Shown: piece after piece, positions 1-64,000 of the stretch
Position numbering within the stretch: the first letter of the stretch is position 1
How the letters are laid out: the number at the start of each line of letters is the position of its first letter
Virus record (IMG/VR): IMGVR_UViG_3300001605_000009
Strand: one strand, 5' to 3'
Origin: a virus
Taxonomy: Duplodnaviria > Heunggongvirae > Uroviricota > Caudoviricetes
Length of the DNA stretch: 64,000 nt
Notes under the pieces: model-generated
What the model was told of the DNA's origin: nothing
Seen by the model: only the letters and a program-made list of their open reading frames with translations
Database searches by the model: none
Translations under genes and position numbers: made by a program

Positions 1-112
1 GCGCACCAGTCCAGCCATCGTGCTGAAACTTGGCACTGGAGAGAATCTCTTCTCTCCAGGCCTTTAGTGTGTTTAAAGGTACCTCACCCTTGTATTCGTA
101 GTAATCACTCAT
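1..112 (-). CDS. hypothetical protein, N-terminal part only (gene continues beyond the left edge of the window); its ATG overlaps the polymerase stop codon as ATGA
   Basis: The minus-strand ATG at 110-112 is in frame to position 1 and gives MSDYYEYKGEVPLNTLKAWREEILSSAKFQ. It has a start/stop overlap with the upstream gene. Confidence 0.35.
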   Translation of the reverse strand, partial: MSDYYEYKGEVPLNTLKAWREEILSSAKFQHDGWTGA

Positions 113-2400
113 GCCGCCTCCGCATATTGCTTCTCGAACTTGCCGAATGAGTAATCATCCCCAATTTCAAAGTCACAACCAATAGCACATCCTGGGATTG
201 ATAGTCCTCGATCTTTCTTTATGAAGGCTTCAATCTCCTGTACGTAGTGATCTACTTCATCGTCAGGAACCTCAGCCAAGATAGAGTCATGTACTAGAGC
301 GAAGATTCTAGCTTTCATTCCAGTACTCTTGATGTACTGCTGCATTTCTATACCTGCTAGTAGGTTAACATCACTAGCAGGTGACTGAACTAGAAAGTTA
401 ATTCCTGAGCGAACTGCGTGTCCACGCACGGCTCCGTCAGTAGATAGAACGTTAGCAAGTCTACGCTTACGACCAAAGAAGGAATATGTGTATCCATTCT
501 TAGAGATAAACTCCTGGTTCTTATCTAGCCACTCCTTCAAGCCCTTAAACTGCTTGAAGTAGGACTTAATAGCAGCTTTAGCATCATCTACACTAAAGTG
601 ATAGTCCATGTTATTGGCTTTAGCTTCCTTGTTAACAGTCTCGCTGACCTTAGAAGGTCCGCTACCGTATAGGATGCCGAATGTAATAGCCTTGGCAGCC
701 TGACGTAGAAGTGGATATAGAGCTTTAACTTCCTCTACCTTACACTCTAGTCCGAATACCTTCTTTGCCATAGTAGAGTGGAAGTCTCCTCCGCTTTTGA
801 ATACATTCATCAGCTCTCTGTCACCAGACAAAACAGCAACAATGTAAACTTCAGCGGTGGTCAAATCGACTGCGACAATCTTATGGCCTGGAGCAGCTTT
901 GATGGCACCCTTAACAGCACTATTGTCACGAGGAAGCTGCTGCATATTCAGACGACCAGAAGAAGATAACCGCCCACTAGTAGTACCATGAATATTAAAG
1001 TTAGTACGAAGACGACCGTCTCTGTCTAGTTGCGGAATGATCTTATCAAGATAGGTATTCTTGATCTTGCTCTTTTGTCTGATATTCAGAATAAGAGCAG
1101 GAATAGGATGTTGATCCGCTAGCTCCTGCAGCACCTCTGCGTCCGTAGAGTCTAGGCCGGCTCCCGTCTTCTTACCGATAGGCTGTAGGCCAAGATAGTC
1201 AAATAGGAAGCTGCGAAGCTGCATAACACTGTTAGGGTTAAACTGCTTACCTTGAGCTTCCTCAAACTCTTTAACCTTAGGCTCCTTATAAAGCTCTGCT
1301 ACAGACTCGTCGATGCTTTTCTGCATTTCCGCCTGCGCGAACTTTAGCCTGTCTAAGTCGAATGGAACCCCATTATCCTGAATTTCAGACAAAAAGGTTG
1401 ACGCCGGAATAAGGATCTGGTTATATACTCTATCTAGCTTCTTATTCTTAGTAACCGCAGGCTTTAGCTTTAGGTAGATAAGGAATGTTACAATAGAGTC
1501 AATAGCTGCATATGGTTGAATAACTTCGAATGGAATAAGATCAAAGGTAAAGTCTTCTTTAAGACAGCCTGTTCTCTTCCTATACTCCGCAATCCACTCA
1601 TACATAGGCTGCTCATAGTCACCGTAATCGGTATACTGTAATGCTAGCTGCTTCAATCCGTGTGTGCCAGGGTTTTCATCAATACAGTAGTGCAATAGCA
1701 TGGTATCTTCGTACCGTGGGAACGTCCATCCAAAATGGTACGTTAGAAACGGCAAGTCGAACTTAGCGTTATGGAATACTACAATCTTCATACTGAACAG
1801 CGCCTGAAATAGATCAGAGCACTCCTCGTCTATGCAGTCAGAGTCAATGTAGACTCCATGATCCCGTTCGTAACACAAACTGATACCTAATACAGCACCA
1901 TTCCTAGGATATAGAGCTCCACACTCGGAGTCGACTGCAATAAAAGGGTTAGGACTTGCAATAGCATCCTGTAAGAATTTCTTTAACTTCTCAGAATCTC
2001 TAATGCCATAAATTTTATCACTAGTATAAGATACTACCTTTTTAGTTCCGGTAACATATCCAATGATGCTATCCCTAGACTCGTCCCATAGCTTTGCTGA
2101 TTCTGGCTTAAAGGCCACCATAGCAGGATTAATAACTGGTAAGAACTTGTCATCAACAATCTTACCGCTATGGTCAGTAACAGAGGCGTTCTTAGTATAA
2201 AACTTGCAGGCATCAGCACCTACAAGAATAACCCATTCATAGCTATCTGGGTCAAATTCAATATCTACATGCTTCTTTAGAAGCTTCTTAATTGTAGGGT
2301 CTGAGCATAGTGAGTATCTATCGAACTCAAATGCTCCCTTAAAACTCTTGGAAAAGTCTGTTCGGCTAGGTTTAGACTCAATTATAGCTATATTAGCCAT
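109..2400 (-). CDS. DNA polymerase, family A (Pol I-like), with an N-terminal 3'-5' exonuclease domain
   Basis: 763-residue ORF. Pol A motif B (RQAAKAITFGILYGSG) and motif C (LVHDSILAEV) are present, and the N-terminus carries 3'-5' exonuclease-like acidic motifs. Confidence 0.9.
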   Translation of the reverse strand: MANIAIIESKPSRTDFSKSFKGAFEFDRYSLCSDPTIKKLLKKHVDIEFDPDSYEWVILVGADACKFYTKNASVTDHSGKIVDDKFLPVINPAMVAFKPESAKLWDESRDSIIGYVTGTKKVVSYTSDKIYGIRDSEKLKKFLQDAIASPNPFIAVDSECGALYPRNGAVLGISLCYERDHGVYIDSDCIDEECSDLFQALFSMKIVVFHNAKFDLPFLTYHFGWTFPRYEDTMLLHYCIDENPGTHGLKQLALQYTDYGDYEQPMYEWIAEYRKRTGCLKEDFTFDLIPFEVIQPYAAIDSIVTFLIYLKLKPAVTKNKKLDRVYNQILIPASTFLSEIQDNGVPFDLDRLKFAQAEMQKSIDESVAELYKEPKVKEFEEAQGKQFNPNSVMQLRSFLFDYLGLQPIGKKTGAGLDSTDAEVLQELADQHPIPALILNIRQKSKIKNTYLDKIIPQLDRDGRLRTNFNIHGTTSGRLSSSGRLNMQQLPRDNSAVKGAIKAAPGHKIVAVDLTTAEVYIVAVLSGDRELMNVFKSGGDFHSTMAKKVFGLECKVEEVKALYPLLRQAAKAITFGILYGSGPSKVSETVNKEAKANNMDYHFSVDDAKAAIKSYFKQFKGLKEWLDKNQEFISKNGYTYSFFGRKRRLANVLSTDGAVRGHAVRSGINFLVQSPASDVNLLAGIEMQQYIKSTGMKARIFALVHDSILAEVPDDEVDHYVQEIEAFIKKDRGLSIPGCAIGCDFEIGDDYSFGKFEKQYAEAA

Positions 2401-3223
2401 ATAACATCTCCTTTAATTCGATCACTTGTGAGGCTGTCATTTCACCTGGATCATCCACGTCCGGATGATTAATAGCCCTATGGCTTACTTCTCTTTCTTC
2501 TAAAAATTTAATCAGTTTATCTGTACCAAGCTTACCTGCCGCATCATCGTCAAAGAATATGTCAATACAGGATACGCCCTGAATTTTTAGAATATTTAAC
2601 TTTTCTTCGTTCATCTTGTTAACACCAAACGCACAAACAGCATTAGTTAGCCCCTTATCGTGCAGGTTTAACATATCTATTATGCCCTCTACTAGAATGA
2701 TGCTTCCCTGAATTGGTTTAACAATCGGAAAGAACGGCAGAGAGGCTCCAGCTGGGTGGAATAAGTACTTAGGGTCGCCCTGACTTAGGTGTCTACCACA
2801 GAATGATACGATCTTACCAGATATACTATATACGGGGAAGACTACTCTACCAATAAATTCTGGATTGTTATGCTGAAAGGCACCAAATTTTAGTAGAGTC
2901 TTAGCAGAAATCCCTCTCCAGTCCCTATCAAAGGGTACCGCAGTCTCAGGAACTCTGTAGCCCGTAGATTCCTTAAGCTTCTCGTCTATAAGACTAGTAA
3001 GCTTTTTGCGACGTATCTGTAGCCAGTCGGCTTTTTCTCCGAAGTGCTCAAATATGCTGCCTTTATACCCACAAGAGAGACAGTTAAATATGCCAGTAAC
3101 TTTATCTACTCTAAGGCTTGGGTTTCGGTCTTCATGGTCAGGGCTTAGACACCTTATTAGGTAGTCACCGCCACGTGGCTGAAAATCAATTCCTTTTGAC
3201 CTTAAAACGTCGTCAACTAGCAT
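2393..3223 (-). CDS. DNA primase (DnaG-like zinc-binding domain plus TOPRIM)
   Basis: A Cys/His zinc ribbon (CLSPDHEDRNPSLRVD...CLSCGYKG) is followed by TOPRIM acidic motifs (ILVEGIIDMLNL and FFDDDAAGKLG). Confidence 0.8.
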   Translation of the reverse strand: MLVDDVLRSKGIDFQPRGGDYLIRCLSPDHEDRNPSLRVDKVTGIFNCLSCGYKGSIFEHFGEKADWLQIRRKKLTSLIDEKLKESTGYRVPETAVPFDRDWRGISAKTLLKFGAFQHNNPEFIGRVVFPVYSISGKIVSFCGRHLSQGDPKYLFHPAGASLPFFPIVKPIQGSIILVEGIIDMLNLHDKGLTNAVCAFGVNKMNEEKLNILKIQGVSCIDIFFDDDAAGKLGTDKLIKFLEEREVSHRAINHPDVDDPGEMTASQVIELKEMLYG

Positions 3224-3226
3224 ATC

Positions 3227-4621
3227 TTACTGCTCCCAAGGTAGATCGTCGTAGATACCATCCATTATAGGCTTAGAATCTTCGTCATCGTCTTTTTTCT
3301 TTTTCCCAAAGCTCTTTCTTGCCGGAGCCTCTCCATCTATAACTACTTCTTGTCCATTTTCAGGACCAATACGAAGTGTCTCCCAATACGCTTTAGAGGT
3401 AAAATTAATCTTAGCGTCTCCACGTATTTTTGTACATGTAAACTGAATAGAGTCTGGACCTGCTTCTAGTGTAAACGCCGCGTCAGCAGAGTCTAGAATA
3501 CCTTTAGCAAATCTAGCTTCACCACTAGCATCAATCTGATATGGTGAGAAGAAGGGTACGTTTAGCTCTCCAGCCATAGTCTTTAACGCAGTACTTACTA
3601 CGATTTGATCCTTCCAGTCAAACTTGTCTTCCGATGAGTTTGTCCTTTTGATCTGATTAACGTAGTCTACAATAACTAGGCCGACATTTCCTAGCTTTCT
3701 TATGCGCTTGATTATCTCAGCTTTTAACTTTGGTAGCGTTAGAACTGGATCATAGATAATATCAATCTGTACGGGCTTTAGGGGCTCTTTCTGGATTGCA
3801 GCATGAAACTTATCAAAGTCTCGATGTTTCTTGTATACTTCTAGGTGTGTGTCACCGTTTTCGTAGCGATCAGCCCACCAAGTAGCTACCTTCATCCATT
3901 CCAGATTATCTAGCGTTCTATACTTGATTTTAGAGTGCGGGACACCTGAACCAATAGAACACTGTCTCTGCAGAACTTCTCTAGTAGGCATTTCGATAGT
4001 GAAGAAGAGAACTGATTTACCTCTCTTGTACACCGTGTCTGCAAGATTAGAACAAGTAATAGACTTACCCGAACCTCTCTTACCTCCCATCAGAATATAA
4101 TCTGTACTCTTAAAGCGAACCTTCTTATCAAAGTCGTCATTCAATCCAAGAGGGATATAGTCTGCAATCTCGTCTTCTGACTCAAAAAGATTTATCTTCT
4201 GAAGATTATCCTCAGTAGTTCTAAGTTCAACCTTGTCCTCAATCCTAGATATAATATCATAGAGTGAGTCTAGCGTCTCCTCTGCTGTCTCGAAAGAGAT
4301 AGAGTCTTGAACGTACTTATGTAGTTGAAATAGTGTTTCTTTTTGAGTAAATTCGTTTTTTAAGTAGTCCAGCAATAGGAATGGCTCTGCCTCTACTTCT
4401 ACGGCTTCAATAGCGTAGATTTTGTCTAGAGTAGGCCCGTCCCTTGTAGCCAGCTTAAGTTCTTCAATCGTTGGTAGCTTGTGGTATGAGTCGATTTGCT
4501 TATCAACAATGTCATAAACTACATGATACTCGCTAGGCAAATAATGCCGTCTTAAGCTGGACCAGGTGTCAAAGTCTTCCTCTTCAAGGATTCGTTTGAA
4601 CAAAGCACTAGCAAGATTCAT
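3227..4621 (-). CDS. replicative DNA helicase (DnaB-like, RecA fold)
   Basis: Walker A motif GGKRGSGKSITCSNLA, Walker B motif LVIVDYV, and a DnaB-like N-terminal domain. The gene lies between the primase and ligase genes. Confidence 0.85.
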   Translation of the reverse strand: MNLASALFKRILEEEDFDTWSSLRRHYLPSEYHVVYDIVDKQIDSYHKLPTIEELKLATRDGPTLDKIYAIEAVEVEAEPFLLLDYLKNEFTQKETLFQLHKYVQDSISFETAEETLDSLYDIISRIEDKVELRTTEDNLQKINLFESEDEIADYIPLGLNDDFDKKVRFKSTDYILMGGKRGSGKSITCSNLADTVYKRGKSVLFFTIEMPTREVLQRQCSIGSGVPHSKIKYRTLDNLEWMKVATWWADRYENGDTHLEVYKKHRDFDKFHAAIQKEPLKPVQIDIIYDPVLTLPKLKAEIIKRIRKLGNVGLVIVDYVNQIKRTNSSEDKFDWKDQIVVSTALKTMAGELNVPFFSPYQIDASGEARFAKGILDSADAAFTLEAGPDSIQFTCTKIRGDAKINFTSKAYWETLRIGPENGQEVVIDGEAPARKSFGKKKKDDDEDSKPIMDGIYDDLPWEQ

Positions 4622-4696
4622 GAAAGTAATCTCCTATAAACAAGTTTAGCCGGAGCAGTACTTAAACTGCTCCGGCTTTCACTTTAAAGAGAAAAC

Positions 4697-5416
4697 TTAA
4701 GCAGCCTTCTCAGCCTTAGCAGCCTTAGCTGCACCATCATAGTCTGAGGCCGTTAGTGCACGACGTGTAAGCATTGTCTTAACACCGCGCTCGGTCTTAT
4801 TGATTGCTTCAGCAATCTGCGCAACAGTTAGTGATGGAACATCAATATCAGCTAGTGGATCAGCTGCTGGACCCTTAAGGTCACGCTGCTTTGGCATCGC
4901 ATCAATTTCACCAGCGCGTTGTAGGCTAAGAGCCTTACCGCGTACTGACTGAATTGACTTACCAACTGCTTCAGCAATATCCTCAACAAAGTTGCCCGCC
5001 TTAATCATCTTAAGTACCTGAGCTTCTTCATCCTGTGAGTAGGTCTTTACAGACTCTACCTTCGCTGCTTCCTTGACATGTCCAGTTAGTTCCATTGAGA
5101 GGATCTTACCCTGAATAGCCTTTGGAGTATAGTCACCTGGGAACTTGTCCGCGATTTCTACATATGTGAACTCGCCGGTATTCTGCGTTACAAAGTGGCG
5201 AAGTTCCTCGGTTACTTCATCAGAGAAGGCACGTGGAGCGGCTGAAGCTAGTTCAACATCATATCCTAGCTTACGTAGCTTTGAGGAAATTGAACGTGTG
5301 CTTGTTTCTAGATCTTCTGCAACAGTCGCAACAGTTGCACGGCTTACCGGACGTTCGTCACCTACGAGGTTAACTAGTTGTGCGGTACGATCTTCGGTCC
5401 ATTTAGGTGTAGTCAT
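4697..5416 (-). CDS. multi-repeat helix-turn-helix protein carrying four copies of the IAExLGKSxRSV/I motif
   Basis: The protein contains repeats such as VAEDLETSTRSISSKLRKLG, IAEAVGKSIQSVRGKALSL and IAEAINKTERGVKTML. The same motif defines a paralog family found across the window. Confidence 0.5.
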   Translation of the reverse strand: MTTPKWTEDRTAQLVNLVGDERPVSRATVATVAEDLETSTRSISSKLRKLGYDVELASAAPRAFSDEVTEELRHFVTQNTGEFTYVEIADKFPGDYTPKAIQGKILSMELTGHVKEAAKVESVKTYSQDEEAQVLKMIKAGNFVEDIAEAVGKSIQSVRGKALSLQRAGEIDAMPKQRDLKGPAADPLADIDVPSLTVAQIAEAINKTERGVKTMLTRRALTASDYDGAAKAAKAEKAA

Positions 5417-5419
5417 AAT

Positions 5420-6172
5420 TTAATTATTCTCCAATATAAAAGTTTTAAGGTCGTCTATGACCAATACGCCAGATTCTCTGGCTTTTTGAGTTTTAGTGGT
5501 TTCTTTACCACTTTCGTTTACTAGAATAGTCACGTCCTTAGTAATAGTGGACTTAACTAAATATCCCAGTTTTTCTAGTTCGACTTGGGCTTCTGCCTTA
5601 GTCTTAAAGCTAACTAGCTTACCTGTAATACAGACTGTACCTTTTGTTGCCTGTTTAGCAATCTTGGTAGTTTCAAAGCTAAGATTATGTGGTAGAAATA
5701 AATACCAATCATTTTCACTTAACCAGCTTATAAGGTTGTCTGTCGCTTTTGGACCTAATCCTGCTTCTGAACAGCTACTGACTGTTATAGACTCAATATC
5801 AGAACATACCTTAGATAACTTATCTGTGGCTGTTTTACCAATAAGCGGTATTCCCAGAGCAGGTAGCACATCATTAAGTCTTTTAGATTTAGATTGCTCA
5901 ATCTCGTCTAATAGCTTAGTTGCCATCTTTTCTGAGTTTAACCCTTCGGATATTTCCAATAGAGTTAATTCGTAAATGTCTAGCGGACTAGACAACTGTA
6001 GTTTTTCCACTGCTGCGGGACCCAAGCCTTTAATCTTAAGTGTAGTAGCGAAGTGTTCTACTTGTTTCTTGTTAACTGATCCGCAATCAGAACTGCGGCA
6101 GTAAAGAATATCATTAACGAGAACTAGAGAGCTGTTGCATGATGGACAATTAGTTGGAATGTTTATTTGCAT
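5420..6172 (-). CDS. NAD-dependent DNA ligase, C-terminal portion (zinc finger, helix-hairpin-helix and BRCT domains); a separate ORF from the adenylation domain
   Basis: Cys4 finger CPSCNSSLVLV...YCRSSDC, helix-hairpin-helix region, and a C-terminal BRCT-like segment (GKLVSFKTKAEAQVELEKLGYLV). The -35/-10 promoter and ribosome-binding site lie immediately upstream. Confidence 0.8.
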   Translation of the reverse strand: MQINIPTNCPSCNSSLVLVNDILYCRSSDCGSVNKKQVEHFATTLKIKGLGPAAVEKLQLSSPLDIYELTLLEISEGLNSEKMATKLLDEIEQSKSKRLNDVLPALGIPLIGKTATDKLSKVCSDIESITVSSCSEAGLGPKATDNLISWLSENDWYLFLPHNLSFETTKIAKQATKGTVCITGKLVSFKTKAEAQVELEKLGYLVKSTITKDVTILVNESGKETTKTQKARESGVLVIDDLKTFILENN

Positions 6173-6198
6173 ATTATCTCTCTGCTCTTGATAAAGCC

Positions 6199-6240
6199 AT
6201 TATATCTAAACTTAGGGTCAAAGTCAAGAAGTATTTTTAA
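6199..6240 (-). promoter_or_regulatory. sigma70-type promoter with TTGACT, a 17-nt spacer and TATAAT, upstream of the ligase C-terminal gene
   Basis: The reverse complement of the -35 hexamer is at 6222-6227 and of the -10 hexamer at 6199-6204. A-rich UP-like sequence lies upstream on the minus strand. Confidence 0.6.
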
Positions 6241-6968
6241 CCTAGGTGGCCAGGCACGCTTCTAATTATTTCATCATCTAAGTCGAAAAGCTCTGTGTGT
6301 CCGGGAAACTTTTTTGAAGAGAAGTGTCTTTTATTTGCCCATAATTTGTGTAATGACTGCTCTAAGTTAAATACTTCCTCTAAGGATCCCTTAACTATTT
6401 TCAGTAGTCTATACTCATACCCTTTGAATCCGTTAGCTCGCCTCTTTACATCCTTAAAGTTAGTACCCTTGGTTATACCTATCTTTAAGCACTCTCGTAC
6501 GTTTGTCTCCTTGTTTACTAAAACCACTAAATATAGTATACCTGGAGACTTTGCTATTTCTGGATTCCTACTGAAAAAGGTAGGATTATACTTACCAACT
6601 CTATTGCAGTCAGGACACCCGGATCCGCTCAAAACGTTATTAGGTATAGCTTTCCACTTATGGCCTGCTTTACATTCATGTAGTATAGGAGTTTTAGCTC
6701 CTTTATAGGAGTCTAGTACCTTTATATTAAGCTCTTTAGATAGTAGCTCCTCCGTGTACATTACTGTAGTTTTCTGTAATTTATTACTACAGACGGGGCA
6801 ACCACTACCTCCCAATATACTACTGGGACTAACTGGCCACCTATGCCCGTGAAGACACTCATGGAGTATAGGTGTTTTATTGGTAAGGTATTCTTCTACT
6901 GGCCAGTAGTCTATTTCTTTTCTAAATAGCTCCTCTTCATACTGAGCATGAGTCTTCTTACTAGCCAT
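6237..6968 (-). CDS. GIY-YIG family homing endonuclease with two N-terminal Cys/His zinc-binding repeats, inserted between the two ligase parts
   Basis: Duplicated HECxxGHxW...GSGCPxC motifs are followed by GILYLV...KIGITKG (GIY-YIG). The ORF at 28329..29006 is a paralog. Confidence 0.7.
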   Translation of the reverse strand: MASKKTHAQYEEELFRKEIDYWPVEEYLTNKTPILHECLHGHRWPVSPSSILGGSGCPVCSNKLQKTTVMYTEELLSKELNIKVLDSYKGAKTPILHECKAGHKWKAIPNNVLSGSGCPDCNRVGKYNPTFFSRNPEIAKSPGILYLVVLVNKETNVRECLKIGITKGTNFKDVKRRANGFKGYEYRLLKIVKGSLEEVFNLEQSLHKLWANKRHFSSKKFPGHTELFDLDDEIIRSVPGHLG

Positions 6969-7209
6969 GTAATAGGCGTTGAATCACGTTTAGTGGCTTA
7001 ACTCCAGTAAAACGCTCTACCTCAGTACCTTCAGCACTTAGAACAATAGTAGTTGGCACAGCACGTACCTCATACTTCTTAGTCAGTTCGTCATGAATAT
7101 CAATATCATACCTAATAACCCTAGTAGGGTCTAAGCCCTCTAGTGTCTTCTTATATGTTTGGCACGGCCCACACCAGGTGGCCGAAAATACCAGCAATGT
7201 ATTACTCAT
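6961..7209 (-). CDS. thioredoxin
   Basis: WCGPC active-site motif in an 82-residue protein. Confidence 0.85.
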   Translation of the reverse strand: MSNTLLVFSATWCGPCQTYKKTLEGLDPTRVIRYDIDIHDELTKKYEVRAVPTTIVLSAEGTEVERFTGVKPLNVIQRLLHG

Positions 7210-8152
7210 AGATTCTCCTTAGTACTCGCGGGATAATCTCACCCGCACGAACTACTTCAACAAGACACCCAATTTCTAGGTCTAGGTCTTGGATGTACTT
7301 CATATTATGCAGTGTAGCTCTAGATACCGTAGCTTCACCGATTACTACAGGCTCTAGAAGCGCGACAGGGCTGACAACACCAGAACGTCCTACTTGCCAA
7401 TCAACACCCAGTAGTTTAGTTAATACTCCACCCTTACGCTCTTTGAGAGCAAAGGCACCACGTGGGTGCTTTGACGTGTACCCAGCTTCATAAAACTTCT
7501 CGTAGTCGTCAATACGAAACACTGTACCATCTTGTGGAAACTCATCAAGAAAGTGTGGGTCAGAAGAAAATACTGTATGAAATCCGTAGCAAGAAGCTAG
7601 CTTTTCCATATCCTCTGACCACGTATCATAAACATGTGGTGTAATACCATACGCAATAAACTGTAGCTCACGAGTCTTAAACTCTTCAACTGACTTTAGG
7701 CTTAAAGCACCGGCAGAATAGTTACGAGCGTTGTCAATAGTCTTTGGAGCCACAACCTCACCAGTAATCTGAGTTACTAGCTCATCCATTGAGCTGAACG
7801 GTATTTCCTGAGGGATAAGAGTACGCATATTAGCAGTAATGTCAAGACCTTCCTTGCCATCACCTCGTGTTAGCGATAGGAAGTGCTTACCCTTACAGTA
7901 GTAGTTACCTACAGCTGCTCCATCTAGCTTACGCGTAGTAGCTACTGCACCGCCTAGACTGATTAAAGGTTCATCATCATAGCATTTCTGCAGGCTCCAC
8001 ATAGGAAAAGCGTGAGCAATCCGATCACCTGTGATCGAAGCACCCACGCTTTCATAGCCATGATACTCCGCTAGTTTATCAAATTCTTCGTCGCTGATGA
8101 TTGGATCACCCGCGTAGTATTTAGAACTTGCATAATCTAGAAAAGCTTTCAT
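7202..8152 (-). CDS. NAD-dependent DNA ligase, N-terminal portion (Ia, adenylation and OB domains)
   Basis: The N-terminus YYAGDPIISDEEFDKL matches the LigA Ia domain. The adenylation motif KLDGAAV (KxDG) and an OB-fold segment (GRSGVVSPVALLEPV) are present. Confidence 0.85.
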   Translation of the reverse strand: MKAFLDYASSKYYAGDPIISDEEFDKLAEYHGYESVGASITGDRIAHAFPMWSLQKCYDDEPLISLGGAVATTRKLDGAAVGNYYCKGKHFLSLTRGDGKEGLDITANMRTLIPQEIPFSSMDELVTQITGEVVAPKTIDNARNYSAGALSLKSVEEFKTRELQFIAYGITPHVYDTWSEDMEKLASCYGFHTVFSSDPHFLDEFPQDGTVFRIDDYEKFYEAGYTSKHPRGAFALKERKGGVLTKLLGVDWQVGRSGVVSPVALLEPVVIGEATVSRATLHNMKYIQDLDLEIGCLVEVVRAGEIIPRVLRRIYE

Positions 8153-8475
8153 TGATAAATGTCCTGTAATAGTTCGCTAAAATTAGATATTATCACATCT
8201 TTAGACTCAGCTAAAGACAAGATTTCAACCAACCCAGTGAATAACTCCTTAGAGTTGTTTAAATCTAAAGGCATAGCTACCCCATCTTTAGTGGGGAGCC
8301 ATTCTTCAGAAAAATCCAAGTAGTACTTACGAAGGTGCATATACTCTACACCCCTAAATCTATTGATTGTAAGTCTTACTTGGAAGTCTTCTGTACAGTG
8401 TATTACGCGAGAGTAAATTTCCTCGTCATCGTCCATTATCCCTTCCCTTGAGCGAGACAGATAATGGAACAACAC
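8149..8475 (-). CDS. hypothetical protein
   Basis: ORF only; it overlaps its neighbours by a few nucleotides. Confidence 0.35.
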   Translation of the reverse strand: MLFHYLSRSREGIMDDDEEIYSRVIHCTEDFQVRLTINRFRGVEYMHLRKYYLDFSEEWLPTKDGVAMPLDLNNSKELFTGLVEILSLAESKDVIISNFSELLQDIYQ

Positions 8476-8701
8476 TGGTTACGCTACTAGGTCTAATAAG
8501 CCTATAGGAGTCTGCATCCCAGCAGAATAGCAACACGGTGTCTTCGGTTTCTCTCGCTCTATTTGATTTGGTCTTTACATAATCCGTAGTAAAGTCTAGA
8601 GTACATACATTATACTTTAGTTTCTTAGACTCTAGGCTTCTGTATGTAATGGTGGCGTCGCCGTAATCTTTTACAGCATCAATTAGTTCATCTTTTGTCA
8701 T
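8426..8701 (-). CDS. hypothetical protein
   Basis: ORF only. Confidence 0.3.
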   Translation of the reverse strand: MTKDELIDAVKDYGDATITYRSLESKKLKYNVCTLDFTTDYVKTKSNRARETEDTVLLFCWDADSYRLIRPSSVTSVVPLSVSLKGRDNGR

Positions 8702-8770
8702 ATTTATCCCGTCAGCAGGTTGGCATACTCGCGGACGCGAGTACCCGCAGTTAAGCGGGTACTTTATGGA

Positions 8771-9136
8771 TTAAGCAAAGAGGCCTGCGAAGTAGATAGC
8801 AGCCTTGCCAGTCAACTTAGAAATAATATCTGAGTCTACTGTTTTACCAGCAGCTTCGATAGCTGCTACTAGTTGTGCTTGTGCGTCTTCCTTACTAACT
8901 CGTGTAGAAGCTGCCTTAGTTGTCTTTGTTGTCTTTGACTGACCACCTGAAGATGGAGCCGCTGGATCCTTCTTAACGTATACGCCAGCCTTGCTGAGAA
9001 TCATACGAACGCCATTAACGCTCTCTTCCATATCTTCAGCAATTTCTGCTACAATATCCATTGAATTTTCTGGCGTTGGCTCAGCCTTTTCATACATAGA
9101 AATAGCTTGTGCCTTACGTTCATCTGTCCATGCCAT
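8771..9136 (-). CDS. small helix-turn-helix protein, member of the window-wide paralog family
   Basis: The motif IAEDMEESVNGVRMILSKAGVY is shared with the ORFs at 36761, 57769, 60752 and 4697. A consensus promoter and a ribosome-binding site lie upstream. Confidence 0.55.
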   Translation of the reverse strand: MAWTDERKAQAISMYEKAEPTPENSMDIVAEIAEDMEESVNGVRMILSKAGVYVKKDPAAPSSGGQSKTTKTTKAASTRVSKEDAQAQLVAAIEAAGKTVDSDIISKLTGKAAIYFAGLFA

Positions 9137-9166
9137 ATTGTGTATTCTCCTTATTGTTGAAACTTC

Positions 9167-9210
9167 ATTATATTAAAATAAAAGCCTAAAGTCAAGAACT
9201 ATTTTGACTT
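9167..9210 (-). promoter_or_regulatory. sigma70 promoter with TTGACT, a 17-nt spacer and TATAAT, carrying the conserved AAAATAGTTCTTGACT upstream motif
   Basis: The minus strand reads aaaatagttcTTGACTttaggcttttattttaaTATAAT. This motif recurs upstream of many minus-strand genes. Confidence 0.65.
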
Positions 9211-9215
9211 TAGGC

Positions 9216-9292
9216 TGGCGAGGGTGCTCGGATTCGAACCGAGATTTGTGGGGTTGGAGTCCACCGTGTTAAACCATTGTCACTACACCGAC
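9216..9292 (-). tRNA. tRNA-like gene, possibly Trp (CCA anticodon), with two acceptor-stem mismatches
   Basis: It has a T-arm (CTCGG-TTCGAAT-CCGAG), an anticodon stem-loop with CCA at positions 34-36, and a 3' CCA end. The 5' acceptor strand GTCGGTG pairs imperfectly with the 3' strand CACCCTC. Confidence 0.4.
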
Positions 9293-9295
9293 GTA

Positions 9296-9508
9296 TTAGT
9301 TGTAGAGGTCTCGTGCATCAGCTTCATTATTGAATACTGCGCAACCACAATACCTCATAGTGTGCCTACGGAAATGCTTATCAAAATAAGCATTATGACT
9401 TGCTAGGTCTTCGCAAGCCTCTTTCAAAGTTTCACCCTTACCGTAGCCCAGGTGACAGGCTGTGTAGTCTCGGCGTGGGTCGCCCTCACACCAGATTTCC
9501 ATTAACAT
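9296..9508 (-). CDS. hypothetical Cys-rich small protein
   Basis: ORF only. Confidence 0.3.
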   Translation of the reverse strand: MLMEIWCEGDPRRDYTACHLGYGKGETLKEACEDLASHNAYFDKHFRRHTMRYCGCAVFNNEADARDLYN

Positions 9509-9600
9509 GCTACTCTCCTTAGATAAACAGAATAGCGTAAAATAGAATGGAAGTCAAGGATAGAATTAAGTCTAGCCCTATACGAGTTACAATAATTTCT

Positions 9601-9792
9601 TTACTTGGCATCTACACACTCCACATAACTTGTTTGTCCGTCATTCCAGTGCCTAATGACACCAGCTACAATAACAGCGTTGGTAATTAAATACGCCGCT
9701 AATATAGCAGTACGAATATAGGCTACAACATCTGATTCTTTGTTGCACTCAGTAGCCTTATCACCGAGTGCCTTACACCATAAACGCCACAT
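9601..9792 (-). CDS. hypothetical small membrane protein
   Basis: The ORF contains a hydrophobic segment. Confidence 0.3.
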   Translation of the reverse strand: MWRLWCKALGDKATECNKESDVVAYIRTAILAAYLITNAVIVAGVIRHWNDGQTSYVECVDAK

Positions 9793-9808
9793 ATTAATTC
9801 CTTTAAGA

Positions 9809-9882
9809 TGGATGCTCGACTAGGGCTCGAACCTAGATTGCACGGATCAAAACCGCGTTTCCTACCATTAGAAGATCGAGCA
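9809..9882 (-). tRNA. tRNA-Gln (UUG)
   Basis: Manual fold: the acceptor strands TGCTCGA and TCGAGCA pair perfectly, the anticodon loop is TTTTGAT, and the T-arm is CTAGG-TTCGAGC-CCTAG. Confidence 0.75.
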
Positions 9883-9883
9883 A

Positions 9884-9958
9884 TGGTGCTTCCACTCTGA
9901 ATCGAACAGAGATTTTCGGGTTACAAAGCCGAGGTAATAGCCGTTATACTATGGAAGC
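9884..9958 (-). tRNA. tRNA-Thr (UGU)
   Basis: The acceptor strands GCTTCCA and TGGAAGC pair perfectly, the anticodon loop is TTTGTAA, and the T-arm is CTCTG-TTCGATT-CAGAG. Confidence 0.65.
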
Positions 9959-10101
9959 TTGGTGGAAACCCTCACGGATTGGTTTCCTGTACGAGCACTC
10001 CCACGACTATTGGCTGCAGCACAAATAGTGTCTCGTATTAACCCTCACGTATCGGGTTTAATGTCTAGCATTACGACCAGCAGGGGTAGCTAGACTGAAC
10101 G

Positions 10102-10177
10102 TGGTACTCCCAGTAGGATTCGAACCCACGACCAAGCCATCATGAGTGGCCGGCTCTAACCGCTGAGCTATAGGAGC
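10102..10177 (-). tRNA. tRNA with a CAU anticodon (Met, or Ile2 if modified by lysidine)
   Basis: The acceptor stem pairs with G-U wobbles, the D-arm is TAGCTCAGCGGTTAGAGC, the anticodon loop is CTCATGA, and the T-loop is TTCGAAT. Confidence 0.75.
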
Positions 10178-10349
10178 ATTATTCTGGGTCTAAAATGAAA
10201 AGTAGAATAGTTAGTGGCCATACTAAAGACACACCAAGAAGAATCACAAACTGTGTAGACCCAATCTTAATAGGTGAGTCGTATAACATATAAGCTATTA
10301 AGGCTAAAGCTATTCCAAAGTAAATGATTGCTGCTATTTCCATTTTAAC

Positions 10350-10426
10350 CTCTTATACCTGGTGCACCCGGCAGGACTCGAACCTGCAACATACGGAGTA
10401 GAAATCCGATGCTCTGTCCAGTTGAG
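10350..10426 (-). tRNA. tRNA-Arg (UCU)
   Basis: Acceptor strands GCACCCG and CGGGTGC, D-arm GCTCAACTGGACAGAGC, anticodon loop TTTCTAC, and T-arm GCAGG-TTCGAGT-CCTGC. Confidence 0.7.
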
Positions 10427-10442
10427 CTACGGGTGCTAATTA

Positions 10443-10904
10443 CTAATGTCTAACGCAGTGATCTGCGGCTGTAGTTGCAGCAAAGCTATCTGGCTTTACT
10501 CGCGCTTGAAGACCAAGACCTCGAACCCATCCAATAGCCTCACTTGTAACTACATTACTAGCGTGACGAGGGTCAGGATTAAAGTCTAGGTGAATTTCGA
10601 GACGACGATCTCCAACTACGTCTTCAATAGCGTAGAATGCCTCTAGAGCAAACTGCACTTCCATCATTAGACGGGGGCGCATCTGACCGTAATCTGGTAG
10701 AGTTACCTTGTTATGAAAGACCTTGCAGCCATTTTTAGAGTTCATATGTAGAATAATAACTGTAGAAAAGTCAGCCTTATTCTTCGTTGAATTTCGTAAT
10801 GAGTCACATCCAATATAAATACTTGATGCCTTACTTGATTTTAGAATTTCTTCTCTGGCATCAGCCCACATAACTATCCGTTTCAATTGACTCAATAGAC
10901 TCAA
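10443..10904 (-). CDS. hypothetical protein
   Basis: ORF only. Confidence 0.35.
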   Translation of the reverse strand: MSLLSQLKRIVMWADAREEILKSSKASSIYIGCDSLRNSTKNKADFSTVIILHMNSKNGCKVFHNKVTLPDYGQMRPRLMMEVQFALEAFYAIEDVVGDRRLEIHLDFNPDPRHASNVVTSEAIGWVRGLGLQARVKPDSFAATTAADHCVRH

Positions 10905-11115
10905 ACTTAATCGAGCGCCACTGGTTCTGCTCCAAGTCCCATACTGTTATAGTAAACTGGGACGGAGCGTATTTAATATTAGGGTTCAACTCAAGAACAG
11001 GCAAAAACATACTGTTCAATGTGCAATGCATTTCACGCTTTTCGCCATTCACTTTAGTGAATACGATAGTGGCTGTTTCTGTTTTCAGAAGCTCGCGAAG
11101 TTCGTTAATATCCAT
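10861..11115 (-). CDS. hypothetical protein
   Basis: ORF preceded by a consensus promoter at 11142-11185. Confidence 0.4.
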   Translation of the reverse strand: MDINELRELLKTETATIVFTKVNGEKREMHCTLNSMFLPVLELNPNIKYAPSQFTITVWDLEQNQWRSIKFESIESIETDSYVG

Positions 11116-11141
11116 GTGCCTTTTGCCTTTCTGTTGATACT

Positions 11142-11185
11142 CTTATATCAAAATAGAGGTACTAAGTCAAGAACTATTTTCGACC
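11142..11185 (-). promoter_or_regulatory. sigma70 promoter with TTGACT, a 17-nt spacer and TATAAG
   Basis: The minus strand reads aaaatagttcTTGACTtagtacctctattttgaTATAAG, with a ribosome-binding site and ATG downstream. Confidence 0.6.
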
Positions 11186-11351
11186 TTCATTACTAGAGAG
11201 AAGTTCTCATATCGCCTGAGAAACTCTAGCTCACGAGACATAGTTTCCTCAATCATTGGTGAGAATACTGGAAAACTGTATGTAGAACTAATTGGGTTCC
11301 CACGAAGTGGGAAAGTGCTGGTGATAGTTACTTTCATGGTAACTCCTAAAA

Positions 11352-11442
11352 TGGTAGTCCTGTGTGGATTCGAACCACAATTAACCCCTAATCTGGGCTC
11401 CGGGATATAAATCCGGTCGTTTTACCATTAAACTACAGGACC
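11352..11442 (-). tRNA. tRNA-like gene, 91 nt, with a long extra arm; the anticodon may be UAU (Ile) but the fold is unusual
   Basis: The acceptor strands GGTCCTG and CAGGACT pair, and the D-arm and T-arm (TGTGG-TTCGAAT-CCACA) are canonical. The anticodon region is ccgga-TTTATAT-cccgg, and roughly 20 nt lie between the anticodon arm and the T arm. Confidence 0.5.
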
Positions 11443-11444
11443 GT

Positions 11445-11530
11445 TGGTGGGGAAGACGGGACTCGAACCCGCACGGACAAAGTCCACAAGATTTTAAGTC
11501 TCGCGCGGCTACCAATTTCACCACAACCCC
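11445..11530 (-). tRNA. tRNA-Leu (UAA), type II, with U-U mismatches in the acceptor stem
   Basis: The D-loop AAATTGGTAG and anticodon loop CTTAAAA are Leu-like, a variable arm and T-loop TTCGAGT are present, and the 3' end is CCA. The acceptor strands GGGGTTG and CTTCCCC give 5 of 7 pairs. Confidence 0.5.
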
Positions 11531-11625
11531 TTGCTTGATACATATGTTATAACTGAAATAAGATAAGAAGTCAAGATATATTTTTTAAATGGTGGGTGGC
11601 CCACTATAGGCCACCCACTATATAA

Positions 11626-14600
11626 TTAAAAGAATGCTAGAAATGCTCCTAACTTCTTTATAGCGCCAATAATAGACCCTGTTATATAACTGATTGATAA
11701 ATAATTAGGACTTGTTCCTGTAAAAGAAAGACCCGTATTATTCCCTCCATTCGTACTATTAGCTCCTACATTCCACGCTGTTGACTTTTTAAGAATCGCC
11801 GGAGTAGTGTTCGTAGAAGTTATAGTTACTAAGGAACTTGAATCCCCACTTATATTGAAACTACTAAATGTCTGAGTTGATCCACCTTCAAATTTTATAG
11901 TAGTAGGTTTCACTGTATTACTCATAGTATCAAAAGTATTGTTACCATAGATTGACAGAGTGCTTCTTTGTAACGTGGTAGAAGATGGAGTAACAGTAAA
12001 GTTATTATATGTCTGGTCACCTCCATAGAATTGGTATTCTACTGGTATTGAATAGGTAGTACATATGATATTGGCCGTGCCTTTATCTAATGTAAGATTA
12101 GTGGGATCGCTTATATCCCAACCAAATATTGGTATTAATGCAGAATACGCGCTCACATCTATTAAATATTGAAGATATGTAAGGTTATATGGTACTATAG
12201 TCCAATTACCAGACCCCATTATCAGGGCTCTACTTGAAGTGTAACTACTACTAAATTCTGGTACAGTAACATCATATCCATTAGCATTAAATGTTCCGGC
12301 CTTTAATATCATCCCTCCAGTAGTGTTCAGAGTAGCGCCATAAGAATAATAGGCGAGATTTATAGCACTACCTAGCTGATAAATTGCTCCTGGACAGTTG
12401 AATGTTAGAAACGCGCCACAAGCATTACTTGTAGTGTTGATAGTTAATGTCTTAGTTCCAGAGGTTGCCAAGAAATTAACAAAGCCAGTCAGAACAGCAG
12501 AGTTGTTAGTCATATTACCGTAGATATTAACTTTTGATGCCATATTGTACGTACCAGTGAATCCTGTATCGTTATAGTTACGAATAGAAGGTACTCCACC
12601 TGTACTAAATGAGATTATATCTGAACCAGCAGTAATATTTATATCAAAACAGGTAGTCTCTGTCATTCCAGGAGCAAATATAGTTCTAGTCCCCGTGCTT
12701 CCAGAATAAGTCAAATTCACAGTTGGTATACCTGTGTAATTAAAGTTCCCACCACTTACCTCCATATAAAGTATAGTACCGTTATTACCAGTAATATTTA
12801 TAGCACTACTACCGAATGCAATAGCTGGAAAGTCATATATAGAGGCAGATACAGCAGGCTGTAGCGAAGAAACTGTAGCAGTAAATCCATTCAAGTCTAG
12901 TGTACCAGTATAAATAGATACAGTACCACTACAAGTCAGCGCTGAGCCTAGCTTAGTTGTACCAGAATTAGTGTTATATACATTTATACCTGTAGGCCAT
13001 GTAACTCCTGCAGAAGTAATAGTTTGAGTAGCCCCACTTTTATTAAATGTTACTACTCCTGTTCCTGTTATTGTTAGTCCAGAGTATAGAGTGACATTTC
13101 CATATATATCAGGAGATGTTGTACCAATAGCTAAAGTAGAAGCTGTTGTTCTAGAAGAGTAATTTAAAGTACCAATGTTCCAGTTGGCATTTATTGTAAG
13201 CGTACTTGCAACACCCGTATTAGTGAATGTTGCAGTATCTTGAGCTAATGGGAAGTTAGCTACTGCAGGAGTACCCGCTGCTGTTGTTGCCCAAGCTGTT
13301 GCAGTCCAAAGAGAATTACCCAATAAGTTCCAATACACAGTTTTAGGAGTAGATGTGGTAATATTAGTGTTGTTTCCACAATCTCCAAGCCTTATTCCTG
13401 TCCAAGTACCTGCAGCTCCTGCAGCTGTAATATCCCTGAAGTCTACATCAGTAAGGGCAGATATTGCATTTGCTGTTATTGTTCTAGCAGTACCTTGAGT
13501 ATTAGATTGTAGGAAAGTTCTATAGATTGCTGACGTGCCGGCCCCAATAGTAAGTGTACCGTTGACAGTTTGATTACCTCCACCAAATATGACTTGACTA
13601 ATACCCACACTTCCAGTACGTCCAGCTATATTTAAATTATTGAAAGTATTAACTCCAGTAATATTAGCAGTGTTAATTGCTGTATTATTAAATGTTACAT
13701 TATAGTATGTTTTATCCCCGCCAGTGAAGGTAGGAGTAGTAGAAGTTAATACTATTGTAGAGGTACCGGCATTTATAGTATTTGTAGACAGTGCTTGCCA
13801 TGCCGTTCCAGTAGCGGATAGTGTCACTGTAGAACCATTTAAGTTTATAGTGGCATACTCACTTGCATTAATAGTTGTTGCGGATACAGAGTAGTTAGAA
13901 GTGTCAAGATTTCCTACAAGATTTATAGCATTAGTTGAGGTAAATGCTCCGCCCAATAACACTGTAGTTGATGGGCTGTAGGATGCTATCGCGATAGGAA
14001 ATGATTTTCCTGCAGTATTTAAGGTTTGTGTTTTGGTATACCCCAAAAAGGCTAACTGTCCTGTAAGTGTTGTTGGCGTTACACCCGTTCCTAGTATAAA
14101 ATCACTGTATACAAATTGAGTACTACTACCAAAAGCTAGCGTCATTACGGTTGTTCTGGCAGACATATTGATAGTACCCGTATTATATAGACCATCAAAG
14201 GTAACAGTAGTTGCTGCGCCAGTATTATCAAATATAGCAGTATCTTGAGCCAATGGAAAGTTATTTACAGCAGGAGTTCCACCAGAACTGGTGGCCCAAC
14301 CATTAGCAGACCAATTTACAGTTCCAGTTAGATTCCAATAGACAGTTTTAGAGGACTCAAATGTAATATTAGAGTTATTCCCACAATCACCAAGTCTGGT
14401 ACCAGACCAATTTCCTGAGGTACCTGCTACTACAATATCTCTGAAGTCAACATCTACTAATGAACTAATCGCAGCAACAGTTAGCGTGATTTGGGTATCA
14501 AACACCTGACTAAGTAGCCAAGTTCTGTATGCTGGACCAGTTCCTGCTCCTATATTAAGAGTTCCATTAATAGTCTGATTAGCATTAAATTGTAAATAAT

Positions 14601-17600
14601 TAACCCCAGTAACTGTTCTTCCAGCAATCGTAAGATTGTTAAATACATTGCTACCTCTAATACTATTAACGACTGATTCAGCGGAACCACCTGAGGTAAA
14701 ACTTACATTATAATAGGTTTGTTCGCCTCCATTAAATGATTGACTGGCAGCACTCAAGTTAATCGTTGATGTTCCACTTGATAAAGTAAGACCTGTTGGT
14801 ACCGTAATATCCCACCCACCAGAAGATAAAGTAATAGTTGAAGACCCCAAAGTCAACGATCTGGTATTACTATTACTACTAGAAACAGATCCTGCAGTAA
14901 CATTAAAGTTACTAGTGCTGAACGAGCCGTTAGTTAGCGTTAATGTGTATGTACTTAAATTGATAGCGTCAGCAAGAGTCCACTCTCCGCCAATACCATT
15001 GAATGTAATTGGACACCCCAATGCTTTACCACTAGAAGTGATTATTTTACCGGCAGATGTTGATGCAAATGTTCTCACACCTGCGCCAGCAGTAACAGTC
15101 ATGCCTGTTGATAACGTCAGATTACCGTAGATTGTAATGGCACTATTTGGCCAAGTACCCGCAAAACCAGTAAATACTAGATTTCTTACGTTTCCAGTAA
15201 CAGTAGTAGAGCTTGTTCCTGCGGTGATATTAAACGATACACTGTTAGATTCAGATGGAGAACCCGCGATAATAGTTCTAGCTGTTGCAGTAGCGTTAGT
15301 TACGTTTACAATAGGAGTTCCTGTTACTGTCATATTGTATACGTTTGTAGCATCCCATACTGTACCAGTCCCATTAAGAGTTAAGGAGCCATAATTAAAA
15401 GCTAAGGTTCTTGCGCTGTTTGAATTTGTTATAAAAGCAGGACATGAATGATTATTTCCATTCAAATCTAAATATCCAGCCGCAAGTCTTATAGTACTAG
15501 TAGAAGTAGTACCAGTTGATAACTGACCAGTAAGAGTCCATCGTCCAAACAGTCCATTAAAAACTATAGGGAATCCTAGGGTTTTTCCATTTGGATTAAT
15601 AGTATTACCAGTATATGTTGATAAGAATGAAACAGTATTCGTACCAGCAGCCACTGTCATTCCAGTTGATACAGTAAGACTTCCATAAATTCCTAACGCT
15701 ACATTAGTCCATGAGCCTGCAAATCCAGTGAAGTCTAGGTTTTTTATTCTGTTATTAGCAGTGAACGTAACAGGGCCAGTTCCTGCAGTGATATTAAAGG
15801 AAAAAGCATAATCTTCCGACCATACTCCGGCAGAGATCGTCCTAGTAAGAGATGTAACGGCAGTGACATCTACTCTTCTTAGGCCAGAAGTAGTTAAATT
15901 AGTTACTGTAGCAGTATTCCAAATAGTACCAGTTCCCTCTAGTTTTAAATACCCAGTAGACCCAAACATAATAGACCTAGTATTAGAATTACTAGATGAA
16001 AAGGAATTTAGAGATAAAGAGTACTCATTTAAATCAAGTGTACCATTAGTTAGCGTAAGCGACCCCATTCCTGTATTAGTAACATTTACTTTTATTGTAC
16101 TGTTGTAGGCGTCTATATTAGTAATATTTGTAGGTTGATAGCCTACTAATTGGATTTTATTTACTCCGATATAATTTAAAGTACAGCCGATACCCGCAGA
16201 AACACCCATCATATTATTATTACTTCCACACCAGTAAGTAGTAGTCGTGCCATAGGATAAGGTAAAAAGAGTCGATCTAGCGGTGGTATCATAAGTACCA
16301 ATATACCAATTCTGATCAAGAGTAAGAGTACTCCCAGCACTATTGTCATCCACAATACACGTATCTTGTACTAATGGAAAATTAGCAGCATCTGGGGTGC
16401 CACCAGAAGTCAATGCCCAGCCTGGTGAAGACCAGTTACTAACTCCTGGACGGTTCCAATATACGGTTTTTGGCGCTGCAAATGTGATGAGAGAGTTTCC
16501 TCCTGCGTCACCTAAACTAGTGCCGGACCATGTAGCTGTCCCAGATCCTGTAATGTAGCGAAAGTCTACATTCGAAAGGTCCGTTGAAGCTGCGGTAATA
16601 ACTCTAGGGCTGCCTGTTTGGTTACTTTGTAGTAATGTTCGATTTAGTAGTTCAGTACTAGATACAGTTAATGTACTAGTAATTACTACATCACCACCTA
16701 AATATGTAGGCGTTACTCCTACTGAGTCCCTGGCTGGGATATTTAAATTAATAAAAGTTATGGTAGGAGAAGGACTATTAACTGAACTACCAATACTATA
16801 TCCAAATGTATTTGCAGTAAAATTAACAGTACCAAAACTCTGCCCATCTGGAAGAAAGTTTACAATAGCCGCAGTATGCGTACAATTAATAGTAGATGAA
16901 ATACCACTAAAAGTTAGCTCTGTTGAGTTAAAAGTTATAGGTGACTGCCCATTTAGTGTTACAGTAGAAGTACCTAATGTTATTGATCTAATGTTAGAAT
17001 TACTAGACGAAATACTGCCCGCAGTTACATTATAGTTACCTGTGTCAAACGAACCCTTAGTGACTGTGATTTGATTCGTTCCAATATTCAACGCATCTTG
17101 CAGAGTCCACCCACCACCAACACCATCAAAAGTAGCAGGGCCGTTTAATGTGACGCCATTAGATGTAATGGTCTTACCTGTAGAAGTGGCTGCGAATGTA
17201 AGTGATGTATACGCGGCTACTGTTTGACCAGTTCCAAGAGTCAGGTTTCCATATATAGTACCCGCTGTTGGAATCCATGCTCCACTAAACCCAGTGAAGT
17301 CTAGATTCTTAAAGGTACTCGTGCTGGTTGATACGTTTCCTGTTCCGGCTGTGACATTTACAGATGCTTCAGAGAGTGCACCTGTGGTAATTGTTCTGGC
17401 TGTTGCTGATGAGTTAGTCAGATTGACTGTAGGGAACCCCGATATAGCTATAGAAGAGGTCGTATTGAATACTGTGCCAGTTCCCGATAATGATACAATA
17501 CCCGATGTACCAAAATTTAGTGTTCTAGCAGACAGACCAGTAGAAACGAATAATCCCGTTGTGAGTGTGAAGTTATTCAGGTTTAATGTACCAGAGTTTA

Positions 17601-18600
17601 ACGTGGTAGTTCTAGTCGAACCTACGGTAAACGCATCCTGAAGTGTCCATACACCTGTACCATTAAAGTTAATGGGAAAATCTAATAATTTACCATTGGT
17701 TGTAATTGTTCTACTGACATTTGCAAAAAATGTCCAGGCTCTTGTACCCGCAGTCAGTATCATAGTAGGGGATAATATTAAATTTCCATATATGCTTATA
17801 GCAATATTACTTACAGTACCGCTAAATCCAGTAAAGTTTAAATTGTTCACGCGATTGTCTGCGGTGAAAGTAACAATATCTGTTCCGGCAGTAAAGTTAA
17901 AACTTAATTCAGTAGCATTCGCTCCCGCATTTATAGTTCTTGTCCCAGTAGATCCAGAATAAGTGCAGTTAATTGTCGGTGTTCCAGAAACTTTTAATCC
18001 AGTTTGAGTAGCTGCATCAAAAATAGTTGTACCAGAGCCAGTAAGCGTTAAGTCTCCAGTACCAAAGTTAAATGTTCTCGTAGTAGATCCGGAGATATTG
18101 GCTGTTAACGCGGTAAATTTATTAGTGCCTATCGATAGAGTACCCACCGTAAGGGTAAGTGTACTGCTCGTAGAAAATGCCCCGTTTAGGGTAACTGTAA
18201 TAGAGTTGCCATTTACTACTACAGGACTACTAATTATTGAAGTACCAGTATTACATATAGCAGTGGTACCATTGAAGGATAGTGAGCCTGTGTTTGTCCA
18301 ATTAATAGTTCCAGAAATAGTAAGTCCAGAAGTAGTCACAGATATATTACTTGATCCATTAAAAGTCAAAGTGCCTGCTGATGGGTTTGCCATATTAATA
18401 CCAAGAACTGATGTAGTAGCAGTTCTTGTTACTGTGTAGGATGCTCCAGACCCTGCAACATTAGACTCAGAGTCAAAAATGGCAACATCGGCAGTAGTTG
18501 GAACGGCAGCACCTCCAGTTCCTCCAGATGTAAGTGACCAATTAGTTGTGTTCGTAGCATCCCAGGTACCTGTGCCGCCTACCCAATATTTATTAGCCAT
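11626..18600 (-). CDS. giant repetitive Ser/Thr/Gly/Asn-rich structural protein (2324 residues), likely a tail fibre or adhesin with beta-helix-like modules
   Basis: A single ORF of 2324 residues. The module KTVYWNxxGxxxWSxxGWAxxxGGTPxxxNFPLxQDT occurs four times and the module NL(D/V)FTGF(S/A)G(T/A)W at least five times. Composition is low-complexity beta-rich. The gene lies next to small fibre-like genes. Confidence 0.8.
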   Translation of the reverse strand: MANKYWVGGTGTWDATNTTNWSLTSGGTGGAAVPTTADVAIFDSESNVAGSGASYTVTRTATTSVLGINMANPSAGTLTFNGSSNISVTTSGLTISGTINWTNTGSLSFNGTTAICNTGTSIISSPVVVNGNSITVTLNGAFSTSSTLTLTVGTLSIGTNKFTALTANISGSTTRTFNFGTGDLTLTGSGTTIFDAATQTGLKVSGTPTINCTYSGSTGTRTINAGANATELSFNFTAGTDIVTFTADNRVNNLNFTGFSGTVSNIAISIYGNLILSPTMILTAGTRAWTFFANVSRTITTNGKLLDFPINFNGTGVWTLQDAFTVGSTRTTTLNSGTLNLNNFTLTTGLFVSTGLSARTLNFGTSGIVSLSGTGTVFNTTSSIAISGFPTVNLTNSSATARTITTGALSEASVNVTAGTGNVSTSTSTFKNLDFTGFSGAWIPTAGTIYGNLTLGTGQTVAAYTSLTFAATSTGKTITSNGVTLNGPATFDGVGGGWTLQDALNIGTNQITVTKGSFDTGNYNVTAGSISSSNSNIRSITLGTSTVTLNGQSPITFNSTELTFSGISSTINCTHTAAIVNFLPDGQSFGTVNFTANTFGYSIGSSVNSPSPTITFINLNIPARDSVGVTPTYLGGDVVITSTLTVSSTELLNRTLLQSNQTGSPRVITAASTDLSNVDFRYITGSGTATWSGTSLGDAGGNSLITFAAPKTVYWNRPGVSNWSSPGWALTSGGTPDAANFPLVQDTCIVDDNSAGSTLTLDQNWYIGTYDTTARSTLFTLSYGTTTTYWCGSNNNMMGVSAGIGCTLNYIGVNKIQLVGYQPTNITNIDAYNSTIKVNVTNTGMGSLTLTNGTLDLNEYSLSLNSFSSSNSNTRSIMFGSTGYLKLEGTGTIWNTATVTNLTTSGLRRVDVTAVTSLTRTISAGVWSEDYAFSFNITAGTGPVTFTANNRIKNLDFTGFAGSWTNVALGIYGSLTVSTGMTVAAGTNTVSFLSTYTGNTINPNGKTLGFPIVFNGLFGRWTLTGQLSTGTTSTSTIRLAAGYLDLNGNNHSCPAFITNSNSARTLAFNYGSLTLNGTGTVWDATNVYNMTVTGTPIVNVTNATATARTIIAGSPSESNSVSFNITAGTSSTTVTGNVRNLVFTGFAGTWPNSAITIYGNLTLSTGMTVTAGAGVRTFASTSAGKIITSSGKALGCPITFNGIGGEWTLADAINLSTYTLTLTNGSFSTSNFNVTAGSVSSSNSNTRSLTLGSSTITLSSGGWDITVPTGLTLSSGTSTINLSAASQSFNGGEQTYYNVSFTSGGSAESVVNSIRGSNVFNNLTIAGRTVTGVNYLQFNANQTINGTLNIGAGTGPAYRTWLLSQVFDTQITLTVAAISSLVDVDFRDIVVAGTSGNWSGTRLGDCGNNSNITFESSKTVYWNLTGTVNWSANGWATSSGGTPAVNNFPLAQDTAIFDNTGAATTVTFDGLYNTGTINMSARTTVMTLAFGSSTQFVYSDFILGTGVTPTTLTGQLAFLGYTKTQTLNTAGKSFPIAIASYSPSTTVLLGGAFTSTNAINLVGNLDTSNYSVSATTINASEYATINLNGSTVTLSATGTAWQALSTNTINAGTSTIVLTSTTPTFTGGDKTYYNVTFNNTAINTANITGVNTFNNLNIAGRTGSVGISQVIFGGGNQTVNGTLTIGAGTSAIYRTFLQSNTQGTARTITANAISALTDVDFRDITAAGAAGTWTGIRLGDCGNNTNITTSTPKTVYWNLLGNSLWTATAWATTAAGTPAVANFPLAQDTATFTNTGVASTLTINANWNIGTLNYSSRTTASTLAIGTTSPDIYGNVTLYSGLTITGTGVVTFNKSGATQTITSAGVTWPTGINVYNTNSGTTKLGSALTCSGTVSIYTGTLDLNGFTATVSSLQPAVSASIYDFPAIAFGSSAINITGNNGTILYMEVSGGNFNYTGIPTVNLTYSGSTGTRTIFAPGMTETTCFDINITAGSDIISFSTGGVPSIRNYNDTGFTGTYNMASKVNIYGNMTNNSAVLTGFVNFLATSGTKTLTINTTSNACGAFLTFNCPGAIYQLGSAINLAYYSYGATLNTTGGMILKAGTFNANGYDVTVPEFSSSYTSSRALIMGSGNWTIVPYNLTYLQYLIDVSAYSALIPIFGWDISDPTNLTLDKGTANIICTTYSIPVEYQFYGGDQTYNNFTVTPSSTTLQRSTLSIYGNNTFDTMSNTVKPTTIKFEGGSTQTFSSFNISGDSSSLVTITSTNTTPAILKKSTAWNVGANSTNGGNNTGLSFTGTSPNYLSISYITGSIIGAIKKLGAFLAFF

Positions 18601-18841
18601 TTAGTATCTCTCCTTGGATTAATACATCCACTGGAGAGGCTTCTTCTGGGGCAACATATGTAATAATAGTAATCCAGTTATCAAATCGCTCTTGTTTCAT
18701 AACTTCAATTTGCTCAGGAGCTGTAGCAGCATAGTTTTCTTGAGTAAAGTATAGTGCGTCCCTATAATTATTAGTTCCGTCTGTTTTCTCGAAAATAATA
18801 CGAATCATACCATCTTCAGTTGTTTCAATAATGTCTGTCAT
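18593..18841 (-). CDS. hypothetical protein, likely structural
   Basis: ORF whose start overlaps the end of the giant ORF. Confidence 0.4.
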   Translation of the reverse strand: MTDIIETTEDGMIRIIFEKTDGTNNYRDALYFTQENYAATAPEQIEVMKQERFDNWITIITYVAPEEASPVDVLIQGEILNG

Positions 18842-18850
18842 AAATACTCC

Positions 18851-19339
18851 TTAAAATCCAAAATTAGTAGCAATTAATTCCCACTTACTAGTATTGCTGT
18901 TATACATAAAACCAATATAGTCAGTCTTACTTGAGCCAGTGGTGGTAGTTGGTAATGGCAGGTCAGTAGACCCGATAAATATCGCATTCCATGAGAATGT
19001 CTGGATATTTGTAGACTTTACTCTTAATAATAGCTTATCTCCATTTTTAAGTGTTCCTGTAGGTGCATTAACTGTTAATGTACCAGCAGCTTGAGTATTT
19101 ATTTGATACGCTAAATCAGTAGTATCAACATTTATAGATACACTAGCTCCATCCGCTATTAAAGTATCATTAGTGGAACCAGTTGTAGCTCCTATCTCGA
19201 CAATACTTGGAGTACCATCATCTTTCTTAATAAAAAGCTTGCCATCATTTGTATTGATGGCAAGCTGTCCTAGTTCCAGATCAGTAGTGGTAGGCACTTT
19301 ACCAGGTACTGCTGATCTTTTAAATTTTATATCTGCCAT
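18851..19339 (-). CDS. tail-fibre-like protein with the conserved N-terminal IKxKRS...DGKL motif
   Basis: The N-terminus MADIKFKRSAVPGKVPTTTDLELGQLAINTNDGKLFIK is the conserved fibre N-terminal box. The rest of the protein is Thr/Gly/Asn-rich. Confidence 0.55.
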   Translation of the reverse strand: MADIKFKRSAVPGKVPTTTDLELGQLAINTNDGKLFIKKDDGTPSIVEIGATTGSTNDTLIADGASVSINVDTTDLAYQINTQAAGTLTVNAPTGTLKNGDKLLLRVKSTNIQTFSWNAIFIGSTDLPLPTTTTGSSKTDYIGFMYNSNTSKWELIATNFGF

Positions 19340-19378
19340 GTGGCTCCTGTAATCCTGCTATATAGCACAGGGTCTTTA

Positions 19379-19831
19379 CTAGAATGTTCCTAGATCAATT
19401 GTTCCGACTGCTAAAGTTACATAACCACTTGCAGCATCTTTAGTCCAGCTCATTGATGTGCTCATACGAACTATGCCATCAGTACCATCGGTTCCCCAGA
19501 TATAACCAGCAGTTCCACCTGAAACTACAGCTACTTTCTCATCTGAGGAAGCGGCTGGAATATTCAATGCTGTTTTAAAGTCATTGAAAAGCATCTTCTT
19601 TTCCTTGACACCCGTAGCACTAGCATCATGAATAAGAATAAGATCCGCAGCGCCATCAATAGCTGCTAGTGTAACTAGATCATCAACTGGTGGGACAATC
19701 GGAAGTGTTGTTGTAGCATCTGTAGCTACGTGTAGTGTACCACGATCTGTGGTAAATAGTTGTTCACCCGCTAGTAGTGCTGATGTAGGTAGATTAGCCT
19801 TTAGGCCTCTTTTAATTTGAACTCTTGCCAT
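19379..19831 (-). CDS. tail-fibre-like paralog
   Basis: The N-terminus MARVQIKRGLKANLP...GEQLFTTDRGTL is the same N-terminal box. Confidence 0.5.
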   Translation of the reverse strand: MARVQIKRGLKANLPTSALLAGEQLFTTDRGTLHVATDATTTLPIVPPVDDLVTLAAIDGAADLILIHDASATGVKEKKMLFNDFKTALNIPAASSDEKVAVVSGGTAGYIWGTDGTDGIVRMSTSMSWTKDAASGYVTLAVGTIDLGTF

Positions 19832-19834
19832 GTT

Positions 19835-20143
19835 TTACTCGAATGTGCCGCAATCAAGCGGTCCTGAGATATCCGTTGCCGGAATATCTGAAACTGCGGT
19901 GAAAGCGTCCTGCCCCACACCTTTAATATATCCTGTGAACTGTGTTCCACCTGTTCCTCCTTGAGGAACCTGTGACACATCATTCGTTTTTACAAACGAC
20001 GAATAGCCGTCGGGATCAGTCCCGACGGCTAGTCTATCTTCATCTGTAATTAAGTAAGGCTCGCCGTCTTTTAGTTGTCCGGCTGCCTTAGCAGCCTCTA
20101 TCTGAGCGCGCGTACCTCGTTTTATCTGTATAGTATGTACCAT
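19835..20143 (-). CDS. tail-fibre-like paralog
   Basis: The N-terminus MVHTIQIKRGTRAQIEAAKAAGQLKDGEPYLITDE is the same N-terminal box. Confidence 0.5.
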   Translation of the reverse strand: MVHTIQIKRGTRAQIEAAKAAGQLKDGEPYLITDEDRLAVGTDPDGYSSFVKTNDVSQVPQGGTGGTQFTGYIKGVGQDAFTAVSDIPATDISGPLDCGTFE

Positions 20144-20190
20144 AGGTCACTATAACGTACCGAAGAGTACGTGCTTGCTTTTAAGCAGTG

Positions 20191-20376
20191 TTAGCGCTTG
20201 GCCCCAGCAGAACATACAATAATATGCAACCAAAACGCTGCGGCCCAGTTCCAGAAGGTCAGGGCGATCGAGGTATTAAATAGGTGATTAATCGCTAGAA
20301 TGCTCAGCCAGGGAGCAACCACGAACAATCCAATAAGAGCTGCAATGAAAGCTGTGATAAGTAAAGATTTTAACAT
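20191..20376 (-). CDS. small membrane protein with two transmembrane segments (holin-like topology)
   Basis: A 61-residue hydrophobic protein with a consensus promoter and ribosome-binding site upstream. Confidence 0.4.
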   Translation of the reverse strand: MLKSLLITAFIAALIGLFVVAPWLSILAINHLFNTSIALTFWNWAAAFWLHIIVCSAGAKR

Positions 20377-20432
20377 ATTTTTTATACCTCAAAATGGTTT
20401 GAAAGTCAAGCTATTTTTTAACGGGTCTAGGA

Positions 20433-20816
20433 CTAAGTAAGTTTGACTGGAAGCTCTGTGAGAGCCAAGTCCCTGTCTAGGAACTTATATTCAATCTTAT
20501 TTGGCTTGAAGAATTCTGTGATCTTACTAGCAACTAGAGGTACGTCAATCCATGAGCAAGAGTATAAGTCTAGCTGCAGAACTGTATTGTCGTCGTCCTC
20601 AAATGTGTGAAGCATTACGTGCGAAGTACTTAGGATAGCACCTGCAGTAATTCCTGTATTACCAGGCATTGTACTATAGATTGAGAAGGGACCAGACAGA
20701 ATCTCCATTGAAATAGCCTCAATAAGATTTGCTAGCCATTCCGTAACGCTGTGCTGGTCCCTGATTGCAGATTCTAGTTCTGCTCTAACTAGTAGATGTT
20801 CGTGCTTTAAAATCAT
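20433..20816 (-). CDS. S-adenosylmethionine decarboxylase proenzyme-like protein (pyruvoyl-dependent, SpeD/SpeH class)
   Basis: ILSTSHVMLHTFED resembles the ESH(I/L)SIHTWPE self-cleavage region, and LDLYSC resembles the VDVFTCG motif. Confidence 0.45.
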   Translation of the reverse strand: MILKHEHLLVRAELESAIRDQHSVTEWLANLIEAISMEILSGPFSIYSTMPGNTGITAGAILSTSHVMLHTFEDDDNTVLQLDLYSCSWIDVPLVASKITEFFKPNKIEYKFLDRDLALTELPVKLT

Positions 20817-21508
20817 TATCTTCCTTCGAGAAACTTTGGAAAGCTTGCTCGGTATGGACGGTAAACATCCACACCATATTTATTAAGATGATCTAGTGCT
20901 GCTAGATCATAGGCGTAAGCCCCATCGTAATAACCTCCGTAGCCTTCCATCCGGTGGCCTTCAGTATTCTCGATAGGTTCAATAACATATACTTGATAGT
21001 ATTTGTTTTCTGGATCGGAAGCCTTTCGCTCCTCTCGTACAATGCTAAGAGCATTACGCTTAGAATTCCAAACGATCTCACCACGAATAAATGTCTCTCG
21101 TAGGCACTGTTCTGGAATGAGATCGGGAAGCCAGTAACTGCTTCCAACACTTGGACAAGGTACACCTACATTGTCAACAACGTCACGAACAAATCCTGGA
21201 GAACGGAATAATCTCTTAGAGATCTCAGCAACAGAGTCTCCGTCTAGAAAACTCTCGATGATAGCTTGAATCTCGTAAGGAGTAGCTGGTTTGCCACGAT
21301 TGGCTGCACGCCGACGTTGCTGCTCAGCCTGCTCCTCACGAAAAGTATCAAGAATCTTTGTTAGACGAGTAGTATTGTATGAGATATTGAGAATCTCGCA
21401 AGCTTCTTTCTTCGAAATAGGCTTGTCAGCCTCTAGAAGTTCGATAACTTTCTTGATATTAGTCTCGGTAAGGTTCTCATGCTCCTTAGCCTTTACTTTG
21501 CTTGCCAT
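20816..21508 (-). CDS. hypothetical protein with N-terminal helix-turn-helix motifs
   Basis: The motifs ISKKEACEILNISYNTTRLTKIL and SVAEISKRLFRSPGFVRDVV are present. Confidence 0.4.
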   Translation of the reverse strand: MASKVKAKEHENLTETNIKKVIELLEADKPISKKEACEILNISYNTTRLTKILDTFREEQAEQQRRRAANRGKPATPYEIQAIIESFLDGDSVAEISKRLFRSPGFVRDVVDNVGVPCPSVGSSYWLPDLIPEQCLRETFIRGEIVWNSKRNALSIVREERKASDPENKYYQVYVIEPIENTEGHRMEGYGGYYDGAYAYDLAALDHLNKYGVDVYRPYRASFPKFLEGR

Positions 21509-21703
21509 ACAACTCTCCCTTTAAAGACAAATTATACTATCAAACCAATGGATTGTCAAGTTAAATTTTGAAGATCCTAAGGACTTCATCGTCTAGATCG
21601 TAGTCTAGCATGTCTCCATCTTCCCAATCCAGATTGCGCATCATGCTCTCTGGAATGGTAATAAAGTGTTCGTCTAACTCGGAATCGTATTCAATTTCCA
21701 CTA

Positions 21704-22498
21704 TCATGCTCCAAGCGCTTCTTCAATTCCTGGGAAGCGCTGCTTTATAATGTCCCAACACTGGTCTGCTACAATCATGTGCTCTAGCTGAGTTCCATTC
21801 GACCGTCTTAGTTGGCAGTAATGAATCCAAGATCGTAGCGTGCCAGCCATAATAATAGTTGATTTTGTACAGCCTTCTGGAAGTACGGCCCGTGCTTGCT
21901 CCTTGGCAATCCCACGATCTGTAGCCCACTTATACGCGAAGTCTGCGGCATTAATTACTGACTTCTGAACAACGTCCCATTCGTCTGCTAGCCGATTCTC
22001 GTCTGGAGAAAGCTTTACAGAGTTCTGTCGGTTCTTCTTATCCTGTAGTCGGGCTTCTCGAAGTATATATCCTAGATCCTTGGTAGGATCAGCGTAGCGC
22101 TGGCTATATTCTTGAAAGCTAAAGCTACGGTGACGTAGCATCTGACGCGCAATGTCCCGAGTTGTCTTAATCTCAATAGACAGAGAAACCATTTCTAGTG
22201 GAGACCAGTGATTTTCTCGAACAAGATACTTTACCAGCTTTGGGCCTGTGGCAGTGTTATTTTGATTAGACGGATTAGAAACCCGCGCAACCCACGCTAC
22301 CAGCTCTTCGGCTGTACTACAACCTGTGTACTCGGTAGGTTGCGAAATACTGATTAAATTTGCTTCACTCAACGTTGAAACTCCATGTATATAAGAAGGC
22401 AAAGGACTACCGCCCAAATACTCGTAGGTACTTGAGACAGCAGTCCTAGCAGGATTAAAATTAATATGATTGGTATCATCTACCAGAGATTCTCCCAT
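21704..22498 (-). CDS. thyX: flavin-dependent thymidylate synthase ThyX
   Basis: ThyX signature RHRSFSFQEYSQRY (RHRx7-8S). Confidence 0.85.
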   Translation of the reverse strand: MGESLVDDTNHINFNPARTAVSSTYEYLGGSPLPSYIHGVSTLSEANLISISQPTEYTGCSTAEELVAWVARVSNPSNQNNTATGPKLVKYLVRENHWSPLEMVSLSIEIKTTRDIARQMLRHRSFSFQEYSQRYADPTKDLGYILREARLQDKKNRQNSVKLSPDENRLADEWDVVQKSVINAADFAYKWATDRGIAKEQARAVLPEGCTKSTIIMAGTLRSWIHYCQLRRSNGTQLEHMIVADQCWDIIKQRFPGIEEALGA

Positions 22499-23066
22499 TC
22501 TGTTGCGCTACTAGATCGTCGTCCCACCAGTCTGGTTTACCGCGACGCTTCCATGAAGCAAACGGACCCTTGTCTAGCATATAGAACTTACGATATGACG
22601 CAACGGCGTCATCGCTTTTAAGCTCGTCTGGCATAGCAAGTGTAGGTCTAGTCCACCCAACATTGGGAAGTCTAGTTGGCTCTGGCATTCGGTTTACCTC
22701 GGCACAAGAGGCGTGAGTCTTGTTACCTCGCCACATAGTCTCTTCGTTGAGAGCATTGACGTAGCAGATTATCCAATAGTGGTGATCTAGGCTACTACGT
22801 GCCCAAATAGCGCTGGGATGATTGATGTGAGTAGGGAGATATCGAGTGAATACACGATCGTCAATACTCGGTTCATTACGCTTAGCATCATTTATAACTC
22901 CTAGTTCTTCGCTTGTTAACTTACGTGGTACGTACCCAATATGCTTGTCAACCCATAATGTAGTTGTCATAAGCTGAGCAGCCTCAAGCTGCATCTTACC
23001 TACATGCTTGTCAATGTGATATTCAGCACATTTATCTACGTCATGGTCCAAATAAAAGAGATTCAT
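22476..23066 (-). CDS. hypothetical protein
   Basis: ORF only. Confidence 0.35.
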   Translation of the reverse strand: MNLFYLDHDVDKCAEYHIDKHVGKMQLEAAQLMTTTLWVDKHIGYVPRKLTSEELGVINDAKRNEPSIDDRVFTRYLPTHINHPSAIWARSSLDHHYWIICYVNALNEETMWRGNKTHASCAEVNRMPEPTRLPNVGWTRPTLAMPDELKSDDAVASYRKFYMLDKGPFASWKRRGKPDWWDDDLVAQQNGRISGR

Positions 23067-23323
23067 TCAAAGAACACTTCTATTTCTCCAAGGACAACAA
23101 ATGGATAGACTGGCTTCACAGATCCATGTTCTAGAATGTTATACACGAAGTCTTCATCCTCTTCGTCATAGACTGTATAAGAAGACCAATCAATATCGGG
23201 AACGAAATTCTCTTCGCACTCATTTAGAAAGTGAAATAACCCAGCATTGGTAGTATATAAGGTATCTGAGTACCTCCAAGGCTTATAACAGGCTGTCTTA
23301 CGAATTATATATAGTTCCTGCAT
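23063..23323 (-). CDS. hypothetical protein
   Basis: ORF only. Confidence 0.3.
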   Translation of the reverse strand: MQELYIIRKTACYKPWRYSDTLYTTNAGLFHFLNECEENFVPDIDWSSYTVYDEEDEDFVYNILEHGSVKPVYPFVVLGEIEVFFE

Positions 23324-23326
23324 AAA

Positions 23327-23635
23327 TCACCAATTGAAGTAAGAATTAGACTCGGTATGATCCAGTACAGTGATAGGGTACTTATGTACAAACGTTTCTA
23401 GATACTCTAAGGCATCGCCTAGGCTCATAGTTTCGTCAATAGGCTCCGGGCTATAGGGTAGCTGCCAGTCTAGGCAACTATGTGCTACCCTCAAGTCCTC
23501 TTTTAGTTCTTCACTAAAGTCGGAGTAGGTTTGCTTACCTTGTCCAAAGGCGTCAAATAATGCCTTACTCTTAGTGTAAACAACTCGTTGACCATCCCAC
23601 TCTGGTCCAAAGCGGCATAGAATCGAATAATACAT
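23327..23635 (-). CDS. hypothetical protein
   Basis: ORF only. Confidence 0.3.
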   Translation of the reverse strand: MYYSILCRFGPEWDGQRVVYTKSKALFDAFGQGKQTYSDFSEELKEDLRVAHSCLDWQLPYSPEPIDETMSLGDALEYLETFVHKYPITVLDHTESNSYFNW

Positions 23636-23690
23636 CAGTAATTCCTTTCAAATAGACATTACCAAATTAATAAAGGCAAGTCAATACAAA

Positions 23691-23972
23691 TTATTGACTT
23701 GCCTTCTCAGCTTCTTTGAGCCGTTTATCTACTAGTAGCGCGTATCCTGCAAGATCGTGCCATGAGTCTGAGTATAGGGTTCCAATGGGGGCATTTAGAA
23801 TGCGTGCAATCTTATCCGCTATAGTTGTTAGTGCCTGTCGTTCATCAGCTAGTAAATGATTCCAGTTTGTATTAGATCGCATTACGTCTTGAAGAGCCTG
23901 TGCAATCGTAGCGTGGTCCATAAAGGTTCCATACCGCGCTCCACGCTCTTCTAATGTCTTATCTACAGACAT
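23691..23972 (-). CDS. hypothetical protein
   Basis: ORF whose stop lies inside a palindromic hairpin with a T-tract at 23676-23704. Confidence 0.35.
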   Translation of the reverse strand: MSVDKTLEERGARYGTFMDHATIAQALQDVMRSNTNWNHLLADERQALTTIADKIARILNAPIGTLYSDSWHDLAGYALLVDKRLKEAEKASQ

Positions 23973-24247
23973 TTAATCTCCTTGCCGTTGTTAATTGCAT
24001 CCTTGACGCAATTGTATAAATCAATTAATTTGTTTTTTTGGTGTGCTTCAGCATTATACTGCATATCAGAAGCTGCGCCATCTAGTACAAGAGCACCCAT
24101 TGAAGGATCTGTTAGCTGCGGCAGTTGACCTGCTTTCTCTGATAGACCAGGTGGAATATCAGGAATTCGTACTGGTTTTGCTAAGCCTGTGTCCAAGGTC
24201 TTACAGCAACCTCCTAGTAGTAATACCGATAGTAATAATACTTTCAT
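23963..24247 (-). CDS. outer-membrane spanin (o-spanin, lipoprotein)
   Basis: Signal peptide with lipobox LLGGC, Pro-rich, and a start that overlaps the end of the upstream inner-membrane spanin gene by 4 nt. Confidence 0.55.
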   Translation of the reverse strand: MKVLLLSVLLLGGCCKTLDTGLAKPVRIPDIPPGLSEKAGQLPQLTDPSMGALVLDGAASDMQYNAEAHQKNKLIDLYNCVKDAINNGKEIKCL

Positions 24248-24684
24248 TTTACGTCTCCCAATACTACCTTAGCTGGGTACTGTGGACCTAGCTGACGTAT
24301 TGCGTTTCTATTGTCTAGTACTTCCTGATCCACTACACACGAAGTGTAAACTGGATTGTTCTTTACTATGGTTTGTAGCCGGTCACGATACACAGTCTCT
24401 GTCTTAACGCGCTTTAATGCTTCTTCTACGGCATTCTTGCCGAATGTAGAAACAACACTAACAATAAGAGCTTCAAATTCTCTGTTCTTAGCGTCTTCGA
24501 CGGCTACTCTGGCTTCCCACTTCGCTCGTTCTTCAAGAACACCCTTGTCATAGTACTTATCAGATACTACAAAGAAGGAAACTACTAGTCCTACTGTTGG
24601 TAGTAACCATTTCCAGTTATTACTTATAAAATTACCAATAAACTTGGTTCCACCAAGGAGGGCTAGGCCTATACTAGTTAACAT
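24244..24684 (-). CDS. inner-membrane spanin (i-spanin, Rz-like)
   Basis: An N-terminal transmembrane helix is followed by a coiled-coil (ERAKWEARVAVEDAKNREFEAL). It sits immediately upstream of the lipoprotein gene. Confidence 0.55.
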   Translation of the reverse strand: MLTSIGLALLGGTKFIGNFISNNWKWLLPTVGLVVSFFVVSDKYYDKGVLEERAKWEARVAVEDAKNREFEALIVSVVSTFGKNAVEEALKRVKTETVYRDRLQTIVKNNPVYTSCVVDQEVLDNRNAIRQLGPQYPAKVVLGDVK

Positions 24685-24712
24685 TTAACTTCTCTAGGCC
24701 TGAGCCTCTTGC

Positions 24713-25003
24713 TTAATAGCAGTTATCGCACTTTGGAGATTCAAAGACTTTTCGTGAGGCTGGTTGGCCGCAGTCACCACAGATAGCTGCTGACATTTCT
24801 CTAGCAAACATGGCGAAAGCATCTGTTATCTTGCTTCCACCTGCATAGGTAATCTGTAGTAGCCCGTGGTGAACGTCAAATTGAACTTCACCTTGTACTG
24901 GAATACCCCTGTTAAATTCTACGTCGTATTCGGACATTGTAACAAAGGCGGAAATAATTGGTTCCCAACTAGTTGGTACCTCCTTACTTACATAGACTTG
25001 CAA
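24713..25003 (-). CDS. hypothetical protein
   Basis: ORF only. Confidence 0.3.
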   Translation of the reverse strand: MQVYVSKEVPTSWEPIISAFVTMSEYDVEFNRGIPVQGEVQFDVHHGLLQITYAGGSKITDAFAMFAREMSAAICGDCGQPASRKVFESPKCDNCY

Positions 25004-25397
25004 GGTACTTTTCCTTATTATCAGAAGAGAAATAAATACGCTCTTCTTCTTCAGAGAGAGGTCTACTCATTGGAGTATTCTTCTCGTCCCTCCAACACAG
25101 ATGGTTGGTATTCTCAAAAGGTATAAGCCAAGGTGTCATTAATTTCTCCGTGTAAGTGCGGCGGGTTCTGTTTCTAGGTTCCGCCAGACCCAAGAAGAAT
25201 CAAGCTACTAGAGCTAGACCTTCAAATGCTGAGTTATCGTTAGCATTTACTTTTTGTGGCTCTTTGCCAGTCAATAGTCTCGGCGTTCCCTATTACACGA
25301 AAATCGATCCCTGGTCGCCCCCATCATAGAATATCGGACTGTGTAGGTACCAATACACGAGACACTGATAAACGGTCAGGCTCTTCCCAATATTCTA

Positions 25398-25425
25398 TGG
25401 TGGAGGCGGCGGGAATTGAACCCGC
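25398..25425 (-). ncRNA. tRNA/tmRNA 3'-end-like element (T-arm, acceptor 3' strand and CCA) with no matching 5' half
   Basis: The minus strand reads GACGCGGG-TTCAATT-CCCGCCGCCTCCACCA. This matches the 3' end of bacterial tmRNA and tRNA closely. No complementary GGAGGCG was found within plausible distance. Confidence 0.4.
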
Positions 25426-25454
25426 GTCTTTTCGTCTTTATTGTCGGCTGTCAG

Positions 25455-25497
25455 CGACTATATACTCGTTATAACAAAAGTTACAACAAAAGTCAAG
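25455..25497 (-). promoter_or_regulatory. sigma70 promoter (TTGACT, 17-nt spacer, TATAAC) firing into the tRNA/tmRNA-like fragment
   Basis: The minus strand reads aaaaatatttcTTGACTtttgttgtaacttttgtTATAAC, about 45 nt upstream of the fragment. Confidence 0.5.
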
Positions 25498-25732
25498 AAA
25501 TATTTTTCAAGCGTTCGGCCTTAGCACGAAGATGCTCAGCTGGGGACATTCCGTAGTCCTGATGGTTAACAGAAATATTCGCTAGTACAAATCCAAGGTC
25601 TTTTCGCTCCTGATAGAACTGCTCACGCATCTTTCGCTTACGCTCTAGCTTCTGCTCACGAGTTTCTAGATTTGGGAAGTTGACTTGTCCGTTGGACTTT
25701 TGCTTCTGTACGACCTGTTCTGCTTCCTGCAC
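25493..25732 (-). CDS. hypothetical basic protein
   Basis: ORF with the promoter at 25830-25870 upstream. Confidence 0.4.
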   Translation of the reverse strand: MQEAEQVVQKQKSNGQVNFPNLETREQKLERKRKMREQFYQERKDLGFVLANISVNHQDYGMSPAEHLRAKAERLKNIS

Positions 25733-25829
25733 TTATAATCTCCTCTATTGTTCTACCACATCCTAGACATGTATTGGTTGACCTTTCTAGTTCACACTTA
25801 TTTTGACATCTCTTTTCTGTCATTAGACT

Positions 25830-25870
25830 AATATAGAGAAGTTTAAATCAAAAGTCAACTACTAAATTTT
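25830..25870 (-). promoter_or_regulatory. sigma70 promoter with TTGACT, a 17-nt spacer and TATATT (the leftward member of a divergent pair)
   Basis: The minus strand reads aaaatttagtagTTGACTtttgatttaaacttctcTATATT. Confidence 0.55.
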
Positions 25871-25899
25871 CTTTACTAGGCAGCTTGGTTAACGAACCT

Positions 25900-25950
25900 A
25901 ACCTAAAATAGCTCTTGACTTTTACCTTAACTTACTCTATATTACTTAAA
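25900..25950 (+). promoter_or_regulatory. sigma70 promoter with TTGACT, a 17-nt spacer and TATATT (the rightward member of a divergent pair)
   Basis: The plus strand reads aaaatagctcTTGACTtttaccttaacttactcTATATT at 25915-25943. Confidence 0.6.
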
Positions 25951-26070
25951 TGCAGCACAAATGCTAAACTTAATTTACGAGAAGCACATTAAATGAAAAG
26001 TAACTTAAGCGCGTAACCCTGAAGGTTAGTATTTGTGCTGTTAATTATAACAACTAAAAGGAAATAACTC

Positions 26071-26280
26071 TTGGGTAAAAAGAAGTTGAGGTCAAAGACC
26101 TCGTCTAAAGGTGAGCGTCGCAACGTAGCCGGTAGTTTTCAATACTGGTCAGTGCTAGATCGCGCACTATTCAAAGCCAAAGCACAGGCTGCTGGTAAGC
26201 GAGTGTGCCATACTATTGCAAATCCAGATAAGTCAGCAACTAATATGCCGTTCATTAGGGTTTGTAGCAGTGGAAAGTAA
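26071..26280 (+). CDS. hypothetical small basic protein with a TTG start
   Basis: ORF with the ribosome-binding site aaaaggaaat upstream. The call is uncertain. Confidence 0.3.
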   Translation: MGKKKLRSKTSSKGERRNVAGSFQYWSVLDRALFKAKAQAAGKRVCHTIANPDKSATNMPFIRVCSSGK

Positions 26281-26467
26281 CATTGTAGAGTTCCGGCCTA
26301 AAGTGGCTGAAGTAGTAGAAGAGTATGATCCAGTAGTTGACTTTGTTCATAATAACCTACTACCGTGGGCTATGAGTAATAATCTGGATATTAACTCTAT
26401 GAAGTTCAAGCTAAATGGGGCCACTATTATGGCCTGCCTACAAGGGATGTTACTAGATGACGTTTAA
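26216..26467 (+). CDS. hypothetical protein
   Basis: ORF only. Confidence 0.3.
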   Translation: MQIQISQQLICRSLGFVAVESNIVEFRPKVAEVVEEYDPVVDFVHNNLLPWAMSNNLDINSMKFKLNGATIMACLQGMLLDDV

Positions 26468-26867
26468 TAAGTTACATGAGGATGCAATCATTCCTCAATA
26501 CCAAACTAAGGGGTCTGCTGGTCTAGATCTTCACAGTATTGAAGCAGCCACACTTCAGCCAGGTAAGTACACATTGGTAGCCACCGGGCTATCAATTGAC
26601 CTACCAGAGAACACAGAGGGACAGGTTCGGTCCCGCTCTGGCCTTGCGGCTAAGCACGGTGTACAAGTTCTCAATAGCCCTGGAACTATCGACGAGGATT
26701 ATAAGGGAGAGATCAAGGTCATCCTACATAATGCCGGTGATAGTGTCTTTTCTATTGAGAAGGGAGACAGAATTGCACAGCTAGTCATTGCTCCAGTTTA
26801 TAAACTGGAAGGTTATGCACTAGATAATACACGAGAAGATAAAGGATTCGGGTCAACAGGCTTATGA
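26457..26867 (+). CDS. dut: dUTP diphosphatase (dUTPase)
   Basis: All five dUTPase motifs are present: GSAGLDL, RSRSGLA, GTIDEDYKGEI, GDRIAQL and FGSTG. Confidence 0.9.
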   Translation: MTFNKLHEDAIIPQYQTKGSAGLDLHSIEAATLQPGKYTLVATGLSIDLPENTEGQVRSRSGLAAKHGVQVLNSPGTIDEDYKGEIKVILHNAGDSVFSIEKGDRIAQLVIAPVYKLEGYALDNTREDKGFGSTGL

Positions 26868-27058
26868 GAGTAGAAATTAGAAACAACAACGTCGAACGAG
26901 GAATGCAAGTACTCAAGCGTAAGCTAATTGACGAAGGCGTGTTTAAAGAAATGGCCGAGCGCAGGCACTATGAGAAGCCTAGCGACAAGAAGCGCCGACT
27001 AAAGCGCGCAGCCATCACCAGGGAGAGACGCAGGGAACGTAGTCGTAATGATGCGTAA
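26864..27058 (+). CDS. ribosomal protein bS21-like (phage-encoded S21 homolog)
   Basis: A 64-residue basic protein. VEIRNNNVERGMQVLKRKL...FKEMAERRHYEKPSDKKRRLKRAA aligns with the bacterial S21 pattern (V.VR.NE...AL.RFKR..EK.G...E.RRR.FYEKP...RKR.K). Its ATG overlaps the dUTPase stop codon. Confidence 0.65.
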   Translation: MRVEIRNNNVERGMQVLKRKLIDEGVFKEMAERRHYEKPSDKKRRLKRAAITRERRRERSRNDA

Positions 27059-27064
27059 AACTGA

Positions 27065-27403
27065 GTGGATCAATGCATAAATGAAGTAGTTAATACAGTA
27101 TACGCCGAAAGTAGGGGTACTGGTGAAATGGGAATGAAAGCTGTAGTTCATGTAATAATGAATCGCAGCAAAGATCAAAAAGTTAGGCCTTGCGTTATAG
27201 TAAGACAACCTAACCAGTTCGCCAGAGGTAAGAGTAGACCTAGTGATCCAGCATGGCAGATGGCCAAAAAGTTGGTTCTAGAGCCTGGTAAAGATATTAC
27301 TAGAGGTGCTCGTTACTTCCATAATCTTACGGTTAAGCCTAGTTGGAGTTATCGCTTTAGAGTGACAATGCGATTAGGTAGGCATATATTTTATAAACCT
27401 TAA
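27065..27403 (+). CDS. cell wall hydrolase, SleB/CwlJ family (candidate endolysin)
   Basis: VYAESRGTGEMGMKAVVHVIMNRS matches the Hydrolase_2 signature (AEARGE...A.V.NR). A GTG start is likely. A rho-independent terminator follows the gene. Confidence 0.65.
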   Translation: MDQCINEVVNTVYAESRGTGEMGMKAVVHVIMNRSKDQKVRPCVIVRQPNQFARGKSRPSDPAWQMAKKLVLEPGKDITRGARYFHNLTVKPSWSYRFRVTMRLGRHIFYKP

Positions 27404-27408
27404 AATTA

Positions 27409-27443
27409 GGCTCGAAGGGAAACCTTCGGGCCTTTTCTTTTAC
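27409..27443 (+). terminator. rho-independent terminator
   Basis: GGCTCGAAGG-GAAA-CCTTCGGGCC followed by TTTTCTTTT. Confidence 0.7.
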
Positions 27444-27487
27444 CCACACGTAACACCAAAACTCAAAAGATGTGCCTCCGGCGCAGC

Positions 27488-27528
27488 ATACAAATAAAGC
27501 CCGCTTCCAGTTAAGGAGGCGGGCTTTA
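27488..27528 (-). terminator. hairpin terminator for the minus-strand phosphoesterase gene
   Basis: The minus strand reads AAAGCCCGC-loop-GCGGGCTTT followed by ATTTGTAT. Confidence 0.5.
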
Positions 27529-27531
27529 TCG

Positions 27532-28323
27532 TTACAACTCTAGAATGTTAAATCTATTAAAGCCTTGAGCATTTTCATCCCTATAACCTTTTGGGTTACA
27601 AACGACTCTAGTGTTCCCAATATTGTAGTCAAAGCTATTATGCATATGACCATGAGTCCACAACTCAATCTGCGGGTTATCTAGAATAAAGTTATCTAGA
27701 TCAGAATAGTAACCGAAGTTACTTTGCTCATACATTTCATCCTGATAACTACCATGAACTGACATCCTAGACGGGGCATGATGGCTCATGACAACAACAC
27801 GCTCCGCTGAACGGATATTATTAGCAATCCTACGAAGAGCCCTAGCATGAAAATCAGCAGTATCAGATGGAATCAATTTTCTATAGATGGTTCCATCTTT
27901 GTACTTAATGATCTTAAAGTCACTCATATAGCCCTTGAGGTAATACTCAGTAAGTGGGTTCTTATGATTACAATCAGTCCACAGCGTAGTGCCAAAAAAC
28001 CTGATTCCATCAATATCAACCCATTCATCATCCAGAATGGTAATGCCGTCTAGATTATTCTTTAGAATAGTAGAAGTATTATTGATAGTTCCACTGTAGC
28101 TTTCATGGTTGCCAGGAATATAGAGAACGTGCTGATATTTAGTACGGCAGTACTCGAAGAAATCTAGAAAACGCTGCTTCTGGTAGAAGTACTTGCTGTC
28201 TTCAGTTCTATTGAGAATATCAGCAACGCAAATATCCCCGTTTAGCATCAGCATATCTGCATCTTCAGTTGGACGAAAGTCCTCGAACTCTAAATGTAGG
28301 TCCGACATTTGTAGAATGCGCAT
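27532..28323 (-). CDS. calcineurin-like metallophosphoesterase (Ser/Thr protein phosphatase-like)
   Basis: Phosphoesterase motifs DLHLE, GDICV and GNHE are present, with downstream His motifs. Confidence 0.7.
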   Translation of the reverse strand: MRILQMSDLHLEFEDFRPTEDADMLMLNGDICVADILNRTEDSKYFYQKQRFLDFFEYCRTKYQHVLYIPGNHESYSGTINNTSTILKNNLDGITILDDEWVDIDGIRFFGTTLWTDCNHKNPLTEYYLKGYMSDFKIIKYKDGTIYRKLIPSDTADFHARALRRIANNIRSAERVVVMSHHAPSRMSVHGSYQDEMYEQSNFGYYSDLDNFILDNPQIELWTHGHMHNSFDYNIGNTRVVCNPKGYRDENAQGFNRFNILEL

Positions 28324-28328
28324 ATTTA

Positions 28329-29006
28329 TTAATCCTTGTCTAAATTTAGTATGTCTTCTTTAAATAGCTCTGTGTTACCCTTTGACTTTAAAAAGTCTTT
28401 TACATATATTCTTTTGTCTTTGAACTTCTTTAGTATTTCTGTTTCTTTATCTAAAGCGTCCTGTCCTCTTATAAAGAACTCTCCAAATAATATTTTAATA
28501 TCCCTATCTTTGTCCTGTCTAAACCTCTGCTCAATAGATTTGTTTGTAATACCAACCTTATAATACTCATTATCTATTTTAATATAGTACAATATAGCAG
28601 ATTTAGTAGTATCAAAAGTATAGGAGGCCGGAGAATTAAACAGAGAACAAATTGGGCACCCACTACCTGATAGTATATTTGTAGGTGTTGAACTCCACTC
28701 ATGTCCGTCTGTGCACTTGTGAAGTAAATGTGTGTATGCATTTATATAAGGGTCAAGAACCTCTATTCCTCTGGTCTTTAATTGTAATTGATATGTTGAA
28801 TGCTCTTTTTTAACTCCGCCTTTGCAAGTAGGACAACCCTTACCTTGCAGTACACTATTAGGCCTAGCTAACCACGTGTGGCCTGCTATACACTCATGCA
28901 TAATAGGGGTACTACTATTAATATAAGTCTGTATGGGGTAAGCATCTGCTTCTATATTTAGAAGTCTATTTTCGTATTCTTCGTGTGTTAGTGTCTTCTT
29001 AGCCAT
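28329..29006 (-). CDS. GIY-YIG homing endonuclease with dual zinc-binding N-terminal repeats (paralog of the ORF at 6237..6968)
   Basis: HECIAGHTW...GKGCPTC, HKCTDGHEW...GSGCPIC, and then AILYYIKIDNEYYKVGIT. Confidence 0.7.
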   Translation of the reverse strand: MAKKTLTHEEYENRLLNIEADAYPIQTYINSSTPIMHECIAGHTWLARPNSVLQGKGCPTCKGGVKKEHSTYQLQLKTRGIEVLDPYINAYTHLLHKCTDGHEWSSTPTNILSGSGCPICSLFNSPASYTFDTTKSAILYYIKIDNEYYKVGITNKSIEQRFRQDKDRDIKILFGEFFIRGQDALDKETEILKKFKDKRIYVKDFLKSKGNTELFKEDILNLDKD

Positions 29007-29062
29007 AAAAGCATACTATATTATTACATAGTAAATGTCAAGAGTTTTTTACATCAAACACA

Positions 29063-29095
29063 TAAAAAAACTCCCTCATTTAGTGATGAGGGAGT
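29063..29095 (-). terminator. rho-independent terminator (strong on the minus strand)
   Basis: ACTCCCTCAT-TTAGTG-ATGAGGGAGT followed by a T7 tract on the minus strand. Confidence 0.7.
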
Positions 29096-29099
29096 TACG

Positions 29100-29363
29100 T
29101 CAAGTAATAATATTTACTTGTTCAAATTTTCTATCTGTCGGCCATGCGACAGCATATGGGTTATCTCTATCAAAGAGTACTAGATACTCATCATCAGTGA
29201 TTTCTCTAGCATCTGAGATAACTTCGTCTAAGTGAAGCTGAGAGAACTCTTTTAGATCGTCCTCTTTCATAACTACTAGGTCTTTTGCGTAGTCAGCACA
29301 CTTAGCATCTACTACATATCTCATACGAAACATAGATACGGCCTCTACTAGGTATTTTGGCAT
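29100..29363 (-). CDS. hypothetical protein
   Basis: ORF only. Confidence 0.3.
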   Translation of the reverse strand: MPKYLVEAVSMFRMRYVVDAKCADYAKDLVVMKEDDLKEFSQLHLDEVISDAREITDDEYLVLFDRDNPYAVAWPTDRKFEQVNIIT

Positions 29364-29576
29364 TTAAGTCGTCCTTTCTGTCTTCTGGTATACCTGTGCC
29401 CAGTCTGCTCCGTAAGCAGGACATACCAGAATATTATCTGGTAGTCCGTTTCTATCTAGTGAGCCTGTCTGTCCACATATAAAGTATACACCGCTTAGCT
29501 TTTCCGCCAGCACTGTGTGTCTGATTATAGACTGTAGTTTACGAAGATCGTCTAGCTCTCCTGGGTATTTTTCCAT
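29364..29576 (-). CDS. hypothetical protein
   Basis: ORF only. Confidence 0.3.
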   Translation of the reverse strand: MEKYPGELDDLRKLQSIIRHTVLAEKLSGVYFICGQTGSLDRNGLPDNILVCPAYGADWAQVYQKTERTT

Positions 29577-29851
29577 TATAACTTCTCCAAGTACATAGCG
29601 TCTAGGTAGCCGTCAATCCAGTCTTTATCAGCTTCTGAACCTCTAACAAATGGTCCTTCCATAGATAGCCCATTCCGGTAGGCTTCAGAGCCTAAAACAT
29701 AGGCGAGATTCTTCTTCCGGTCTTCGATCTTAACACTGAAACTAGTCACTAGTCCACTCCACATTTTTGATGCCTGCTTCCTCAATTGCCGACTGACAAA
29801 CAGGACAGGGCTTGGCATTTCCATACTTACCGCTTCGTGTAATCCTAGCAA
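29576..29851 (-). CDS. hypothetical protein
   Basis: ORF only. Confidence 0.3.
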   Translation of the reverse strand: MLGLHEAVSMEMPSPVLFVSRQLRKQASKMWSGLVTSFSVKIEDRKKNLAYVLGSEAYRNGLSMEGPFVRGSEADKDWIDGYLDAMYLEKL

Positions 29852-30110
29852 CTAGAATTCTATGCGCGCGGGTAATATCACGACACCTAATAATGGCGTC
29901 CAACTCAGCGTGAAGAAACACCTTGTGGTCCAGACCCACCTTTTTAGCATGACGAGCCTGCTTAGGGTGAGTCTTTACATAAGAATTCTTACCAATACTA
30001 AGTACGCGACCTTTCTTATCAAAGATGGTCGCTGTAATGTGCTGAGTTTGACGCCTACTCATATTAGTCCCAGAGACTCCTAAAGTATTTTCCGAAAAGC
30101 CTAGTTCCAT
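29742..30110 (-). CDS. dCMP/cytidine deaminase (zinc-dependent); the true start is probably the internal Met near 30062
   Basis: HAELDAI (HAE) and PCPVCQSAI (PCxxC) zinc-binding motifs. The upstream part overlaps its neighbour. Confidence 0.65.
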   Translation of the reverse strand: MELGFSENTLGVSGTNMSRRQTQHITATIFDKKGRVLSIGKNSYVKTHPKQARHAKKVGLDHKVFLHAELDAIIRCRDITRAHRILVARITRSGKYGNAKPCPVCQSAIEEAGIKNVEWTSD

Positions 30111-30693
30111 TGGCTATACGATCATCATAAGCTTTTTTAGCATCCCAGTCAACACTATAAGTATGCTTTGGTCCATAATTTAGCTTATATAGTCCGTTCT
30201 CGGCCGGACCCCACTGGTAGTCAGACTCTCCAGTAGAAAAGTCTTCCGGGTATTCTTCAACAATCTGAGTGAAAGCCCAGATCATTTCGTCCATAACCCA
30301 ATTCCAGCGATCTTCTCCACCTTTTAAGGAACCCCAGTCTTCCTTCTCTTCACTACGAAGATGTTCTGGAACCTCCTCGTTATCCACAGTACTAAAGCCG
30401 TGATTAGTATCTTTAAGTTGCTTCAGTCCAGGAAGAATAATAAGTGCTAAAGTGTGATCTAGGCTGAATGTATCATACGAATGATACTTAATCTCTACTT
30501 TGCGGTTCCTATTCAATTTTCTAACAAAGACTTTGTTGATGAAGTCTAAAGGAACCAGAACTAGCTTATCGTACCAAGTATGGTCTTTTTCTCCAATATC
30601 AACCCACTTGTCTCCGTACATATACTCTAGGTACAAGCACTCTAGTTTATGGGTTGATAGCCAACTTCTATACGGTCCAATATTAACTTTCAT
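30064..30693 (-). CDS. hypothetical protein
   Basis: ORF only. Confidence 0.35.
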   Translation of the reverse strand: MKVNIGPYRSWLSTHKLECLYLEYMYGDKWVDIGEKDHTWYDKLVLVPLDFINKVFVRKLNRNRKVEIKYHSYDTFSLDHTLALIILPGLKQLKDTNHGFSTVDNEEVPEHLRSEEKEDWGSLKGGEDRWNWVMDEMIWAFTQIVEEYPEDFSTGESDYQWGPAENGLYKLNYGPKHTYSVDWDAKKAYDDRIANGTRLFGKYFRSLWD

Positions 30694-30948
30694 CTGGTAT
30701 CCATTCTATCTTATGGTAGGCTACAACTCTTGTTACGAAGCTCCCGTCAGGGTATTCTAGCTCTAGAGTTACTCCGGTGGTGTTCATGCCACGAACGTAC
30801 CCATGAACTATGTATTCTACATTGTGGTCGTCCCACATATCTGTAATTAATCTACATTTCATACTGCCTCTCCAATATCCTTACTTTAGCTTATATTAGC
30901 TTCAATGTCAACAAATAAAAAGGGGGAAGCCGAAGCTCTCCCCTCTCA

Positions 30949-31161
30949 TTACTTTGCTAATTTCTTACCAAGAAGGTAGATGCCGATCCCTGGTAAAGCT
31001 ATAGGCCATAGAAGGGCCAGCCCCAGAGTTCCTATTACGTAAAACATAACTTTACCTGAGTCGATGCTACCACCACGGTTACAGAAAAGACTTTTAGTGT
31101 TCCTCCCGGCGTTAAATACTGAGTAGACTAATACTATAATAAACCCCAGGAGCCAGATCAT
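30949..31161 (-). CDS. small membrane protein with two transmembrane segments (NfeD-like partner of the SPFH protein?)
   Basis: A 70-residue hydrophobic protein whose start overlaps the end of the SPFH gene. Confidence 0.4.
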   Translation of the reverse strand: MIWLLGFIIVLVYSVFNAGRNTKSLFCNRGGSIDSGKVMFYVIGTLGLALLWPIALPGIGIYLLGKKLAK

Positions 31162-31955
31162 TTTACGTTCACAATACCTTTGAAGTCATAGGGAACCACG
31201 ATAGTGCCGACCTTACCTTCTTTGATAGCCTCTGAAATATTAATCAGAGCCTGTGCTTCCATGTACTTGGTAGCACCAGAGTTGGCGTTTAGAGCAGCAA
31301 TACGCTCAGCTTCTAGCTTAGCAGTTCGTACTTCGGCTTCTTTAGTCTTAGTGCCATTCTGTGCCCGAACTAGTTCGTTTGCAGACTCTACAATACTATC
31401 AGCGGCTTGAATATTCTTTACCAGAACCTGAGATACATTGATCGAAGTACCTAGCTTTTCAGCATTAAGCTGATCTACAATTTCTGCACGAACTAGCTGT
31501 TCGATTTCAGCTCGGTTATCTGCCATCTTTAGTGACTCATAGCGACGAGCAACTTTGTATGCAGCGTTACGGGCAAGTTGGTGAATGTAGTTATACATTA
31601 GAAGGGTATCACCTTCTTCTGTTACCTGATGGAATCCACGATTCTTTTCAATGTAAATCTCAGCCGCTGAAGCTGGGTTCACCGAGTAAATAACTGAGAT
31701 ATCAAAGTCCTTGACACTAGAGTTATCGGAAGCTAGAGGATGAAGGTCGACAACATCTACTGACACGTCCTTAACTGGGAAGGTCATAACAGAACCAAAC
31801 ATGGTCTGATTAAGAGTACCTGCACCAAGTTCAGCAGTCTCAACTTGCTTATCCATACCAACTCGAACACCGACTTCACCAGTCTCAATACGAGTACAGG
31901 CCGATGCGGAAACTACTAGACCGGCAAGAAGAGCAAACTTTGTAAAACGATTCAT
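31158..31955 (-). CDS. SPFH (band-7, stomatin/prohibitin-like) domain lipoprotein
   Basis: A signal peptide with Cys (LVVSASAC) is followed by an SPFH-like core and a coiled-coil tail (ADNRAEIEQLVRAEIVDQLN...EAEVRTAKLEAERIAAL). Confidence 0.65.
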   Translation of the reverse strand: MNRFTKFALLAGLVVSASACTRIETGEVGVRVGMDKQVETAELGAGTLNQTMFGSVMTFPVKDVSVDVVDLHPLASDNSSVKDFDISVIYSVNPASAAEIYIEKNRGFHQVTEEGDTLLMYNYIHQLARNAAYKVARRYESLKMADNRAEIEQLVRAEIVDQLNAEKLGTSINVSQVLVKNIQAADSIVESANELVRAQNGTKTKEAEVRTAKLEAERIAALNANSGATKYMEAQALINISEAIKEGKVGTIVVPYDFKGIVNVK

Positions 31956-32282
31956 GAAAATTCCTTAAAATAGAACGATGATTAGGATAACTGCGAATAT
32001 CGTTGCAGTTAGTGAGTACATTATAGGATAAAATAAAGGCTTTGTCAAGTCCCAATCTAGGGAAGGTATGATTTTAATCCCAAAGAAGACTAGACAAAAT
32101 ACAAACAAAAATCCAAGTATAATCTTACCCATTAGTGAATAGTATGCGCAATGAGATACTCCTCCTCAACAAACCAAGTAACCAGTGTTTTCATTTCTGA
32201 GTCATCAAAATCCATATACGACTGGATAAAGCTAAGATCCTCTCCTTCTAGTAGAAGACTAAGAGCGTCCAGCTTTTCTTCT

Positions 32283-32606
32283 TCATCCACCATTGCCAAG
32301 AAGCTCCATTAGTGCGGGATCGAAATAGACATGACCCTTAGTACGTTCCTTACTAGGATCGGCCTTCGCTACTACAGTAACGTGAGAACTAAACTCCTTT
32401 CCTCGAAGCCTTTCGATAAGACTAGTGGTGTACTCAACCATGTCTTGGTTGTATACAATCCAGAAAATATGTTTAGTTGGGTTAGCTGGAAGGCCAAGAA
32501 TGGCTTGTTCCCGTTTTACGTAAGAAGTCACTGCTTTCTCCTTGTTATGCCTCATTATACTGAATTGACACGAAGATGTCAACACTGAAATTAGAGTATC
32601 TTGCAA
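32283..32606 (-). CDS. hypothetical protein
   Basis: ORF only. Confidence 0.3.
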   Translation of the reverse strand: MQDTLISVLTSSCQFSIMRHNKEKAVTSYVKREQAILGLPANPTKHIFWIVYNQDMVEYTTSLIERLRGKEFSSHVTVVAKADPSKERTKGHVYFDPALMELLGNGG

Positions 32607-32844
32607 AGCTCCAGTGCCTGAGCTGGTTCAAAGCCTTCTGATAGGTAAGCCTCATATAGCGTTCTTCGGCAGTACGCGATATCCGAAGAGAACTCAGCTA
32701 GGTGCATGTAACTCCCTACGAGTACAGGAATAAGCTGGTCGGCGCCAAGTAAATTTTCATCCATAAATAACTCTTACTTCTTTTATTGAAGCTCTTGTTG
32801 AAGACATATTCTTTATACTACAAAATTAGCTTGGTGTCAAGCAC

Positions 32845-32880
32845 TAAAAAAGGGTCGGTAATCACGAAGACTACCGACCC
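32845..32880 (-). terminator. rho-independent terminator (minus strand) that also supplies the UP/-35 region of a downstream promoter
   Basis: GGGTCGGTA-loop-TACCGACCC followed by TTTTTTAGTGCTTGACA, then a 17-nt spacer and TATAAA. Confidence 0.65.
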
Positions 32881-33348
32881 TTATGTTGCTGGTTACGTTT
32901 ACCAGACTGTGCGTCTTTCCGAACAGTCACTATAGCACTTTGTGTTAACGACGGCGACTTTAGCAACCTACGCTGAATAGCAAAGCCTACTCAGAGCTAC
33001 ATTTGAATAACCGAGTGAATGCTCTCGGCCCTAGCTTATAGTAGAAGGGCAACCGCCAGTAGTTAGCTGGGCTTAAGACTTTATGGGGTAACTACGTCCA
33101 TAGAATCCGGGATTCACACTATCCCTGAGTGGCTCTTAGCGGTCCCCATACGGTGAACCTTTTGCATATCCATACTGGCATTGCCAACAGGGCTAAGTTA
33201 TAACACTCCTGCACTAGCTTGTAGTGCGCCGGAGTGTTAAAGTGGAAAGCAGTCTTTAGGCCTTCCTCATTACCTCTTCCGAGGCCTAGGGTCATGGCAC
33301 GCCCACCTAAAGTTCCATGATGAAGGCTACTGCCTACTGCTTATCTTG

Positions 33349-33422
33349 TGGTGCGGACGGAGAGTATCGAACTCTCGACTACTGGGTGGAAGCCAGTCAC
33401 GTTACCATTACGCCACGCCCGC
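33349..33422 (-). tRNA. tRNA-Gly (UCC)
   Basis: The acceptor strands GCGGGCG and CGTCCGC pair with one G-U. Anticodon loop CTTCCAC; T-arm GAGAG-TTCGATA-CTCTC. Confidence 0.75.
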
Positions 33423-33661
33423 ATTAATCCATTCTCTAACGTCGTCAGACGTGATACTAAACTTGTGATACTTCTTGAGCATAGACACTACTCTAGGTAC
33501 AATATAAGAGTATAGAACTACTCTATCCTTGACCTTGTTCTCTACAGTCAGATAAGGTTTACCTGCTATATAGGCTCTTGCTAGAAAGGTTGCTCTGTTC
33601 TCGTTTCCAACATCCCACCTACGATGGGCTGCAGTTGCTTATCGGCCACACCTAAGTTAAC

Positions 33662-33746
33662 TGGTGGGTAGTGTAGGGTTCGAACCTACCGTGCCTTTCG
33701 ACTCTGGGTTTACAATCCAGGACGCGTCCACTCGCGCATACTACCC
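33662..33746 (-). tRNA. tRNA-Tyr (GUA), type II
   Basis: An 85-nt gene with acceptor strands GGGTAGT and ACTACCC, anticodon loop TTGTAAA, a long variable arm, and T-arm GTAGG-TTCGAAC-CCTAC. Confidence 0.7.
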
Positions 33747-34118
33747 AATTATTTCTCTGCCGCTTTTCATCGTTATTAGTTTATTCGTGAACTCATTCCA
33801 TGTTTTAGCCCAAGGCCCACGAAAAGTCAAGACATATGTTTGACCATGCGAATCCACTTTGTGAAAATCTTCTCTAGTAGTAATGAAGGGAATCAAGCTA
33901 GGTTTATATTCACGAACGCTACCGTCGAGCATAGTCTCGGTCAGCTTTCCTTTTAGGACCCAACTAAAGCAGTTGAATGCATGATTGTGAAAAGCTTCAC
34001 GGCTACGACCGTCAAATTTTAGTATAAGAGCCGAGAATAAGCGCCTAGACTCAATAAGCCAGTAACCTGTTACTGTGCTTTCTGGTCCGCCGTCTTTCAT
34101 TTTCTTAAGGAGCTTCAT
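33741..34118 (-). CDS. hypothetical protein
   Basis: ORF only. Confidence 0.35.
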   Translation of the reverse strand: MKLLKKMKDGGPESTVTGYWLIESRRLFSALILKFDGRSREAFHNHAFNCFSWVLKGKLTETMLDGSVREYKPSLIPFITTREDFHKVDSHGQTYVLTFRGPWAKTWNEFTNKLITMKSGREIIG

Positions 34119-34375
34119 CCGTACATTTCCTGTTGCTCAAACATTCTTTCACGAAGACTAACTTCACGAAATAGTGCATCGTCCGGAACTGTTTTTAGTA
34201 GATCAATCTGCTCTTCTGTGAGTTGTGTACAGTAGTATCCATAATCTTCTGGATCAAGCTTTAACACATTCTTAATATAGTTAAAATAACTATGTTGATG
34301 TTCTGGACTAAGGTAGGCTCGGTTTACTAACATACCTCCATCTTTGACCCAAACTGGTACTTGAATTTCTTCCAT
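34115..34375 (-). CDS. hypothetical protein
   Basis: ORF only. Confidence 0.35.
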   Translation of the reverse strand: MEEIQVPVWVKDGGMLVNRAYLSPEHQHSYFNYIKNVLKLDPEDYGYYCTQLTEEQIDLLKTVPDDALFREVSLRERMFEQQEMYG

Positions 34376-34376
34376 A

Positions 34377-34727
34377 TCAAAATACCTTTAGCTGATTTGC
34401 ACTGAACCCAATCTGACGATACAGAATATCATTCAAGATAGGAAGTTTAGTTTTAACTATACCCATACGCTGAGAGTTAGGCTTCTTACGAAGAATAGTA
34501 CCTCTAGTCTTTAGACCCGCACCCTTTGCTAGTATAGCAATCTGACGTCCAATCTCATACCCAGGACTACTAATATCGTAGTTAAATGGCTCGCCATTAT
34601 AAATGGAAAGAATACCAGCATGAATACTAGGAATATTTAGCCAGTCTTCTACGGTTGTTCTAACGCCCTCTACGGTAATATTGCTCATTAGTATCTCCAC
34701 TTGTTGAAACCATATTAGCGGATTCAA
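34377..34727 (-). CDS. hypothetical protein
   Basis: ORF only. Confidence 0.35.
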   Translation of the reverse strand: MNPLIWFQQVEILMSNITVEGVRTTVEDWLNIPSIHAGILSIYNGEPFNYDISSPGYEIGRQIAILAKGAGLKTRGTILRKKPNSQRMGIVKTKLPILNDILYRQIGFSANQLKVF

Positions 34728-34756
34728 CGTGAAGGATCAAGACTTAAATTAGGAAC

Positions 34757-34832
34757 TGGTGAACCATGTTGGGATCGAACCAACGACACGGAGATTAAGA
34801 GTCTCCTGCTCTACCTACTGAGCTAATGGTCC
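34757..34832 (-). tRNA. tRNA-Lys (CUU)
   Basis: Acceptor strands GGACCAT and ATGGTTC, D-arm TAGCTCAGTAGGTAGAGC, anticodon stem GGAGA/TCTCC with loop CTCTTAA, and T-loop TTCGATC. Confidence 0.7.
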
Positions 34833-34987
34833 GAATACTTAACTCAATACACTAGATATTGTTAATACCACTCCGTTTAGCTTAAGAGTGCGTAAAAGCG
34901 ACCTGACAATCACCCTTTCGCATAGTGTCAGCTATACCGACACTTTGAGAGAGTGCCGTCTAGTGTACTGAGTTAAATACTCGGTAA

Positions 34988-35063
34988 TGGTGCCTCCCCG
35001 AGGAATCGAACCCCAACCTCTAGTTCTTCAGACCAGCGCGCACACCAGCTACGCCAGAGAGGC
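34988..35063 (-). tRNA. tRNA-Phe (GAA)
   Basis: Acceptor strands GCCTCTC and GGGAGGC, anticodon loop CTGAAGA, and T-loop TTCGATT. Confidence 0.7.
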
Positions 35064-35187
35064 AAAATGCTGTTACGGTAGCACTCCACTTGATTTATAC
35101 ATAGAACGTCAACTAGATAGCGTCTGCAGTACGGACCTAGTAATATAGTCTAGTGATAAATAGTGAAGTGCTGTCATAACAGCACAA

Positions 35188-35269
35188 TGGAGTCGGCGAC
35201 AGGATTCGAACCTGCATTTTCAATCCAGTTACCTTTCTCTCCGTTCGTAGCGGAGGGGGTTACGCCGAC
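35188..35269 (-). tRNA. atypical tRNA-like gene, 82 nt; the anticodon arm may read ACG (Arg) but the D-arm is irregular
   Basis: The acceptor strands GTCGGCG and CGCCGAC pair perfectly, the T-arm is GCAGG-TTCGAAT-CCTGT, and the 3' end is CCA. The internal arms CTCCG-CTACGAA-CGGAG do not fit a standard cloverleaf. Confidence 0.4.
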
Positions 35270-35278
35270 AATATTATT

Positions 35279-35944
35279 TTACCAGTTGGGTACTTTGTTA
35301 GATTTCTTTAGATTTTCTTCTACGGTTAAATACTGTAGGTTATTCTCTACATGTAGTCCACAACTATTTTTAGCGTTAAGAGGGTATATATGATCTACAT
35401 GATACCCTTCTGGACACTCATTATATATTTCTTTTAGCTTCTTAATATCTGCCCATGGAGCTAGGGCTTGTTTTAGTTGGGCCCTTCTTCTGGCATTCTT
35501 TTCTCTACCATGTATTTTCCAGTATTCCTGATGATACTCTTTATTATTTTGATAATTATTCTTATTATATGAAGATTTACAATCTGTGCAGTACCTGTCT
35601 ATACCGTCATGCTCTAGGGCAGATTTAGTGAAAGTCTCTCTTAAAGAGAATTCACTACATCCGGAGCACTTCTTGTAGTCTGACTGTCTTACTAGCCAGG
35701 ATACCCAGGTACCCTCCCCTCCTTGTAGCTTTACCTCAGGAAATAGCCTCTTAACTAATCTATTAAAGGTCTGTTCAGACCTACCAAGACTTTTTATAGC
35801 TTTTGGACCTGTTCCATAAGTAAATAGGGCGTCTACCACTTCTCCAAAACAAATAGGTGGTTTTTCACCTCTTTTGTTAATGACTATAGTGTACTGCCCT
35901 ATGTTTAGGTTTTTATAAATTGATTCTTTTACTTTCTGTTCCAT
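35279..35944 (-). CDS. HNH homing endonuclease, inserted within the tRNA cluster
   Basis: HNH motif GYHVDHIYPLNAKNSCGLHVENNLQYLTVEENLKKSNK. N-terminal DNA-binding region. The promoter at 35953-35997 lies upstream. Confidence 0.75.
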   Translation of the reverse strand: MEQKVKESIYKNLNIGQYTIVINKRGEKPPICFGEVVDALFTYGTGPKAIKSLGRSEQTFNRLVKRLFPEVKLQGGEGTWVSWLVRQSDYKKCSGCSEFSLRETFTKSALEHDGIDRYCTDCKSSYNKNNYQNNKEYHQEYWKIHGREKNARRRAQLKQALAPWADIKKLKEIYNECPEGYHVDHIYPLNAKNSCGLHVENNLQYLTVEENLKKSNKVPNW

Positions 35945-35952
35945 ATTCCAAA

Positions 35953-35997
35953 ATAATAGCAGTTTGGAGGACAGAAGTCAAGAACTAAAATTTGGTA
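35953..35997 (-). promoter_or_regulatory. sigma70 promoter with TTGACT, a 17-nt spacer and TATTAT
   Basis: The minus strand reads aaattttagttcTTGACTtctgtcctccaaactgcTATTAT, followed by the ribosome-binding site and ATG of the HNH gene. Confidence 0.55.
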
Positions 35998-36070
35998 CCC
36001 CAGGCGAGACTCGAACTCGCACAACTTTCGGACCTAAACCGAACGACTTTACCAATTTGCCCACAGGGGC
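35993..36070 (-). tRNA. tRNA with a UAG anticodon (Leu-like); one U-U acceptor mismatch
   Basis: Anticodon stem TTCGG/CCGAA with loop TTTAGGT, T-arm GCGAG-TTCGAGT-CTCGC, and acceptor strands GCCCCTG and CTGGGGT. Confidence 0.5.
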
Positions 36071-36078
36071 ACAATAAA

Positions 36079-36154
36079 TGGTGGAGGATAACGGGATCGA
36101 ACCGTTGGCCTCAACAGTGCAAGTGTTGCGCTCTCCCAGCTGAGCTAATCCCCC
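36079..36154 (-). tRNA. tRNA-Ala (UGC)
   Basis: Acceptor strands GGGGGAT and ATCCTCC (one G-U pair), D-arm TAGCTCAGCTGGGAGAGC, anticodon loop CTTGCAC, and T-loop TTCGATC. Confidence 0.75.
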
Positions 36155-36156
36155 AT

Positions 36157-36232
36157 TGGTACCTGATGACGGTCCTGCCCCGCCGACCTGAGTCTTGTAA
36201 GGACCCCGCTCTACTAACTGAGCTAATCAGGC
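36157..36232 (-). tRNA. tRNA-Val (UAC) with a non-canonical T-loop
   Basis: The whole gene aligns with canonical bacterial tRNA-Val except that the T-loop reads GGCAGGA instead of the canonical TTCGATC. The anticodon loop is CTTACAA. Confidence 0.5.
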
Positions 36233-36380
36233 AAACTTTTTTCTACAGGCATACTTTCGTAGCTGTTTCTTTTTATCTTTAATAACTTTTGGTTTGTTGT
36301 ATCTGTAGCTATTACCTGCTACAGGGTTTCTTGTCTTCATTTCAAGTTCTCCTTATAGCAAGAATTTAACTAACAGTCAA

Positions 36381-36457
36381 CATCTAAATTTGGTGAACCC
36401 TCTGGGATTCGAACCCAGGATCGCGGATTAAAAGCCCACTGCTTTAGGCCTACTAAG
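36381..36457 (-). tRNA. tRNA-Lys (UUU)
   Basis: Acceptor strands GGACCCT and AGGGTTC, anticodon loop CTTTTAA, and T-arm CTGGG-TTCGAAT-CCCAG. Confidence 0.7.
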
Positions 36458-36471
36458 CTAAGGGTCCGTTA

Positions 36472-36768
36472 TTACTTTGATCCGTAACAGGTATGTTCAG
36501 TCTCTTGCTTAAAGCTTCGAATAGCTAGATCCTTCATTTCCTGCGTCGGATAGACGGGAGTCTTAAAAGCATAGCGAATCATGCTCTTGGTTAGCTCGGT
36601 AACTTGAGTGTTAGGAGTAACCATATTCAGTACTTCCTGCTCTTCTAGTCCGAGTTGTCGTGCCCACATAACACTACCTGCTAGTTCTCCCATAGAGGAA
36701 CATACGTTGGCAGCCGCAGGAGTGCAGGACATTACAAAAGCAGTAAAAGCTAGTACAATCTTATTCAT
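36472..36768 (-). CDS. small secreted or periplasmic protein with a signal peptide
   Basis: N-terminal hydrophobic signal MNKIVLAFTAFVMSCTPAAA. Confidence 0.4.
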   Translation of the reverse strand: MNKIVLAFTAFVMSCTPAAANVCSSMGELAGSVMWARQLGLEEQEVLNMVTPNTQVTELTKSMIRYAFKTPVYPTQEMKDLAIRSFKQETEHTCYGSK

Positions 36769-37144
36769 TTTCTAAATCCACTAGGTGTGCACGAATGAAA
36801 TCTACGTTCGATAAGGCTTTGTGCAGAGCCTGTAGATCAAGTTTACCAGCTTTAGCCAGTGATGGAATCTCTAGTCCGAACCAGTCACCAATCTCCTTAG
36901 CAAGGTCCTCCTTGCGAGTAATGGGTTCTCCGTTCTTGCTAACACGAATGGGAGCCTTATAAACTCCAGCACTAGATAGCTTAGCAATAATAGAGCGAGC
37001 ACTTTTACCAAGCTCCTCTGCTAGACGATCTACGGTTGCGCGAGTAGGCTCAGCCGAGTACTCGTCAATAATAAGTTGGCTAGTTTCCTCTGTGTAACTC
37101 ATGGTCACTCCAATATAGTTGTGTAAGTCCATAACTAAGGCCAT
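36761..37144 (-). CDS. helix-turn-helix paralog family member
   Basis: Motif LAEELGKSARSIIAKLSSAGVY. Confidence 0.5.
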   Translation of the reverse strand: MALVMDLHNYIGVTMSYTEETSQLIIDEYSAEPTRATVDRLAEELGKSARSIIAKLSSAGVYKAPIRVSKNGEPITRKEDLAKEIGDWFGLEIPSLAKAGKLDLQALHKALSNVDFIRAHLVDLENE

Positions 37145-37505
37145 AGGCCTCTACTTCCCACGGACTAAAATAATACTGTTCAGAGCCAACCTTGCTATCT
37201 TCGAACTTCTCGCCCTTCCAGATAGAATGGGCGTTGCCATCGACTAAATCTCCACGTGCATACTGTTCAACATGGACCATTTCGTGTGCTAGAACCCCTA
37301 CTGACTCGGCTCCCTTTTCTAGTACAACTAGGAAAGTTTTGATAATATCACTAGCTTCTGGAAAGTGCTCGCAGTAGCCATACATCCCTTTTAGCTTCTT
37401 TTTAATCTTGATGTGAATAAACACAGAGTCATCAAGACCCAGCTTATCAGCAAAAAATCCAGCTGCCTTGGTTAGCTTCTTACTCTTACAATCAATGATT
37501 GCCAT
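37080..37505 (-). CDS. putative zinc metallopeptidase (HExxH)
   Basis: HEMVHVEQ motif, with a consensus promoter upstream. Confidence 0.45.
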   Translation of the reverse strand: MAIIDCKSKKLTKAAGFFADKLGLDDSVFIHIKIKKKLKGMYGYCEHFPEASDIIKTFLVVLEKGAESVGVLAHEMVHVEQYARGDLVDGNAHSIWKGEKFEDSKVGSEQYYFSPWEVEAYGLSYGLTQLYWSDHELHRGN

Positions 37506-37514
37506 TGGATGATC

Positions 37515-37560
37515 CTTATATCAGAAATGGGGCGTACTGTCAAGAACTATTTTTGAATAG
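37515..37560 (-). promoter_or_regulatory. sigma70 promoter with TTGACA, a 17-nt spacer and TATAAG
   Basis: The minus strand reads aaaaatagttcTTGACAgtacgccccatttctgaTATAAG. Confidence 0.6.
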
Positions 37561-37825
37561 CGTTCCTAAGAGTTACTAGATCATCGAGAACTAACTTATC
37601 AAGACCTTTAAATGGGGTTCCTAGAATATTCTCGATTTGCTTTACTAGGTCAGCTTTTGACTCTTTCTTCATCTTAACTGGCTCTCTCAACTCTAGTGGC
37701 CTATAGCTTAGGTTACGTTCACGAATACGAGCTAGGACGTGACGAACTGGGTGTCCACTATTAAGAGATACCGCTAGTGCGGTTTCGTAGTTATGCTCTT
37801 CAAATTGATCTAGAAAGTAATCCAA
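37547..37825 (-). CDS. hypothetical protein with a TTG start
   Basis: ORF with the ribosome-binding site taaggagac upstream of the TTG. Confidence 0.4.
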   Translation of the reverse strand: MDYFLDQFEEHNYETALAVSLNSGHPVRHVLARIRERNLSYRPLELREPVKMKKESKADLVKQIENILGTPFKGLDKLVLDDLVTLRNAIQK

Positions 37826-37880
37826 CTGCTTGTCTCCTTATTTAGATAAATATATCGTAAATAAGGAGACAAATCAAGAG

Positions 37881-38369
37881 TTATTTTGAGTGTTCCTCGC
37901 AAAGAGTACGAATCCAACCTGTCTTTGTTGGCTTTCCTTTATTACCGCAGACTTCGCAGATGCGATAACTCATTTCCTCGGCCATTGTTTCTAGACCTCG
38001 AATGTACTCATCGCCACCACTATAATAGAAACGAAGGCCTCCGAATTTTTCTTTGACCTGAACGGCAACCACCTGATCAATAGGTTCTGGTAGTGGGCGA
38101 GGCTCACGACTCATCCAAGGTTCTCGATCTTGGAAGTCTGTTTTTGCGTGTTCTGCTAGTTCATCATTGAACTTCTTTGTCAGTTCAATAGAACGGTTAC
38201 GCCAATCAATGTGCCCCTGAATAAGAGCACAAAGTTTATCAAGTAGGTCGTACCATCCGTCACCTACGGACAGGCCCCAATACATACAGGTCTTACTAGG
38301 ATCTTCGTAGCGATCACGAAAGATAAGTGGGTACTTTTCACAAAGCTTTTTATCGAGATCAGAATGCAT
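37881..38369 (-). CDS. hypothetical protein with a C-terminal zinc ribbon
   Basis: CEVCGNKG...CEEH motif. Confidence 0.4.
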   Translation of the reverse strand: MHSDLDKKLCEKYPLIFRDRYEDPSKTCMYWGLSVGDGWYDLLDKLCALIQGHIDWRNRSIELTKKFNDELAEHAKTDFQDREPWMSREPRPLPEPIDQVVAVQVKEKFGGLRFYYSGGDEYIRGLETMAEEMSYRICEVCGNKGKPTKTGWIRTLCEEHSK

Positions 38370-38796
38370 TTAGTTTCTCCTGAATTTCAAGGTAGAACTT
38401 GTGATACTTAGCAATACGGGCTACATCCTTCTCGGTGACACCCTTTAGACGGCGAATATCCGAATTGTGACGAAGATCACAAAGCTTGACTCGCATTGCA
38501 TCATGACTGTTAAGTACTTGCTGCTTATAGTTGTCGTAGGACTGGCCATCACGCTTCGTTAGATTTAGAATACCATCTACAACACGATCAGAGAATCCCT
38601 CGTCAAGCAACCTCCGACTAGAAGTATCCGTGTCCTCTAGAAGGTCATGCCCCAGGGCAATACACATAAGTTCTTCGTCTTCGGAGTTTAGATAGTGCAT
38701 AACTTTTAGACAGTGAAATACGTAAGGCTTCCCAGCCTTATCATACTGTCCTTTATGCGCCTCGCACACAATGCTCAGCATGTTTTCTAGGTTCAT
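38359..38796 (-). CDS. HD-domain phosphohydrolase resembling the (p)ppGpp hydrolase domain of Rel/SpoT (small alarmone hydrolase-like)
   Basis: AHKGQYDKAGKPYVFHCLKV...ALGHDLLEDT matches the SpoT/Mesh1 HD signature (HxGQxRKxGxPYxxH...LHDxxEDT). Confidence 0.6.
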   Translation of the reverse strand: MNLENMLSIVCEAHKGQYDKAGKPYVFHCLKVMHYLNSEDEELMCIALGHDLLEDTDTSSRRLLDEGFSDRVVDGILNLTKRDGQSYDNYKQQVLNSHDAMRVKLCDLRHNSDIRRLKGVTEKDVARIAKYHKFYLEIQEKLNAF

Positions 38797-38994
38797 TACT
38801 CAAAGTCCTTCTCTAGATGTTCCATCACACCTTCCCACAGCTTTTTAAAGGCTGGGTTACTGGCGTTTTTCCACGCCGTAAAGGCTAGATACCAACGAAA
38901 TTCTGGTGAGGTTCTAATCACTGGTTTTCTCCTGCACAATCTTTACAAGTTTGTAGTTCTGTCTCTTTATGTATTCAATATACAGAGAAACGGC

Positions 38995-39225
38995 TTACAG
39001 GTCAACATAAGACTTTAGATATGCTATTTCTTCTTCCGCATCCTGAGCGTACTCTATGTTCTCTAGCACTAGTAGAGAGATTTCCTCGCGCGCTTCCCTG
39101 ATTTCTTTGACAGCACGCATCATCCTGCTCATAGCAAGTGCGAGTTTGGCGTCTTGTTCGCCATCTACCGCCTTCATAACACGAAGATGTTCAATGCTTT
39201 GTCGTAGCTCTTCTTCAATAAACAT
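38995..39225 (-). CDS. hypothetical coiled-coil protein
   Basis: ORF only. Confidence 0.3.
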   Translation of the reverse strand: MFIEEELRQSIEHLRVMKAVDGEQDAKLALAMSRMMRAVKEIREAREEISLLVLENIEYAQDAEEEIAYLKSYVDL

Positions 39226-39246
39226 AGTTATCCTTTAGTGCTGAGG

Positions 39247-39552
39247 TCACCGTCCCGCCTCCCATGCTTCACGCTCCTTGCGCATTTGCTCGGTGGCGCG
39301 GGTGAGGTTGGCGCAAGGTCGGATGTGCGGCATTAATGCGCTGCCACCTAACCATGCTGCTACCACCCGCTTCGCCGCTTCTTCGTCAGGATCGGTCATC
39401 GGTGCAGGCGGGTTCATTAGCAGCTCGGCTACGGTTAAGACGGCGGGGTAATCGCGGCACCCCGGCCATTTGTAGTCATATACCGGTCCACTAGCATTCA
39501 GCAACCGCACGGCTTCGCGGCCTACGTGGTCGGGGATGGTGGTCATTTCCAA
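39247..39552 (-). CDS. hypothetical protein encoded in a GC-rich islet
   Basis: ORF in a segment of roughly 58% GC. It overlaps the upstream small ORF. Confidence 0.4.
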   Translation of the reverse strand: MEMTTIPDHVGREAVRLLNASGPVYDYKWPGCRDYPAVLTVAELLMNPPAPMTDPDEEAAKRVVAAWLGGSALMPHIRPCANLTRATEQMRKEREAWEAGR

Positions 39553-39683
39553 CTACCCCTTTTTGAAAATGATCGGGCGACGTAAAACCCGAACCATGCC
39601 AGCGCCAGAATGACGATAATCGTTGGAACGCCGATCAAGGCGGCAAGCGCCCAAAGCGCCCAAGTGGGGATTGTGAATGTCAT
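39543..39683 (-). CDS. small single-pass membrane protein (46 residues) in the GC-rich islet
   Basis: MTFTIPTWALWALAALIGVPTIIVILALAWFGFYVARSFSKRGSWK. Its ATG overlaps the stop of the upstream gene as ATGA. Confidence 0.4.
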   Translation of the reverse strand: MTFTIPTWALWALAALIGVPTIIVILALAWFGFYVARSFSKRGSWK

Positions 39684-39979
39684 GGCTGGCCTTTCGTGAA
39701 GGGTGCGAGGGCTTGGCGCATCTGTTCAAATGCCACAGTCGGTACGAGAACATATCTGGGGTGATGGTGCTCGCTGGTCATGTAGTCATCACCCATCGCC
39801 TTCGCAGCCTCCACCAGCGCAGCCACATCGGTTGCAACAGGCGTTGCATCTGTGCGTGTGGCGAGGATGCGATGCTGCGCTGCAATTTCGGAGGCCGTAT
39901 CGCAATTTACATCCCAAGCATTCCGAATGTTTCTAGCGCAGTCCTTATCAGCTTGAGTCACTTCGATCTTATCAGTCAT
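39680..39979 (-). CDS. hypothetical protein in the GC-rich islet
   Basis: 99-residue ORF whose composition differs from the rest of the window. Confidence 0.4.
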   Translation of the reverse strand: MTDKIEVTQADKDCARNIRNAWDVNCDTASEIAAQHRILATRTDATPVATDVAALVEAAKAMGDDYMTSEHHHPRYVLVPTVAFEQMRQALAPFTKGQP

Positions 39980-40080
39980 TTCTATCTCCTATTCATGAAT
40001 ATATATAGCAGGAACTAACTAAATAGTCAATATAAAAATTATAGTAGCCCATAGAATAATAGAAACTATACACCCAACTC

Positions 40081-40578
40081 TCATAGAAACTTCACAGCTA
40101 GTGCTGTGGCGTCCCACCAGGCGTTATGCTGTACCGCCTCAGTTAGTAATGTAGGGTAACAATCAATGTTCTCTACTGTGAACTTAATCTGCCTGTATCC
40201 AGTAGACTCCCACCCACCGTCTGGTCCAGTTGAGAGAGCCTTACAGAAACGGTAAATATCTACAGGGCTGTCTGCGACGATTTCGAAATCTACATCAGGT
40301 AGAAAGGCTCTCAGTACGGCACCCACATCATTTGTGTTGACATTGATGACCTTCGACGCAAGATGAGAATCTAATACAGGAATTACGTTTCCTGCTACCC
40401 ACGGGTCACACACTAAAGCATCGGCCACTTTGATATAAATGCTATCATGAATATTTACTAGAGCCATACTGATTAGATCACCGTCGTGGCCATCAAATTC
40501 ACAATCAAGGTAATATTTCATATATGTCTGCTTCCTTATATAGAGATTTCCAGTATTCAGCCTCGTACTCGGTATCAA
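40081..40578 (-). CDS. small DEDDh-type 3'-5' exonuclease
   Basis: Exo I motif YYLDCEFDG and Exo III motif HNAWWDA. Confidence 0.5.
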   Translation of the reverse strand: MIPSTRLNTGNLYIRKQTYMKYYLDCEFDGHDGDLISMALVNIHDSIYIKVADALVCDPWVAGNVIPVLDSHLASKVINVNTNDVGAVLRAFLPDVDFEIVADSPVDIYRFCKALSTGPDGGWESTGYRQIKFTVENIDCYPTLLTEAVQHNAWWDATALAVKFL

Positions 40579-40647
40579 ATGTCATAGGCCTAAGATCGTC
40601 TAGAGGGCCTTCCATCAAAGGAAGACCCTCTACAATAATTCCATACT

Positions 40648-41193
40648 TCATGCTAGCTTATATACCGTATTTCGTGTAATAAGACGAGTACCTTCAATAC
40701 CCTTAACCTCTGAAGTCGTAATCTTATCTCCATCACGGAAACGATTCTTTGAATCTCCGTAGATTTCTCCGGTTACTACAGTGCAATCGTAATGGAAGCT
40801 TTTTACTAGGTGCCAATTACGAAGCTCAGCATCATAAGGAGCTTCTTTTACTTCTACTACTTTCATTGGTTCTTTCTCCGATCTTTCTAGGTGACTGTGC
40901 ATAGCGGCTCCGCAGAAGAACCTATCACCTTCATTGAATTTAACATCATTAAGATAAAACGGTTTTAGTGTAATATCTCCATTTGAGCTCACTCTACAGG
41001 TAGAGATATAACCCTTCTTCTCTAGATACATACGTAGACGAGCGAAGCTAGGGTGATCTACTGATCCGTGTGAGGACCAGCTTCCACCCACTTCAGATTG
41101 TTCGCAGTTGATAGCATCAACCACCGCACATAGGTACTTTGGATCAATACGCATACGTAGGGTATACAGCTCTAGTGACGGTTGAAAGCTCAT
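40648..41193 (-). CDS. hypothetical protein
   Basis: ORF only. Confidence 0.35.
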   Translation of the reverse strand: MSFQPSLELYTLRMRIDPKYLCAVVDAINCEQSEVGGSWSSHGSVDHPSFARLRMYLEKKGYISTCRVSSNGDITLKPFYLNDVKFNEGDRFFCGAAMHSHLERSEKEPMKVVEVKEAPYDAELRNWHLVKSFHYDCTVVTGEIYGDSKNRFRDGDKITTSEVKGIEGTRLITRNTVYKLA

Positions 41194-41498
41194 TTGTACT
41201 GCTCACTCTGTAGTGAGAAATCCTCTTCAAAGGAACCACCTCCAGCCCGGAGGCCTTCATGTTCTTCTGAGTCATATTCTTCCCACCAGTACTCTAGATC
41301 ATCTGAGGTGACTTCGTTATCATACTCATTAGAGTAATCATCCACTAAATCCCAGCCGTACATTTGGGCATTTTCCACCGACGCCTCGTAGCAATATTCG
41401 GTAATCTTGTCATCTGAAGTATCATTTGACACTAGAAGTGCCTCTGCAAAATCAGTTCCTACAGTTTTAGCTGATCCTCGAAGAATAATCTTACGCAT
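41190..41498 (-). CDS. hypothetical acidic protein
   Basis: ORF only. Confidence 0.35.
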   Translation of the reverse strand: MRKIILRGSAKTVGTDFAEALLVSNDTSDDKITEYCYEASVENAQMYGWDLVDDYSNEYDNEVTSDDLEYWWEEYDSEEHEGLRAGGGSFEEDFSLQSEQYK

Positions 41499-41528
41499 TG
41501 GAAATCTCCTCTTGATACCACCATTATA

Positions 41529-42014
41529 TCATTGTGGACCACAAGGGTCAACAATGATTTGGTGGAATCCCTCATCTAATGTGGGCGGCTGATAGTTACG
41601 ATCCATCTGCCTAAGAATATGCTCTGGAATCCGTTTATCAGGCCTGCTAGCAAGTCGTTCTGCCCAATTATCAGGAATTGGAAAAACAACTGCCGTAAAC
41701 TTATGGTTTGGCAATGCCTTAAACAACCGTGCGCGACTCTTTACTGTTAAGTTTGTACGATCAATGTAAACATCTTCGTTACACCCTTCTAGAAGTTCCC
41801 AAAAATGTGCCTCTGCTTTCTTGATGTATTCTGGGAACACATTATTATATGTTTGTCCTCTAAGCTTAGCAAATAACTCGATAAAATCATCACTAGAAGC
41901 TACAAAGATATTATCTGGTCGGCTGGCAAGCCACGTAGACTTGCCAACTCCAGGAAGACCCACTAAAACATACGCATTAGGCATTATAAATAACTCCTGG
42001 AAACCATTCTGCAC
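41529..42014 (-). CDS. P-loop polynucleotide kinase-like protein (kinase domain of T4 Pnk-type)
   Basis: Walker A motif GLPGVGKST. The gene is small and sits next to the RNA ligase genes. Confidence 0.6.
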   Translation of the reverse strand: MQNGFQELFIMPNAYVLVGLPGVGKSTWLASRPDNIFVASSDDFIELFAKLRGQTYNNVFPEYIKKAEAHFWELLEGCNEDVYIDRTNLTVKSRARLFKALPNHKFTAVVFPIPDNWAERLASRPDKRIPEHILRQMDRNYQPPTLDEGFHQIIVDPCGPQ

Positions 42015-43191
42015 GGATTTCTTCGTACTTACTAGTCTTAGCTAGATTCTTGCGAATAGTATTATAAATTTTTTGCTCACAAACACTAACGGCATCTACG
42101 TACAGAACCTCGTCCCACATAGCAAACGCTATAGATCTATTAAGCCCACTCATTTTATTCGCATATGTGGTCGCGAAAGTCTTCCGATCCATACCACCGA
42201 TACGCCGACAGTTAGATACTTGTGAAACAATAGAGAGTGCCAAAGGATGAATAACTTTATTAAAGTCATTCTCGAACTGAGAAAGACGATCACGCTCTTC
42301 TTGTGGAAGATGCGCTTTCACGTCGTCTAGCTTTTGATCTAGAATAAGTTCAACAATGTGGCGATCCTGTAGAATACGCTCCTTAGCCTTGTGAATCTGC
42401 ACGTACCAGTCACACTTTAGCTTTACCATGTGTCCGTTGTCAAAACGCACAACGAAGCCTTCAGTGTCCTGAAGATCACGAGTGTGCTCAATAAGACCGT
42501 TGATGTGCTCCTGGGACGGGAAGGATTTCACAATTGGGATATTATACTTCTCGATAATAGGATAGTTATTATGAAGGTTGATAATATAACTACCGCGCTC
42601 CATATTACGAATAGCTGTAAGAATCAGACGATCCTCTGGATAGTCTAGAACGATGCGCTGCTTACGTGAGCACCACTCAAAAATAGGAGTAAACCCATTC
42701 TCGATAAGATCACGAGAGAAGTCAATGTAGTGTGGATTGTTATTCACAAACTCCTCAACAGGCTTCGCCACATCAGTAGCACCCATCTTAGTACCGAATA
42801 CTAGAACAGCACGATTAAAGAATGGGGCAATCATTGATCCATCCAGTTTATCCAGAATGATGTGATCCTCATACAGAGGAACATTCTCGGTCTCTGGTCG
42901 TTCGTTTACGTTGAAGAACTTGTGATAAGGACGGCGAAGAATATCGCCCGTTTCGTTGTCAAAGATAATACCCCGACATTCACGACGAGTAGCAGCGTGC
43001 TTAGCATCCGTAAAAGCTAGCTTGTTAAGCTGCTCGCTCCACTCAATCACAGGCGGAAAAGTATCCTCAAACATCACATTGTAGTTGATAACGGTATAAC
43101 CGTCTTTAACAGCCACTACAAATTCACTACGACCTTCAATCGCAGGAAGCACATCACTGATGTTACGAATTACTGGGAATTGATAGTTCAT
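41977..43191 (-). CDS. RNA ligase 1 (T4 RnlA-like)
   Basis: ECRGIIFDNETGDILRRPYHKFFNVNERPET aligns with the T4 Rnl1 segment [34 protein letters not shown]. The nucleotidyltransferase lysine motif DKLDGSM is present. Confidence 0.75.
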   Translation of the reverse strand: MNYQFPVIRNISDVLPAIEGRSEFVVAVKDGYTVINYNVMFEDTFPPVIEWSEQLNKLAFTDAKHAATRRECRGIIFDNETGDILRRPYHKFFNVNERPETENVPLYEDHIILDKLDGSMIAPFFNRAVLVFGTKMGATDVAKPVEEFVNNNPHYIDFSRDLIENGFTPIFEWCSRKQRIVLDYPEDRLILTAIRNMERGSYIINLHNNYPIIEKYNIPIVKSFPSQEHINGLIEHTRDLQDTEGFVVRFDNGHMVKLKCDWYVQIHKAKERILQDRHIVELILDQKLDDVKAHLPQEERDRLSQFENDFNKVIHPLALSIVSQVSNCRRIGGMDRKTFATTYANKMSGLNRSIAFAMWDEVLYVDAVSVCEQKIYNTIRKNLAKTSKYEEIRAEWFPGVIYNA

Positions 43192-43199
43192 TTGTCTCT

Positions 43200-43262
43200 C
43201 CTCTTTGAACCTTTATAGCCCAAAAACGAAAAAAAGTCAAGGCCTATTTTTGGCCTTGACTA
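43200..43262 (-). promoter_or_regulatory. overlapping terminator hairpin and promoter (TTGACT, 17-nt spacer, TATAAA)
   Basis: The minus strand reads GTCAAGGCC-loop-GGCCTTGAC followed by TTTTTTTCG. The TTGACT inside the 3' arm of the hairpin is followed by a 17-nt spacer, TATAAA, a ribosome-binding site and the ATG of the Rnl1-like gene. Confidence 0.55.
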
Positions 43263-43531
43263 ATTCTTTTGTATCGCTGTCGTAACGTAGAAATGACTAT
43301 TTCCCATAGAAACCAAGCACCAAATCCGCCAAATAAGACGTAGGCAGCTAGTGTCTCTCCTAAAAGGTATTCTATACCTAGTTCTACTCCAATTGATAGT
43401 CCACCGACTACTACCACAATAGCTAAAGTTCCTGCTAGAGCCACTCCTAGTAAGATAAAGAAGTCTTTACTTGGAGTAAGTGTCTTTTGTAATGCTTTCC
43501 AATTCATTCTGGCCCACTCCCGTTGCCCCAA
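43244..43531 (-). CDS. small membrane protein
   Basis: Two hydrophobic helices. Confidence 0.4.
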   Translation of the reverse strand: MGQREWARMNWKALQKTLTPSKDFFILLGVALAGTLAIVVVVGGLSIGVELGIEYLLGETLAAYVLFGGFGAWFLWEIVISTLRQRYKRISQGQK

Positions 43532-44160
43532 GCCTTGACAGGCCCAACATATCCTACTACTTCCCAGCGATCCTTAATACGAGCTTCTACTTCGTCGAAG
43601 GACAGAGGCTCGTAGTTAGTGTGCTCTACAGATACACAGAGATAACGCGGGTCAGGAACAGATACTGACTTATATTCACTAGGGTGGGAACTATGGTAAT
43701 CGCTCCAGCCTTTGGATACCATTTTATGCCTAGTCTGCATTACTTCATTGGCATGAAGGTGCCCATGCACGTTAACCTTAAATCGGTCAGTTACGCAGTC
43801 TGGATGCAGCGGAATATGGCTAAGAATAAACTTATCCACAAACACACGAACACCATACATCTTTTCAAAGCCAACTTCCCGATAGTACTTATCATGAAAA
43901 ATATCATGATTACCGCGTACTAGACGCTTCTTACCATTAAGACGTTTTACTAGCTCTAGTGAAGGCTTCTTGATGACAACATCACCAAGATGGTAGACGG
44001 TGTCCTGCGGGCTTACTTTAGCATTCCAACGCTCGATCATGGCCTCGTCCATTTCTTCGTTAGAAGAGAACGGACGTAGAGGATCCCCATTGGGAAGCTT
44101 AAACTTCTGCCACGAATTAGTGTGCCCGAAATGGGTATCACTTATAACAAAGCTGCTCAT
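43504..44160 (-). CDS. calcineurin-like metallophosphoesterase (candidate RNA 2',3'-cyclic phosphodiesterase or 3'-phosphatase in the RNA-repair cluster)
   Basis: Phosphoesterase motifs DTHFGH, GDVV, GNHD and HGHLH. Confidence 0.65.
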   Translation of the reverse strand: MSSFVISDTHFGHTNSWQKFKLPNGDPLRPFSSNEEMDEAMIERWNAKVSPQDTVYHLGDVVIKKPSLELVKRLNGKKRLVRGNHDIFHDKYYREVGFEKMYGVRVFVDKFILSHIPLHPDCVTDRFKVNVHGHLHANEVMQTRHKMVSKGWSDYHSSHPSEYKSVSVPDPRYLCVSVEHTNYEPLSFDEVEARIKDRWEVVGYVGPVKAWGNGSGPE

Positions 44161-44383
44161 TCATATACTCCAATATATCATATAGTACGCTGGTACTGAG
44201 ACCTGTTCGACCTGTTCTTAGATCATCTCGAATACGATCACGAATCATTAGCTCCGCGGCTTCTGCATTCGTGAACATAAAATCATTAAGCTCTTGAAAC
44301 TTCTCAATTTCCTCAAATGAGGGCTCTGGATTATAAGGCTCTCGTGGTTTGTAGGGACCTAAGTCTCTATCATAGTCTGTCAT
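44138..44383 (-). CDS. hypothetical protein (start set to the ATG that overlaps the lipoprotein stop)
   Basis: The ORF in the track begins with TTG. An ATG six nucleotides downstream overlaps the lipoprotein stop as ATGA. Confidence 0.35.
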   Translation of the reverse strand: MTDYDRDLGPYKPREPYNPEPSFEEIEKFQELNDFMFTNAEAAELMIRDRIRDDLRTGRTGLSTSVLYDILEYMNEQLCYK

Positions 44384-44556
44384 GAGCAAGTATCTGGCAT
44401 ATCATAACCCGCAGAATACTTAGGGGCTATCCCATTGTCTGACCCCTGCCAGTATGCTACACCATCTATGCATATAATTTCATATTTAGGTTTAGGGGTT
44501 GGCTCACTGCAACCCGAGAGTAGACCTAGACATAGAATAATTACTGGATATTTCAT
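44380..44556 (-). CDS. small lipoprotein (58 residues, lipobox LLSGC)
   Basis: MKYPVIILCLGLLSGCSEPTPKPKY... It is below the 60-residue ORF cutoff of the track. Its ATG overlaps the Rnl2-like stop as ATGA. Confidence 0.45.
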   Translation of the reverse strand: MKYPVIILCLGLLSGCSEPTPKPKYEIICIDGVAYWQGSDNGIAPKYSAGYDMPDTCS

Positions 44557-45569
44557 GAATTAATCCTTTTAATAAACCAAGGGCGAGCCTTGTTAGCAAT
44601 TGGTCCACCAAGCTTCTTAGGATCAAACCCAGAGGCTACAATAGTATCGGTTTCTTCCTTTACAACATCGTTGTAGACCCAACGAATGAAGTCACCCATT
44701 GAAGTCATATCTAGGGGCTTTAGTTGCTCACGAACTAGGTTATCAACACCCTGTTCTAGACGTTGCTCGGTAACTGTAGTGTCAACGAAGTCCTTGAGAG
44801 CTTGAACGGCTTCAACGTCTACAGCAGCTAGAGTCTTAACCTTAGATGCTGAGTGCTTTTCACCCTTTACCTTGAAACGAAGACCTTCCCAACCTGGTGT
44901 AACGCAGGTCCAAACAACACCTTCTCCGACACCAGATACACCGAAAGCCTTGCCCACAGGGCATTCGTTTTCGACGGCTTCTGTGATTTCGATCATGCGG
45001 TTCTGTGCTAGTTCAGGATGTGCGAAGTCAATGTCAAGCTCCCACATTGGAAACTCCTCAATGTCACGAACACCTGGAATATCAGTAAACTCAGTTTCTC
45101 CAGATAGAGGGTCACTCCAGAGCTCTGTACCGTCTTGTTCAATAAACTTCACTGCGAAGATGACAAACATCTTAGGCAGTTCACTAACAGCCACACCACG
45201 TTGAATGCCTTGTCCACACCACTCACCGTATACGGCAATCTTGCGCACACTTGGGTGGCTCATAGTACCAAAGAATTCTAGCCACTTTTTCTCGTACTTC
45301 ATCTGTGCTAGCATGAAGCCAGCGTTATCCTGAGTAAGACTTAGCACCCGTTCACGAGACTGATAAGAAAGTTCTTGTGAAACATAATCGTACACTACAG
45401 CTGCGTTTGTACCGTGAAGCTTCACAGTACCATGAAACTTCAGAGTTGGAAGCTCCCGTGTATGGTCATAGATTGGCTGGCCTGTATCATCCTTACCGAC
45501 ATAGCGGTGTGACGCCTTCACATGATGAATGACGTTGCGAAACTGCTCGATTGATGGAAACTTAATCAT
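44553..45569 (-). CDS. RNA ligase 2-like nucleotidyltransferase (start corrected to an internal ATG with a ribosome-binding site)
   Basis: KLHGTN matches the KxHGTN lysine motif of T4 Rnl2. The promoter at 45578-45640 and the ribosome-binding site taaggagat place the start at 45569 rather than 45752. Confidence 0.65.
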   Translation of the reverse strand: MIKFPSIEQFRNVIHHVKASHRYVGKDDTGQPIYDHTRELPTLKFHGTVKLHGTNAAVVYDYVSQELSYQSRERVLSLTQDNAGFMLAQMKYEKKWLEFFGTMSHPSVRKIAVYGEWCGQGIQRGVAVSELPKMFVIFAVKFIEQDGTELWSDPLSGETEFTDIPGVRDIEEFPMWELDIDFAHPELAQNRMIEITEAVENECPVGKAFGVSGVGEGVVWTCVTPGWEGLRFKVKGEKHSASKVKTLAAVDVEAVQALKDFVDTTVTEQRLEQGVDNLVREQLKPLDMTSMGDFIRWVYNDVVKEETDTIVASGFDPKKLGGPIANKARPWFIKRINS

Positions 45570-45577
45570 TCTTATCT

Positions 45578-45640
45578 CCTTAACAAAACAAATATAGCCC
45601 ATCAACCGAGAAAAGTCAAGGGCTATTGAAAGGCTTGGTC
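45578..45640 (-). promoter_or_regulatory. sigma70 promoter with TTGACT, a 17-nt spacer and TATATT
   Basis: The minus strand reads caatagcccTTGACTtttctcggttgatgggcTATATT. Confidence 0.55.
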
Positions 45641-45775
45641 CATAAAGTCGTAATATGCCTGTGTAATCAAAAGTGATTAGTGTATAATCATCTGACATGA
45701 AGGCATACTCGTTTATCTCGTCTGCGTAGCACCTAGGTTCCGTCCGGTCCATACGTAAATATCATCCGGCATTGT

Positions 45776-46213
45776 TTAAGCTGTCTTCCATTCATAGTCG
45801 TCTACTGTGCAAACGGACTCAAAGCCGTCATACTCGTCAATTTTATAGAGCGTGCCTTCATCAACTTCCGCAATTTTAAGATTAGAGTATCTAGAATTAG
45901 CCGCTTGTCCAAGAGTCTCTATAACTTCTACTAGGCAAGGGTCAGTACGATCAATATTGCTAACCGAGAAGCAAAGCTTGTTTGAGATCTCAAATCTTCC
46001 TACACCTGCAGGGTTCTGATGGTCTTTTGCTAGTGCCTCCTCATACTCTGGTACAGGGCAGAGATAATAGTTGGTAAAAAAGTCTCCAACTTCATGTTTG
46101 GAGTACAACGTAATCCTCTTTAGTTTTGCGTATAGTTCAACAGCCTTATTGGAGAGCCCAAAACCGCCGTAACAAGCGTTATATACAATCTTAGTCATTA
46201 TGCTGTCTCCCAA
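45776..46213 (-). CDS. hypothetical protein; paralog of the ORF at 46198..46497
   Basis: The C-terminal motif IDEYDGFESVCTVDDYEWKTA matches IEEYDGAETLRLENEYDWETA in the neighbouring ORF. Confidence 0.4.
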   Translation of the reverse strand: MGDSIMTKIVYNACYGGFGLSNKAVELYAKLKRITLYSKHEVGDFFTNYYLCPVPEYEEALAKDHQNPAGVGRFEISNKLCFSVSNIDRTDPCLVEVIETLGQAANSRYSNLKIAEVDEGTLYKIDEYDGFESVCTVDDYEWKTA

Positions 46214-46497
46214 TCGTATTCATTTTCTAGCCGCAAAGTTTCTGCACCATCATACTCTTCAATACGAAAACGTGTGCCTACTGGAACCCACCGAACTACT
46301 AGTCCTTCAATACCACCAACATAGGCGTCCGGATAAATTTCTCTAGCAATATCTACAATTTCAGTCTCAGACTGTCCCTCTAGAAGGGCCTCTACGATTC
46401 TAGGTTCAAATACATTCTGTCCCCACGTTGACCATCCCGATCCGAATCCACGAGACACTAAAACAGCAACTTCCCCGTCTACAATAAACTTACTCAT
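46198..46497 (-). CDS. hypothetical protein; tandem paralog
   Basis: Shares the C-terminal motif described for the ORF at 45776..46213. Confidence 0.4.
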   Translation of the reverse strand: MSKFIVDGEVAVLVSRGFGSGWSTWGQNVFEPRIVEALLEGQSETEIVDIAREIYPDAYVGGIEGLVVRWVPVGTRFRIEEYDGAETLRLENEYDWETA

Positions 46498-46694
46498 GTT
46501 AAAATCTCCTTCACAACGTCTTCCAGAGTGTCAAAATCGCCTGTGAAATTATCACAGTCAAAGTACCCGCCGCCTTCTCCACGAAAGCCCTCTAGATCAT
46601 GCTGCTCTAGCAACTTAATGCACAGCTCGTTATTGAAGAAACGAACAGACATTGATCCATCACCGCAGTCTACAGCTGTATAAAAGATTCTCAT
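46494..46694 (-). CDS. hypothetical protein
   Basis: ORF only. Confidence 0.3.
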   Translation of the reverse strand: MRIFYTAVDCGDGSMSVRFFNNELCIKLLEQHDLEGFRGEGGGYFDCDNFTGDFDTLEDVVKEILT

Positions 46695-46891
46695 GACATA
46701 TACTCCTGGATTTCTTCTTGTGCTTCTGATACTGCTGAGGCAATCTGCTCAAAGTAGTAGCTAAGGCTATCGGCCACGGATTCTTTAGCAACATCCAGCT
46801 GGTTTTCTAGCTTTCGTACGTCCCTCTCTAGACGGTCGATTTTGGACTGAAGCTCGTTCACCCAGGCCTTGTAATAAAGAACTTCATCCAC
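46691..46891 (-). CDS. hypothetical coiled-coil protein
   Basis: ORF only. Confidence 0.3.
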   Translation of the reverse strand: MDEVLYYKAWVNELQSKIDRLERDVRKLENQLDVAKESVADSLSYYFEQIASAVSEAQEEIQEYMS

Positions 46892-46943
46892 GTTTCTTCC
46901 TCCCTTTGTTTAATGCCTTAATTGCTAGTGTAGGTGGAGCGGT

Positions 46944-47051
46944 TCAGGTAAAGTGAACTCCTGCCCCACCACATCCGGGACAGTCCCACCATTGAAGTTT
47001 ATTAGAAGTAGTCAAAAGATTGCCAGAGCCTTTACAGACAACACAGATCAT
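46944..47051 (-). CDS. 35-residue zinc-ribbon mini-protein
   Basis: MICVVCKGSGNLLTTSNKLQWWDCPGCGGAGVHFT, with the ribosome-binding site aaggagac upstream. It is not in the ORF track. Confidence 0.35.
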   Translation of the reverse strand: MICVVCKGSGNLLTTSNKLQWWDCPGCGGAGVHFT

Positions 47052-47115
47052 TTCCTGTCTCCTTAAACAATAATATAGCCCGTTAACCTTTGAAAGTCAA
47101 CGGGCTATTTAAGTT

Positions 47116-48492
47116 TTACTTGATTTCAGCGCGTTTTCGAATGTCCTCGAAAGTTTGCTGCTTAGGGACTTCTCCGTCTACAAAGACTACTCGAAGATAG
47201 TCACCTACTGTTTCATAGTCGTCTTCATGATTACTTACTGTAAAGTACTCGTTGTAGAATGTTTTACCTAACTTCAGCAAGCCCCGCTTAGAGCGCTTAC
47301 CACTATCAGTGACTGGATCTTTATAAACATCAACCCATTTGCCGTTGATCTTAGCAGCTGAGCACTTCATGGCGAATTTAAAATCGTCTCGATTAACGAT
47401 CTGAAGAAGCGCGCCGCCCTGACCAAAGACTACGTTATCAGCACTGAAGTCGTGTGCTGCTAGATTGTCTAGAATAGCACGAATAGAGTCGATGTTGATA
47501 CCGTCACCCTGCAATACGCGAACGTTATTAAGAACCTTAAAGCCCTTTTCGTTTACAGTGTAGCCGAAGTATTCTGCTAGAATGCTTACGCAGTCTAGTA
47601 CTACTTTCTTTGGCTCTCCAGAGTCCGGACGAACAACAAGAGTAGCGCCGCTGTCTAGAACATCCTGCTTTAGTACTGTACCCCACAGCTTGCAGGCTTC
47701 ATAGATATTGTAGCTGTCTGAAACAGCGGATACAATACCACCTGGCTTACCATTCTTCTTAACCATGTTACGGTACGCGTCAACTTCGTTTTCGCGACCC
47801 CAACTGGTTACAGTGCTATGTTCCATAGCGGGAACACTGAACCCAGCCATATCAGCACCATAGTGGCGACGAGCAAAGAGCAGAGCTTCAATAGTGTCAG
47901 TACCCATGAAGTTGACAAGATGCGCTGCTCCGCCAATTCCAGCCGACTCAAGCGAGCTAACACCGCGAGAACCAAAGTCATGAAGCTTAAAGCTAATATC
48001 AGCAGGAGTTCCAGTGCGAACGAGAGCATCTAGAATGACCTTCTTAATTTCGCGGCTATTGGTAGCCACAGTTGTAGGATACCAGATCGCTCGAAGAAGC
48101 GCGGTTTCTAGGAACGACGTCAACCACCAGCAATTTGGATCAGTATTCTCAATAGTGGCGAGCACGTTATGAGTTGGCACGACAGTGCCCTCATGTACAG
48201 CTGTGATAAGAACAGGAAGACGACCGTCATGCTCACGAACAATGTACTCCCAACCCTCACGGTTGAAAGGCTCACCATGTGCTAGAATGATGGCTTCCGC
48301 TTCATCAATCATTTCCATAGTGATAGGTTCCATCAAGTATTCTTGAATGAATGCCTGAAGACCAAAGAACACAGTTTCGTCGTACTTGCCACCACGGCTT
48401 TCGATGTAGCTATATACGATTTCAGTACCTTCGGGGTACTGGTTAAATTGGCTGTATTTGTAGCTATCGCTGTTTAGGATAATGTTTTTCAT
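47116..48492 (-). CDS. nadV: nicotinamide phosphoribosyltransferase (NadV/NAMPT)
   Basis: A 458-residue protein with an NAMPT-like N-terminus (LNSDSYKYSQFNQYP) and overall family architecture. Confidence 0.8.
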   Translation of the reverse strand: MKNIILNSDSYKYSQFNQYPEGTEIVYSYIESRGGKYDETVFFGLQAFIQEYLMEPITMEMIDEAEAIILAHGEPFNREGWEYIVREHDGRLPVLITAVHEGTVVPTHNVLATIENTDPNCWWLTSFLETALLRAIWYPTTVATNSREIKKVILDALVRTGTPADISFKLHDFGSRGVSSLESAGIGGAAHLVNFMGTDTIEALLFARRHYGADMAGFSVPAMEHSTVTSWGRENEVDAYRNMVKKNGKPGGIVSAVSDSYNIYEACKLWGTVLKQDVLDSGATLVVRPDSGEPKKVVLDCVSILAEYFGYTVNEKGFKVLNNVRVLQGDGINIDSIRAILDNLAAHDFSADNVVFGQGGALLQIVNRDDFKFAMKCSAAKINGKWVDVYKDPVTDSGKRSKRGLLKLGKTFYNEYFTVSNHEDDYETVGDYLRVVFVDGEVPKQQTFEDIRKRAEIK

Positions 48493-48540
48493 GTTGGTTT
48501 CCCTTTTGATGCCTCATTATATGAAATTTCAGCTAATTGG

Positions 48541-49014
48541 TCAAGCCCAATATTTAGTAATGTATGTGATTAGGTCTTCCAAACTATCAACCACATTAAG
48601 ATCATATACGCTAGAAACAATATCTACATTTCCTTTACGCCAGAACGGATCAGGACAGTATACAATAGCCTGTTGTCCCATTCCAGCAACAAGGCCAAGC
48701 TCTAGTAGAGTAATTGGTGATTTTGTACTTGGATCAAATACAAATACTACCAGATCACTGTTTTCAATACCAGATAGCTCCCATAGTACTTGCTCTTGAA
48801 ACTGTTCGTTATCAATAGATTGAGTCCAACTGCTGTCCCAATCATCCCTACGAGGATTAAGGAAGGTAATATCACTATTCTGAAAATGACTAACTAATTC
48901 ATCTTGCCAGTTGATAGCTGTACCCATTTCAATAGAGCCAGCTAGAAAGATTAAAGTATTAAACTCATCAAACTCATTTGGGGCTTTAATTACTTGCATA
49001 TACTGTTGTTCCAT
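48541..49014 (-). CDS. nucleoside 2-deoxyribosyltransferase-like or Rcl-like protein
   Basis: The IFLAGSI motif and a Rossmann-like fold resemble the deoxyribosyltransferase/LOG superfamily. Confidence 0.45.
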   Translation of the reverse strand: MEQQYMQVIKAPNEFDEFNTLIFLAGSIEMGTAINWQDELVSHFQNSDITFLNPRRDDWDSSWTQSIDNEQFQEQVLWELSGIENSDLVVFVFDPSTKSPITLLELGLVAGMGQQAIVYCPDPFWRKGNVDIVSSVYDLNVVDSLEDLITYITKYWA

Positions 49015-49202
49015 TACAGCTCACTCGCATAGGGCGAATAGGCTTTCTATTTACTAGTACTTCGACGTCGCTCTTACCTACAGTTTCCCAGATACGATAA
49101 GTAGGAATATCAGGAACTTCTAGTCCCGATCGTAGCGCTGTCCAGCATTGCCCTGCGTACACCCACTGTACACAGAGCATATCATTTCGTGTTTTCTTAC
49201 CT

Positions 49203-49703
49203 TCAGACATTTGTAAACTCCACTAATGTTGCTGATCCACCCTTAAGCTCTTTAGCAAACTCTTCTAGCATTGAAATGATACGATCCTTATCTCCACCAG
49301 CTAGGCCCATTCCAATGTAAGGAAAGCCAAAGTCGTAGTTTGGATAAAGATGCAAAAGCTTCTGTAGAATAACAGCGAAACTGGCATATTCAAAGTGGTC
49401 CTTACCCCGTGGTAGGTAGTCGTACTGTGTATACGCGTTCACAATAGTAAAACTCCCAACCCTAGTATGTGTGAAGTTTCCTAGCTTTAGATATGGAATG
49501 AGCTTTTTCTTCTCGTGATAAGCCGTATCTACATCGTATGCAGACGGAAAGCGCTCTCGAATCTCTTTAGCAATACCACTTCCCATAGTATTCTTGCAAT
49601 TGCAGCCATGAACGATAATATCGAACTTACCGCGCTCTGCTAGAGTGAGAAGGTTTCCTTTAGTGTGCTGTAGCATCTTGAGACCACTCCCAGTATTTAT
49701 CAA
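49203..49703 (-). CDS. Macro domain protein (ADP-ribose binding or ADP-ribosylhydrolase)
   Basis: DIIVHGCNCKNTMGSGIAKEI matches the Macro domain glycine-rich ADP-ribose-binding loop. Confidence 0.6.
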   Translation of the reverse strand: MINTGSGLKMLQHTKGNLLTLAERGKFDIIVHGCNCKNTMGSGIAKEIRERFPSAYDVDTAYHEKKKLIPYLKLGNFTHTRVGSFTIVNAYTQYDYLPRGKDHFEYASFAVILQKLLHLYPNYDFGFPYIGMGLAGGDKDRIISMLEEFAKELKGGSATLVEFTNV

Positions 49704-49959
49704 GTTTTTCTAGCTCTCTCGAGCCTATAGCAATAATATCCGAGTCTGGGAAATTATTAGCAATAAAGAAGTTTAGAGCGGCGGATACGTCTGCTAATTC
49801 TTCAATAAGATTCTGGCCGAGATCAGCGCCACCCCAATAGGCTAACTCCCCACCGTTCCCTATGATTTTACTCAGAACAGTTTGAAGCTCTCCCATCTCC
49901 TCTTGAAGTTTAGACAACCCTCTCCATGAATCTGTTGATTTAATTCTGTACATCACCAA
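49660..49959 (-). CDS. MazG-like nucleotide pyrophosphohydrolase
   Basis: The EEMGEL and IEELADV acidic motifs are typical of MazG/HisE family proteins. Confidence 0.5.
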   Translation of the reverse strand: MVMYRIKSTDSWRGLSKLQEEMGELQTVLSKIIGNGGELAYWGGADLGQNLIEELADVSAALNFFIANNFPDSDIIAIGSRELEKLDKYWEWSQDATAH

Positions 49960-50144
49960 CTCCTAATAATTGCTTGATGACCACAATTAGGGCAGTCTAC
50001 CCACTCGTGTCCATCAGGACCGCCACTGTAGTCCCTACCACGGTACTCTTTCACTTCACAGAGCTTGTACTCTAGAATAGAAGCACATCCGCGACAGGTA
50101 ATCCGCTTCACAGCTGACTCGTCTCGTCCTACAACTTTAACCAT
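49953..50144 (-). CDS. zinc-ribbon protein
   Basis: CRGC...CPNCGH motif. Confidence 0.4.
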   Translation of the reverse strand: MVKVVGRDESAVKRITCRGCASILEYKLCEVKEYRGRDYSGGPDGHEWVDCPNCGHQAIIRSW

Positions 50145-51189
50145 TTAGTAGTTCCTTAATGATATGATAATGATCGTCGAACATAACACTTTCATCTAGC
50201 TCAGAGATATTAATCCAGCCAGCTGAGACAGCATCATCTGCGCCAACCACATCAGGTCGTTTACCCATCCAGCTAATATCAAAGTAAAAACAGTGACTTA
50301 CAGTATGTCCCATAGTTGAGCGACCTGGATGATCGGCAATGAACAGCTTTGGCTTCCCACTAAGTAGTAGGTCATCCTTAGTAAGTTGCAAACCAGTTTC
50401 TTCAAGCAGCTCACGAAGTGAGCCAGCTAGTGTGCGCTCGCCCGCATTAAGATGGCCCCCAGGAAGAGCTAGAAGCCCCTTACCGGGGTGTTTTCCACGC
50501 TCTACAAGCAGAATCTGGTCGTTATATCGAACCACAGCATCTACAGTGATCTGCTTAACAGGATACGGGGAAGAAGACCACAACTCTGTGTTTATATCAA
50601 TTTCTGTCTGCCAATCAGACATGTAGTTGATAAAACCTAGCTCAGAGTTAGTAATTACGTCTACTGTGCTCCATGGGAGGTTATCTAGCTGTAGCGAAAA
50701 GTCTCGGAAGAGTTCTTCACGAATATCAGTGGCATTCAGCGGGGCATCAATAGCCCACTCTACTAGATCATAGTTTGGGAACATATCAAGGTAGTAGCTA
50801 GACTCGTCCTTACGGGCACCGATGATGCCAATCTTGAGGTCAGCAGTACCATTGTTGTGAAATCCATCAGGATTGGCAACGTCTAGTGCTGTGAACTTGA
50901 TAGCTTCTCTTACTTCGGCAGCCCATGCACTATCATCATAGGGCTGGTCCCGAATAGCGTCTGTATATAGATTTGTGCCTTCAGGATAAGAAGCTAGAAT
51001 CATATCAGAGCGCTCTTCATAGGTCCATGGATTCTTTGGAGTACGCGCACCACCAGAACTTCCAATAAGAACTAGGACGTTCTTGGCTTTGGTAAAAGCA
51101 TGGTCGATCACACTCTTGTGACCCTTATGAAACGGCTGAAAGCGTCCGATGTATACTAGAAGGTCGTACATTATTATCTCCTTATGCAC
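50137..51189 (-). CDS. bifunctional NMN adenylyltransferase and Nudix ADP-ribose pyrophosphatase (NadM-Nudix, NatV-like)
   Basis: Nucleotidyltransferase motif GRFQPFHKGH at the N-terminus and Nudix box GGHLNAGERTLAGSLRELLEETG at the C-terminus. Confidence 0.85.
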   Translation of the reverse strand: MHKEIIMYDLLVYIGRFQPFHKGHKSVIDHAFTKAKNVLVLIGSSGGARTPKNPWTYEERSDMILASYPEGTNLYTDAIRDQPYDDSAWAAEVREAIKFTALDVANPDGFHNNGTADLKIGIIGARKDESSYYLDMFPNYDLVEWAIDAPLNATDIREELFRDFSLQLDNLPWSTVDVITNSELGFINYMSDWQTEIDINTELWSSSPYPVKQITVDAVVRYNDQILLVERGKHPGKGLLALPGGHLNAGERTLAGSLRELLEETGLQLTKDDLLLSGKPKLFIADHPGRSTMGHTVSHCFYFDISWMGKRPDVVGADDAVSAGWINISELDESVMFDDHYHIIKELLNG

Positions 51190-51222
51190 TGATAATACAA
51201 AATTTAAGCAGTTGAGTCAACA

Positions 51223-51459
51223 CTATTTACTAACGACCCAGTAAGCAAGTGCGAGAGGCCCTAGACAAGCTAATCCGGCTAGAAACATAGGAATGGTGGC
51301 TGGCCAAAGTAACCCAAAGAAAAAGCTACCTATAGCTATAGCCTCTCGTTCAGCTGTATCTATTTCTTCTCCCTTACGAATAAATGTTAGGAATTTTAGA
51401 TATACGTAGGCAGATAGAGGGGCTAATATAATAAAGCCAATAAACCAACTAACAATCAT
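51223..51459 (-). CDS. small membrane protein
   Basis: Hydrophobic ORF. Confidence 0.3.
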   Translation of the reverse strand: MIVSWFIGFIILAPLSAYVYLKFLTFIRKGEEIDTAEREAIAIGSFFFGLLWPATIPMFLAGLACLGPLALAYWVVSK

Positions 51460-51697
51460 AGTTGCGCTCCAGGTACTCTTTTAAGTCCTCTTGAGACATT
51501 TTGAGATTCTCTTCTGTCTGCTTTTGAATTGCCTCTAAGATAATCTCATTTCTTACTTTAATGGAATCGCCCCGAAAGCATTGACTAAGTTTCGACCGTA
51601 GATTGGAAACTTCTAGTCTTAGCGCTATGATCTCTTCTTTCAGGTCGTTGATAGTTTCTACCCTACCCCAGTCTTCTGGATCATTTATACTCATCAA
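51449..51697 (-). CDS. hypothetical coiled-coil protein
   Basis: ORF only. Confidence 0.3.
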   Translation of the reverse strand: MMSINDPEDWGRVETINDLKEEIIALRLEVSNLRSKLSQCFRGDSIKVRNEIILEAIQKQTEENLKMSQEDLKEYLERNYDC

Positions 51698-52388
51698 TAG
51701 CCTTTCGTTTTCCTAATATGTCTAAAATTACAGAGATAAATCCCTCATTAGAGGAATCTATATGGTGACTCACGTGTCTATGCTCTCCACCAGTTAAAAT
51801 ACCAAATACTAATCCTCTATTGATAGCACCACTATCGTCGTGATTAAAGGTAGACCACGACAAGGTTACCAGAGCGCAAGCTGCTGGAACCAGCCACAGA
51901 AATAGAAGGGCCTTCAAAGAAATTAGTAGTAACAATACTGGTAAGCACACTAGTATCCAGTAGTGACGCTGAAAGAACATAACTCTAGGATTCTTACTTA
52001 ACCTAGCAATTGTTCGATAGTCTCCCTTATCTTTATCTACCCAAAAGAGTGGAAAAGCGGCTCTCCAACCTATGTATTTTGGAGAGTGAGGATCACGATT
52101 CGTGTCTACGTATTTATGGTGATTAATGTGTATAGAGGCTGCCTCTAGTGGAGTTGACATACTACCATAGAACCCAAAAGCTAGACATATAAATTCTATA
52201 GCTGGGTGAAACTTGTGTGTTTGATGGGTTATTACTCTATGATAAGTAGCTGTATACCCAACACACCTAAATAGAAAAAATACTAGAATAGATACTAGTG
52301 CCCAACCTAGGGTTATAAAGTATAAAGACGCTAAGGCTAGTATAGGCAGCGTTATCTGCAATATAAACAGAAATAGAGCCTTATTCAT
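51681..52388 (-). CDS. membrane di-iron His-box enzyme (fatty acid desaturase or hydroxylase family)
   Basis: Three histidine boxes (HRVITHQTH, HINHHKY and HRHVSHH) and multiple transmembrane segments. Confidence 0.5.
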   Translation of the reverse strand: MNKALFLFILQITLPILALASLYFITLGWALVSILVFFLFRCVGYTATYHRVITHQTHKFHPAIEFICLAFGFYGSMSTPLEAASIHINHHKYVDTNRDPHSPKYIGWRAAFPLFWVDKDKGDYRTIARLSKNPRVMFFQRHYWILVCLPVLLLLISLKALLFLWLVPAACALVTLSWSTFNHDDSGAINRGLVFGILTGGEHRHVSHHIDSSNEGFISVILDILGKRKAIDEYK

Positions 52389-52926
52389 AGAGGCCTCTAC
52401 TTCTCAACATATCAAATATCCACTGCTTGTTATCTCTCCAGAATCTAGCAGAGCGTAGACCCTCAGTAGAAGCTACATATCGTTTATCTCGTGTTTCAAA
52501 GTATTCCATAGTATTAAACTCGCACCCTACATGCATCCAGCCATTATCTAGAGCTGTAATTGGGTACTCTATTCCATCAATAATAAGTGGAGGGGAGTTG
52601 ATGATGGTTCCCTTCCAATGCACATTTTCAAAGTTTGTGCCAGTAAAGTCTACGGTACTAAGGAGAGTATCATCCATAGTACAGGAGTCTAGCACACAGT
52701 TTTTGAACTGAGAGCGGAAAATATAAGCATTACTAAACTCACATAGGGTGAAGCTACAGTTAGTGAACTTTGTGCCAGTGATATAGGCATTTAGGTCACA
52801 CCCATGAAATGTACAATTAGAGAACTCCGCCCCGTACATATCAGCATTCTTGAGAGTACAGTTAGAGAAGACTACACCAGTATAGTCTTCATAGCGCATG
52901 TTTTTAAAGGTATGATTCTCAATCAC
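52381..52926 (-). CDS. pentapeptide-repeat protein
   Basis: Tandem A(D/N)LxX-type repeats (FSNCTLKNADMYGAEFSNCTFHGCDLNAYITGTKFTNCSFTLCEFSNAYIFRSQFKNCVLDSCT). Confidence 0.7.
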   Translation of the reverse strand: MIENHTFKNMRYEDYTGVVFSNCTLKNADMYGAEFSNCTFHGCDLNAYITGTKFTNCSFTLCEFSNAYIFRSQFKNCVLDSCTMDDTLLSTVDFTGTNFENVHWKGTIINSPPLIIDGIEYPITALDNGWMHVGCEFNTMEYFETRDKRYVASTEGLRSARFWRDNKQWIFDMLRSRGLYE

Positions 52927-53425
52927 AGAATCTCTCTAAGTAAAGGGCTTCACCTTCTGAAATGCCTAGTGCACGGAACCAGCTACGAAAGTATAAGTCT
53001 AACTCTTCAGAACGCTCATGCTTTCCTTTATGGAACTGTTTAAAGTCTTTCCAGTTTTGTACTTTATCAGCAATAAGCATCTTATTGACCTGCTCTAGTG
53101 GACTGATTTTAATCTGTCTACGAAGCTCTAGTGGGCACCAGTCTTTATAATTATTACGAAATACAATGTCACTAAGACTGGCATTAGCAATATTACGGTA
53201 TTCCATAACGTATACTACCACGAGCTGTGGAAGCTTTACAAGCTCGAAGTAATTATCCTCTAGGTCATAATCATTTTGGTACATGGGGTGCAGACGATAT
53301 GCCAGAATGGCCGCAGGATCGGTTCCAAGAGCCTCTAGAATACGAGTTCCCTCTTTGATATGATTAATGAGGGGCACACCTGAGCGCTTTGCGGTTCGAT
53401 TACCGTAGAATTCTTCAATAGTCAT
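52919..53425 (-). CDS. hypothetical protein (start moved to the internal Met; the upstream frame is occupied by a small membrane-protein ORF at 53427-53580)
   Basis: An ATGA overlap with a 51-residue hydrophobic ORF in another frame. Confidence 0.35.
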   Translation of the reverse strand: MTIEEFYGNRTAKRSGVPLINHIKEGTRILEALGTDPAAILAYRLHPMYQNDYDLEDNYFELVKLPQLVVVYVMEYRNIANASLSDIVFRNNYKDWCPLELRRQIKISPLEQVNKMLIADKVQNWKDFKQFHKGKHERSEELDLYFRSWFRALGISEGEALYLERFCD

Positions 53426-53718
53426 AGATTCTCCATTAGTACGCGGACACCAATTAGACTGAGCATAGCGCAGACTACAAAACAGAAAGCCAGAGCAAAG
53501 ATGGAACACTCAACAGCAATACCTGCTACAATAGTGAATCCAAAGACTCCTACTATAGCTGTTCTAACCGAGTTGTTCATAGTACTTCCTTTGTGCTTCC
53601 GTTAGTTGTGCGTCATGCGACGCATTATGAATAGGGTCGAATCCACACTCTGGGCAGCTTTCTTCCCAGAAGAAGAATCTGTAGTCACAGTGTATGCAGT
53701 ATTCGTCTGGATTACGCA

Positions 53719-53925
53719 TTACCATGACGGAAACTCATCTTCATAATCAGAGTTATAGGCATCCCAACCATCTCGCCGGAGTTGAGCCTGATTTTCTCGG
53801 TAAGATGGAATCTCTGAGCAGGGGTTACTAATATTATAAACTACAGGTTTATCTGAGCTGAGCATACTCTTTAGCCAGCGCACATCAGCCTCTAGTCGGG
53901 CCACTCTTAGTTCTAGTTCATTCAT
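53719..53925 (-). CDS. hypothetical coiled-coil protein
   Basis: ORF only. Confidence 0.3.
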   Translation of the reverse strand: MNELELRVARLEADVRWLKSMLSSDKPVVYNISNPCSEIPSYRENQAQLRRDGWDAYNSDYEDEFPSW

Positions 53926-54467
53926 TATTCAAATCCTCTTAGTGCAGCAAATGTTTTAGGCAGACTCTGACAGACTTCGTACGCTAGCAGCAGCTTTCGC
54001 ACTTCTGCATCCGTCATTTCATCTAGGTCTTTGGGACTTTGAAATCCTCGGCCCACAATTTTAACAAGTTCAGCTCCCGCGCGGTCTGCGTCTCCAATTG
54101 CAATGATCGGTCGCTGTCTACGCATAATACGGAACCAAGATACAAGTCGTCTAGGCGTTGCTCCAAGAACCGCGACGGCGGACAGACCAAGATTGTGTAG
54201 CTTGATTGCTTTAAAGATTCCCTCAACGATGTATAGTGGGCCTCCAAAGTCTCTGGAGTAGAATCCGTCGACATCCCTCGGTAAATACGTATAATATCTT
54301 CCTTCTCGTGGGTCATTTCTTTTCTCCTTACTAGCGCCAGGTCGGTAAACCTGATAACCTACTAGCCTGCTACCGTTGTACAGCATAAATGTAGCTGTTT
54401 CGCCATCAGTGTAATATGTGCCCGGAGAGGCACCACGTGAGGCCATATGTTCAACCAAGCATGTCAC
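53925..54467 (-). CDS. standalone TOPRIM-domain protein
   Basis: TOPRIM motifs IVEGIFKAIKLHNLG and AIGDADRAG. Confidence 0.5.
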   Translation of the reverse strand: MTCLVEHMASRGASPGTYYTDGETATFMLYNGSRLVGYQVYRPGASKEKRNDPREGRYYTYLPRDVDGFYSRDFGGPLYIVEGIFKAIKLHNLGLSAVAVLGATPRRLVSWFRIMRRQRPIIAIGDADRAGAELVKIVGRGFQSPKDLDEMTDAEVRKLLLAYEVCQSLPKTFAALRGFE

Positions 54468-54645
54468 GAATAATTTGTCCTAATGCCCATAGACCACCAA
54501 TAGTTGCTAGGACTCCAACAACCACTTGAAAAACTGTGATGAAGAGAGGCACAGAGGTTAAAACAGCTACAGTGCCAACCAGCAGTGCAGCTAGGATTCC
54601 TAGGGCTACACTTTTAAGAAAGTCAACCAAAGTAAATATCCCCAA
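54451..54645 (-). CDS. small membrane protein (first of a cluster of five or six tiny hydrophobic ORFs spanning 54.45-55.35 kb)
   Basis: Hydrophobic 64-residue ORF. The neighbouring ORFs are similar and most are shorter than 60 residues. Confidence 0.35.
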   Translation of the reverse strand: MGIFTLVDFLKSVALGILAALLVGTVAVLTSVPLFITVFQVVVGVLATIGGLWALGQIIRDMLG

Positions 54646-54855
54646 GAGTATATGATATAAACATTACGCCTAAAGCTATAATTACCCAGGCTACTAGCTT
54701 GTAGACCATTACAATGTGTATAAAGGCCACCATTAGTAGCAGTACTCCAAATCCTAGTACTAGTCTAATCAGATGATGCATGAACTACAACTCCCACAAT
54801 GATTGCACAGGCTAGTAGAAAGGCGGAAGCGGCTAGAAAGATGCCTAGAATTACT

Positions 54856-55038
54856 TCAATCATAACCAAGATCCTCCTTAACTAAGCTTCCTATAACACA
54901 TAGAAGGGGAACTAGAAACAGTAGACCGAAAACTATCACTGCAATAACCGGAAAGCTATTGACAAAAGCCACTAAGCAGGATATCGCCACTCCTAAGAAT
55001 AGGACGAAGCCTAGTCCAAAAAAGAAGTTTTTAATCAT
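54856..55038 (-). CDS. small membrane protein
   Basis: Hydrophobic 60-residue ORF. Confidence 0.35.
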   Translation of the reverse strand: MIKNFFFGLGFVLFLGVAISCLVAFVNSFPVIAVIVFGLLFLVPLLCVIGSLVKEDLGYD

Positions 55039-55419
55039 AATAGAATTGCATCCCCAATAACTACTGATCCCACGACTAGTAGCAATACCGTCATGCCACC
55101 AATTACTAGGTTAGGAAATGCAATAGCTAGTTGCATAAGTCCGAAAAAGACGGCGGCTAGAATAGCGAGGGCACCAAACCCAACAATGAAACTTTTAACC
55201 ACGAATTAGATTCCCAATTACACCAGACACGATAAGAGTAGTAGCTACGATCCATAGTATGGTCATGAAGCCGGGCACAAAAGCAAATCCAGCAATAACT
55301 GGCACTACGATTATGAGGCCCACTCCAACGTCTCTAAGCAATTCCATTTTCATTTCTCCTTAATTGAGTTTAATATACACTGGAAAAAGCCGGCTGTCAA
55401 GGGTTAAATCGGGGTTGGG

Positions 55420-55461
55420 TGAAAAATAATTCTTGACATTGCAACTGTTTTTTGTTATATT
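55420..55461 (+). promoter_or_regulatory. sigma70 promoter (TTGACA, 17-nt spacer, TATATT) with flanking ATTGCAA direct and inverted repeats
   Basis: aaaaataattcTTGACAttgcaactgttttttgtTATATT. The ATTGCAA repeats may be an operator. The leftward partner promoter (TTGACA, 17-nt spacer, TATATT) at about 55376-55405 drives the small membrane genes. Confidence 0.55.
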
Positions 55462-55500
55462 TTTTATATTGCAAAAGCGTTGCAAAGTCAGAGGAAATCA

Positions 55501-55818
55501 ATGGAAGAAAAACTAGACAAAATTATATCACTACTAGAGGAGTTAGTTTATAACTCTAAACACTATAACGGATATGTTAAATGGTCCTACGAACAGGAAG
55601 AATTTCTAGATATTATGTTTACAGCAGGGCACGATGTTCCAGAATTAATAAAGCTCATTAAAGAAAAATTTGGTATTGATAGATCAGCCGGGGCCATATG
55701 CTCTAGACTAAGTAAGCTTGGACTAAATAAGCCTATTGAAAAGAAACGAGTCATTGAAAAGAAAGAGTCTACTACTATAGAAGATATTTTTGACCTACTA
55801 CCGTGGGAAGTAGAATGA
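55501..55818 (+). CDS. helix-turn-helix protein (plus-strand member of the paralog family)
   Basis: The ATG at 55501 has a ribosome-binding site upstream. Motif IKEKFGIDRSAGAICSRLSKLGL. Confidence 0.5.
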   Translation: MEEKLDKIISLLEELVYNSKHYNGYVKWSYEQEEFLDIMFTAGHDVPELIKLIKEKFGIDRSAGAICSRLSKLGLNKPIEKKRVIEKKESTTIEDIFDLLPWEVE

Positions 55819-56324
55819 GCGTAGATAATATTAGAAACAATCCGCGATGGACCGCAGAAGAAGAAGAGAAACTGTGTAGGGCTGTATCCGCTTACTCGGA
55901 TTGGGACGAAGTCCCATACGCTAGTATTCAGGACAAATACTTCCCACACCGATCTGTGTCAGCTCTGCAAGCTAAGTATCTTCGTACTAAAGATAAATAT
56001 TCCTTCTATCAGTGGAGTGATAACGCATCTAAAAATGTGTTCAGAATGTACCTGGATGGGGCCTCCATCGGTCAAATTCACACTAAGATGATAGAAGTGG
56101 GACTAACTGGAGCGAGCCCACGAGATATTGAGCTAGAGATAGAAAGGCTTCGAGGGATTCTCTCTAGTAAGGTTAGGACTTATGCCGAAGAGCATGGACT
56201 TAGGCCAACTAAGAGATATTCGCTGGAACAGCTCCAAGCTTTCGCCAAATTCAAAGCTCCCGAGGGCAACTCCTTCGCAGCTAAAGCCGCTATTGCAGCG
56301 CTTCATGAGATTATTAATGGCTAG
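55803..56324 (+). CDS. Myb/SANT-like helix-turn-helix repeat protein
   Basis: WTAEEEEKL and a helix-turn-helix motif of the paralog-family type. Confidence 0.45.
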   Translation: MGSRMSVDNIRNNPRWTAEEEEKLCRAVSAYSDWDEVPYASIQDKYFPHRSVSALQAKYLRTKDKYSFYQWSDNASKNVFRMYLDGASIGQIHTKMIEVGLTGASPRDIELEIERLRGILSSKVRTYAEEHGLRPTKRYSLEQLQAFAKFKAPEGNSFAAKAAIAALHEIING

Positions 56325-56637
56325 AGGCTGGACACCACAAGAGGATGAATTACTACTTAGACTTCGAGACGAAGGTCTCACAGCTAGGGAGATTGCTCTT
56401 AGACTAGAGCGCAGTGCTGGAGCAATCAGAATGAGAGCTTCACTACTAGCTGAGGACAAGCAGAAACGCTGGACTGAAGCTGATAAGCAGCTAGTATTTC
56501 AACTTAAATCTGAAGGACATACTAACAAGTTTATTGCTATAAAACTGGGCAGAACAGCATCTTCAATTAGTACGTTTGTCTCTCGCAACTGGCATGTTGA
56601 ACAGGCTTCAACCGATGCTAGGAAAAATAATTCTTGA
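56317..56637 (+). CDS. Myb/SANT-like helix-turn-helix repeat protein (start set to the ATG at 56317)
   Basis: Motifs WTPQEDELLLRL, IALRLERSAGAIRMRASLL and IAIKLGRTASSISTFVSRNW. Confidence 0.45.
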   Translation: MARGWTPQEDELLLRLRDEGLTAREIALRLERSAGAIRMRASLLAEDKQKRWTEADKQLVFQLKSEGHTNKFIAIKLGRTASSISTFVSRNWHVEQASTDARKNNS

Positions 56638-56663
56638 CATTTGATATCGCATATGGTATCATA
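56622..56663 (+). promoter_or_regulatory. sigma70 promoter (TTGACA, 17-nt spacer, TATCAT) firing into a 500-bp ORF-free region
   Basis: aaaaataattcTTGACAtttgatatcgcatatggTATCAT. It overlaps the stop of the preceding gene. Confidence 0.5.
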
Positions 56664-57112
56664 CAAACTATGTTAAGTTAGATTGCTTTATATTTACTTT
56701 TATTCTGTTATTGACCTGATCGCGACGGTCCGAGCGTCTCGGATCCGTCGCGTATTCAGGGAGACTCAATACAGACTTTATATCGTGTCTAACTTGTTTT
56801 GCTACAGCCCTTAACGGGCTGGAATTGCGTTTAAAATCCGCTACAAAAATTATGGCTATTTTAAGCTCTTTCTACAAGGCTGTATCGGCTTTTTGATAAC
56901 TTTCTCTTCATTCATCATAAACTTGATCCAACCTAACTCTAGCCGCTCGCTTTAGCCTCGATTCAGCCTGCTGTAGCTCGTTAAAATGTCGTTAGTTGCG
57001 CACGAAGTGCGCTGGATTTAGCTTCAGGCACCAGCTCAACCAAAATAATTTTTTGGCGCTTTTGCTTGGGTGCCAACACAAAAAAGGCCGTACCAAACTG
57101 GCACAGCCTCAT

Positions 57113-57154
57113 AAAAACCGAAAAAAGCGGGTCTAACTTTCGTTAGGCCCGCTT
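57113..57154 (-). terminator. rho-independent terminator (bidirectional, stronger on the minus strand)
   Basis: AAGCGGGTCTAAC-TTTCG-TTAGGCCCGCTT with a T6 tract on the minus strand. Confidence 0.65.
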
Positions 57155-57161
57155 AAGTTGT

Positions 57162-57380
57162 TTAATCTGCAAAAATCTCGTAAGAAAGCTCAAAATCTGC
57201 GTCAAGCACCATCTCACCTACTAGCAGTTCCTCGTCCTCGGAGAGGACTAGCACGATGTCAAAAAATCCAGCAGCACTGTGCACAACCTGGATCGCCTCG
57301 CGATCATACTCTAGGAAAAGGTCTGGAATAGCTTGCGCATACTGCGTCAAGATCGTCTCAATATCGTCGCGAATGTTCAT
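57162..57380 (-). CDS. small acidic protein
   Basis: A 72-residue Asp/Glu-rich ORF. Confidence 0.4.
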   Translation of the reverse strand: MNIRDDIETILTQYAQAIPDLFLEYDREAIQVVHSAAGFFDIVLVLSEDEELLVGEMVLDADFELSYEIFAD

Positions 57381-57575
57381 TGCTTATCTCCGTTGCTTGA
57401 AACTCATTCTAGCCGTTTTAGTGCGCGAAGTCAACATGAAAAAAATAGTTCTTGACACCAGTTTGCACCTGGTTGGCGAACGAAGTTCGCAAGCTTGGTA
57501 AAAATAGTTCTTGACACAAGCATGGCCTAAAATAGATGTTGACTTCGCACTAGCCGGCGCAGGATTTTTGGCGCT

Positions 57576-57620
57576 ACAAAAATAACCGCCACACCTTTGC
57601 AGGGGGCGGTTATTTTTCGT
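57576..57620 (-). terminator. bidirectional rho-independent terminator
   Basis: ATAACCGCC-loop-GGCGGTTAT with T-tracts on both strands. Confidence 0.6.
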
Positions 57621-57768
57621 ACTAGCCGATCCAACGGCAGGCTCTGTTCATTCTAGACTGCGTAAAACAGGCACTGGGAGGGATCCGGTCGTGTACTGAT
57701 ACTAGGAGGGGTGAGGAGTGTCGTTGCTACTCAATGCCTCACCTTATTGTAGCGTTTCCTAGTATTGC

Positions 57769-58080
57769 TTAGGCACTCAGTTTCGAACGAAGTTCGACGA
57801 GTACCAACTTAGGAGCCTTCTCAAGACCATCGAGGCTGCGACCAACGAGGGCCGAAATCTCAGCTACAATGTCTTCCTTGCTCTCGATCTTACCGCCAGT
57901 CTTGCTGGTCTTGACCTTACCACGGTAGGAGCCGAGGCGGACTGCCTTAGCACGCACCGAGCGCACGTCCTTACCAAATTCAGCGGCGAGCATTTCTGCC
58001 GTAGCGTTGTCGATAACCTCGAATTCAGCGAGGCGGGCTTCTTGAGCGTCGGTGTAGTTCTTGATGATGGTCTTGGTCAT
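57769..58080 (-). CDS. helix-turn-helix paralog family member
   Basis: LAAEFGKDVRSVRAKAVRLGSYRGKVKTSKTGG aligns along its whole length with the ORF at 60752..61075. Confidence 0.55.
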   Translation of the reverse strand: MTKTIIKNYTDAQEARLAEFEVIDNATAEMLAAEFGKDVRSVRAKAVRLGSYRGKVKTSKTGGKIESKEDIVAEISALVGRSLDGLEKAPKLVLVELRSKLSA

Positions 58081-58148
58081 AAATGATCCTTTTCTTGGGT
58101 TGATTTAGTATTTATAGTTGGTTTGGGGTTGAATGTCAACTACTATTT

Positions 58149-58244
58149 TCAGAAGTCCTGGTACATGTCCCAGACGCGGCTGGTGTCGTAGTCGTCTTCG
58201 AGGGCGTCTTGGTCTTCAACGAAATCGTCTTGATACTGATCCAT
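58149..58244 (-). CDS. 31-residue highly acidic mini-protein (candidate DNA mimic or anti-restriction protein)
   Basis: MDQYQDDFVEDQDALEDDYDTSRVWDMYQDF, with the ribosome-binding site gaaggaagga upstream. It is not in the ORF track. Confidence 0.4.
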   Translation of the reverse strand: MDQYQDDFVEDQDALEDDYDTSRVWDMYQDF

Positions 58245-58278
58245 ATTTTGTTTCCTTCCTTCTCGCTCTTGATGTACT

Positions 58279-58310
58279 CTTATAACCGGAAAGCGGTCGG
58301 CGGTCAACAT
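58279..58310 (-). promoter_or_regulatory. sigma70 promoter (TTGACC, 17-nt spacer, TATAAG) carrying the conserved box CTCTTGATGTACTCTTATA
   Basis: The box recurs upstream (on the minus strand) of the genes at 59215..59940 and 60752..61075. Confidence 0.5.
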
Positions 58311-58339
58311 AAACTTTTAGCAGTGCTGGTCGGCTTTGG

Positions 58340-58380
58340 TTATTTTTTAACTTGACTTTGCATTGATTTGCCACTATAAT
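58340..58380 (+). promoter_or_regulatory. consensus sigma70 promoter (TTGACT, 17-nt spacer, TATAAT) firing into a 470-bp ORF-free segment
   Basis: ttaacTTGACTttgcattgatttgccacTATAATtttggcgctgcgcgcc. Confidence 0.6.
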
Positions 58381-58716
58381 TTTGGCGCTGCGCGCCTTAC
58401 CAGACCTTCTTCGAGGTCATTTTCAGCACACGTAAAAATTGAACTTGCACTAGGTCGTCGCGGCGCTAAGGGGCTCGTTATAAGTTGCTCCCGCACTCTT
58501 CCTAGCAGGTAACTTTCGCACTAGCATTGCTTTCGCACTGGCGCAGGAACGCTGTTCTCGTTTTGTTCTCGGTTTGTTCCATGTGATGATATATCGTTAC
58601 GCTCATTTAACATAACATGCTTTCCCTGATTTAAGCTGCCTAAGTCATTGATATTACTAGATAAAACCGTTTAACATAATGCATTTTATCAAACCCATAT
58701 TTATTTTTCCTAGCTC

Positions 58717-58745
58717 TTGACAAATGTGTTGAAACCTGTTAAAAT
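58717..58745 (+). promoter_or_regulatory. island plus-strand promoter cassette (TTGACA, 17-nt spacer, TAAAAT, then CGGCGC), copy 1
   Basis: cTTGACAaatgtgttgaaacctgtTAAAATcggcgc. A TG dinucleotide at -15/-14 gives an extended -10 element. Confidence 0.6.
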
Positions 58746-58932
58746 CGGCGCTAGGCCATTTTCGGCGCTGTCACATCCATTATAGCAGGTTTTAATGGGC
58801 TTGTCAATAGGAAAAATCGCCTGTGGATAAATATATTCTAGCGCGGCCTGACCGAACAAAACGGGAACAAAAATTTCGGCGCATTCAGCGCGCTATTTTC
58901 AGTATAGCATATGCCAAAAATGCTGTCAAGCG

Positions 58933-58973
58933 AAAAAAATGCTCCAGAACCAGTCTGGAGCATTTTCTTTTTC
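58933..58973 (-). terminator. bidirectional rho-independent terminator
   Basis: ATGCTCCAGA-ACCAGT-CTGGAGCAT flanked by an A6 tract and a T tract. Confidence 0.75.
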
Positions 58974-59175
58974 AGTCCTTCACTTCAACGTCGATAGTAA
59001 AGGATAGTTCGACTTCTTTATATAACTTGACGTTATAAACACTTACGCCATTTTTTACTTCCTCTTTAATGTCGTCTAGTATGTCTGCTAGTGACTCACT
59101 ATAGTAACTGCCAGTCACACCGCCAGTAATGCCCAAGATTTCAGCATAAAACATAATACTTAATCCTTTTTCCAA
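58972..59175 (-). CDS. hypothetical small protein
   Basis: ORF followed by a terminator. Confidence 0.4.
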   Translation of the reverse strand: MEKGLSIMFYAEILGITGGVTGSYYSESLADILDDIKEEVKNGVSVYNVKLYKEVELSFTIDVEVKD

Positions 59176-59214
59176 AGTTGGGGCAAGTAATCATTACTTG
59201 CCCCGTTTCTGTTT

Positions 59215-59940
59215 TTACTTGACCGTGAAGTGATCCCGAACGGCGAAGTCACGATAGTTGTATGGCGGCGGATTCATATAGTCAGACGGTGAAGTATTTT
59301 TGACTAATGCCGTAAGAATAGGCACCTCGTAATACTTGGCGTCTTCTAGTGCCGTATGTGGTTCGTCTGGCAATCCCGCGCCTAGCAGAAATTTTGCCAT
59401 AACATCGGCATTAGTTTGCACGCCCATATGCCCTGTTTTACTTGTGCGATTGCCGAAATAGTGATTCTGCAAAGCAAAGTTAAGAAAAGCGCGAGTATTG
59501 CCCCACTTAGCAGCGGCAGCGTGCCACAAACAAAATTGACTAGGGAACAAATCATTGGCAATAATGCCAGACTTGTTCATCTTATCACGGTCGAAAGCCA
59601 AGTTATAGGCTGTCATAACAGGCGAGTACTTAGCGGCAATCTTGCTAAGTACGCGATTAACAGCACCAACGCTTGCCAATACTCGCGTTCCGTCTTGTAG
59701 CATTTGCTCATAAGCGGCGTAGCGCGCGGGCAGGCTTTCCTTGCTGAAAACATCGCCCTTATCCCCGAAAACATGAAACAGAGGGTGCGCCTCTTTATCG
59801 CTGAAAAAGTCGCCAATTAGAATGCCCATCTCATAATGGATGTTTCCTTGCTTGTCGGAAACAACGATGCCCATATCCGCGACCATATTGGTTTGCGTTG
59901 TTTCCGTGTCAATTGTCAAGAAAAACTTTTTCTTACCCAT
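59215..59940 (-). CDS. DEDDh 3'-5' exonuclease (DnaQ/RNase T-like)
   Basis: Exo I FLTIDTETT, Exo II YNLAFDRD and Exo III HTALEDA motifs. Confidence 0.75.
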   Translation of the reverse strand: MGKKKFFLTIDTETTQTNMVADMGIVVSDKQGNIHYEMGILIGDFFSDKEAHPLFHVFGDKGDVFSKESLPARYAAYEQMLQDGTRVLASVGAVNRVLSKIAAKYSPVMTAYNLAFDRDKMNKSGIIANDLFPSQFCLWHAAAAKWGNTRAFLNFALQNHYFGNRTSKTGHMGVQTNADVMAKFLLGAGLPDEPHTALEDAKYYEVPILTALVKNTSPSDYMNPPPYNYRDFAVRDHFTVK

Positions 59941-59998
59941 TTTTCGTTCCTTTGCCCTTTGGGTCTTTCAGGAGAGCCTTGCGCCCTCTTGATGCTCT

Positions 59999-60045
59999 CT
60001 TATACCTAGCGAATCGTTGCCCGTCAAGAAAAACTTTTCCACAAT
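59999..60045 (-). promoter_or_regulatory. sigma70 promoter (TTGACG, 17-nt spacer, TATAAG) with an upstream DnaA-box-like TTTTCCACA
   Basis: The minus strand reads TGTGGAAAAgtttttcTTGACGggcaacgattcgctaggTATAAG. Confidence 0.55.
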
Positions 60046-60061
60046 TTATTTATTTTTGCTC

Positions 60062-60090
60062 TTGACAGATTGATTGGACCCTGTTAAAAT
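60062..60090 (+). promoter_or_regulatory. island plus-strand promoter cassette, copy 2
   Basis: cTTGACAgattgattggaccctgtTAAAATcggcgcc, with a terminator hairpin starting about 10 nt downstream. Confidence 0.6.
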
Positions 60091-60098
60091 CGGCGCCA

Positions 60099-60131
60099 AT
60101 AAACCCTTGAAAAACAAGGGTTTATTTTGTT
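60099..60131 (+). terminator. rho-independent terminator
   Basis: AAACCCTTG-AAAAA-CAAGGGTTT followed by ATTTTGTT. Confidence 0.65.
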
Positions 60132-60136
60132 GGCTG

Positions 60137-60538
60137 CTATACTATCGGAAACACAAGTATTGCAAGCAATATAGAATTGAGAGCAAAGCCAATGCCATTA
60201 GAGACAATATAGAGCATATCCTTTTGATATACTGCTCGCCACAAGTAAAGCGCCAAGCCAACCCAAGTCAAGAGTACCATTGATAGTGGTGGCATAGTGG
60301 TGTTATATCCGGCAATTTTTCCGACCATAGTGGGAACAGTATTGCTATGCAGCATAACCATTGCAAGCCAGCCAGCAATTTCAGGGGCTGGCATATTGCG
60401 AATTTTTTGAAAAAACATTGACTTTTCCTTTTTCTTGGGAAAATTCCCATAAGCCGCGTCATGCAAACAAGCCGCCACTAGATCATTGCCTAGTGCCCGT
60501 TCCCGCTTGCTTGCCGCTAGAAGTTCGTTTTTCGTCAT
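60137..60538 (-). CDS. membrane protein with C-terminal transmembrane helices
   Basis: A 133-residue ORF with a hydrophobic C-terminal half. Confidence 0.45.
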   Translation of the reverse strand: MTKNELLAASKRERALGNDLVAACLHDAAYGNFPKKKEKSMFFQKIRNMPAPEIAGWLAMVMLHSNTVPTMVGKIAGYNTTMPPLSMVLLTWVGLALYLWRAVYQKDMLYIVSNGIGFALNSILLAILVFPIV

Positions 60539-60607
60539 GCCCTCTTATGGACTAGGCCAGCCGACCCGTCAAGAAAAACTTTTCCACAAATAAAAATAAA
60601 TAAGCTA

Positions 60608-60636
60608 TTGACAAACCCTAGCGCGTCTGCTAAAAT
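60608..60636 (+). promoter_or_regulatory. island plus-strand promoter cassette, copy 3
   Basis: aTTGACAaaccctagcgcgtctgcTAAAATcggcgcc. Confidence 0.55.
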
Positions 60637-60704
60637 CGGCGCCTCCAGCCGGATTTTTTGGCGCTAATACAATTATAACAGAATCAAAAGGCTTTGTCAA
60701 GCCC

Positions 60705-60742
60705 AAAAAACAAATAAAAAAAGTGGGGGATTTCTCCCCCAC
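60705..60742 (-). terminator. rho-independent terminator (minus strand only)
   Basis: GTGGGGGA-TTTC-TCCCCCAC followed on the minus strand by TTTTTTTATTTGTTTTTT. Confidence 0.75.
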
Positions 60743-60751
60743 CCTATTGAC

Positions 60752-61075
60752 TTATGCGGAAAGCCGTTCCCGAAGGATTTGCAAGGCCAGCTTAGGGGCC
60801 TTTTCCAGTCCGTCCATATTTTTCTGGACAAGTGCCGCAATGTCTGCAACAATGTCTTCCTTGGTTTCGACTGGGCCGCCAGTCTTGCTGGTCTTTTCCT
60901 TAGCCTTATAAATGCCCATGCGAGTTGCCTTAGCGCGAATTGAGCGAACGTCCTTGCCGAGCTTTTCGGCCAATTCGATTGCCTTATCATTGTCAATGAT
61001 GCCAGCGGCCAAGAGAACAGCCTCTTGTTCAGCCGAGTAGTTCTTGACGGTTTCGGTTTTTGCAGTAGCAGCCAT
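60752..61075 (-). CDS. helix-turn-helix paralog family member
   Basis: LAEKLGKDVRSIRAKATRMGIYKAKEKTSKTGG is co-linear with the ORF at 57769..58080. Confidence 0.55.
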   Translation of the reverse strand: MAATAKTETVKNYSAEQEAVLLAAGIIDNDKAIELAEKLGKDVRSIRAKATRMGIYKAKEKTSKTGGPVETKEDIVADIAALVQKNMDGLEKAPKLALQILRERLSA

Positions 61076-61208
61076 GAGAAAATTTCCTTTTTATCTCGAA
61101 GGGCCTATCCCCTCTTGATGTACTCTTATACCGCGCGTTTGCATGTCTGGCAAGAGAAAAATGCACGAAAGCCGAAAAAACTTTTCCACAGTACATTTAT
61201 TTTTGCTC

Positions 61209-61237
61209 TTGACAGGCTCTAGGAAACCTGCTAAAAT
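61209..61237 (+). promoter_or_regulatory. island plus-strand promoter cassette, copy 4
   Basis: cTTGACAggctctaggaaacctgcTAAAATttggcgcc. Confidence 0.55.
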
Positions 61238-61287
61238 TTGGCGCCAATAGGCCTTCAGAAATCTTTTCGCTTGACACGTTTTTTCGC

Positions 61288-61316
61288 TTGACACGGCTGG
61301 CGTTCCGTCCTATAGT
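61288..61316 (+). promoter_or_regulatory. additional plus-strand promoter (TTGACA, 17-nt spacer, TATAGT) inside a tandem 17-bp duplication
   Basis: The sequence cgcTTGACAcg occurs twice. The second copy is followed by a 17-nt spacer and TATAGT, and about 70 nt further on by a terminator. Confidence 0.5.
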
Positions 61317-61354
61317 GAGAGTAGCGGGCAAAATTTTCGGCGCCTTTGGCACAT

Positions 61355-61390
61355 TTAAAAGGTGGGAACAAGTCCCACCTTTTACTTAAT
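61355..61390 (-). terminator. bidirectional rho-independent terminator
   Basis: AAAAGGTGGGAACAAGTCCCACCTTTT. Confidence 0.7.
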
Positions 61391-61598
61391 GTGCTCTGTA
61401 ATCAAGTATAGATTGCAATTCGATTATTTCCCGCAATGTCCTTTGTTTCTCCATGTTTGCAGTATAAAGATCAACAATGATTGACGAAATCAGATCCTCT
61501 TGTAGTGCTAGTTTGTCCTCTGCACAGTCAAGCTGCAATTCTAGTGGTTCCTCGTTCATGCCGCTAACTTTCCGTTTTGCTTTACAGCGTTGAAACAA
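61386..61598 (-). CDS. hypothetical small protein
   Basis: ORF with a terminator at its end. Confidence 0.4.
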   Translation of the reverse strand: MFQRCKAKRKVSGMNEEPLELQLDCAEDKLALQEDLISSIIVDLYTANMEKQRTLREIIELQSILDYRAH

Positions 61599-62029
61599 GT
61601 AATACCGATTGAAAGCATTGCGTCAATTACTTTCAAGTTATCGTCAAACATAATTGCGCAAGCATCCTTTGCACAAGAAAAGCCTTCGCCCGCAAAGTAT
61701 GCTTCTAGCAGATCAACTTTCAATTGCGCGTCCCCGCGCATATCGTTAACGCCGCGCGACAAGAAAACATCATGTTCTAGTCCATGCTTTTCAAGGAACA
61801 AATGGTTGCTTTCATGTGGCGAACGCGCCGTGCAAATGATAACCGTATGGCCAGCCTTTTTAATCTGTTTCATGCTTTTTGCAAGTGGCAAAAGCGAGTC
61901 ACCCATAATTTTCTCATGGGTATTATTCTCCAGCCAGTGCGCAAGATTAAGCGAGCCATCGGGCAACGTGTTTTGACGGTGGCTTGAGTCGATAACCGTG
62001 CCATCCAAGTCGAAAATTACATAAGCCAT
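61556..62029 (-). CDS. HAD-superfamily 5'-nucleotidase (deoxyribonucleoside 5'-monophosphatase-like, comparable to T5 dmp)
   Basis: HAD motif I FDLDGTV at the N-terminus. The gene is small and located in a pre-early-like island. Confidence 0.65.
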   Translation of the reverse strand: MAYVIFDLDGTVIDSSHRQNTLPDGSLNLAHWLENNTHEKIMGDSLLPLAKSMKQIKKAGHTVIICTARSPHESNHLFLEKHGLEHDVFLSRGVNDMRGDAQLKVDLLEAYFAGEGFSCAKDACAIMFDDNLKVIDAMLSIGITCFNAVKQNGKLAA

Positions 62030-62122
62030 TTTGCTAGTCCTTGCTGTCTTGATGCCCCATTATTGCCAGAAAAGCGGCATAGCGTCAAGAAGTTTTTATC
62101 CACAATTAAAAATAATTTGCTA

Positions 62123-62151
62123 TTGACAACCTATAAAAATCCTGCTAAAAT
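62123..62151 (+). promoter_or_regulatory. island plus-strand promoter cassette, copy 5, with a perfect DnaA box 20 nt upstream
   Basis: aTTGACAacctataaaaatcctgcTAAAATcggcgct. TTATCCACA is at 62096-62104. Confidence 0.55.
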
Positions 62152-62160
62152 CGGCGCTAA

Positions 62161-62197
62161 TTAAGCCTTTGAAAACAAAGGCTTAATTGCTTGTTTA
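62161..62197 (+). terminator. rho-independent terminator
   Basis: TTAAGCCTTTG-AAAAC-AAAGGCTTAA followed by TTGCTTGTTT. Confidence 0.6.
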
Positions 62198-62635
62198 ATC
62201 TATGGGGCAAGAGGACTGGCAGCTCTTGCTTGCCCACCAAACCGTTTCCGGTCTTGACAGCCGATTAAAAGTGCGAATGTCAAGTAAAATTGGCTCTCCC
62301 GAATGTTCGCTAGTCGCCAGCTTTTCCACCTTGTCAAGCCAGCGATTAGAGTATTCTGCGTCAGCTAATATGTATTCAATTGGGCAGCCGTCAAACATAT
62401 CGTATTTGAATGTTTTAGAGAATGCAATAACGCTAGAGCGATCAAAAGAAAAGCGCGCCTTTGGTGGGTTTACTAGCCCAAACCAACGCCTAGTGCTAGA
62501 ACGCTTTTCTTCTGATTTGACCCAGCTATTGACTTGTTTGTCAGTTTCTACAGTGACTTGATGCACAATTTCAAGGCGGCAATCCTCTACCATTGCCAGA
62601 AGTGAAGCCTTAGTGACTGGAACAAAACCCTTCAT
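62195..62635 (-). CDS. hypothetical protein
   Basis: ORF only. Confidence 0.4.
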   Translation of the reverse strand: MKGFVPVTKASLLAMVEDCRLEIVHQVTVETDKQVNSWVKSEEKRSSTRRWFGLVNPPKARFSFDRSSVIAFSKTFKYDMFDGCPIEYILADAEYSNRWLDKVEKLATSEHSGEPILLDIRTFNRLSRPETVWWASKSCQSSCPID

Positions 62636-62835
62636 GCATAATTCCTTTGAATAAAGCGATCACCAAAACGATCAAGAGCGAGAATCTGCCAATCATCACT
62701 TTCATAGTCGATATCTATATCGTAGTCAAGCGGTTCTGCAACAAAAAACAGATCACAATCCCATGCTTCCGTGCTAGCATTATCTGCTAAGTGCCAGTCA
62801 AGAGGTTCGTTCATTGCTTCATTCCTTGTTTCCAT
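62632..62835 (-). CDS. small acidic protein
   Basis: A 67-residue Asp/Glu-rich ORF containing DYDIDIDYESDDW. Confidence 0.4.
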   Translation of the reverse strand: METRNEAMNEPLDWHLADNASTEAWDCDLFFVAEPLDYDIDIDYESDDWQILALDRFGDRFIQRNYA

Positions 62836-62882
62836 GAATCCACCTTAGACAATAAAAAACGCCTGTCAAGAAATCTTTTCTC

Positions 62883-62910
62883 TTGACAAAATAAAATAAC
62901 CTGCTAAAAT
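62883..62910 (+). promoter_or_regulatory. island plus-strand promoter cassette, copy 6 (16-nt spacer)
   Basis: cTTGACAaaataaaataacctgcTAAAATcggcgc. Confidence 0.5.
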
Positions 62911-62975
62911 CGGCGCATCTGAGCCAAAAAATTCGGCGCTACTACCATTATAGCATGAAGCTAAATTGTTGTCAA

Positions 62976-63009
62976 ATAAAAAATAAGGCCTGAAGGCCTT
63001 ATTTTTTAG
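62976..63009 (-). terminator. bidirectional rho-independent terminator
   Basis: AATAAGGCC-TGAA-GGCCTTATT flanked by an A6 tract and a T6 tract. Confidence 0.7.
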
Positions 63010-63194
63010 TTCTCCACAACTCTAGCGGCCTTATATTGGGCCGCTTTCATGAAACGCTTAGCCTTATCCAAGGCGTCGCGGGCCTCGCCAGCAGTGTCAA
63101 AATATTGTGCCCGTTCGATCCTTCCAGCAAAGGTCCATACCGTGCCGCGCAGGTAGCAGATGCCTTGTGGTGTGGTCAGTTGAACAGTGAACAT
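63006..63194 (-). CDS. hypothetical small protein
   Basis: ORF only. Confidence 0.35.
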   Translation of the reverse strand: MFTVQLTTPQGICYLRGTVWTFAGRIERAQYFDTAGEARDALDKAKRFMKAAQYKAARVVEN

Positions 63195-63282
63195 TGCTTA
63201 TCTCCTTGCTGATGAATTAACCCTAGGCCATAGCAGTCCCAATGTCTAGCAGTATTTATCCACAAGCAAATTTTATTTGCTC

Positions 63283-63310
63283 TTGACAAACTATAGAAAA
63301 CCTGTCAAAA
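63283..63310 (+). promoter_or_regulatory. island plus-strand promoter cassette, copy 7 (-10 hexamer CAAAAT), with a perfect DnaA box at 63256-63264
   Basis: cTTGACAaactatagaaaacctgtCAAAATcggcgcc, with a hairpin immediately downstream. Confidence 0.45.
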
Positions 63311-63347
63311 TCGGCGCCAATGGGAGGCTTTGCAGCCTCCCATTTTG

Positions 63348-63551
63348 TCAACCATAATTCTGCCAATTCACAATATCGGCCAATGCTTGTTCTGCCGTTG
63401 GCTTTTCATCATAATGCTTGACAAAATCCTCGTCAGTGCCTTCAAAGATTAGATGGTTTCTTCGAGGCAACCAAAAGGCGGCTTGATCCTTTTCGCCACC
63501 ATACCAAGAAACCATTAGATCATTGTGCACCCATTCAGCAGTTGTTTTCAT
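63348..63551 (-). CDS. hypothetical small protein
   Basis: ORF only. Confidence 0.35.
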   Translation of the reverse strand: MKTTAEWVHNDLMVSWYGGEKDQAAFWLPRRNHLIFEGTDEDFVKHYDEKPTAEQALADIVNWQNYG

Positions 63552-63754
63552 CGGCTAGACTCCAATCCAAAGGCTTCGAGGCCTTCATCACCATATTCGC
63601 TTTCTACCGCTTCTGCAAGCATTTCTTCTGGAGTATAGTCGGCTTCCCAGAAATCATAGTAATTCTGGTCAGGCCAGCAATCCGTTGGCATTCCCACGGT
63701 TTCGATCATAAGAGCGTCAACCCGTGCCATCCAAGTCTTGAAAGAAACTGCCAT
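63548..63754 (-). CDS. small acidic protein
   Basis: A 68-residue acidic ORF overlapping the downstream gene by 4 nt. Confidence 0.4.
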   Translation of the reverse strand: MAVSFKTWMARVDALMIETVGMPTDCWPDQNYYDFWEADYTPEEMLAEAVESEYGDEGLEAFGLESSR

Positions 63755-63832
63755 TTGTTATCTCCTCGTTACAAGAACAACCTAGGCCCTAGCTTATCCC
63801 TAGTCAATCCCTAAAATAAAAAACTTTTGCTA

Positions 63833-63861
63833 TTGACAGGTTGAATTGAACCTGCTAAAAT
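63833..63861 (+). promoter_or_regulatory. island plus-strand promoter cassette, copy 8
   Basis: aTTGACAggttgaattgaacctgcTAAAATtggcgcc followed by the hairpin TAGGGCTTTGG-TTTC-CCAAAGCCCTA. Confidence 0.55.
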
Positions 63862-63900
63862 TGGCGCCAATAGGGCTTTGGTTTCCCAAAGCCCTATGTG

Positions 63901-64000
63901 TCAAGGGATTATTTCAAAAGATTCGCCATGATCGTGAAAATATTCTTCTCCACCCATTTCATAGAAGTATTCTTCTATCGTCTCTTTATCAGTAAGGCTA
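63901..64000 (-). CDS. hypothetical acidic protein, C-terminal part only (gene starts beyond the right edge of the window)
   Basis: In-frame minus-strand ORF ending ...EEYFYEMGGEEYFHDHGESFEIIP with its stop at 63901. Confidence 0.35.
   Translation of the reverse strand, partial: SLTDKETIEEYFYEMGGEEYFHDHGESFEIIP

What the first reader, a model, noticed from the sequence alone, without database searches (positions are those of the whole stretch)
26457..27403. Phage-encoded ribosomal protein bS21 homolog, translationally coupled between dUTPase and a SleB-like lysin
The ORF at 26864-27058 has the length, basic composition and conserved pattern of bacterial S21 (...RRHYEKPSDKKRRLKRAA...). Its ATG overlaps the dUTPase stop. 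Phage S21 copies are thought to bias ribosomes toward phage mRNAs. Here the gene sits on one of the few plus-strand units, which has its own consensus promoter (25915-25943).
Basis: partly seen in the sequence, partly recalled or inferred. Interest (0 to 1): 0.6.

Follow-up and report, generated by a model that had tools for sequence, protein, structure and literature searches.

The report
Phage-encoded ribosomal protein S21 gene
A virus of bacteria, distantly related to phage T5, carries its own well-conserved copy of the small ribosomal protein S21; this is real, but it is a further example of something already described in many aquatic phages.

Summary
ORF 26864-27058 (+) is a full-length bS21: Pfam PF01165 scores 56.9 bits (cut-off 27), TIGR00030 44.2 (cut-off 28.95), and it matches PHROG 'ribosomal protein S21'. 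Every PDB fold match is a bS21/bS21m chain. Its ATG overlaps the stop of an intact trimeric dUTPase (ATGA). A Hydrolase_2 gene follows 6 nt after its stop.

The unit is larger than reported. It is a five-gene plus-strand operon (26071-27403) with a sigma70-like promoter and an intrinsic terminator. The operon is conserved in 14 related metagenomic loci and, in reduced form, in 3 distant ones. The genome is an uncultivated T5-like phage (PolA 44% identical to T5) with 16 tRNAs and a permuted tmRNA gene beside the operon.

The S21 is under strong purifying selection (dN/dS about 0.08). It is of the alphaproteobacterial type. Phage genes here use Shine-Dalgarno sites.

The most likely role is that the protein enters host 30S subunits early in infection and sustains or biases initiation. 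That step is inferred, not shown.

Viral bS21 is well documented (Mizuno 2019; Chen 2022). This is therefore a new member of a known kind, in a new genomic and probably temporal context. The 'lysin' label is doubtful.

The parts
25915..25943 (+). Sigma70-type promoter of the S21 operon (TTGACT-17 nt-TATATT)
   Evidence: Found by the consensus scan. The -35 TTGAC(T/A)TT and the -10 TATATT/TAATAT/TAAAAT are kept at the same spacing upstream of the cassette in 7 distinct relatives, although the flanks differ. It belongs to a class of 23 TTGACW-N16-18-TAWAWT sites in the window, against 0.48 expected. An identical promoter faces the other way at 25858-25830.
25952..26040 (+). 5' leader with a long stem (arms 25952-25966 and 26026-26040)
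   Evidence: RNA fold gives -28.3 kcal/mol, z = -2.74. The sequence is not conserved: relatives have other 5' hairpins or a small Myb-like ORF here. A transcript-stabilising 5' hairpin is likely; this is inference.
26071..26280 (+). ORF1: 69-aa very basic protein, TTG start with AAAGGAA Shine-Dalgarno site, function unknown
   Evidence: Conserved at the head of the cassette in all related loci. It has 31 homologues, all metagenomic and without Pfam domains. There is no Pfam, PHROG, NCBIfam or PADLOC hit. The AF2 model (pLDDT 74) shows a disordered basic N-terminus, a helix and a beta-hairpin. No PDB fold match was found.
26270..26467 (+). ORF2: 65-aa acidic protein (GTG start inferred from relatives), function unknown
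   Evidence: Conserved in 14 close loci at 52-76% identity and absent from the distant relatives L019-L021. It overlaps ORF1 by 11 nt and the dUTPase by 11 nt. No family hit.
26457..26867 (+). Trimeric dUTPase (136 aa)
   Evidence: PF00692 110.8 bits; TIGR00576 166 bits against a cut-off of 102.55; phrog_135. All five dUTPase motifs can be read in the translation. The best phage matches are Brevundimonas, Rhizobium and Caulobacter phages at 51-56%.
26864..27058 (+). Ribosomal protein bS21 homologue (64 aa, 22 K+R, net charge about +11)
   Evidence: PF01165 56.9 bits (cut-off 27), TIGR00030 44.2 (cut-off 28.95), phrog_21469. PDB bS21/bS21m chains match at E 5e-5 to 1e-2. The AF2 model has pLDDT 85.3 and all 10 Foldseek hits are bS21 chains. 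There are 221 close homologues. dN/dS is about 0.08. The ATGA overlap with the dUTPase stop is visible in the sequence.
27065..27403 (+). Hydrolase_2 (SleB/CwlJ-type catalytic domain only) protein, 112 aa, GTG start 6 nt after the S21 stop, no Shine-Dalgarno site
   Evidence: PF07486 53.3 bits (cut-off 27). TIGR02869 SleB scores only 30.3 against a cut-off of 236.5. It is 39-41% identical to the 'sleB' gene of T5-family phages. In Bf23 that gene sits among predicted early promoters and tRNAs, and no dUTPase is annotated within 4 kb.
27408..27433 (+). Intrinsic terminator of the operon
   Evidence: An 11-bp GC-rich stem followed by a T-run. Fold -20.6 kcal/mol, z = -3.96.
25109..25500 (-). Neighbouring permuted (two-piece, alpha-type) tmRNA gene, tag ANDNSAFEGLALVA; a conserved neighbour, not part of the operon
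   Evidence: Detected by ARAGORN. Rfam RF04321 scores 90.8 bits (GA 47) and RF01849 79.7 (GA 50). A tmRNA lies at the equivalent place in L001-L003, L005-L006, L011-L017, L019 and L020.

Best explanation
This is a functional phage copy of ribosomal protein bS21, of alphaproteobacterial ancestry. It is fixed as a core gene of an uncultivated lineage of T5-like phages of roughly 105-127 kb. It is the fourth gene of a tightly packed five-gene operon: basic ORF1, acidic ORF2, dUTPase, bS21, Hydrolase_2. The operon is read from a strong host-type sigma70 promoter and ended by an intrinsic terminator. Only ORF1 has a good Shine-Dalgarno site. The other genes overlap or abut, so bS21 is most likely made by ribosomes that terminate on the dUTPase stop and restart at the overlapping ATG. 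Because the promoter is of the class that drives the replication and nucleotide-metabolism genes, and because T5 homologues of the neighbours lie in the early region, expression is probably early. The protein most likely occupies the bS21 site on the host 30S platform next to the anti-Shine-Dalgarno tail of 16S rRNA. Cellular bS21 is loosely bound and exchangeable at this site. There the phage copy would top up or replace host bS21, so that initiation on the phage's Shine-Dalgarno-led mRNAs is maintained or favoured. The phage's tRNAs, tmRNA and RNA ligases would keep the rest of the translation apparatus running. Shown: family membership, phage context, operon anatomy, conservation, purifying selection, alpha-type affinity, Shine-Dalgarno use by the phage. 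Inferred: coupling, early timing, incorporation into ribosomes, any selectivity, and the host.
For: Family membership. Phage context: DNA polymerase A 44% identical to T5/Bf23 over its full length; DnaB-like helicase, primase, NAD ligase and two RNA ligases; 16 tRNAs; IMG/VR relatives. Operon conservation: the same five genes occur in 14 loci and all 14 have the ATGA overlap. Three distant relatives keep [small ORF]-[dUTPase or MazG-like pyrophosphatase]-[S21]-[Hydrolase_2]. Selection: median pN is 0.11 with synonymous sites saturated (pS 0.87), and dN/dS is about 0.08. Promoter: conserved in relatives and part of a 23-member class against 0.48 expected. Terminator. Coupling: there is no Shine-Dalgarno site before the dUTPase, S21 or hydrolase starts, whereas 49% of crude ORF starts in the window have one against 10% of control positions. 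Alpha type: a profile of the phage family scores an alphaproteobacterial S21 at 67 bits and the HTVC008M S21 at 65.5, against 31-39 for mitochondrial, Bacteroidetes-like, Lactococcus, E. coli and one further PDB bS21 (9hig). In an exhaustive search of 1.84 billion representatives, 137 of the 148 best non-family hits are closest to the alphaproteobacterial reference and none to the E. coli, Lactococcus or Bacteroidetes-like references. Published precedent: HTVC008M bS21 enters E. coli 70S ribosomes (PMC6375957).
Against: No expression, ribosome-binding or host data exist for this phage, so timing and incorporation rest on analogy. In the only functional test of a viral bS21, ribosomes carrying it translated at about 5% of control (PMC6375957). 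That result fits inhibition as well as incompatibility with E. coli ribosomes. The alpha-type tmRNA and S21 do not prove an alphaproteobacterial host: phage Melnitz infects OM43 yet carries an alpha-type tmRNA (PMC9004378). The cellular reference set used for typing the S21 was small: one named alphaproteobacterial MAG, E. coli and partial PDB cores. In distant relatives S21 has its own start with an SD-like motif, so coupling to the dUTPase is not essential to its function.
Confidence: 0.6

Rival explanations
1. Host shut-off: the phage bS21 enters host ribosomes and disables them, or disables initiation on host mRNAs. It would act as a translation inhibitor rather than a helper.
For: Ribosomes carrying HTVC008M bS21 gave about 5% of control translation in vitro (PMC6375957). 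Probable early expression from a strong sigma70 promoter is when shut-off functions act.
Against: The phage needs the same ribosomes for its own Shine-Dalgarno-led genes. It also invests in tRNAs, tmRNA and RNA ligases that keep translation going. The in vitro result came from a heterologous pairing of a SAR11 phage protein with E. coli ribosomes. The core rRNA-binding motifs are conserved like those of a working bS21.
Confidence: 0.15
2. Extraribosomal role: the small basic protein acts as an RNA chaperone or partner for a phage RNA, for example the adjacent tmRNA or large structured RNAs such as GOLLD in relatives. It might also regulate its own operon rather than serve as a ribosome subunit.
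For: bS21 has been proposed as a component of the OLE ribonucleoprotein complex (title of PMC12054373; paper not read). The conserved neighbour is a tmRNA gene and one relative carries GOLLD RNA. The C-terminal tail varies between sublineages.
Against: The conservation pattern is that of ribosomal bS21: L17, K18, G25 and K38-P39-S40 are invariant across phage and cellular sequences. GOLLD is absent from the window. No direct evidence supports any RNA partner.
Confidence: 0.1
3. Passenger gene: a recently captured host rpsU with no role in infection, or the contig is cellular or chimeric.
For: Host-derived genes are often picked up transiently by phages. One homologue is labelled as coming from a Hymenobacter MAG (P0116).
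Against: The gene sits at the same place in phage genomes so diverged that synonymous sites are saturated, with dN/dS about 0.08. It remains where the upstream dUTPase has been replaced by a non-homologous pyrophosphatase. Every context examined is the same T5-like phage backbone. No cellular rpsU neighbours are present.
Confidence: 0.03

Closest known systems
bS21 of Pelagibacter phage HTVC008M (AGE60443; Mizuno et al. 2019, PMC6375957)
   Same: A phage-encoded, short, very basic bS21 of alphaproteobacterial type. It is 49% identical over 59 aligned residues (49.5 bits by phmmer; 65.5 bits against the profile of this family). The same hypothesis of replacing the exchangeable host bS21 applies.
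   Different: HTVC008M is a T4-like myovirus (Kyanoviridae) of SAR11. There S21 sits between a CobS-like gene and hypothetical or heat-shock genes, not in a dUTPase-hydrolase operon. The present phage is T5-like, has about 42% G+C and no cultured relative.
bS21 of freshwater Bacteroidetes phages (Chen et al. 2022, PMC9723584)
   Same: A viral bS21 conserved across a phage lineage from aquatic metagenomes, with a conserved core and a variable C-terminal tail.
   Different: In those phages the gene lies in the structural/terminase module and is expressed late. It is Bacteroidetes-like and keeps the aromatic residue that stacks on the anti-SD in SD-less hosts. Here the gene is in a nucleotide-metabolism/early-type operon, is alpha-type, nearly always lacks an aromatic residue in the tail, and the phage uses Shine-Dalgarno sites.
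Cellular alphaproteobacterial bS21 (rpsU), e.g. Stellaceae MAG DATJVP010000053
   Same: It shares the core signature V-x-V-R-(D/N)-N-(N/D)-V ... LK(K/R)K(L/M)..EG.F.EM ... YEKPS. Identity is 46% to the MAG sequence and 50-56% to the best unnamed alpha-type representatives.
   Different: The cellular gene lies in a high-G+C chromosome near infA and a sigma-factor gene. The phage family forms its own tight cluster (58-94% identity to the window protein among the 120 listed homologues) with a distinctive RRLKRAA...RERRRER tail.
bS21 paralogues of Francisella (Trautmann et al. 2022, PMC9578407; only the abstract was seen)
   Same: A functional analogy. Swapping one bS21 homologue for another changes ribosome composition and thereby gene expression. 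This is how a phage bS21 would have to work to bias translation.
   Different: Those are chromosomal paralogues in a gammaproteobacterial pathogen. There is no phage and no evidence of shared descent beyond the family.
Early-region genes of phage T5/Bf23 (Demerecviridae): sleB-like cell wall hydrolase, dut, tRNA cluster
   Same: The hydrolase is 39-41% identical to T5-family sleB and PolA is 44% identical. Both have many tRNAs and strong sigma70 promoters.
   Different: The tblastn search with this S21 found no match in any T5-family record. In Bf23, sleB has no dUTPase annotated within 4 kb. T5 was not checked for a tmRNA gene here.

Membership tests
Bacterial ribosomal protein bS21 (Pfam PF01165 / TIGR00030) | Profile HMM score above the curated cut-offs over the full model length | tested here: met
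   PF01165 scores 56.9 bits against 27, covering model positions 2-55 of 55. TIGR00030 scores 44.2 against 28.95, covering 2-58 of 58. phrog_21469 'ribosomal protein S21' matches at E 1.6e-12.
Bacterial ribosomal protein bS21 (Pfam PF01165 / TIGR00030) | Small (about 55-75 aa), strongly basic protein with the conserved (Y/F)EKP(S/T) core | tested here: met
   The protein has 64 aa, 15 R + 7 K against 11 D/E, and HYEKPS at residues 35-40 (read). K38, P39 and S40 are invariant in an alignment with cellular-type sequences.
Bacterial ribosomal protein bS21 (Pfam PF01165 / TIGR00030) | Extended helical fold like bS21 in solved ribosomes | tested here: met
   The AF2 model has pLDDT 85.3 with helices 10-24, 26-34 and 39-63. 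All 10 Foldseek PDB matches are bS21/bS21m chains. The best has probability 0.99 and TM about 0.5, but its E-value is only 0.012, as expected for a short non-globular protein.
Bacterial ribosomal protein bS21 (Pfam PF01165 / TIGR00030) | Binds the 30S platform next to the 3' end of 16S rRNA | not testable with these tools
   This needs ribosome fractionation with mass spectrometry, or cryo-EM. The only precedent is HTVC008M bS21 in E. coli 70S (PMC6375957).
Virus-encoded bS21 (auxiliary translation gene of phages) | Encoded on a phage genome, not a cellular chromosome | tested here: met
   The window holds T5-like PolA, DnaB-like helicase, primase, NAD ligase, RNA ligases and 16 tRNAs. The same cassette occurs on IMG/VR contigs and on contigs of roughly 105-111 kb. 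No structural genes lie in this window, so the virion type is inferred from T5 similarity.
Virus-encoded bS21 (auxiliary translation gene of phages) | Retained under purifying selection within a viral lineage | tested here: met
   Over 105 pairs of genes, median pN is 0.11 and pS 0.87 (saturated). dN/dS is about 0.08 in the 39 pairs with finite dS.
Trimeric dUTPase (PF00692 / TIGR00576) | HMM above cut-off and the five conserved motifs | tested here: met
   PF00692 scores 110.8 bits and TIGR00576 166.1 against 102.55. The motifs SAGLDL, RSRSG, GTIDEDYKGE, RIAQLV and GFGSTG can be read.
Spore cortex-lytic enzyme SleB (TIGR02869) / phage endolysin | Equivalog-level match to SleB; or a position in a lysis cassette with a holin | tested here: not met
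   TIGR02869 scores 30.3 bits against a cut-off of 236.5, so only the Hydrolase_2 catalytic domain is present (PF07486, 53.3 bits). No holin or spanin is adjacent. The T5-family homologue lies among predicted early promoters, away from genes annotated as lysis genes. It belongs to the Hydrolase_2 domain family; a role as the lysis enzyme is not supported.
T5-like phages (Demerecviridae) | Shared replication module and genome organisation with T5 | tested here: inconclusive
   PolA is 44% identical over 100% of its length to T5, Bf23 and others and sleB is 39-41% identical. There is no nucleotide-level match to any of 50,697 phage records. Structural genes and terminal repeats were not examined. 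It is related at about family level or beyond.
Two-piece (permuted) tmRNA, alphaproteobacterial type (Rfam RF04321 / RF01849) - neighbour gene | Covariance-model score above the gathering threshold, with the tag reading frame after the acceptor piece | tested here: met
   RF04321 scores 90.8 bits (GA 47) and RF01849 79.7 (GA 50). ARAGORN calls a tmRNA (flagged 'tmRNA*') whose tag ANDNSAFEGLALVA is encoded at positions 247-291 of the gene, as expected for a permuted tmRNA.

The most novel reading that the evidence does not exclude
In this T5-like lineage, ribosome remodelling may be an early programme rather than a late one. On this reading, a sigma70-driven, translationally coupled operon delivers phage bS21 from the first minutes of infection. 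It lies back-to-back with the promoter of the unit that contains a two-piece tmRNA. The co-conserved, lineage-specific basic ORF1 protein (disordered Lys/Arg-rich N-terminus plus a small alpha/beta domain) could be a new ribosome- or rRNA-binding partner of phage bS21. Together with 16 tRNAs and two RNA ligases, this would amount to a compact translation-takeover kit in a phage of roughly 105-127 kb. Timing and context would differ from the late-expressed bS21 of Bacteroidetes phages.
Probability: 0.15. Interest if true: 0.55.

Novelty: new member of a known kind. Interest (0 to 1): 0.3.

Why it matters
Viral bS21 is the most common ribosomal protein gene in phages. It made up 88% of viral ribosomal-protein detections, on 1310 genomes and contigs, in Mizuno et al. 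2019. Its function in infection has still never been shown. This locus adds a well-defined case: a core gene of a widespread uncultivated T5-like lineage. It has clear operon anatomy, a conserved host-type promoter and strong purifying selection, and it sits among SD-using genes next to a tmRNA. Because the protein is alpha-type, it could be tested in tractable alphaproteobacteria such as Caulobacter or Sinorhizobium. The contrast with Bacteroidetes phages (late structural module, SD-less hosts) suggests that phage bS21 may serve different ends in different hosts. None of this changes the current picture, so the value is incremental.

Tried and rejected
1. Megablast of 14 kb around the locus against 50,697 phage records found nothing, so no cultured close relative exists.

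2. ORF1 identity remains unknown. There were no hits in Pfam, NCBIfam, PHROGs or PADLOC. The only weak tblastn hit was to a Rhizobium phage hypothetical protein (E 0.02). The AF2 model had no significant PDB fold match.

3. A conserved regulatory RNA in the 5' leader was rejected. The window's long stem is not conserved in sequence or length among relatives, which carry other hairpins or a small ORF.

4. A Bacteroidota host, suggested by a 'Hymenobacter MAG' label on homologue P0116, was rejected. The phage uses Shine-Dalgarno sites and the S21 is alpha-type. That contig is 3.9 kb and is most likely a mis-binned phage fragment; this was not checked directly.

5. Organism names for the closest homologues could not be obtained through cluster look-ups.

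6. The genome-contig scan returned only one cellular S21, because it needs exact 8-residue peptide matches.

7. GOLLD RNA, found in relative L014, was looked for in the window and is absent.

8. A look-up of the 99%-identical ORF1 protein P0121, to find the source contig, failed.

9. The supplements of Mizuno 2019 contain none of the four IMG sample numbers searched, nor the terms 'dUTPase' or 'T5-like'.
Full report
**Observation.**
The reported features are all present.
- The dUTPase ORF runs 26457-26867, the 64-codon S21 ORF 26864-27058, and a Hydrolase_2 ORF 27065-27403.
- The S21 ATG (26864-26866) shares three bases with the dUTPase stop TGA (26865-26867).
- A TTGACT-17-TATATT promoter-like site lies at 25915-25943.
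- An 11-bp GC-rich hairpin with a T-run at 27408-27433 closes the unit (fold z = -3.96).
- In a crude gene call of the window, 107 ORFs are on the minus strand and 14 on the plus strand. Most of the 14 are spurious ORFs lying over tRNA or tmRNA genes, so this is one of only about two real plus-strand units.

**Identity of the ORF.**
- PF01165 scores 56.9 bits (cut-off 27) over essentially the whole model.
- TIGR00030 scores 44.2 bits (cut-off 28.95).
- The PHROG family annotated 'ribosomal protein S21' matches at E 1.6e-12.
- A sequence search of the PDB returns only bS21 and mitochondrial bS21m chains.
- An AlphaFold model built on a family alignment is confident (pLDDT 85.3) and consists of three helices.
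- All ten Foldseek matches in the PDB are bS21/bS21m chains in ribosome structures. The best has probability 0.99, although E-values are weak, as expected for a short non-globular protein.
- The protein has 22 Lys/Arg in 64 residues and the HYEKPS core.

**The neighbours.**
- The upstream gene is an intact trimeric dUTPase. PF00692 scores 110.8 bits, TIGR00576 scores 166 bits, and all five motifs are readable.
- The downstream gene has only the Hydrolase_2 catalytic domain (PF07486, 53.3 bits). It fails the SleB equivalog model (30.3 bits against a cut-off of 236.5).
- The hydrolase's closest phage relatives are the 'sleB' genes of T5-family phages (39-41% identity).
- In Bf23 that gene lies among predicted early promoters and tRNA genes, and no dUTPase is annotated within 4 kb. 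Calling it a lysin is therefore not justified.

**The unit is larger than reported.**
- Two small ORFs precede the dUTPase. ORF1 is 26071-26280 (69 aa, very basic, TTG start behind AAAGGAA). ORF2 is 26270-26467 (65 aa, acidic; the GTG start is taken from relatives).
- The junctions between the five genes are an 11-nt overlap, an 11-nt overlap, a 4-nt overlap and a 6-nt gap.
- Only ORF1 has a good Shine-Dalgarno site. The dUTPase, S21 and hydrolase starts have none. This is the anatomy expected for translational coupling; coupling itself is inferred.

**What the genome is.**
- The window encodes a DNA polymerase A that is 44% identical over its full length to that of T5, Bf23 and related phages.
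- It also encodes a DnaB-like helicase, a primase, an NAD-dependent ligase, two RNA ligases, NAMPT and a NadR-like enzyme.
- It carries 16 tRNA genes.
- No nucleotide-level match exists in 50,697 phage records.
- It is therefore a distant, uncultivated relative of T5-like phages.
- Directly upstream of the S21 operon, read from a mirror-image promoter (25858-25830), lies a unit that ends in a permuted, alphaproteobacterial-type tmRNA gene at 25109-25500. RF04321 scores 90.8 bits and RF01849 79.7 bits.

**Conservation.**
- The S21 protein has 221 close homologues in metagenomes. The 120 listed share 58-94% identity with it.
- Every context examined is the same phage backbone.
- In 14 loci, all five cassette genes are present in the same order, all with the ATGA overlap.
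- Three more distant relatives keep [small ORF]-[pyrophosphatase]-[S21]-[Hydrolase_2]. In one of them the trimeric dUTPase is replaced by a PRA-PH/MazG-like enzyme. In two, a minus-strand gene is inserted before the hydrolase. In these three, S21 has its own start preceded by an SD-like motif.
- The tmRNA gene is also retained in most relatives.
- The promoter's -35 and -10 elements are conserved at fixed spacing while the flanks diverge.
- The promoter belongs to a class of 23 TTGACW-N16-18-TAWAWT sites in the window, against 0.48 expected by chance. Several of these sit upstream of replication and nucleotide-metabolism genes.
- Across 105 gene pairs, S21 shows median pN 0.11 while synonymous sites are saturated (pS 0.87). 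dN/dS is about 0.08 where dS is finite. The gene is functional and old in this lineage.

**Origin and host.**
- A profile of the phage family scores the one named alphaproteobacterial S21 available (a Stellaceae MAG, in a cellular context with infA and a sigma-factor gene) at 67 bits. It scores the Pelagibacter phage HTVC008M S21 at 65.5 bits.
- The same profile scores a mitochondrial, a Bacteroidetes-like, a Lactococcus and an E. coli sequence, plus one further PDB bS21 (9hig), at only 31-39 bits.
- An exhaustive HMMER search of 1.84 billion cluster representatives found 2617 hits. Beyond the phage family, the best (50-56% identity) carry the VRDNNV..ALRALKKK.QREG.FREMK..YEKPS signature.
- Of the 148 top representatives, 137 are closest to the alphaproteobacterial reference and 11 to HTVC008M. 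None is closest to the E. coli, Lactococcus or Bacteroidetes-like references.
- The dUTPase is closest to those of Brevundimonas, Rhizobium and Caulobacter phages, and the tmRNA is alpha-type.
- Shine-Dalgarno-like motifs precede 49% of crude ORF starts against 10% of control positions. This argues against an SD-less Bacteroidota host.
- An alphaproteobacterial host is the best guess. The Melnitz case, an alpha-type tmRNA in a phage of OM43, shows such markers can mislead (PMC9004378).

**Mechanism.**
From established knowledge, bS21 lies on the 30S platform beside the anti-Shine-Dalgarno tail and is needed for initiation on natural mRNAs. It is also one of the loosely bound, exchangeable ribosomal proteins (as summarised in PMC6375957 and PMC9723584).
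- The most likely reading is that the phage protein, made early from a host-type promoter, enters host 30S subunits. There it maintains or biases initiation on the phage's SD-led messages.
- This would fit alongside the phage's tRNAs, tmRNA and RNA ligases.
- Incorporation has been shown only for HTVC008M bS21 in E. coli, where the resulting ribosomes were nearly inactive. A shut-off role therefore remains a serious rival.
- An extraribosomal RNA-binding role is possible but unsupported.
- A passenger gene is excluded by the conservation data.

**Comparison with the known, and novelty.**
- Viral bS21 is well established. It is the commonest virus-encoded ribosomal protein, is found mostly in aquatic lytic phages, and is under purifying selection (PMC6375957).
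- In freshwater Bacteroidetes phages it lies in the structural module and is expressed late (PMC9723584).
- Phage two-piece tmRNAs are also known (PMC9004378).
- What differs here is the lineage (T5-like), the operon (dUTPase-S21-Hydrolase_2 behind two small lineage-specific ORFs), the probable early timing, and the alpha-type sequence in an SD-using phage.
- I found no paper describing this lineage, but the searchable library is incomplete.
- Verdict: a real finding and a correct interpretation, a new member of a known kind, of modest interest.

Noticed in passing
window 25109-25500 (-): A permuted (two-piece) alphaproteobacterial-type tmRNA gene with tag ANDNSAFEGLALVA lies about 0.5 kb from the S21 operon promoter. 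It is conserved in most related loci, with varying tags (ANDNDVAFALAA, ANDNDSFADIRLAA). Phage two-piece tmRNAs are known from marine myophages (PMC9004378); their presence in T5-like phages was not checked here.
   Followed up: partly
L014 11373-11818 (-), IMGVR_UViG_3300032092_000229: A relative of this phage carries a full-length GOLLD RNA (RF02032, 210.8 bits, GA 150) beside three tRNA genes, about 5 kb from its S21 operon. The window has no GOLLD at the equivalent tRNA region.
   Followed up: partly
window 58300-63900, both strands: There are repeated back-to-back divergent promoter pairs about 60 nt apart. The plus-strand sites read TTGACA..CCTGCTAAAAT and the minus-strand sites TTGACAA..TGCTATAAT (58717/58779, 60608/60672, 62883/62947, and others). 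The long ORFs in this region are all on the minus strand, so the plus-strand promoters may drive small ORFs or antisense RNAs.
   Followed up: no
L001, L002, L011-L016, about 150 nt upstream of ORF1; window 25950-25967: In several relatives the leader of the S21 operon holds an apparently leaderless small ORF that looks Myb/SANT-like by eye (MQYKKRPWTDEERHILKRYYKL...). Its ATG lies about 7 nt after the -10 box. The window keeps only a 5-codon remnant (ATGCAGCACAAATGCTAA) and has a long hairpin instead.
   Followed up: partly
L019 3450-4001 (+), JGI 3300020109 contig of 111 kb: In a distant relative, the trimeric dUTPase upstream of S21 is replaced at the same position by a PF01503 PRA-PH (MazG-like) pyrophosphatase whose stop overlaps the S21 ATG (TAATG). 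This looks like non-homologous replacement of the same function.
   Followed up: no
window 11626-18600 (-): A 2324-aa ORF next to a cluster of seven tRNA genes has no PHROG or Pfam match at all.
   Followed up: no
window 28329-29006 (-); L020 4219-4905 (-): A 225-aa protein with DUF4379 zinc-finger, CapR and weak MUG113 (T5orf172-like) matches lies near the operon. In relative L020 a 228-aa gene with faint DUF723/DUF4379 matches is inserted between S21 and the hydrolase. This suggests a mobile, homing-type element that moves around this region.
   Followed up: no
window 41977-45752, 47116-48492, 50137-51189 (-): The phage encodes both T4 Rnl1-like and Rnl2-like RNA ligases, a probable tRNA-repair function. 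It also encodes NAMPT and a NadR-like NMN adenylyltransferase/Nudix protein, a probable NAD salvage function. These fit a theme of keeping host translation and metabolism running.
   Followed up: no
P0116 (homologue list): A 63%-identical S21 of this phage family is labelled in NCBI as '30S ribosomal protein S21 [Hymenobacter sp.]' from a 3.9-kb MAG contig. It is probably a phage fragment binned into a bacterial MAG. Its context was not inspected.
   Followed up: no
window 26071-26073 and the same position in all related loci: ORF1 starts with TTG (TTG GGT AAR) in every relative examined, behind a conserved AAAGGAA. A rare start codon is therefore strictly conserved at the head of the operon.
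   Followed up: no

Follow-up and report, generated by a model that had tools for sequence, protein, structure and literature searches.

SPFH cages are understood structurally, and the clients and purposes of the bacterial ones are mostly obscure. Virus-encoded SPFH proteins have been annotated repeatedly and then called "poorly understood". The closest described systems are HflK/HflC-FtsH of E. coli, in which a heteromeric, transmembrane (TM)-anchored pair encloses FtsH; the SPFH-NfeD operons (QmcA-YbbJ, PH1511-PH1510, and FloA-NfeD); and the 16-mer of human stomatin. In NfeD partners, the C-terminal domain is an OB-fold (PMC4208085); QmcA-YbbJ is oriented toward the cytoplasm (PMC13086221). 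Viral SPFH lipoproteins have been noted without an assigned function (PMC10892097, PMC7760394, PMC13239085).

We analyzed an SPFH gene and its neighbors in a window of 64,000 nucleotides, the whole stretch of DNA under study. The window harbors genes for PolA, DnaB, NAD-ligase, RNA ligases, and NAMPT together with 14 tRNAs and a tmRNA; it is therefore clearly phage DNA, as the earlier note on this DNA had supposed, and the carrier is a large lytic-type phage. A search of phage records for DNA nearly identical to the window returned no match. Three ORFs were confirmed on the minus strand in the order mini-ORF (32132..31965, 55 aa plus stop), SPFH lipoprotein (31955..31158, 265 aa), and 70-aa protein (31161..30949), amid replication and nucleotide-metabolism genes. 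The ATG of the mini-ORF overlaps the stop codon of the preceding ORF (TAATG), and a 9-nt gap separates the mini-ORF from the SPFH ORF, the only SPFH gene found at the locus in an ORF survey. A Shine-Dalgarno sequence for the SPFH gene (AAGGA, 31962..31966, minus strand) lies 6 nt before its ATG and overlaps the mini-ORF stop codon. The start of the 70-aa ORF overlaps the SPFH stop codon by 4 nt (ATGA), an arrangement predicted to couple its translation to that of the SPFH gene.

Promoters were called by consensus scans, in which 12/12 denotes a perfect match. A perfect sigma-70 consensus promoter (32554..32582, minus strand) was found upstream of the operon, followed by two small ORFs, the mini-ORF, the SPFH gene, and the 70-aa ORF. 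Another perfect promoter (TTGACA-17-TATAAT, 32020..32048, minus strand) lies 65-93 nt ahead of the SPFH ATG, embedded in the mini-ORF; a match of at least 10/12 occurs at this position in 32 of 81 related loci. A terminator-like GC hairpin with a T-run (30924..30943, minus strand), located 6 nt past the stop codon of the 70-aa ORF, probably closes the transcription unit, and a 10/12 promoter match follows it (30911-30883, minus strand). The consensus sigma-70 promoters suggest that the module is expressed early.

The SPFH ORF matched Pfam Band_7 (PF01145) at E=8.3e-15 with 55.7 bits (gathering threshold 23.6), in an alignment that spans positions 2-176 of the 176-position profile, and PHROG 200 "lipoprotein" at E=8.8e-32. 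As a single-sequence query it found no match among PDB sequences; the family profile matched SPFH chains only (prohibitin-2, stomatin, HflK, and QmcA). An AlphaFold monomer model (pLDDT 87.4) gave PHB1/2, HflK/C, erlin, stomatin, and QmcA as the best Foldseek matches in the PDB (1e-13 to 1e-7, probability 1.00), all of them full-length cage protomers, and a BFVD entry 71% identical to the protein matched with a TM-score of 0.81. Membership in the SPFH/Band 7 family, which the earlier note had proposed and left to a profile check, is thus well supported. Homologs were found in 36 phage records. The viral "Band 7 domain" lipoproteins of PHROG 200 (e.g., UniProt A0A6J5MAS0 of an uncultured Caudovirales phage) and the SPFH lipoproteins annotated in Vi01-like, RaK2-like, Schitoviridae, and Acinetobacter phages belong to the same family.

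The protein consists of a signal peptide and lipobox (residues 1-20), SPFH1 (~20-92), SPFH2 (~94-184), CC1 (186-224), CC2 (228-246), and a C-terminal tail, GKVGTIVVPYDFKGIVNVK. In the AlphaFold model, residues 20-92 form strands, 94-184 are mixed, and 186-224 and 228-246 are helices, so that the predicted fold comprises SPFH1 and SPFH2 followed by CC1/CC2; the C-terminal strand motif is conserved but of low confidence in the model. The tail is the most conserved segment of the family alignment, with G247, V249, P255, and V264 invariant, and its low pLDDT in a monomer is expected, because the strand would be ordered only in an oligomeric cap. In SPFH cages, the subunit count has been regressed on CC1 length (y=0.1782x+10.22; PMC12624060). 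By extrapolation of this regression, a CC1 of 39 aa would correspond to about 17 subunits; an oligomeric ring of about this size is plausible for the modeled protomer. Human stomatin resembles the phage protein in protomer length, CC1 length, and full-length fold (TM-score 0.54-0.58), and also in being homo-oligomeric with a lipid-modified (palmitoylated) anchor. It differs in being eukaryotic and cytoplasm-facing and in carrying its hydrophobic hairpin in the same chain, whereas the phage protein has an N-terminal lipid anchor and the hairpin is encoded by a separate gene.

To classify the N-terminus, we used a regular expression across the family, with a basic n-region, a hydrophobic h-region, and a lipobox [LVI..][AST..][GAS]-C within the first 15-35 residues as the lipoprotein pattern. 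The SPFH N-terminus, MNRFTKFALLAGLVVSASA followed by C20 (31896..31955, minus strand; Cys codon TGT at 31898-31896), fits this pattern with R3 and K6, the stretch FALLAGLVV, and S-A-S-A-C20; the mature protein would begin C-T-R-I-E-T-G. Cys20 was conserved in at least 90% of a 52-sequence family alignment, and a lipobox was present in approximately 66 of 82 distant full-length cluster representatives, the remainder having an uncleaved N-terminal TM anchor. The lipobox was also kept in 80 chromosomal SPFH homologs. The lipoprotein-type signal peptide described in the earlier note is borne out by this conservation, and the SPFH protein is predicted to be a bacterial lipoprotein and SPase II substrate. 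The conserved lipobox, or in the minority of members the TM anchor, directly precedes the SPFH domain, suggesting that the domain faces the periplasm. TM-anchored family members (S-CREM1 and B23) likewise carry the upstream hairpin gene, which argues for the inner membrane; we place the protein there tentatively, since retention is not predictable from the +2 residue.

The mini-ORF is missed by standard gene callers; it is absent from the gene track of the window and unannotated in the phiEa2809 record and in the gene calls of the related loci L004, L006, and L176. The earlier note had placed it at 31970-32135; the ORF exists, with ends a few bases away from those positions. Hydropathy indicated two TM segments, and AlphaFold gave a helical hairpin (residues 2-20 and 34-54, joined by a loop) at pLDDT 70. 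We defined its family, termed type A, as proteins of 53-65 aa with a TM-loop-TM layout whose genes directly precede an SPFH gene and which match an HMM derived from 45 IMG/VR members. This HMM ranked the window mini-ORF best among 4,974 small ORFs (E=2.6e-11), and the top five were all SPFH-adjacent. Among 52 unique versions of the mini-ORF, 50 were exactly 177 nt long, the others being 174 and 168 nt, and substitutions at the three codon positions numbered 32214/19959/39799. This constancy of length and the codon-position pattern constitute a coding signature; the mini-ORF is judged to be coding from its sequence, with translation predicted. We also considered whether the loop motif LTK is merely the -35 hexamer of the embedded promoter. 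This was rejected: TTG-ACA codons occur in a subset only, and both helices are conserved at the protein level, well beyond the promoter hexamers, so the embedded promoter does not explain the mini-ORF. The type A loop has a mean net charge of +2.2 with about four K/R, and the C-terminus is uncharged, suggesting a topology with both termini periplasmic and the basic loop cytoplasmic. The loop of the window mini-protein is three residues shorter and non-basic (net charge 0), so that the topology is less well supported for this copy; the 55-aa variant is common to the window and its relative L176.

In 80 of 81 related loci, the SPFH gene was directly preceded by a hairpin ORF (the 58-aa homolog). 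Among 159 homologs of the mini-protein, the next gene was Band_7 in all seven sampled, and in these reverse look-ups the pair stayed together while the other neighbors varied. Hairpin ORFs also lay next to distant SPFH homologs in eight of nine cultured phage lineages examined. Six other phage groups have such adjacent hairpin genes: Kyanoviridae, Ackermannviridae, Straboviridae, Schitoviridae, Obolenskvirus, and a jumbo Burkholderia phage. In the window, small ORFs with at least two TM segments made up 7 of the 121 other gene-like ORFs (~6%); against this background, the pairing in the related loci and in the cultured lineages is not due to chance. Homology of the hairpins across the most distant phages was not demonstrable by HMM (BUCT-ZZ01, E=1.9), and the flanking hairpins of the distant groups are analogous genes. 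These comparisons point to the upstream 55-aa mini-protein, rather than the 70-aa protein, as the conserved partner of SPFH, and the two may interact physically. In the literature searched, we found no description of a pairing between SPFH and a hairpin mini-protein, and the sources on viral Band 7 lipoproteins, as far as searched, did not mention a hairpin partner.

The 70-aa protein (type B) has two TM segments by hydropathy, and the earlier note was right that two small membrane proteins flank the SPFH gene. A basic loop joins its TM1 to a long TM2 that contains Pro (LLWPIALPGIGIYLL), and a basic tail, GKKLAK, follows. Among the related loci, homologs were limited to those most closely related, L007-9 (83 aa) and L176 (70 aa). 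A search of 5.8 billion (5.8e9) proteins returned only two matches, and its HMM found no distant homolog. The protein is a clade-restricted ORFan. Hairpin proteins of 83-90 aa encoded upstream of SPFH in Acinetobacter phages share a "WP[IL]" motif with it and were considered as homologs, but the HMM search was unsupportive; they are positional and architectural analogues only. The locus resembles SPFH-NfeD operons in that an SPFH gene and small membrane-protein genes are predicted to be co-transcribed, and in that the partner plausibly lies within the membrane patch beneath the cage. Unlike those operons, it encodes partners that consist of TM hairpins alone, and its SPFH domain is probably extracytoplasmic. 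Neither small protein matched Pfam (including NfeD, PF01957), NCBIfam, PHROG, or PADLOC even at E≤1, and their 55 and 70 residues are filled by two TMs and a short loop, leaving no room for an OB-fold (PMC4208085). The NfeD likeness drawn in the earlier note therefore fails as membership. Its emphasis on the 70-aa protein in the "NfeD-like position" was also inverted, the conserved partner being the 55-aa ORF that it had listed as "not in the track".

A genome scan with a 15-sequence alignment identified chromosomal SPFH lipoproteins, 49-63% identical over the full length, in freshwater Burkholderiales (Rhodoferax, Polaromonas, Aquabacterium, Roseateles, and Massilia) and in Bdellovibrio/Bacteriovorax. 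They share the lipobox-TRIETGEVG start and a C-terminal DFKG motif with the phage protein and are single-copy in variable housekeeping contexts, on which grounds a prophage origin was rejected. By this sequence likeness, the phage module matches a cellular family of freshwater Burkholderiales and Bdellovibrionota. A 60-aa hairpin gene lies upstream of the Roseateles, Mitsuaria, and Parvibium copies. The mini-gene is missing beside most chromosomal homologs (Rhodoferax, Polaromonas, Bdellovibrio); the SPFH protein is thus evidently able to function by itself. The 70-aa gene accompanies none of the chromosomal homologs.

The core of the module is thus a lipid-anchored SPFH protein, whose protomer has the complete stomatin/prohibitin/HflK architecture, together with an upstream hairpin; the clade of the window adds the downstream 70-aa protein. 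We infer, with a probability of roughly 45%, that a lipid-anchored SPFH ring or dome and its dedicated 55-58-aa hairpin insulate or stabilize a patch of the host inner membrane early in infection. Host RNA polymerase would transcribe the module early from the consensus sigma-70 promoters, and the SPFH protein would be exported and lipidated at Cys20. About 16-18 copies would then join through CC1/CC2 and the conserved C-terminal strand, forming a ring or dome at the periplasmic side of the inner membrane. The hairpin mini-proteins, with termini in the periplasm and the basic loop in the cytoplasm, would make up the portion of the assembly that lies within the membrane, acting either as a fence or as a client enclosed by it, and the host membrane patch would be insulated or stabilized during infection. 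Membrane remodeling and protease control, both raised in the earlier note, are possible roles.

Other readings were weighed against the same evidence. A periplasmic SPFH ring might mimic HflK/C by binding the periplasmic domain of host FtsH and sequestering or retuning the protease, thereby protecting phage or host membrane proteins. The lipobox suggests the same, periplasm-facing membrane side as HflK/C, the SPFH1-SPFH2-CC1-CC2-CT protomer is shared, the best fold matches include HflK chains (1e-12), and homologs are labeled "regulator of protease activity HflC" in some sources. We nevertheless consider this reading quite unlikely: the protein resembles prohibitin, stomatin, and erlin at least as closely as HflK/C, and an NCBIfam scan of all three proteins at E≤1 gave no meaningful match, HflK/HflC equivalog models being absent from the results. 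The module has a single gene rather than a K and C paralog pair, its much shorter protein has a lipid anchor instead of the TM helix that HflK/C use beside FtsH, and no gene for FtsH or another protease lies near it. Superinfection exclusion or an envelope barrier, in which an early periplasmic lipoprotein and small inner-membrane proteins would block later genomes or protect the envelope like T5 Llp, TP-J34 Ltp, or T4 Imm/Sp, would suit the consensus early-type promoters and the Imm-like size of the 2-TM proteins. In phiEa2809, a gene two positions downstream is annotated "superinfection exclusion protein" (annotation only). The reading is improbable, because the only matches of the three proteins in Pfam, PHROGs, and PADLOC were Band_7 and PHROG 200, with no meaningful PADLOC match and none to exclusion or defense families (Imm, Sp, Llp, Cor), and because close homologs that are ordinary chromosomal genes amid housekeeping neighbors fit poorly with a phage-specific role.

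The earlier note had also raised lysis timing, with the small 2-TM proteins acting like holin/antiholin and SPFH regulating triggering. The 70-aa protein is class-II-holin-like in outline (two TMs and a basic C-terminal tail), and the sole cell-wall hydrolase gene (Hydrolase_2, 27065-27403) is within 3.5 kb. That hydrolase, however, is eight genes away on the opposite strand, no lysis cassette adjoins the module, and the small proteins had no Pfam or PHROG match to holin, endolysin, or spanin families. The mini-protein ends at the membrane without a charged tail, the module sits among replication genes behind sigma-70 promoters, and the same gene pair occurs in non-prophage chromosomal loci; lysis timing is thereby weakened to a very unlikely explanation. 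Alternatively, the lipoprotein may be sorted to the inner leaflet of the outer membrane and act alone, with the hairpins linked to it by shared regulation or the embedded promoter and not as physical partners. Its +2 residue is Thr, which directs E. coli lipoproteins to the outer membrane. The conserved promoter within the mini-ORF and the absence of the mini-gene beside most cellular homologs are also consistent with this idea, as is Pasteurella PM0222, a prophage HflK/C-like SPFH protein found in outer-membrane vesicles (PMC9872710), the sole experimental datum on such a protein, which may or may not belong to the present family. We find solitary action in the outer membrane hard to credit, given that the protein-level constraint on the mini-ORF extends well past the promoter hexamers, that TM-anchored members retain the hairpin gene, and that the pair persists while all other neighbors change.

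A bolder form of the preferred inner-membrane reading, which we regard as rather unlikely, makes the hairpin the obligate second subunit of an unrecognized two-component, periplasm-facing SPFH cage with which unrelated large phages (T4-like, Vi01-like, N4-like, and jumbo) wall off inner membrane early in infection. Such a cage would combine a lipid-anchored dome with a transmembrane palisade or client provided in trans, and it might serve to keep out the genomes of superinfecting phages, to disarm host defenses that act at the membrane, or to control FtsH. SPFH and the mini-gene form a simple two-gene system (~320 codons) with a defined candidate client, and it is carried by phages that can be cultivated on tractable hosts (Acinetobacter, Erwinia/Salmonella Vi01-like, and Synechococcus). 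If the partnership proves negative, the SPFH gene would be an ordinary host-derived auxiliary membrane gene. The pairing described here indicates that one widespread family of phage and bacterial SPFH lipoproteins has a dedicated micro-protein partner, one usually missed by gene callers.

Three ORFs were packed tightly together on the minus strand of the window: a 55-aa mini-ORF (32132..31965), a 265-aa SPFH ORF (31955..31158) and a 70-aa ORF (31161..30949). The ATG of the mini-ORF shared bases with the stop codon of a preceding acidic 55-aa ORF, a Shine-Dalgarno sequence (AAGGA) was located 6 nt before the SPFH gene, and the start of the 70-aa ORF overlapped the SPFH stop codon (ATGA). Hydropathy analysis revealed two hydrophobic segments in the mini-ORF and two in the 70-aa ORF, and the AlphaFold model of the mini-protein was a helical hairpin (H2-20 and H34-54, pLDDT 70). 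Both small membrane proteins that the earlier note had placed beside the SPFH gene were thus present; the mini-ORF existed with the features described, and its coordinates had been a few bases off. Small ORFs with two TM helices accounted for 7 of the 121 genes in the window.

The product of the middle gene is a member of the SPFH/Band 7 family and of PHROG 200. The earlier note would have dropped the SPFH assignment if profile searches failed; instead, Pfam Band_7 spanned the protein end to end (55.7 bits against a threshold of 23.6 bits), and the PDB chains matched by a 52-sequence family profile were all SPFH proteins (prohibitin-2, stomatin, HflK and QmcA). The match to PHROG 200 ('lipoprotein') had an E-value of 8.8e-32. 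The AlphaFold model (pLDDT 87.4, pTM 0.70) agreed, with a beta-rich SPFH1 domain, SPFH2, a 39-residue CC1 helix and a CC2 helix, and its best PDB structure matches were full-length cage protomers (PHB1/2, HflK/C, erlin1/2, stomatin and QmcA; E 3e-13 to 7e-8). The lipoprotein-type signal was also borne out: the N-terminus carried R3, K6, FALLAGLVV and SASA-C20, Cys20 was nearly invariant across the family, and of 82 full-length cluster representatives, which reached down to ~25% identity, about 66 kept the lipobox, the remainder having an uncleaved N-terminal TM anchor instead. Because the SPFH domain begins at most three residues after Cys20, the domain as a whole lies outside the cytoplasm. 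Conservation within the family was highest in the C-terminal tail, GKV.TIV.P.DFKG..NV. Its low confidence in the monomer model would be expected of the strand that caps SPFH cages, as described for erlin and prohibitin (PMC12624060). Extrapolating from CC1 length by the regression of subunit number published in the same study (PMC12624060), a putative ring would contain approximately 17 subunits. The family was compact, with only 304 clusters at E<=1e-3 among 1.84 billion representatives; UniProt/BFVD already holds a viral entry that is 71% identical, under the name 'Band 7 domain containing protein'.

We compared the locus with 80 related viral loci (63-77% identity), together with metagenomic and jumbo-phage contigs of up to 346 kb. 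An ORF of ~58 aa with two TM helices was found on the same strand, 10-20 nt upstream of the SPFH gene, in 80 of the 81 loci with upstream sequence, counting as present four seeming misses in which ORFs were artificially lengthened through a tRNA gene. Among 52 distinct nucleotide versions of the mini-ORF, 50 were exactly 177 nt and the others 174 and 168 nt. Substitutions at codon positions 1, 2 and 3 numbered 32214, 19959 and 39799, and both helices remained hydrophobic as the sequence drifted to ~30% identity; by these measures the mini-ORF evolves like protein-coding sequence. A profile search returned 159 homologs, all of them unannotated and nearly all with a length of exactly 58 aa. At all seven places sampled, the next gene encoded a Band_7 protein of 265-267 aa, while the other neighbors differed (glycosyltransferase, AAA_33 kinase, RNase H-like, RegA-like, RNA ligase); the pair therefore moves as a unit. 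Gene calls of three related loci (L004, L006 and L176) also omitted the mini-gene.

The 70-aa protein was confined to the nearest relatives of the window (L007-9 and L176), and in 5.8 billion proteins two homologs of it could be detected. On the sequence comparison, the real conserved partner of the SPFH gene is the mini-protein and not the 70-aa protein. Two more small ORFs with two TM helices (51223-51459 and 10179-10343, both minus strand) share with the 70-aa protein a 'hydrophobic-W-P-hydrophobic' motif in the second helix (LLWPATIP, VWPLTIL); the former was a marginal HMM match (E=0.003) and may be a paralog. Five consecutive ORFs of 52-64 aa, each with two predicted TM helices, formed a tandem array at 54451-55353 (minus strand).

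The comparison was extended to cultured phages whose SPFH proteins were just 24-49% identical to that of the window, and a small hairpin gene again abutted the SPFH gene. Synechococcus phage BUCT-ZZ01 had hairpin genes of 58 aa upstream and 79 aa downstream, and Synechococcus phages S-CREM1 and B23 had genes of 53 and 54 aa. Burkholderia jumbo phage BCSR5 had one of 65 aa, with a tRNA between, and Acinetobacter phages carried genes of 57 and 90 aa (PhT2), 85 aa (nACB1) and 83 aa (Bphi-R2919). In Erwinia phage phiEa2809 (L092, KP037007.1), an unannotated 64-aa ORF with two TM helices (1253-1447) adjoined the annotated SPFH gene at its start. Acinetobacter phage Mithridates was the only cultured phage examined that had no adjacent hairpin gene. 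After its SPFH lipoprotein come a 160-aa G-D-V/S-G-x-V repeat protein reminiscent of bactofilin (L002, 3307-3789) and then an unannotated 55-aa ORF with two TM helices. A mini-protein HMM from 45 close members was run on 4,974 small ORFs, and the best five hits were all SPFH-adjacent: the window (2.6e-11), L130 (1.5e-9), BCSR5 (8.8e-4), Parvibium (5e-3) and Roseateles (0.044). BUCT-ZZ01 and the other distant hairpin ORFs were not significant in this search, so homology of the hairpin proteins is demonstrable only part of the way. The longer 'type-B' proteins of the Acinetobacter phages were considered as kin of the 70-aa protein, and the HMM detected no relation.

When one genome of each species was scanned, 80 chromosomal SPFH homologs (49-63% identity) were found. 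They belong to freshwater Burkholderiales (Rhodoferax, Polaromonas, Aquabacterium, Roseateles, Massilia, Undibacterium and others), Bdellovibrio and Bacteriovorax, and every one of them starts with lipobox-TRIETGEVG. A prophage origin was ruled out because their neighbors were variable housekeeping genes (AspRS, NUDIX, 5'-nucleotidase, KatG, a lactate dehydrogenase-type FMN enzyme, an ABC transporter). The mini-gene was absent beside most of the 80; a 60-aa hairpin gene occupied the same place in the Roseateles, Mitsuaria and Parvibium copies. In a rough, unrooted neighbor-joining tree, phage and cellular sequences interleaved, and lineages bearing the mini-gene flanked those lacking it on both sides. 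This pattern suggests an ancestral pair followed by secondary losses. The pair closest to the phage type was on L130, a contig binned as a Candidatus Saccharibacteria MAG (GC 0.62), which may instead come from a phage or from Burkholderiales and have been binned wrongly.

The sequence marks the origin of the window unmistakably as a large phage. It encodes a family-A DNA polymerase, DnaB helicase, NAD-dependent ligase, two RNA ligases (41977-43191 and 44553-45752), dUTPase, dCMP deaminase, ribosomal protein S21, 14 tRNAs and one tmRNA, as well as an NAD salvage pair on the minus strand, nicotinamide phosphoribosyltransferase (NAMPT) and an NMNAT/Nudix-type cytidylyltransferase (47116-48492 and 50137-51189). 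The permuted, alphaproteobacterial-type tmRNA (25157-25500, minus strand; Rfam alpha_tmRNA 79.7 bits, tmRNA_permuted 90.8 bits) has the tag peptide ANDNSAFEGLALVA and is a hint of a host among the Alphaproteobacteria; the closest cellular SPFH homologs, in contrast, come from Burkholderiales and Bdellovibrio. S21 (26864-27058, plus strand; Pfam E=1.7e-15) lies between the dUTPase and a Hydrolase_2 cell-wall hydrolase; together they form a short plus-strand island in a region otherwise on the minus strand, and relatives L007-L009 have this island too. A single 2,324-aa ORF (11626-18600, minus strand) adjoins a tRNA cluster, and a 91-nt tRNA-Ile with anticodon TAT (11352-11442, minus strand), unusually long for Ile, abuts a tRNA-Leu.

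A motif scan found two perfect sigma-70 consensus promoters (TTGACA-17-TATAAT) on the coding strand, one at 32582-32554 and the other within the mini-ORF at 32048-32020, which is 65-93 nt ahead of the SPFH gene. Across the 64 kb, the minus strand has only six sites that match at 12/12. The -35 hexamer of the internal promoter encodes Leu-Thr (TTG ACA) in the mini-protein loop, and 32 of 81 relatives have a match of at least 10/12 at this position. Downstream of the 70-aa ORF lies a GC hairpin with a T-run (30943-30924, minus strand). From the promoter motifs we infer that the SPFH module would be transcribed early by host RNA polymerase, and the SPFH and 70-aa genes can probably be transcribed apart from the mini-gene via the internal promoter. 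Elsewhere, twelve 11/12 near-consensus promoters, mostly TTGACA-17-TAAAAT (54268-63861, plus strand), face several 12/12 sites (58779-62975, minus strand), an arrangement that resembles a divergent early-promoter region.

The SPFH protein is neither HflK nor HflC, since it matched neither model and had no paralog pair. NfeD bears an OB-fold (PMC4208085); the small proteins had no OB-fold and no NfeD match. Of the operon proposed in the earlier note, the SPFH lipoprotein therefore stands, the NfeD-like partner does not, and it is the mini-ORF that encodes the conserved partner. The locus resembles SPFH-NfeD operons in logic, a scaffold with a co-transcribed membrane partner, but differs in the nature of the partner and in membrane side; QmcA-YbbJ faces the cytoplasm (PMC13086221).

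The best-supported reading is that an early-expressed, extracytoplasmic, lipid-anchored SPFH ring would work with a helical-hairpin inner-membrane micro-protein. The loop of the mini-protein family is basic (mean net charge +2.2, about four K/R), and its uncharged C-terminus stops at the membrane. By the positive-inside rule, the basic loop would place both termini at the periplasmic surface, the side on which the SPFH1 domain and the lipid anchor lie. However, the loop of the window's own mini-protein is shortened and non-basic, which argues against this topology for this copy, although L176 conserves the variant. That most cellular SPFH homologs manage without the mini-gene likewise speaks against the hairpin partnership. 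The inner membrane is favored as the site of action, because SPFH members with a TM anchor in place of the lipobox are necessarily located there and retain the hairpin gene. Against an inner-membrane ring, Thr at +2 would direct outer-membrane sorting by E. coli rules, and a possibly related HflK/C-like protein from a Pasteurella prophage was located in OMVs (PMC9872710).

As for the role of this putative ring and hairpin, FtsH control, superinfection exclusion, lysis timing and general membrane maintenance are candidates that sequence data do not separate. Lysis timing, which the earlier note had proposed, ranks lowest; the locus is not a lysis cassette, because the only nearby cell-wall hydrolase (27065-27403) is on the opposite strand, eight genes away. 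The function of phage SPFH lipoproteins has been called unknown (PMC10892097, PMC7760394, PMC13239085, PMC10269572), and no description of the mini-protein was found in the literature on them; the locus offers a clear route to experiment.
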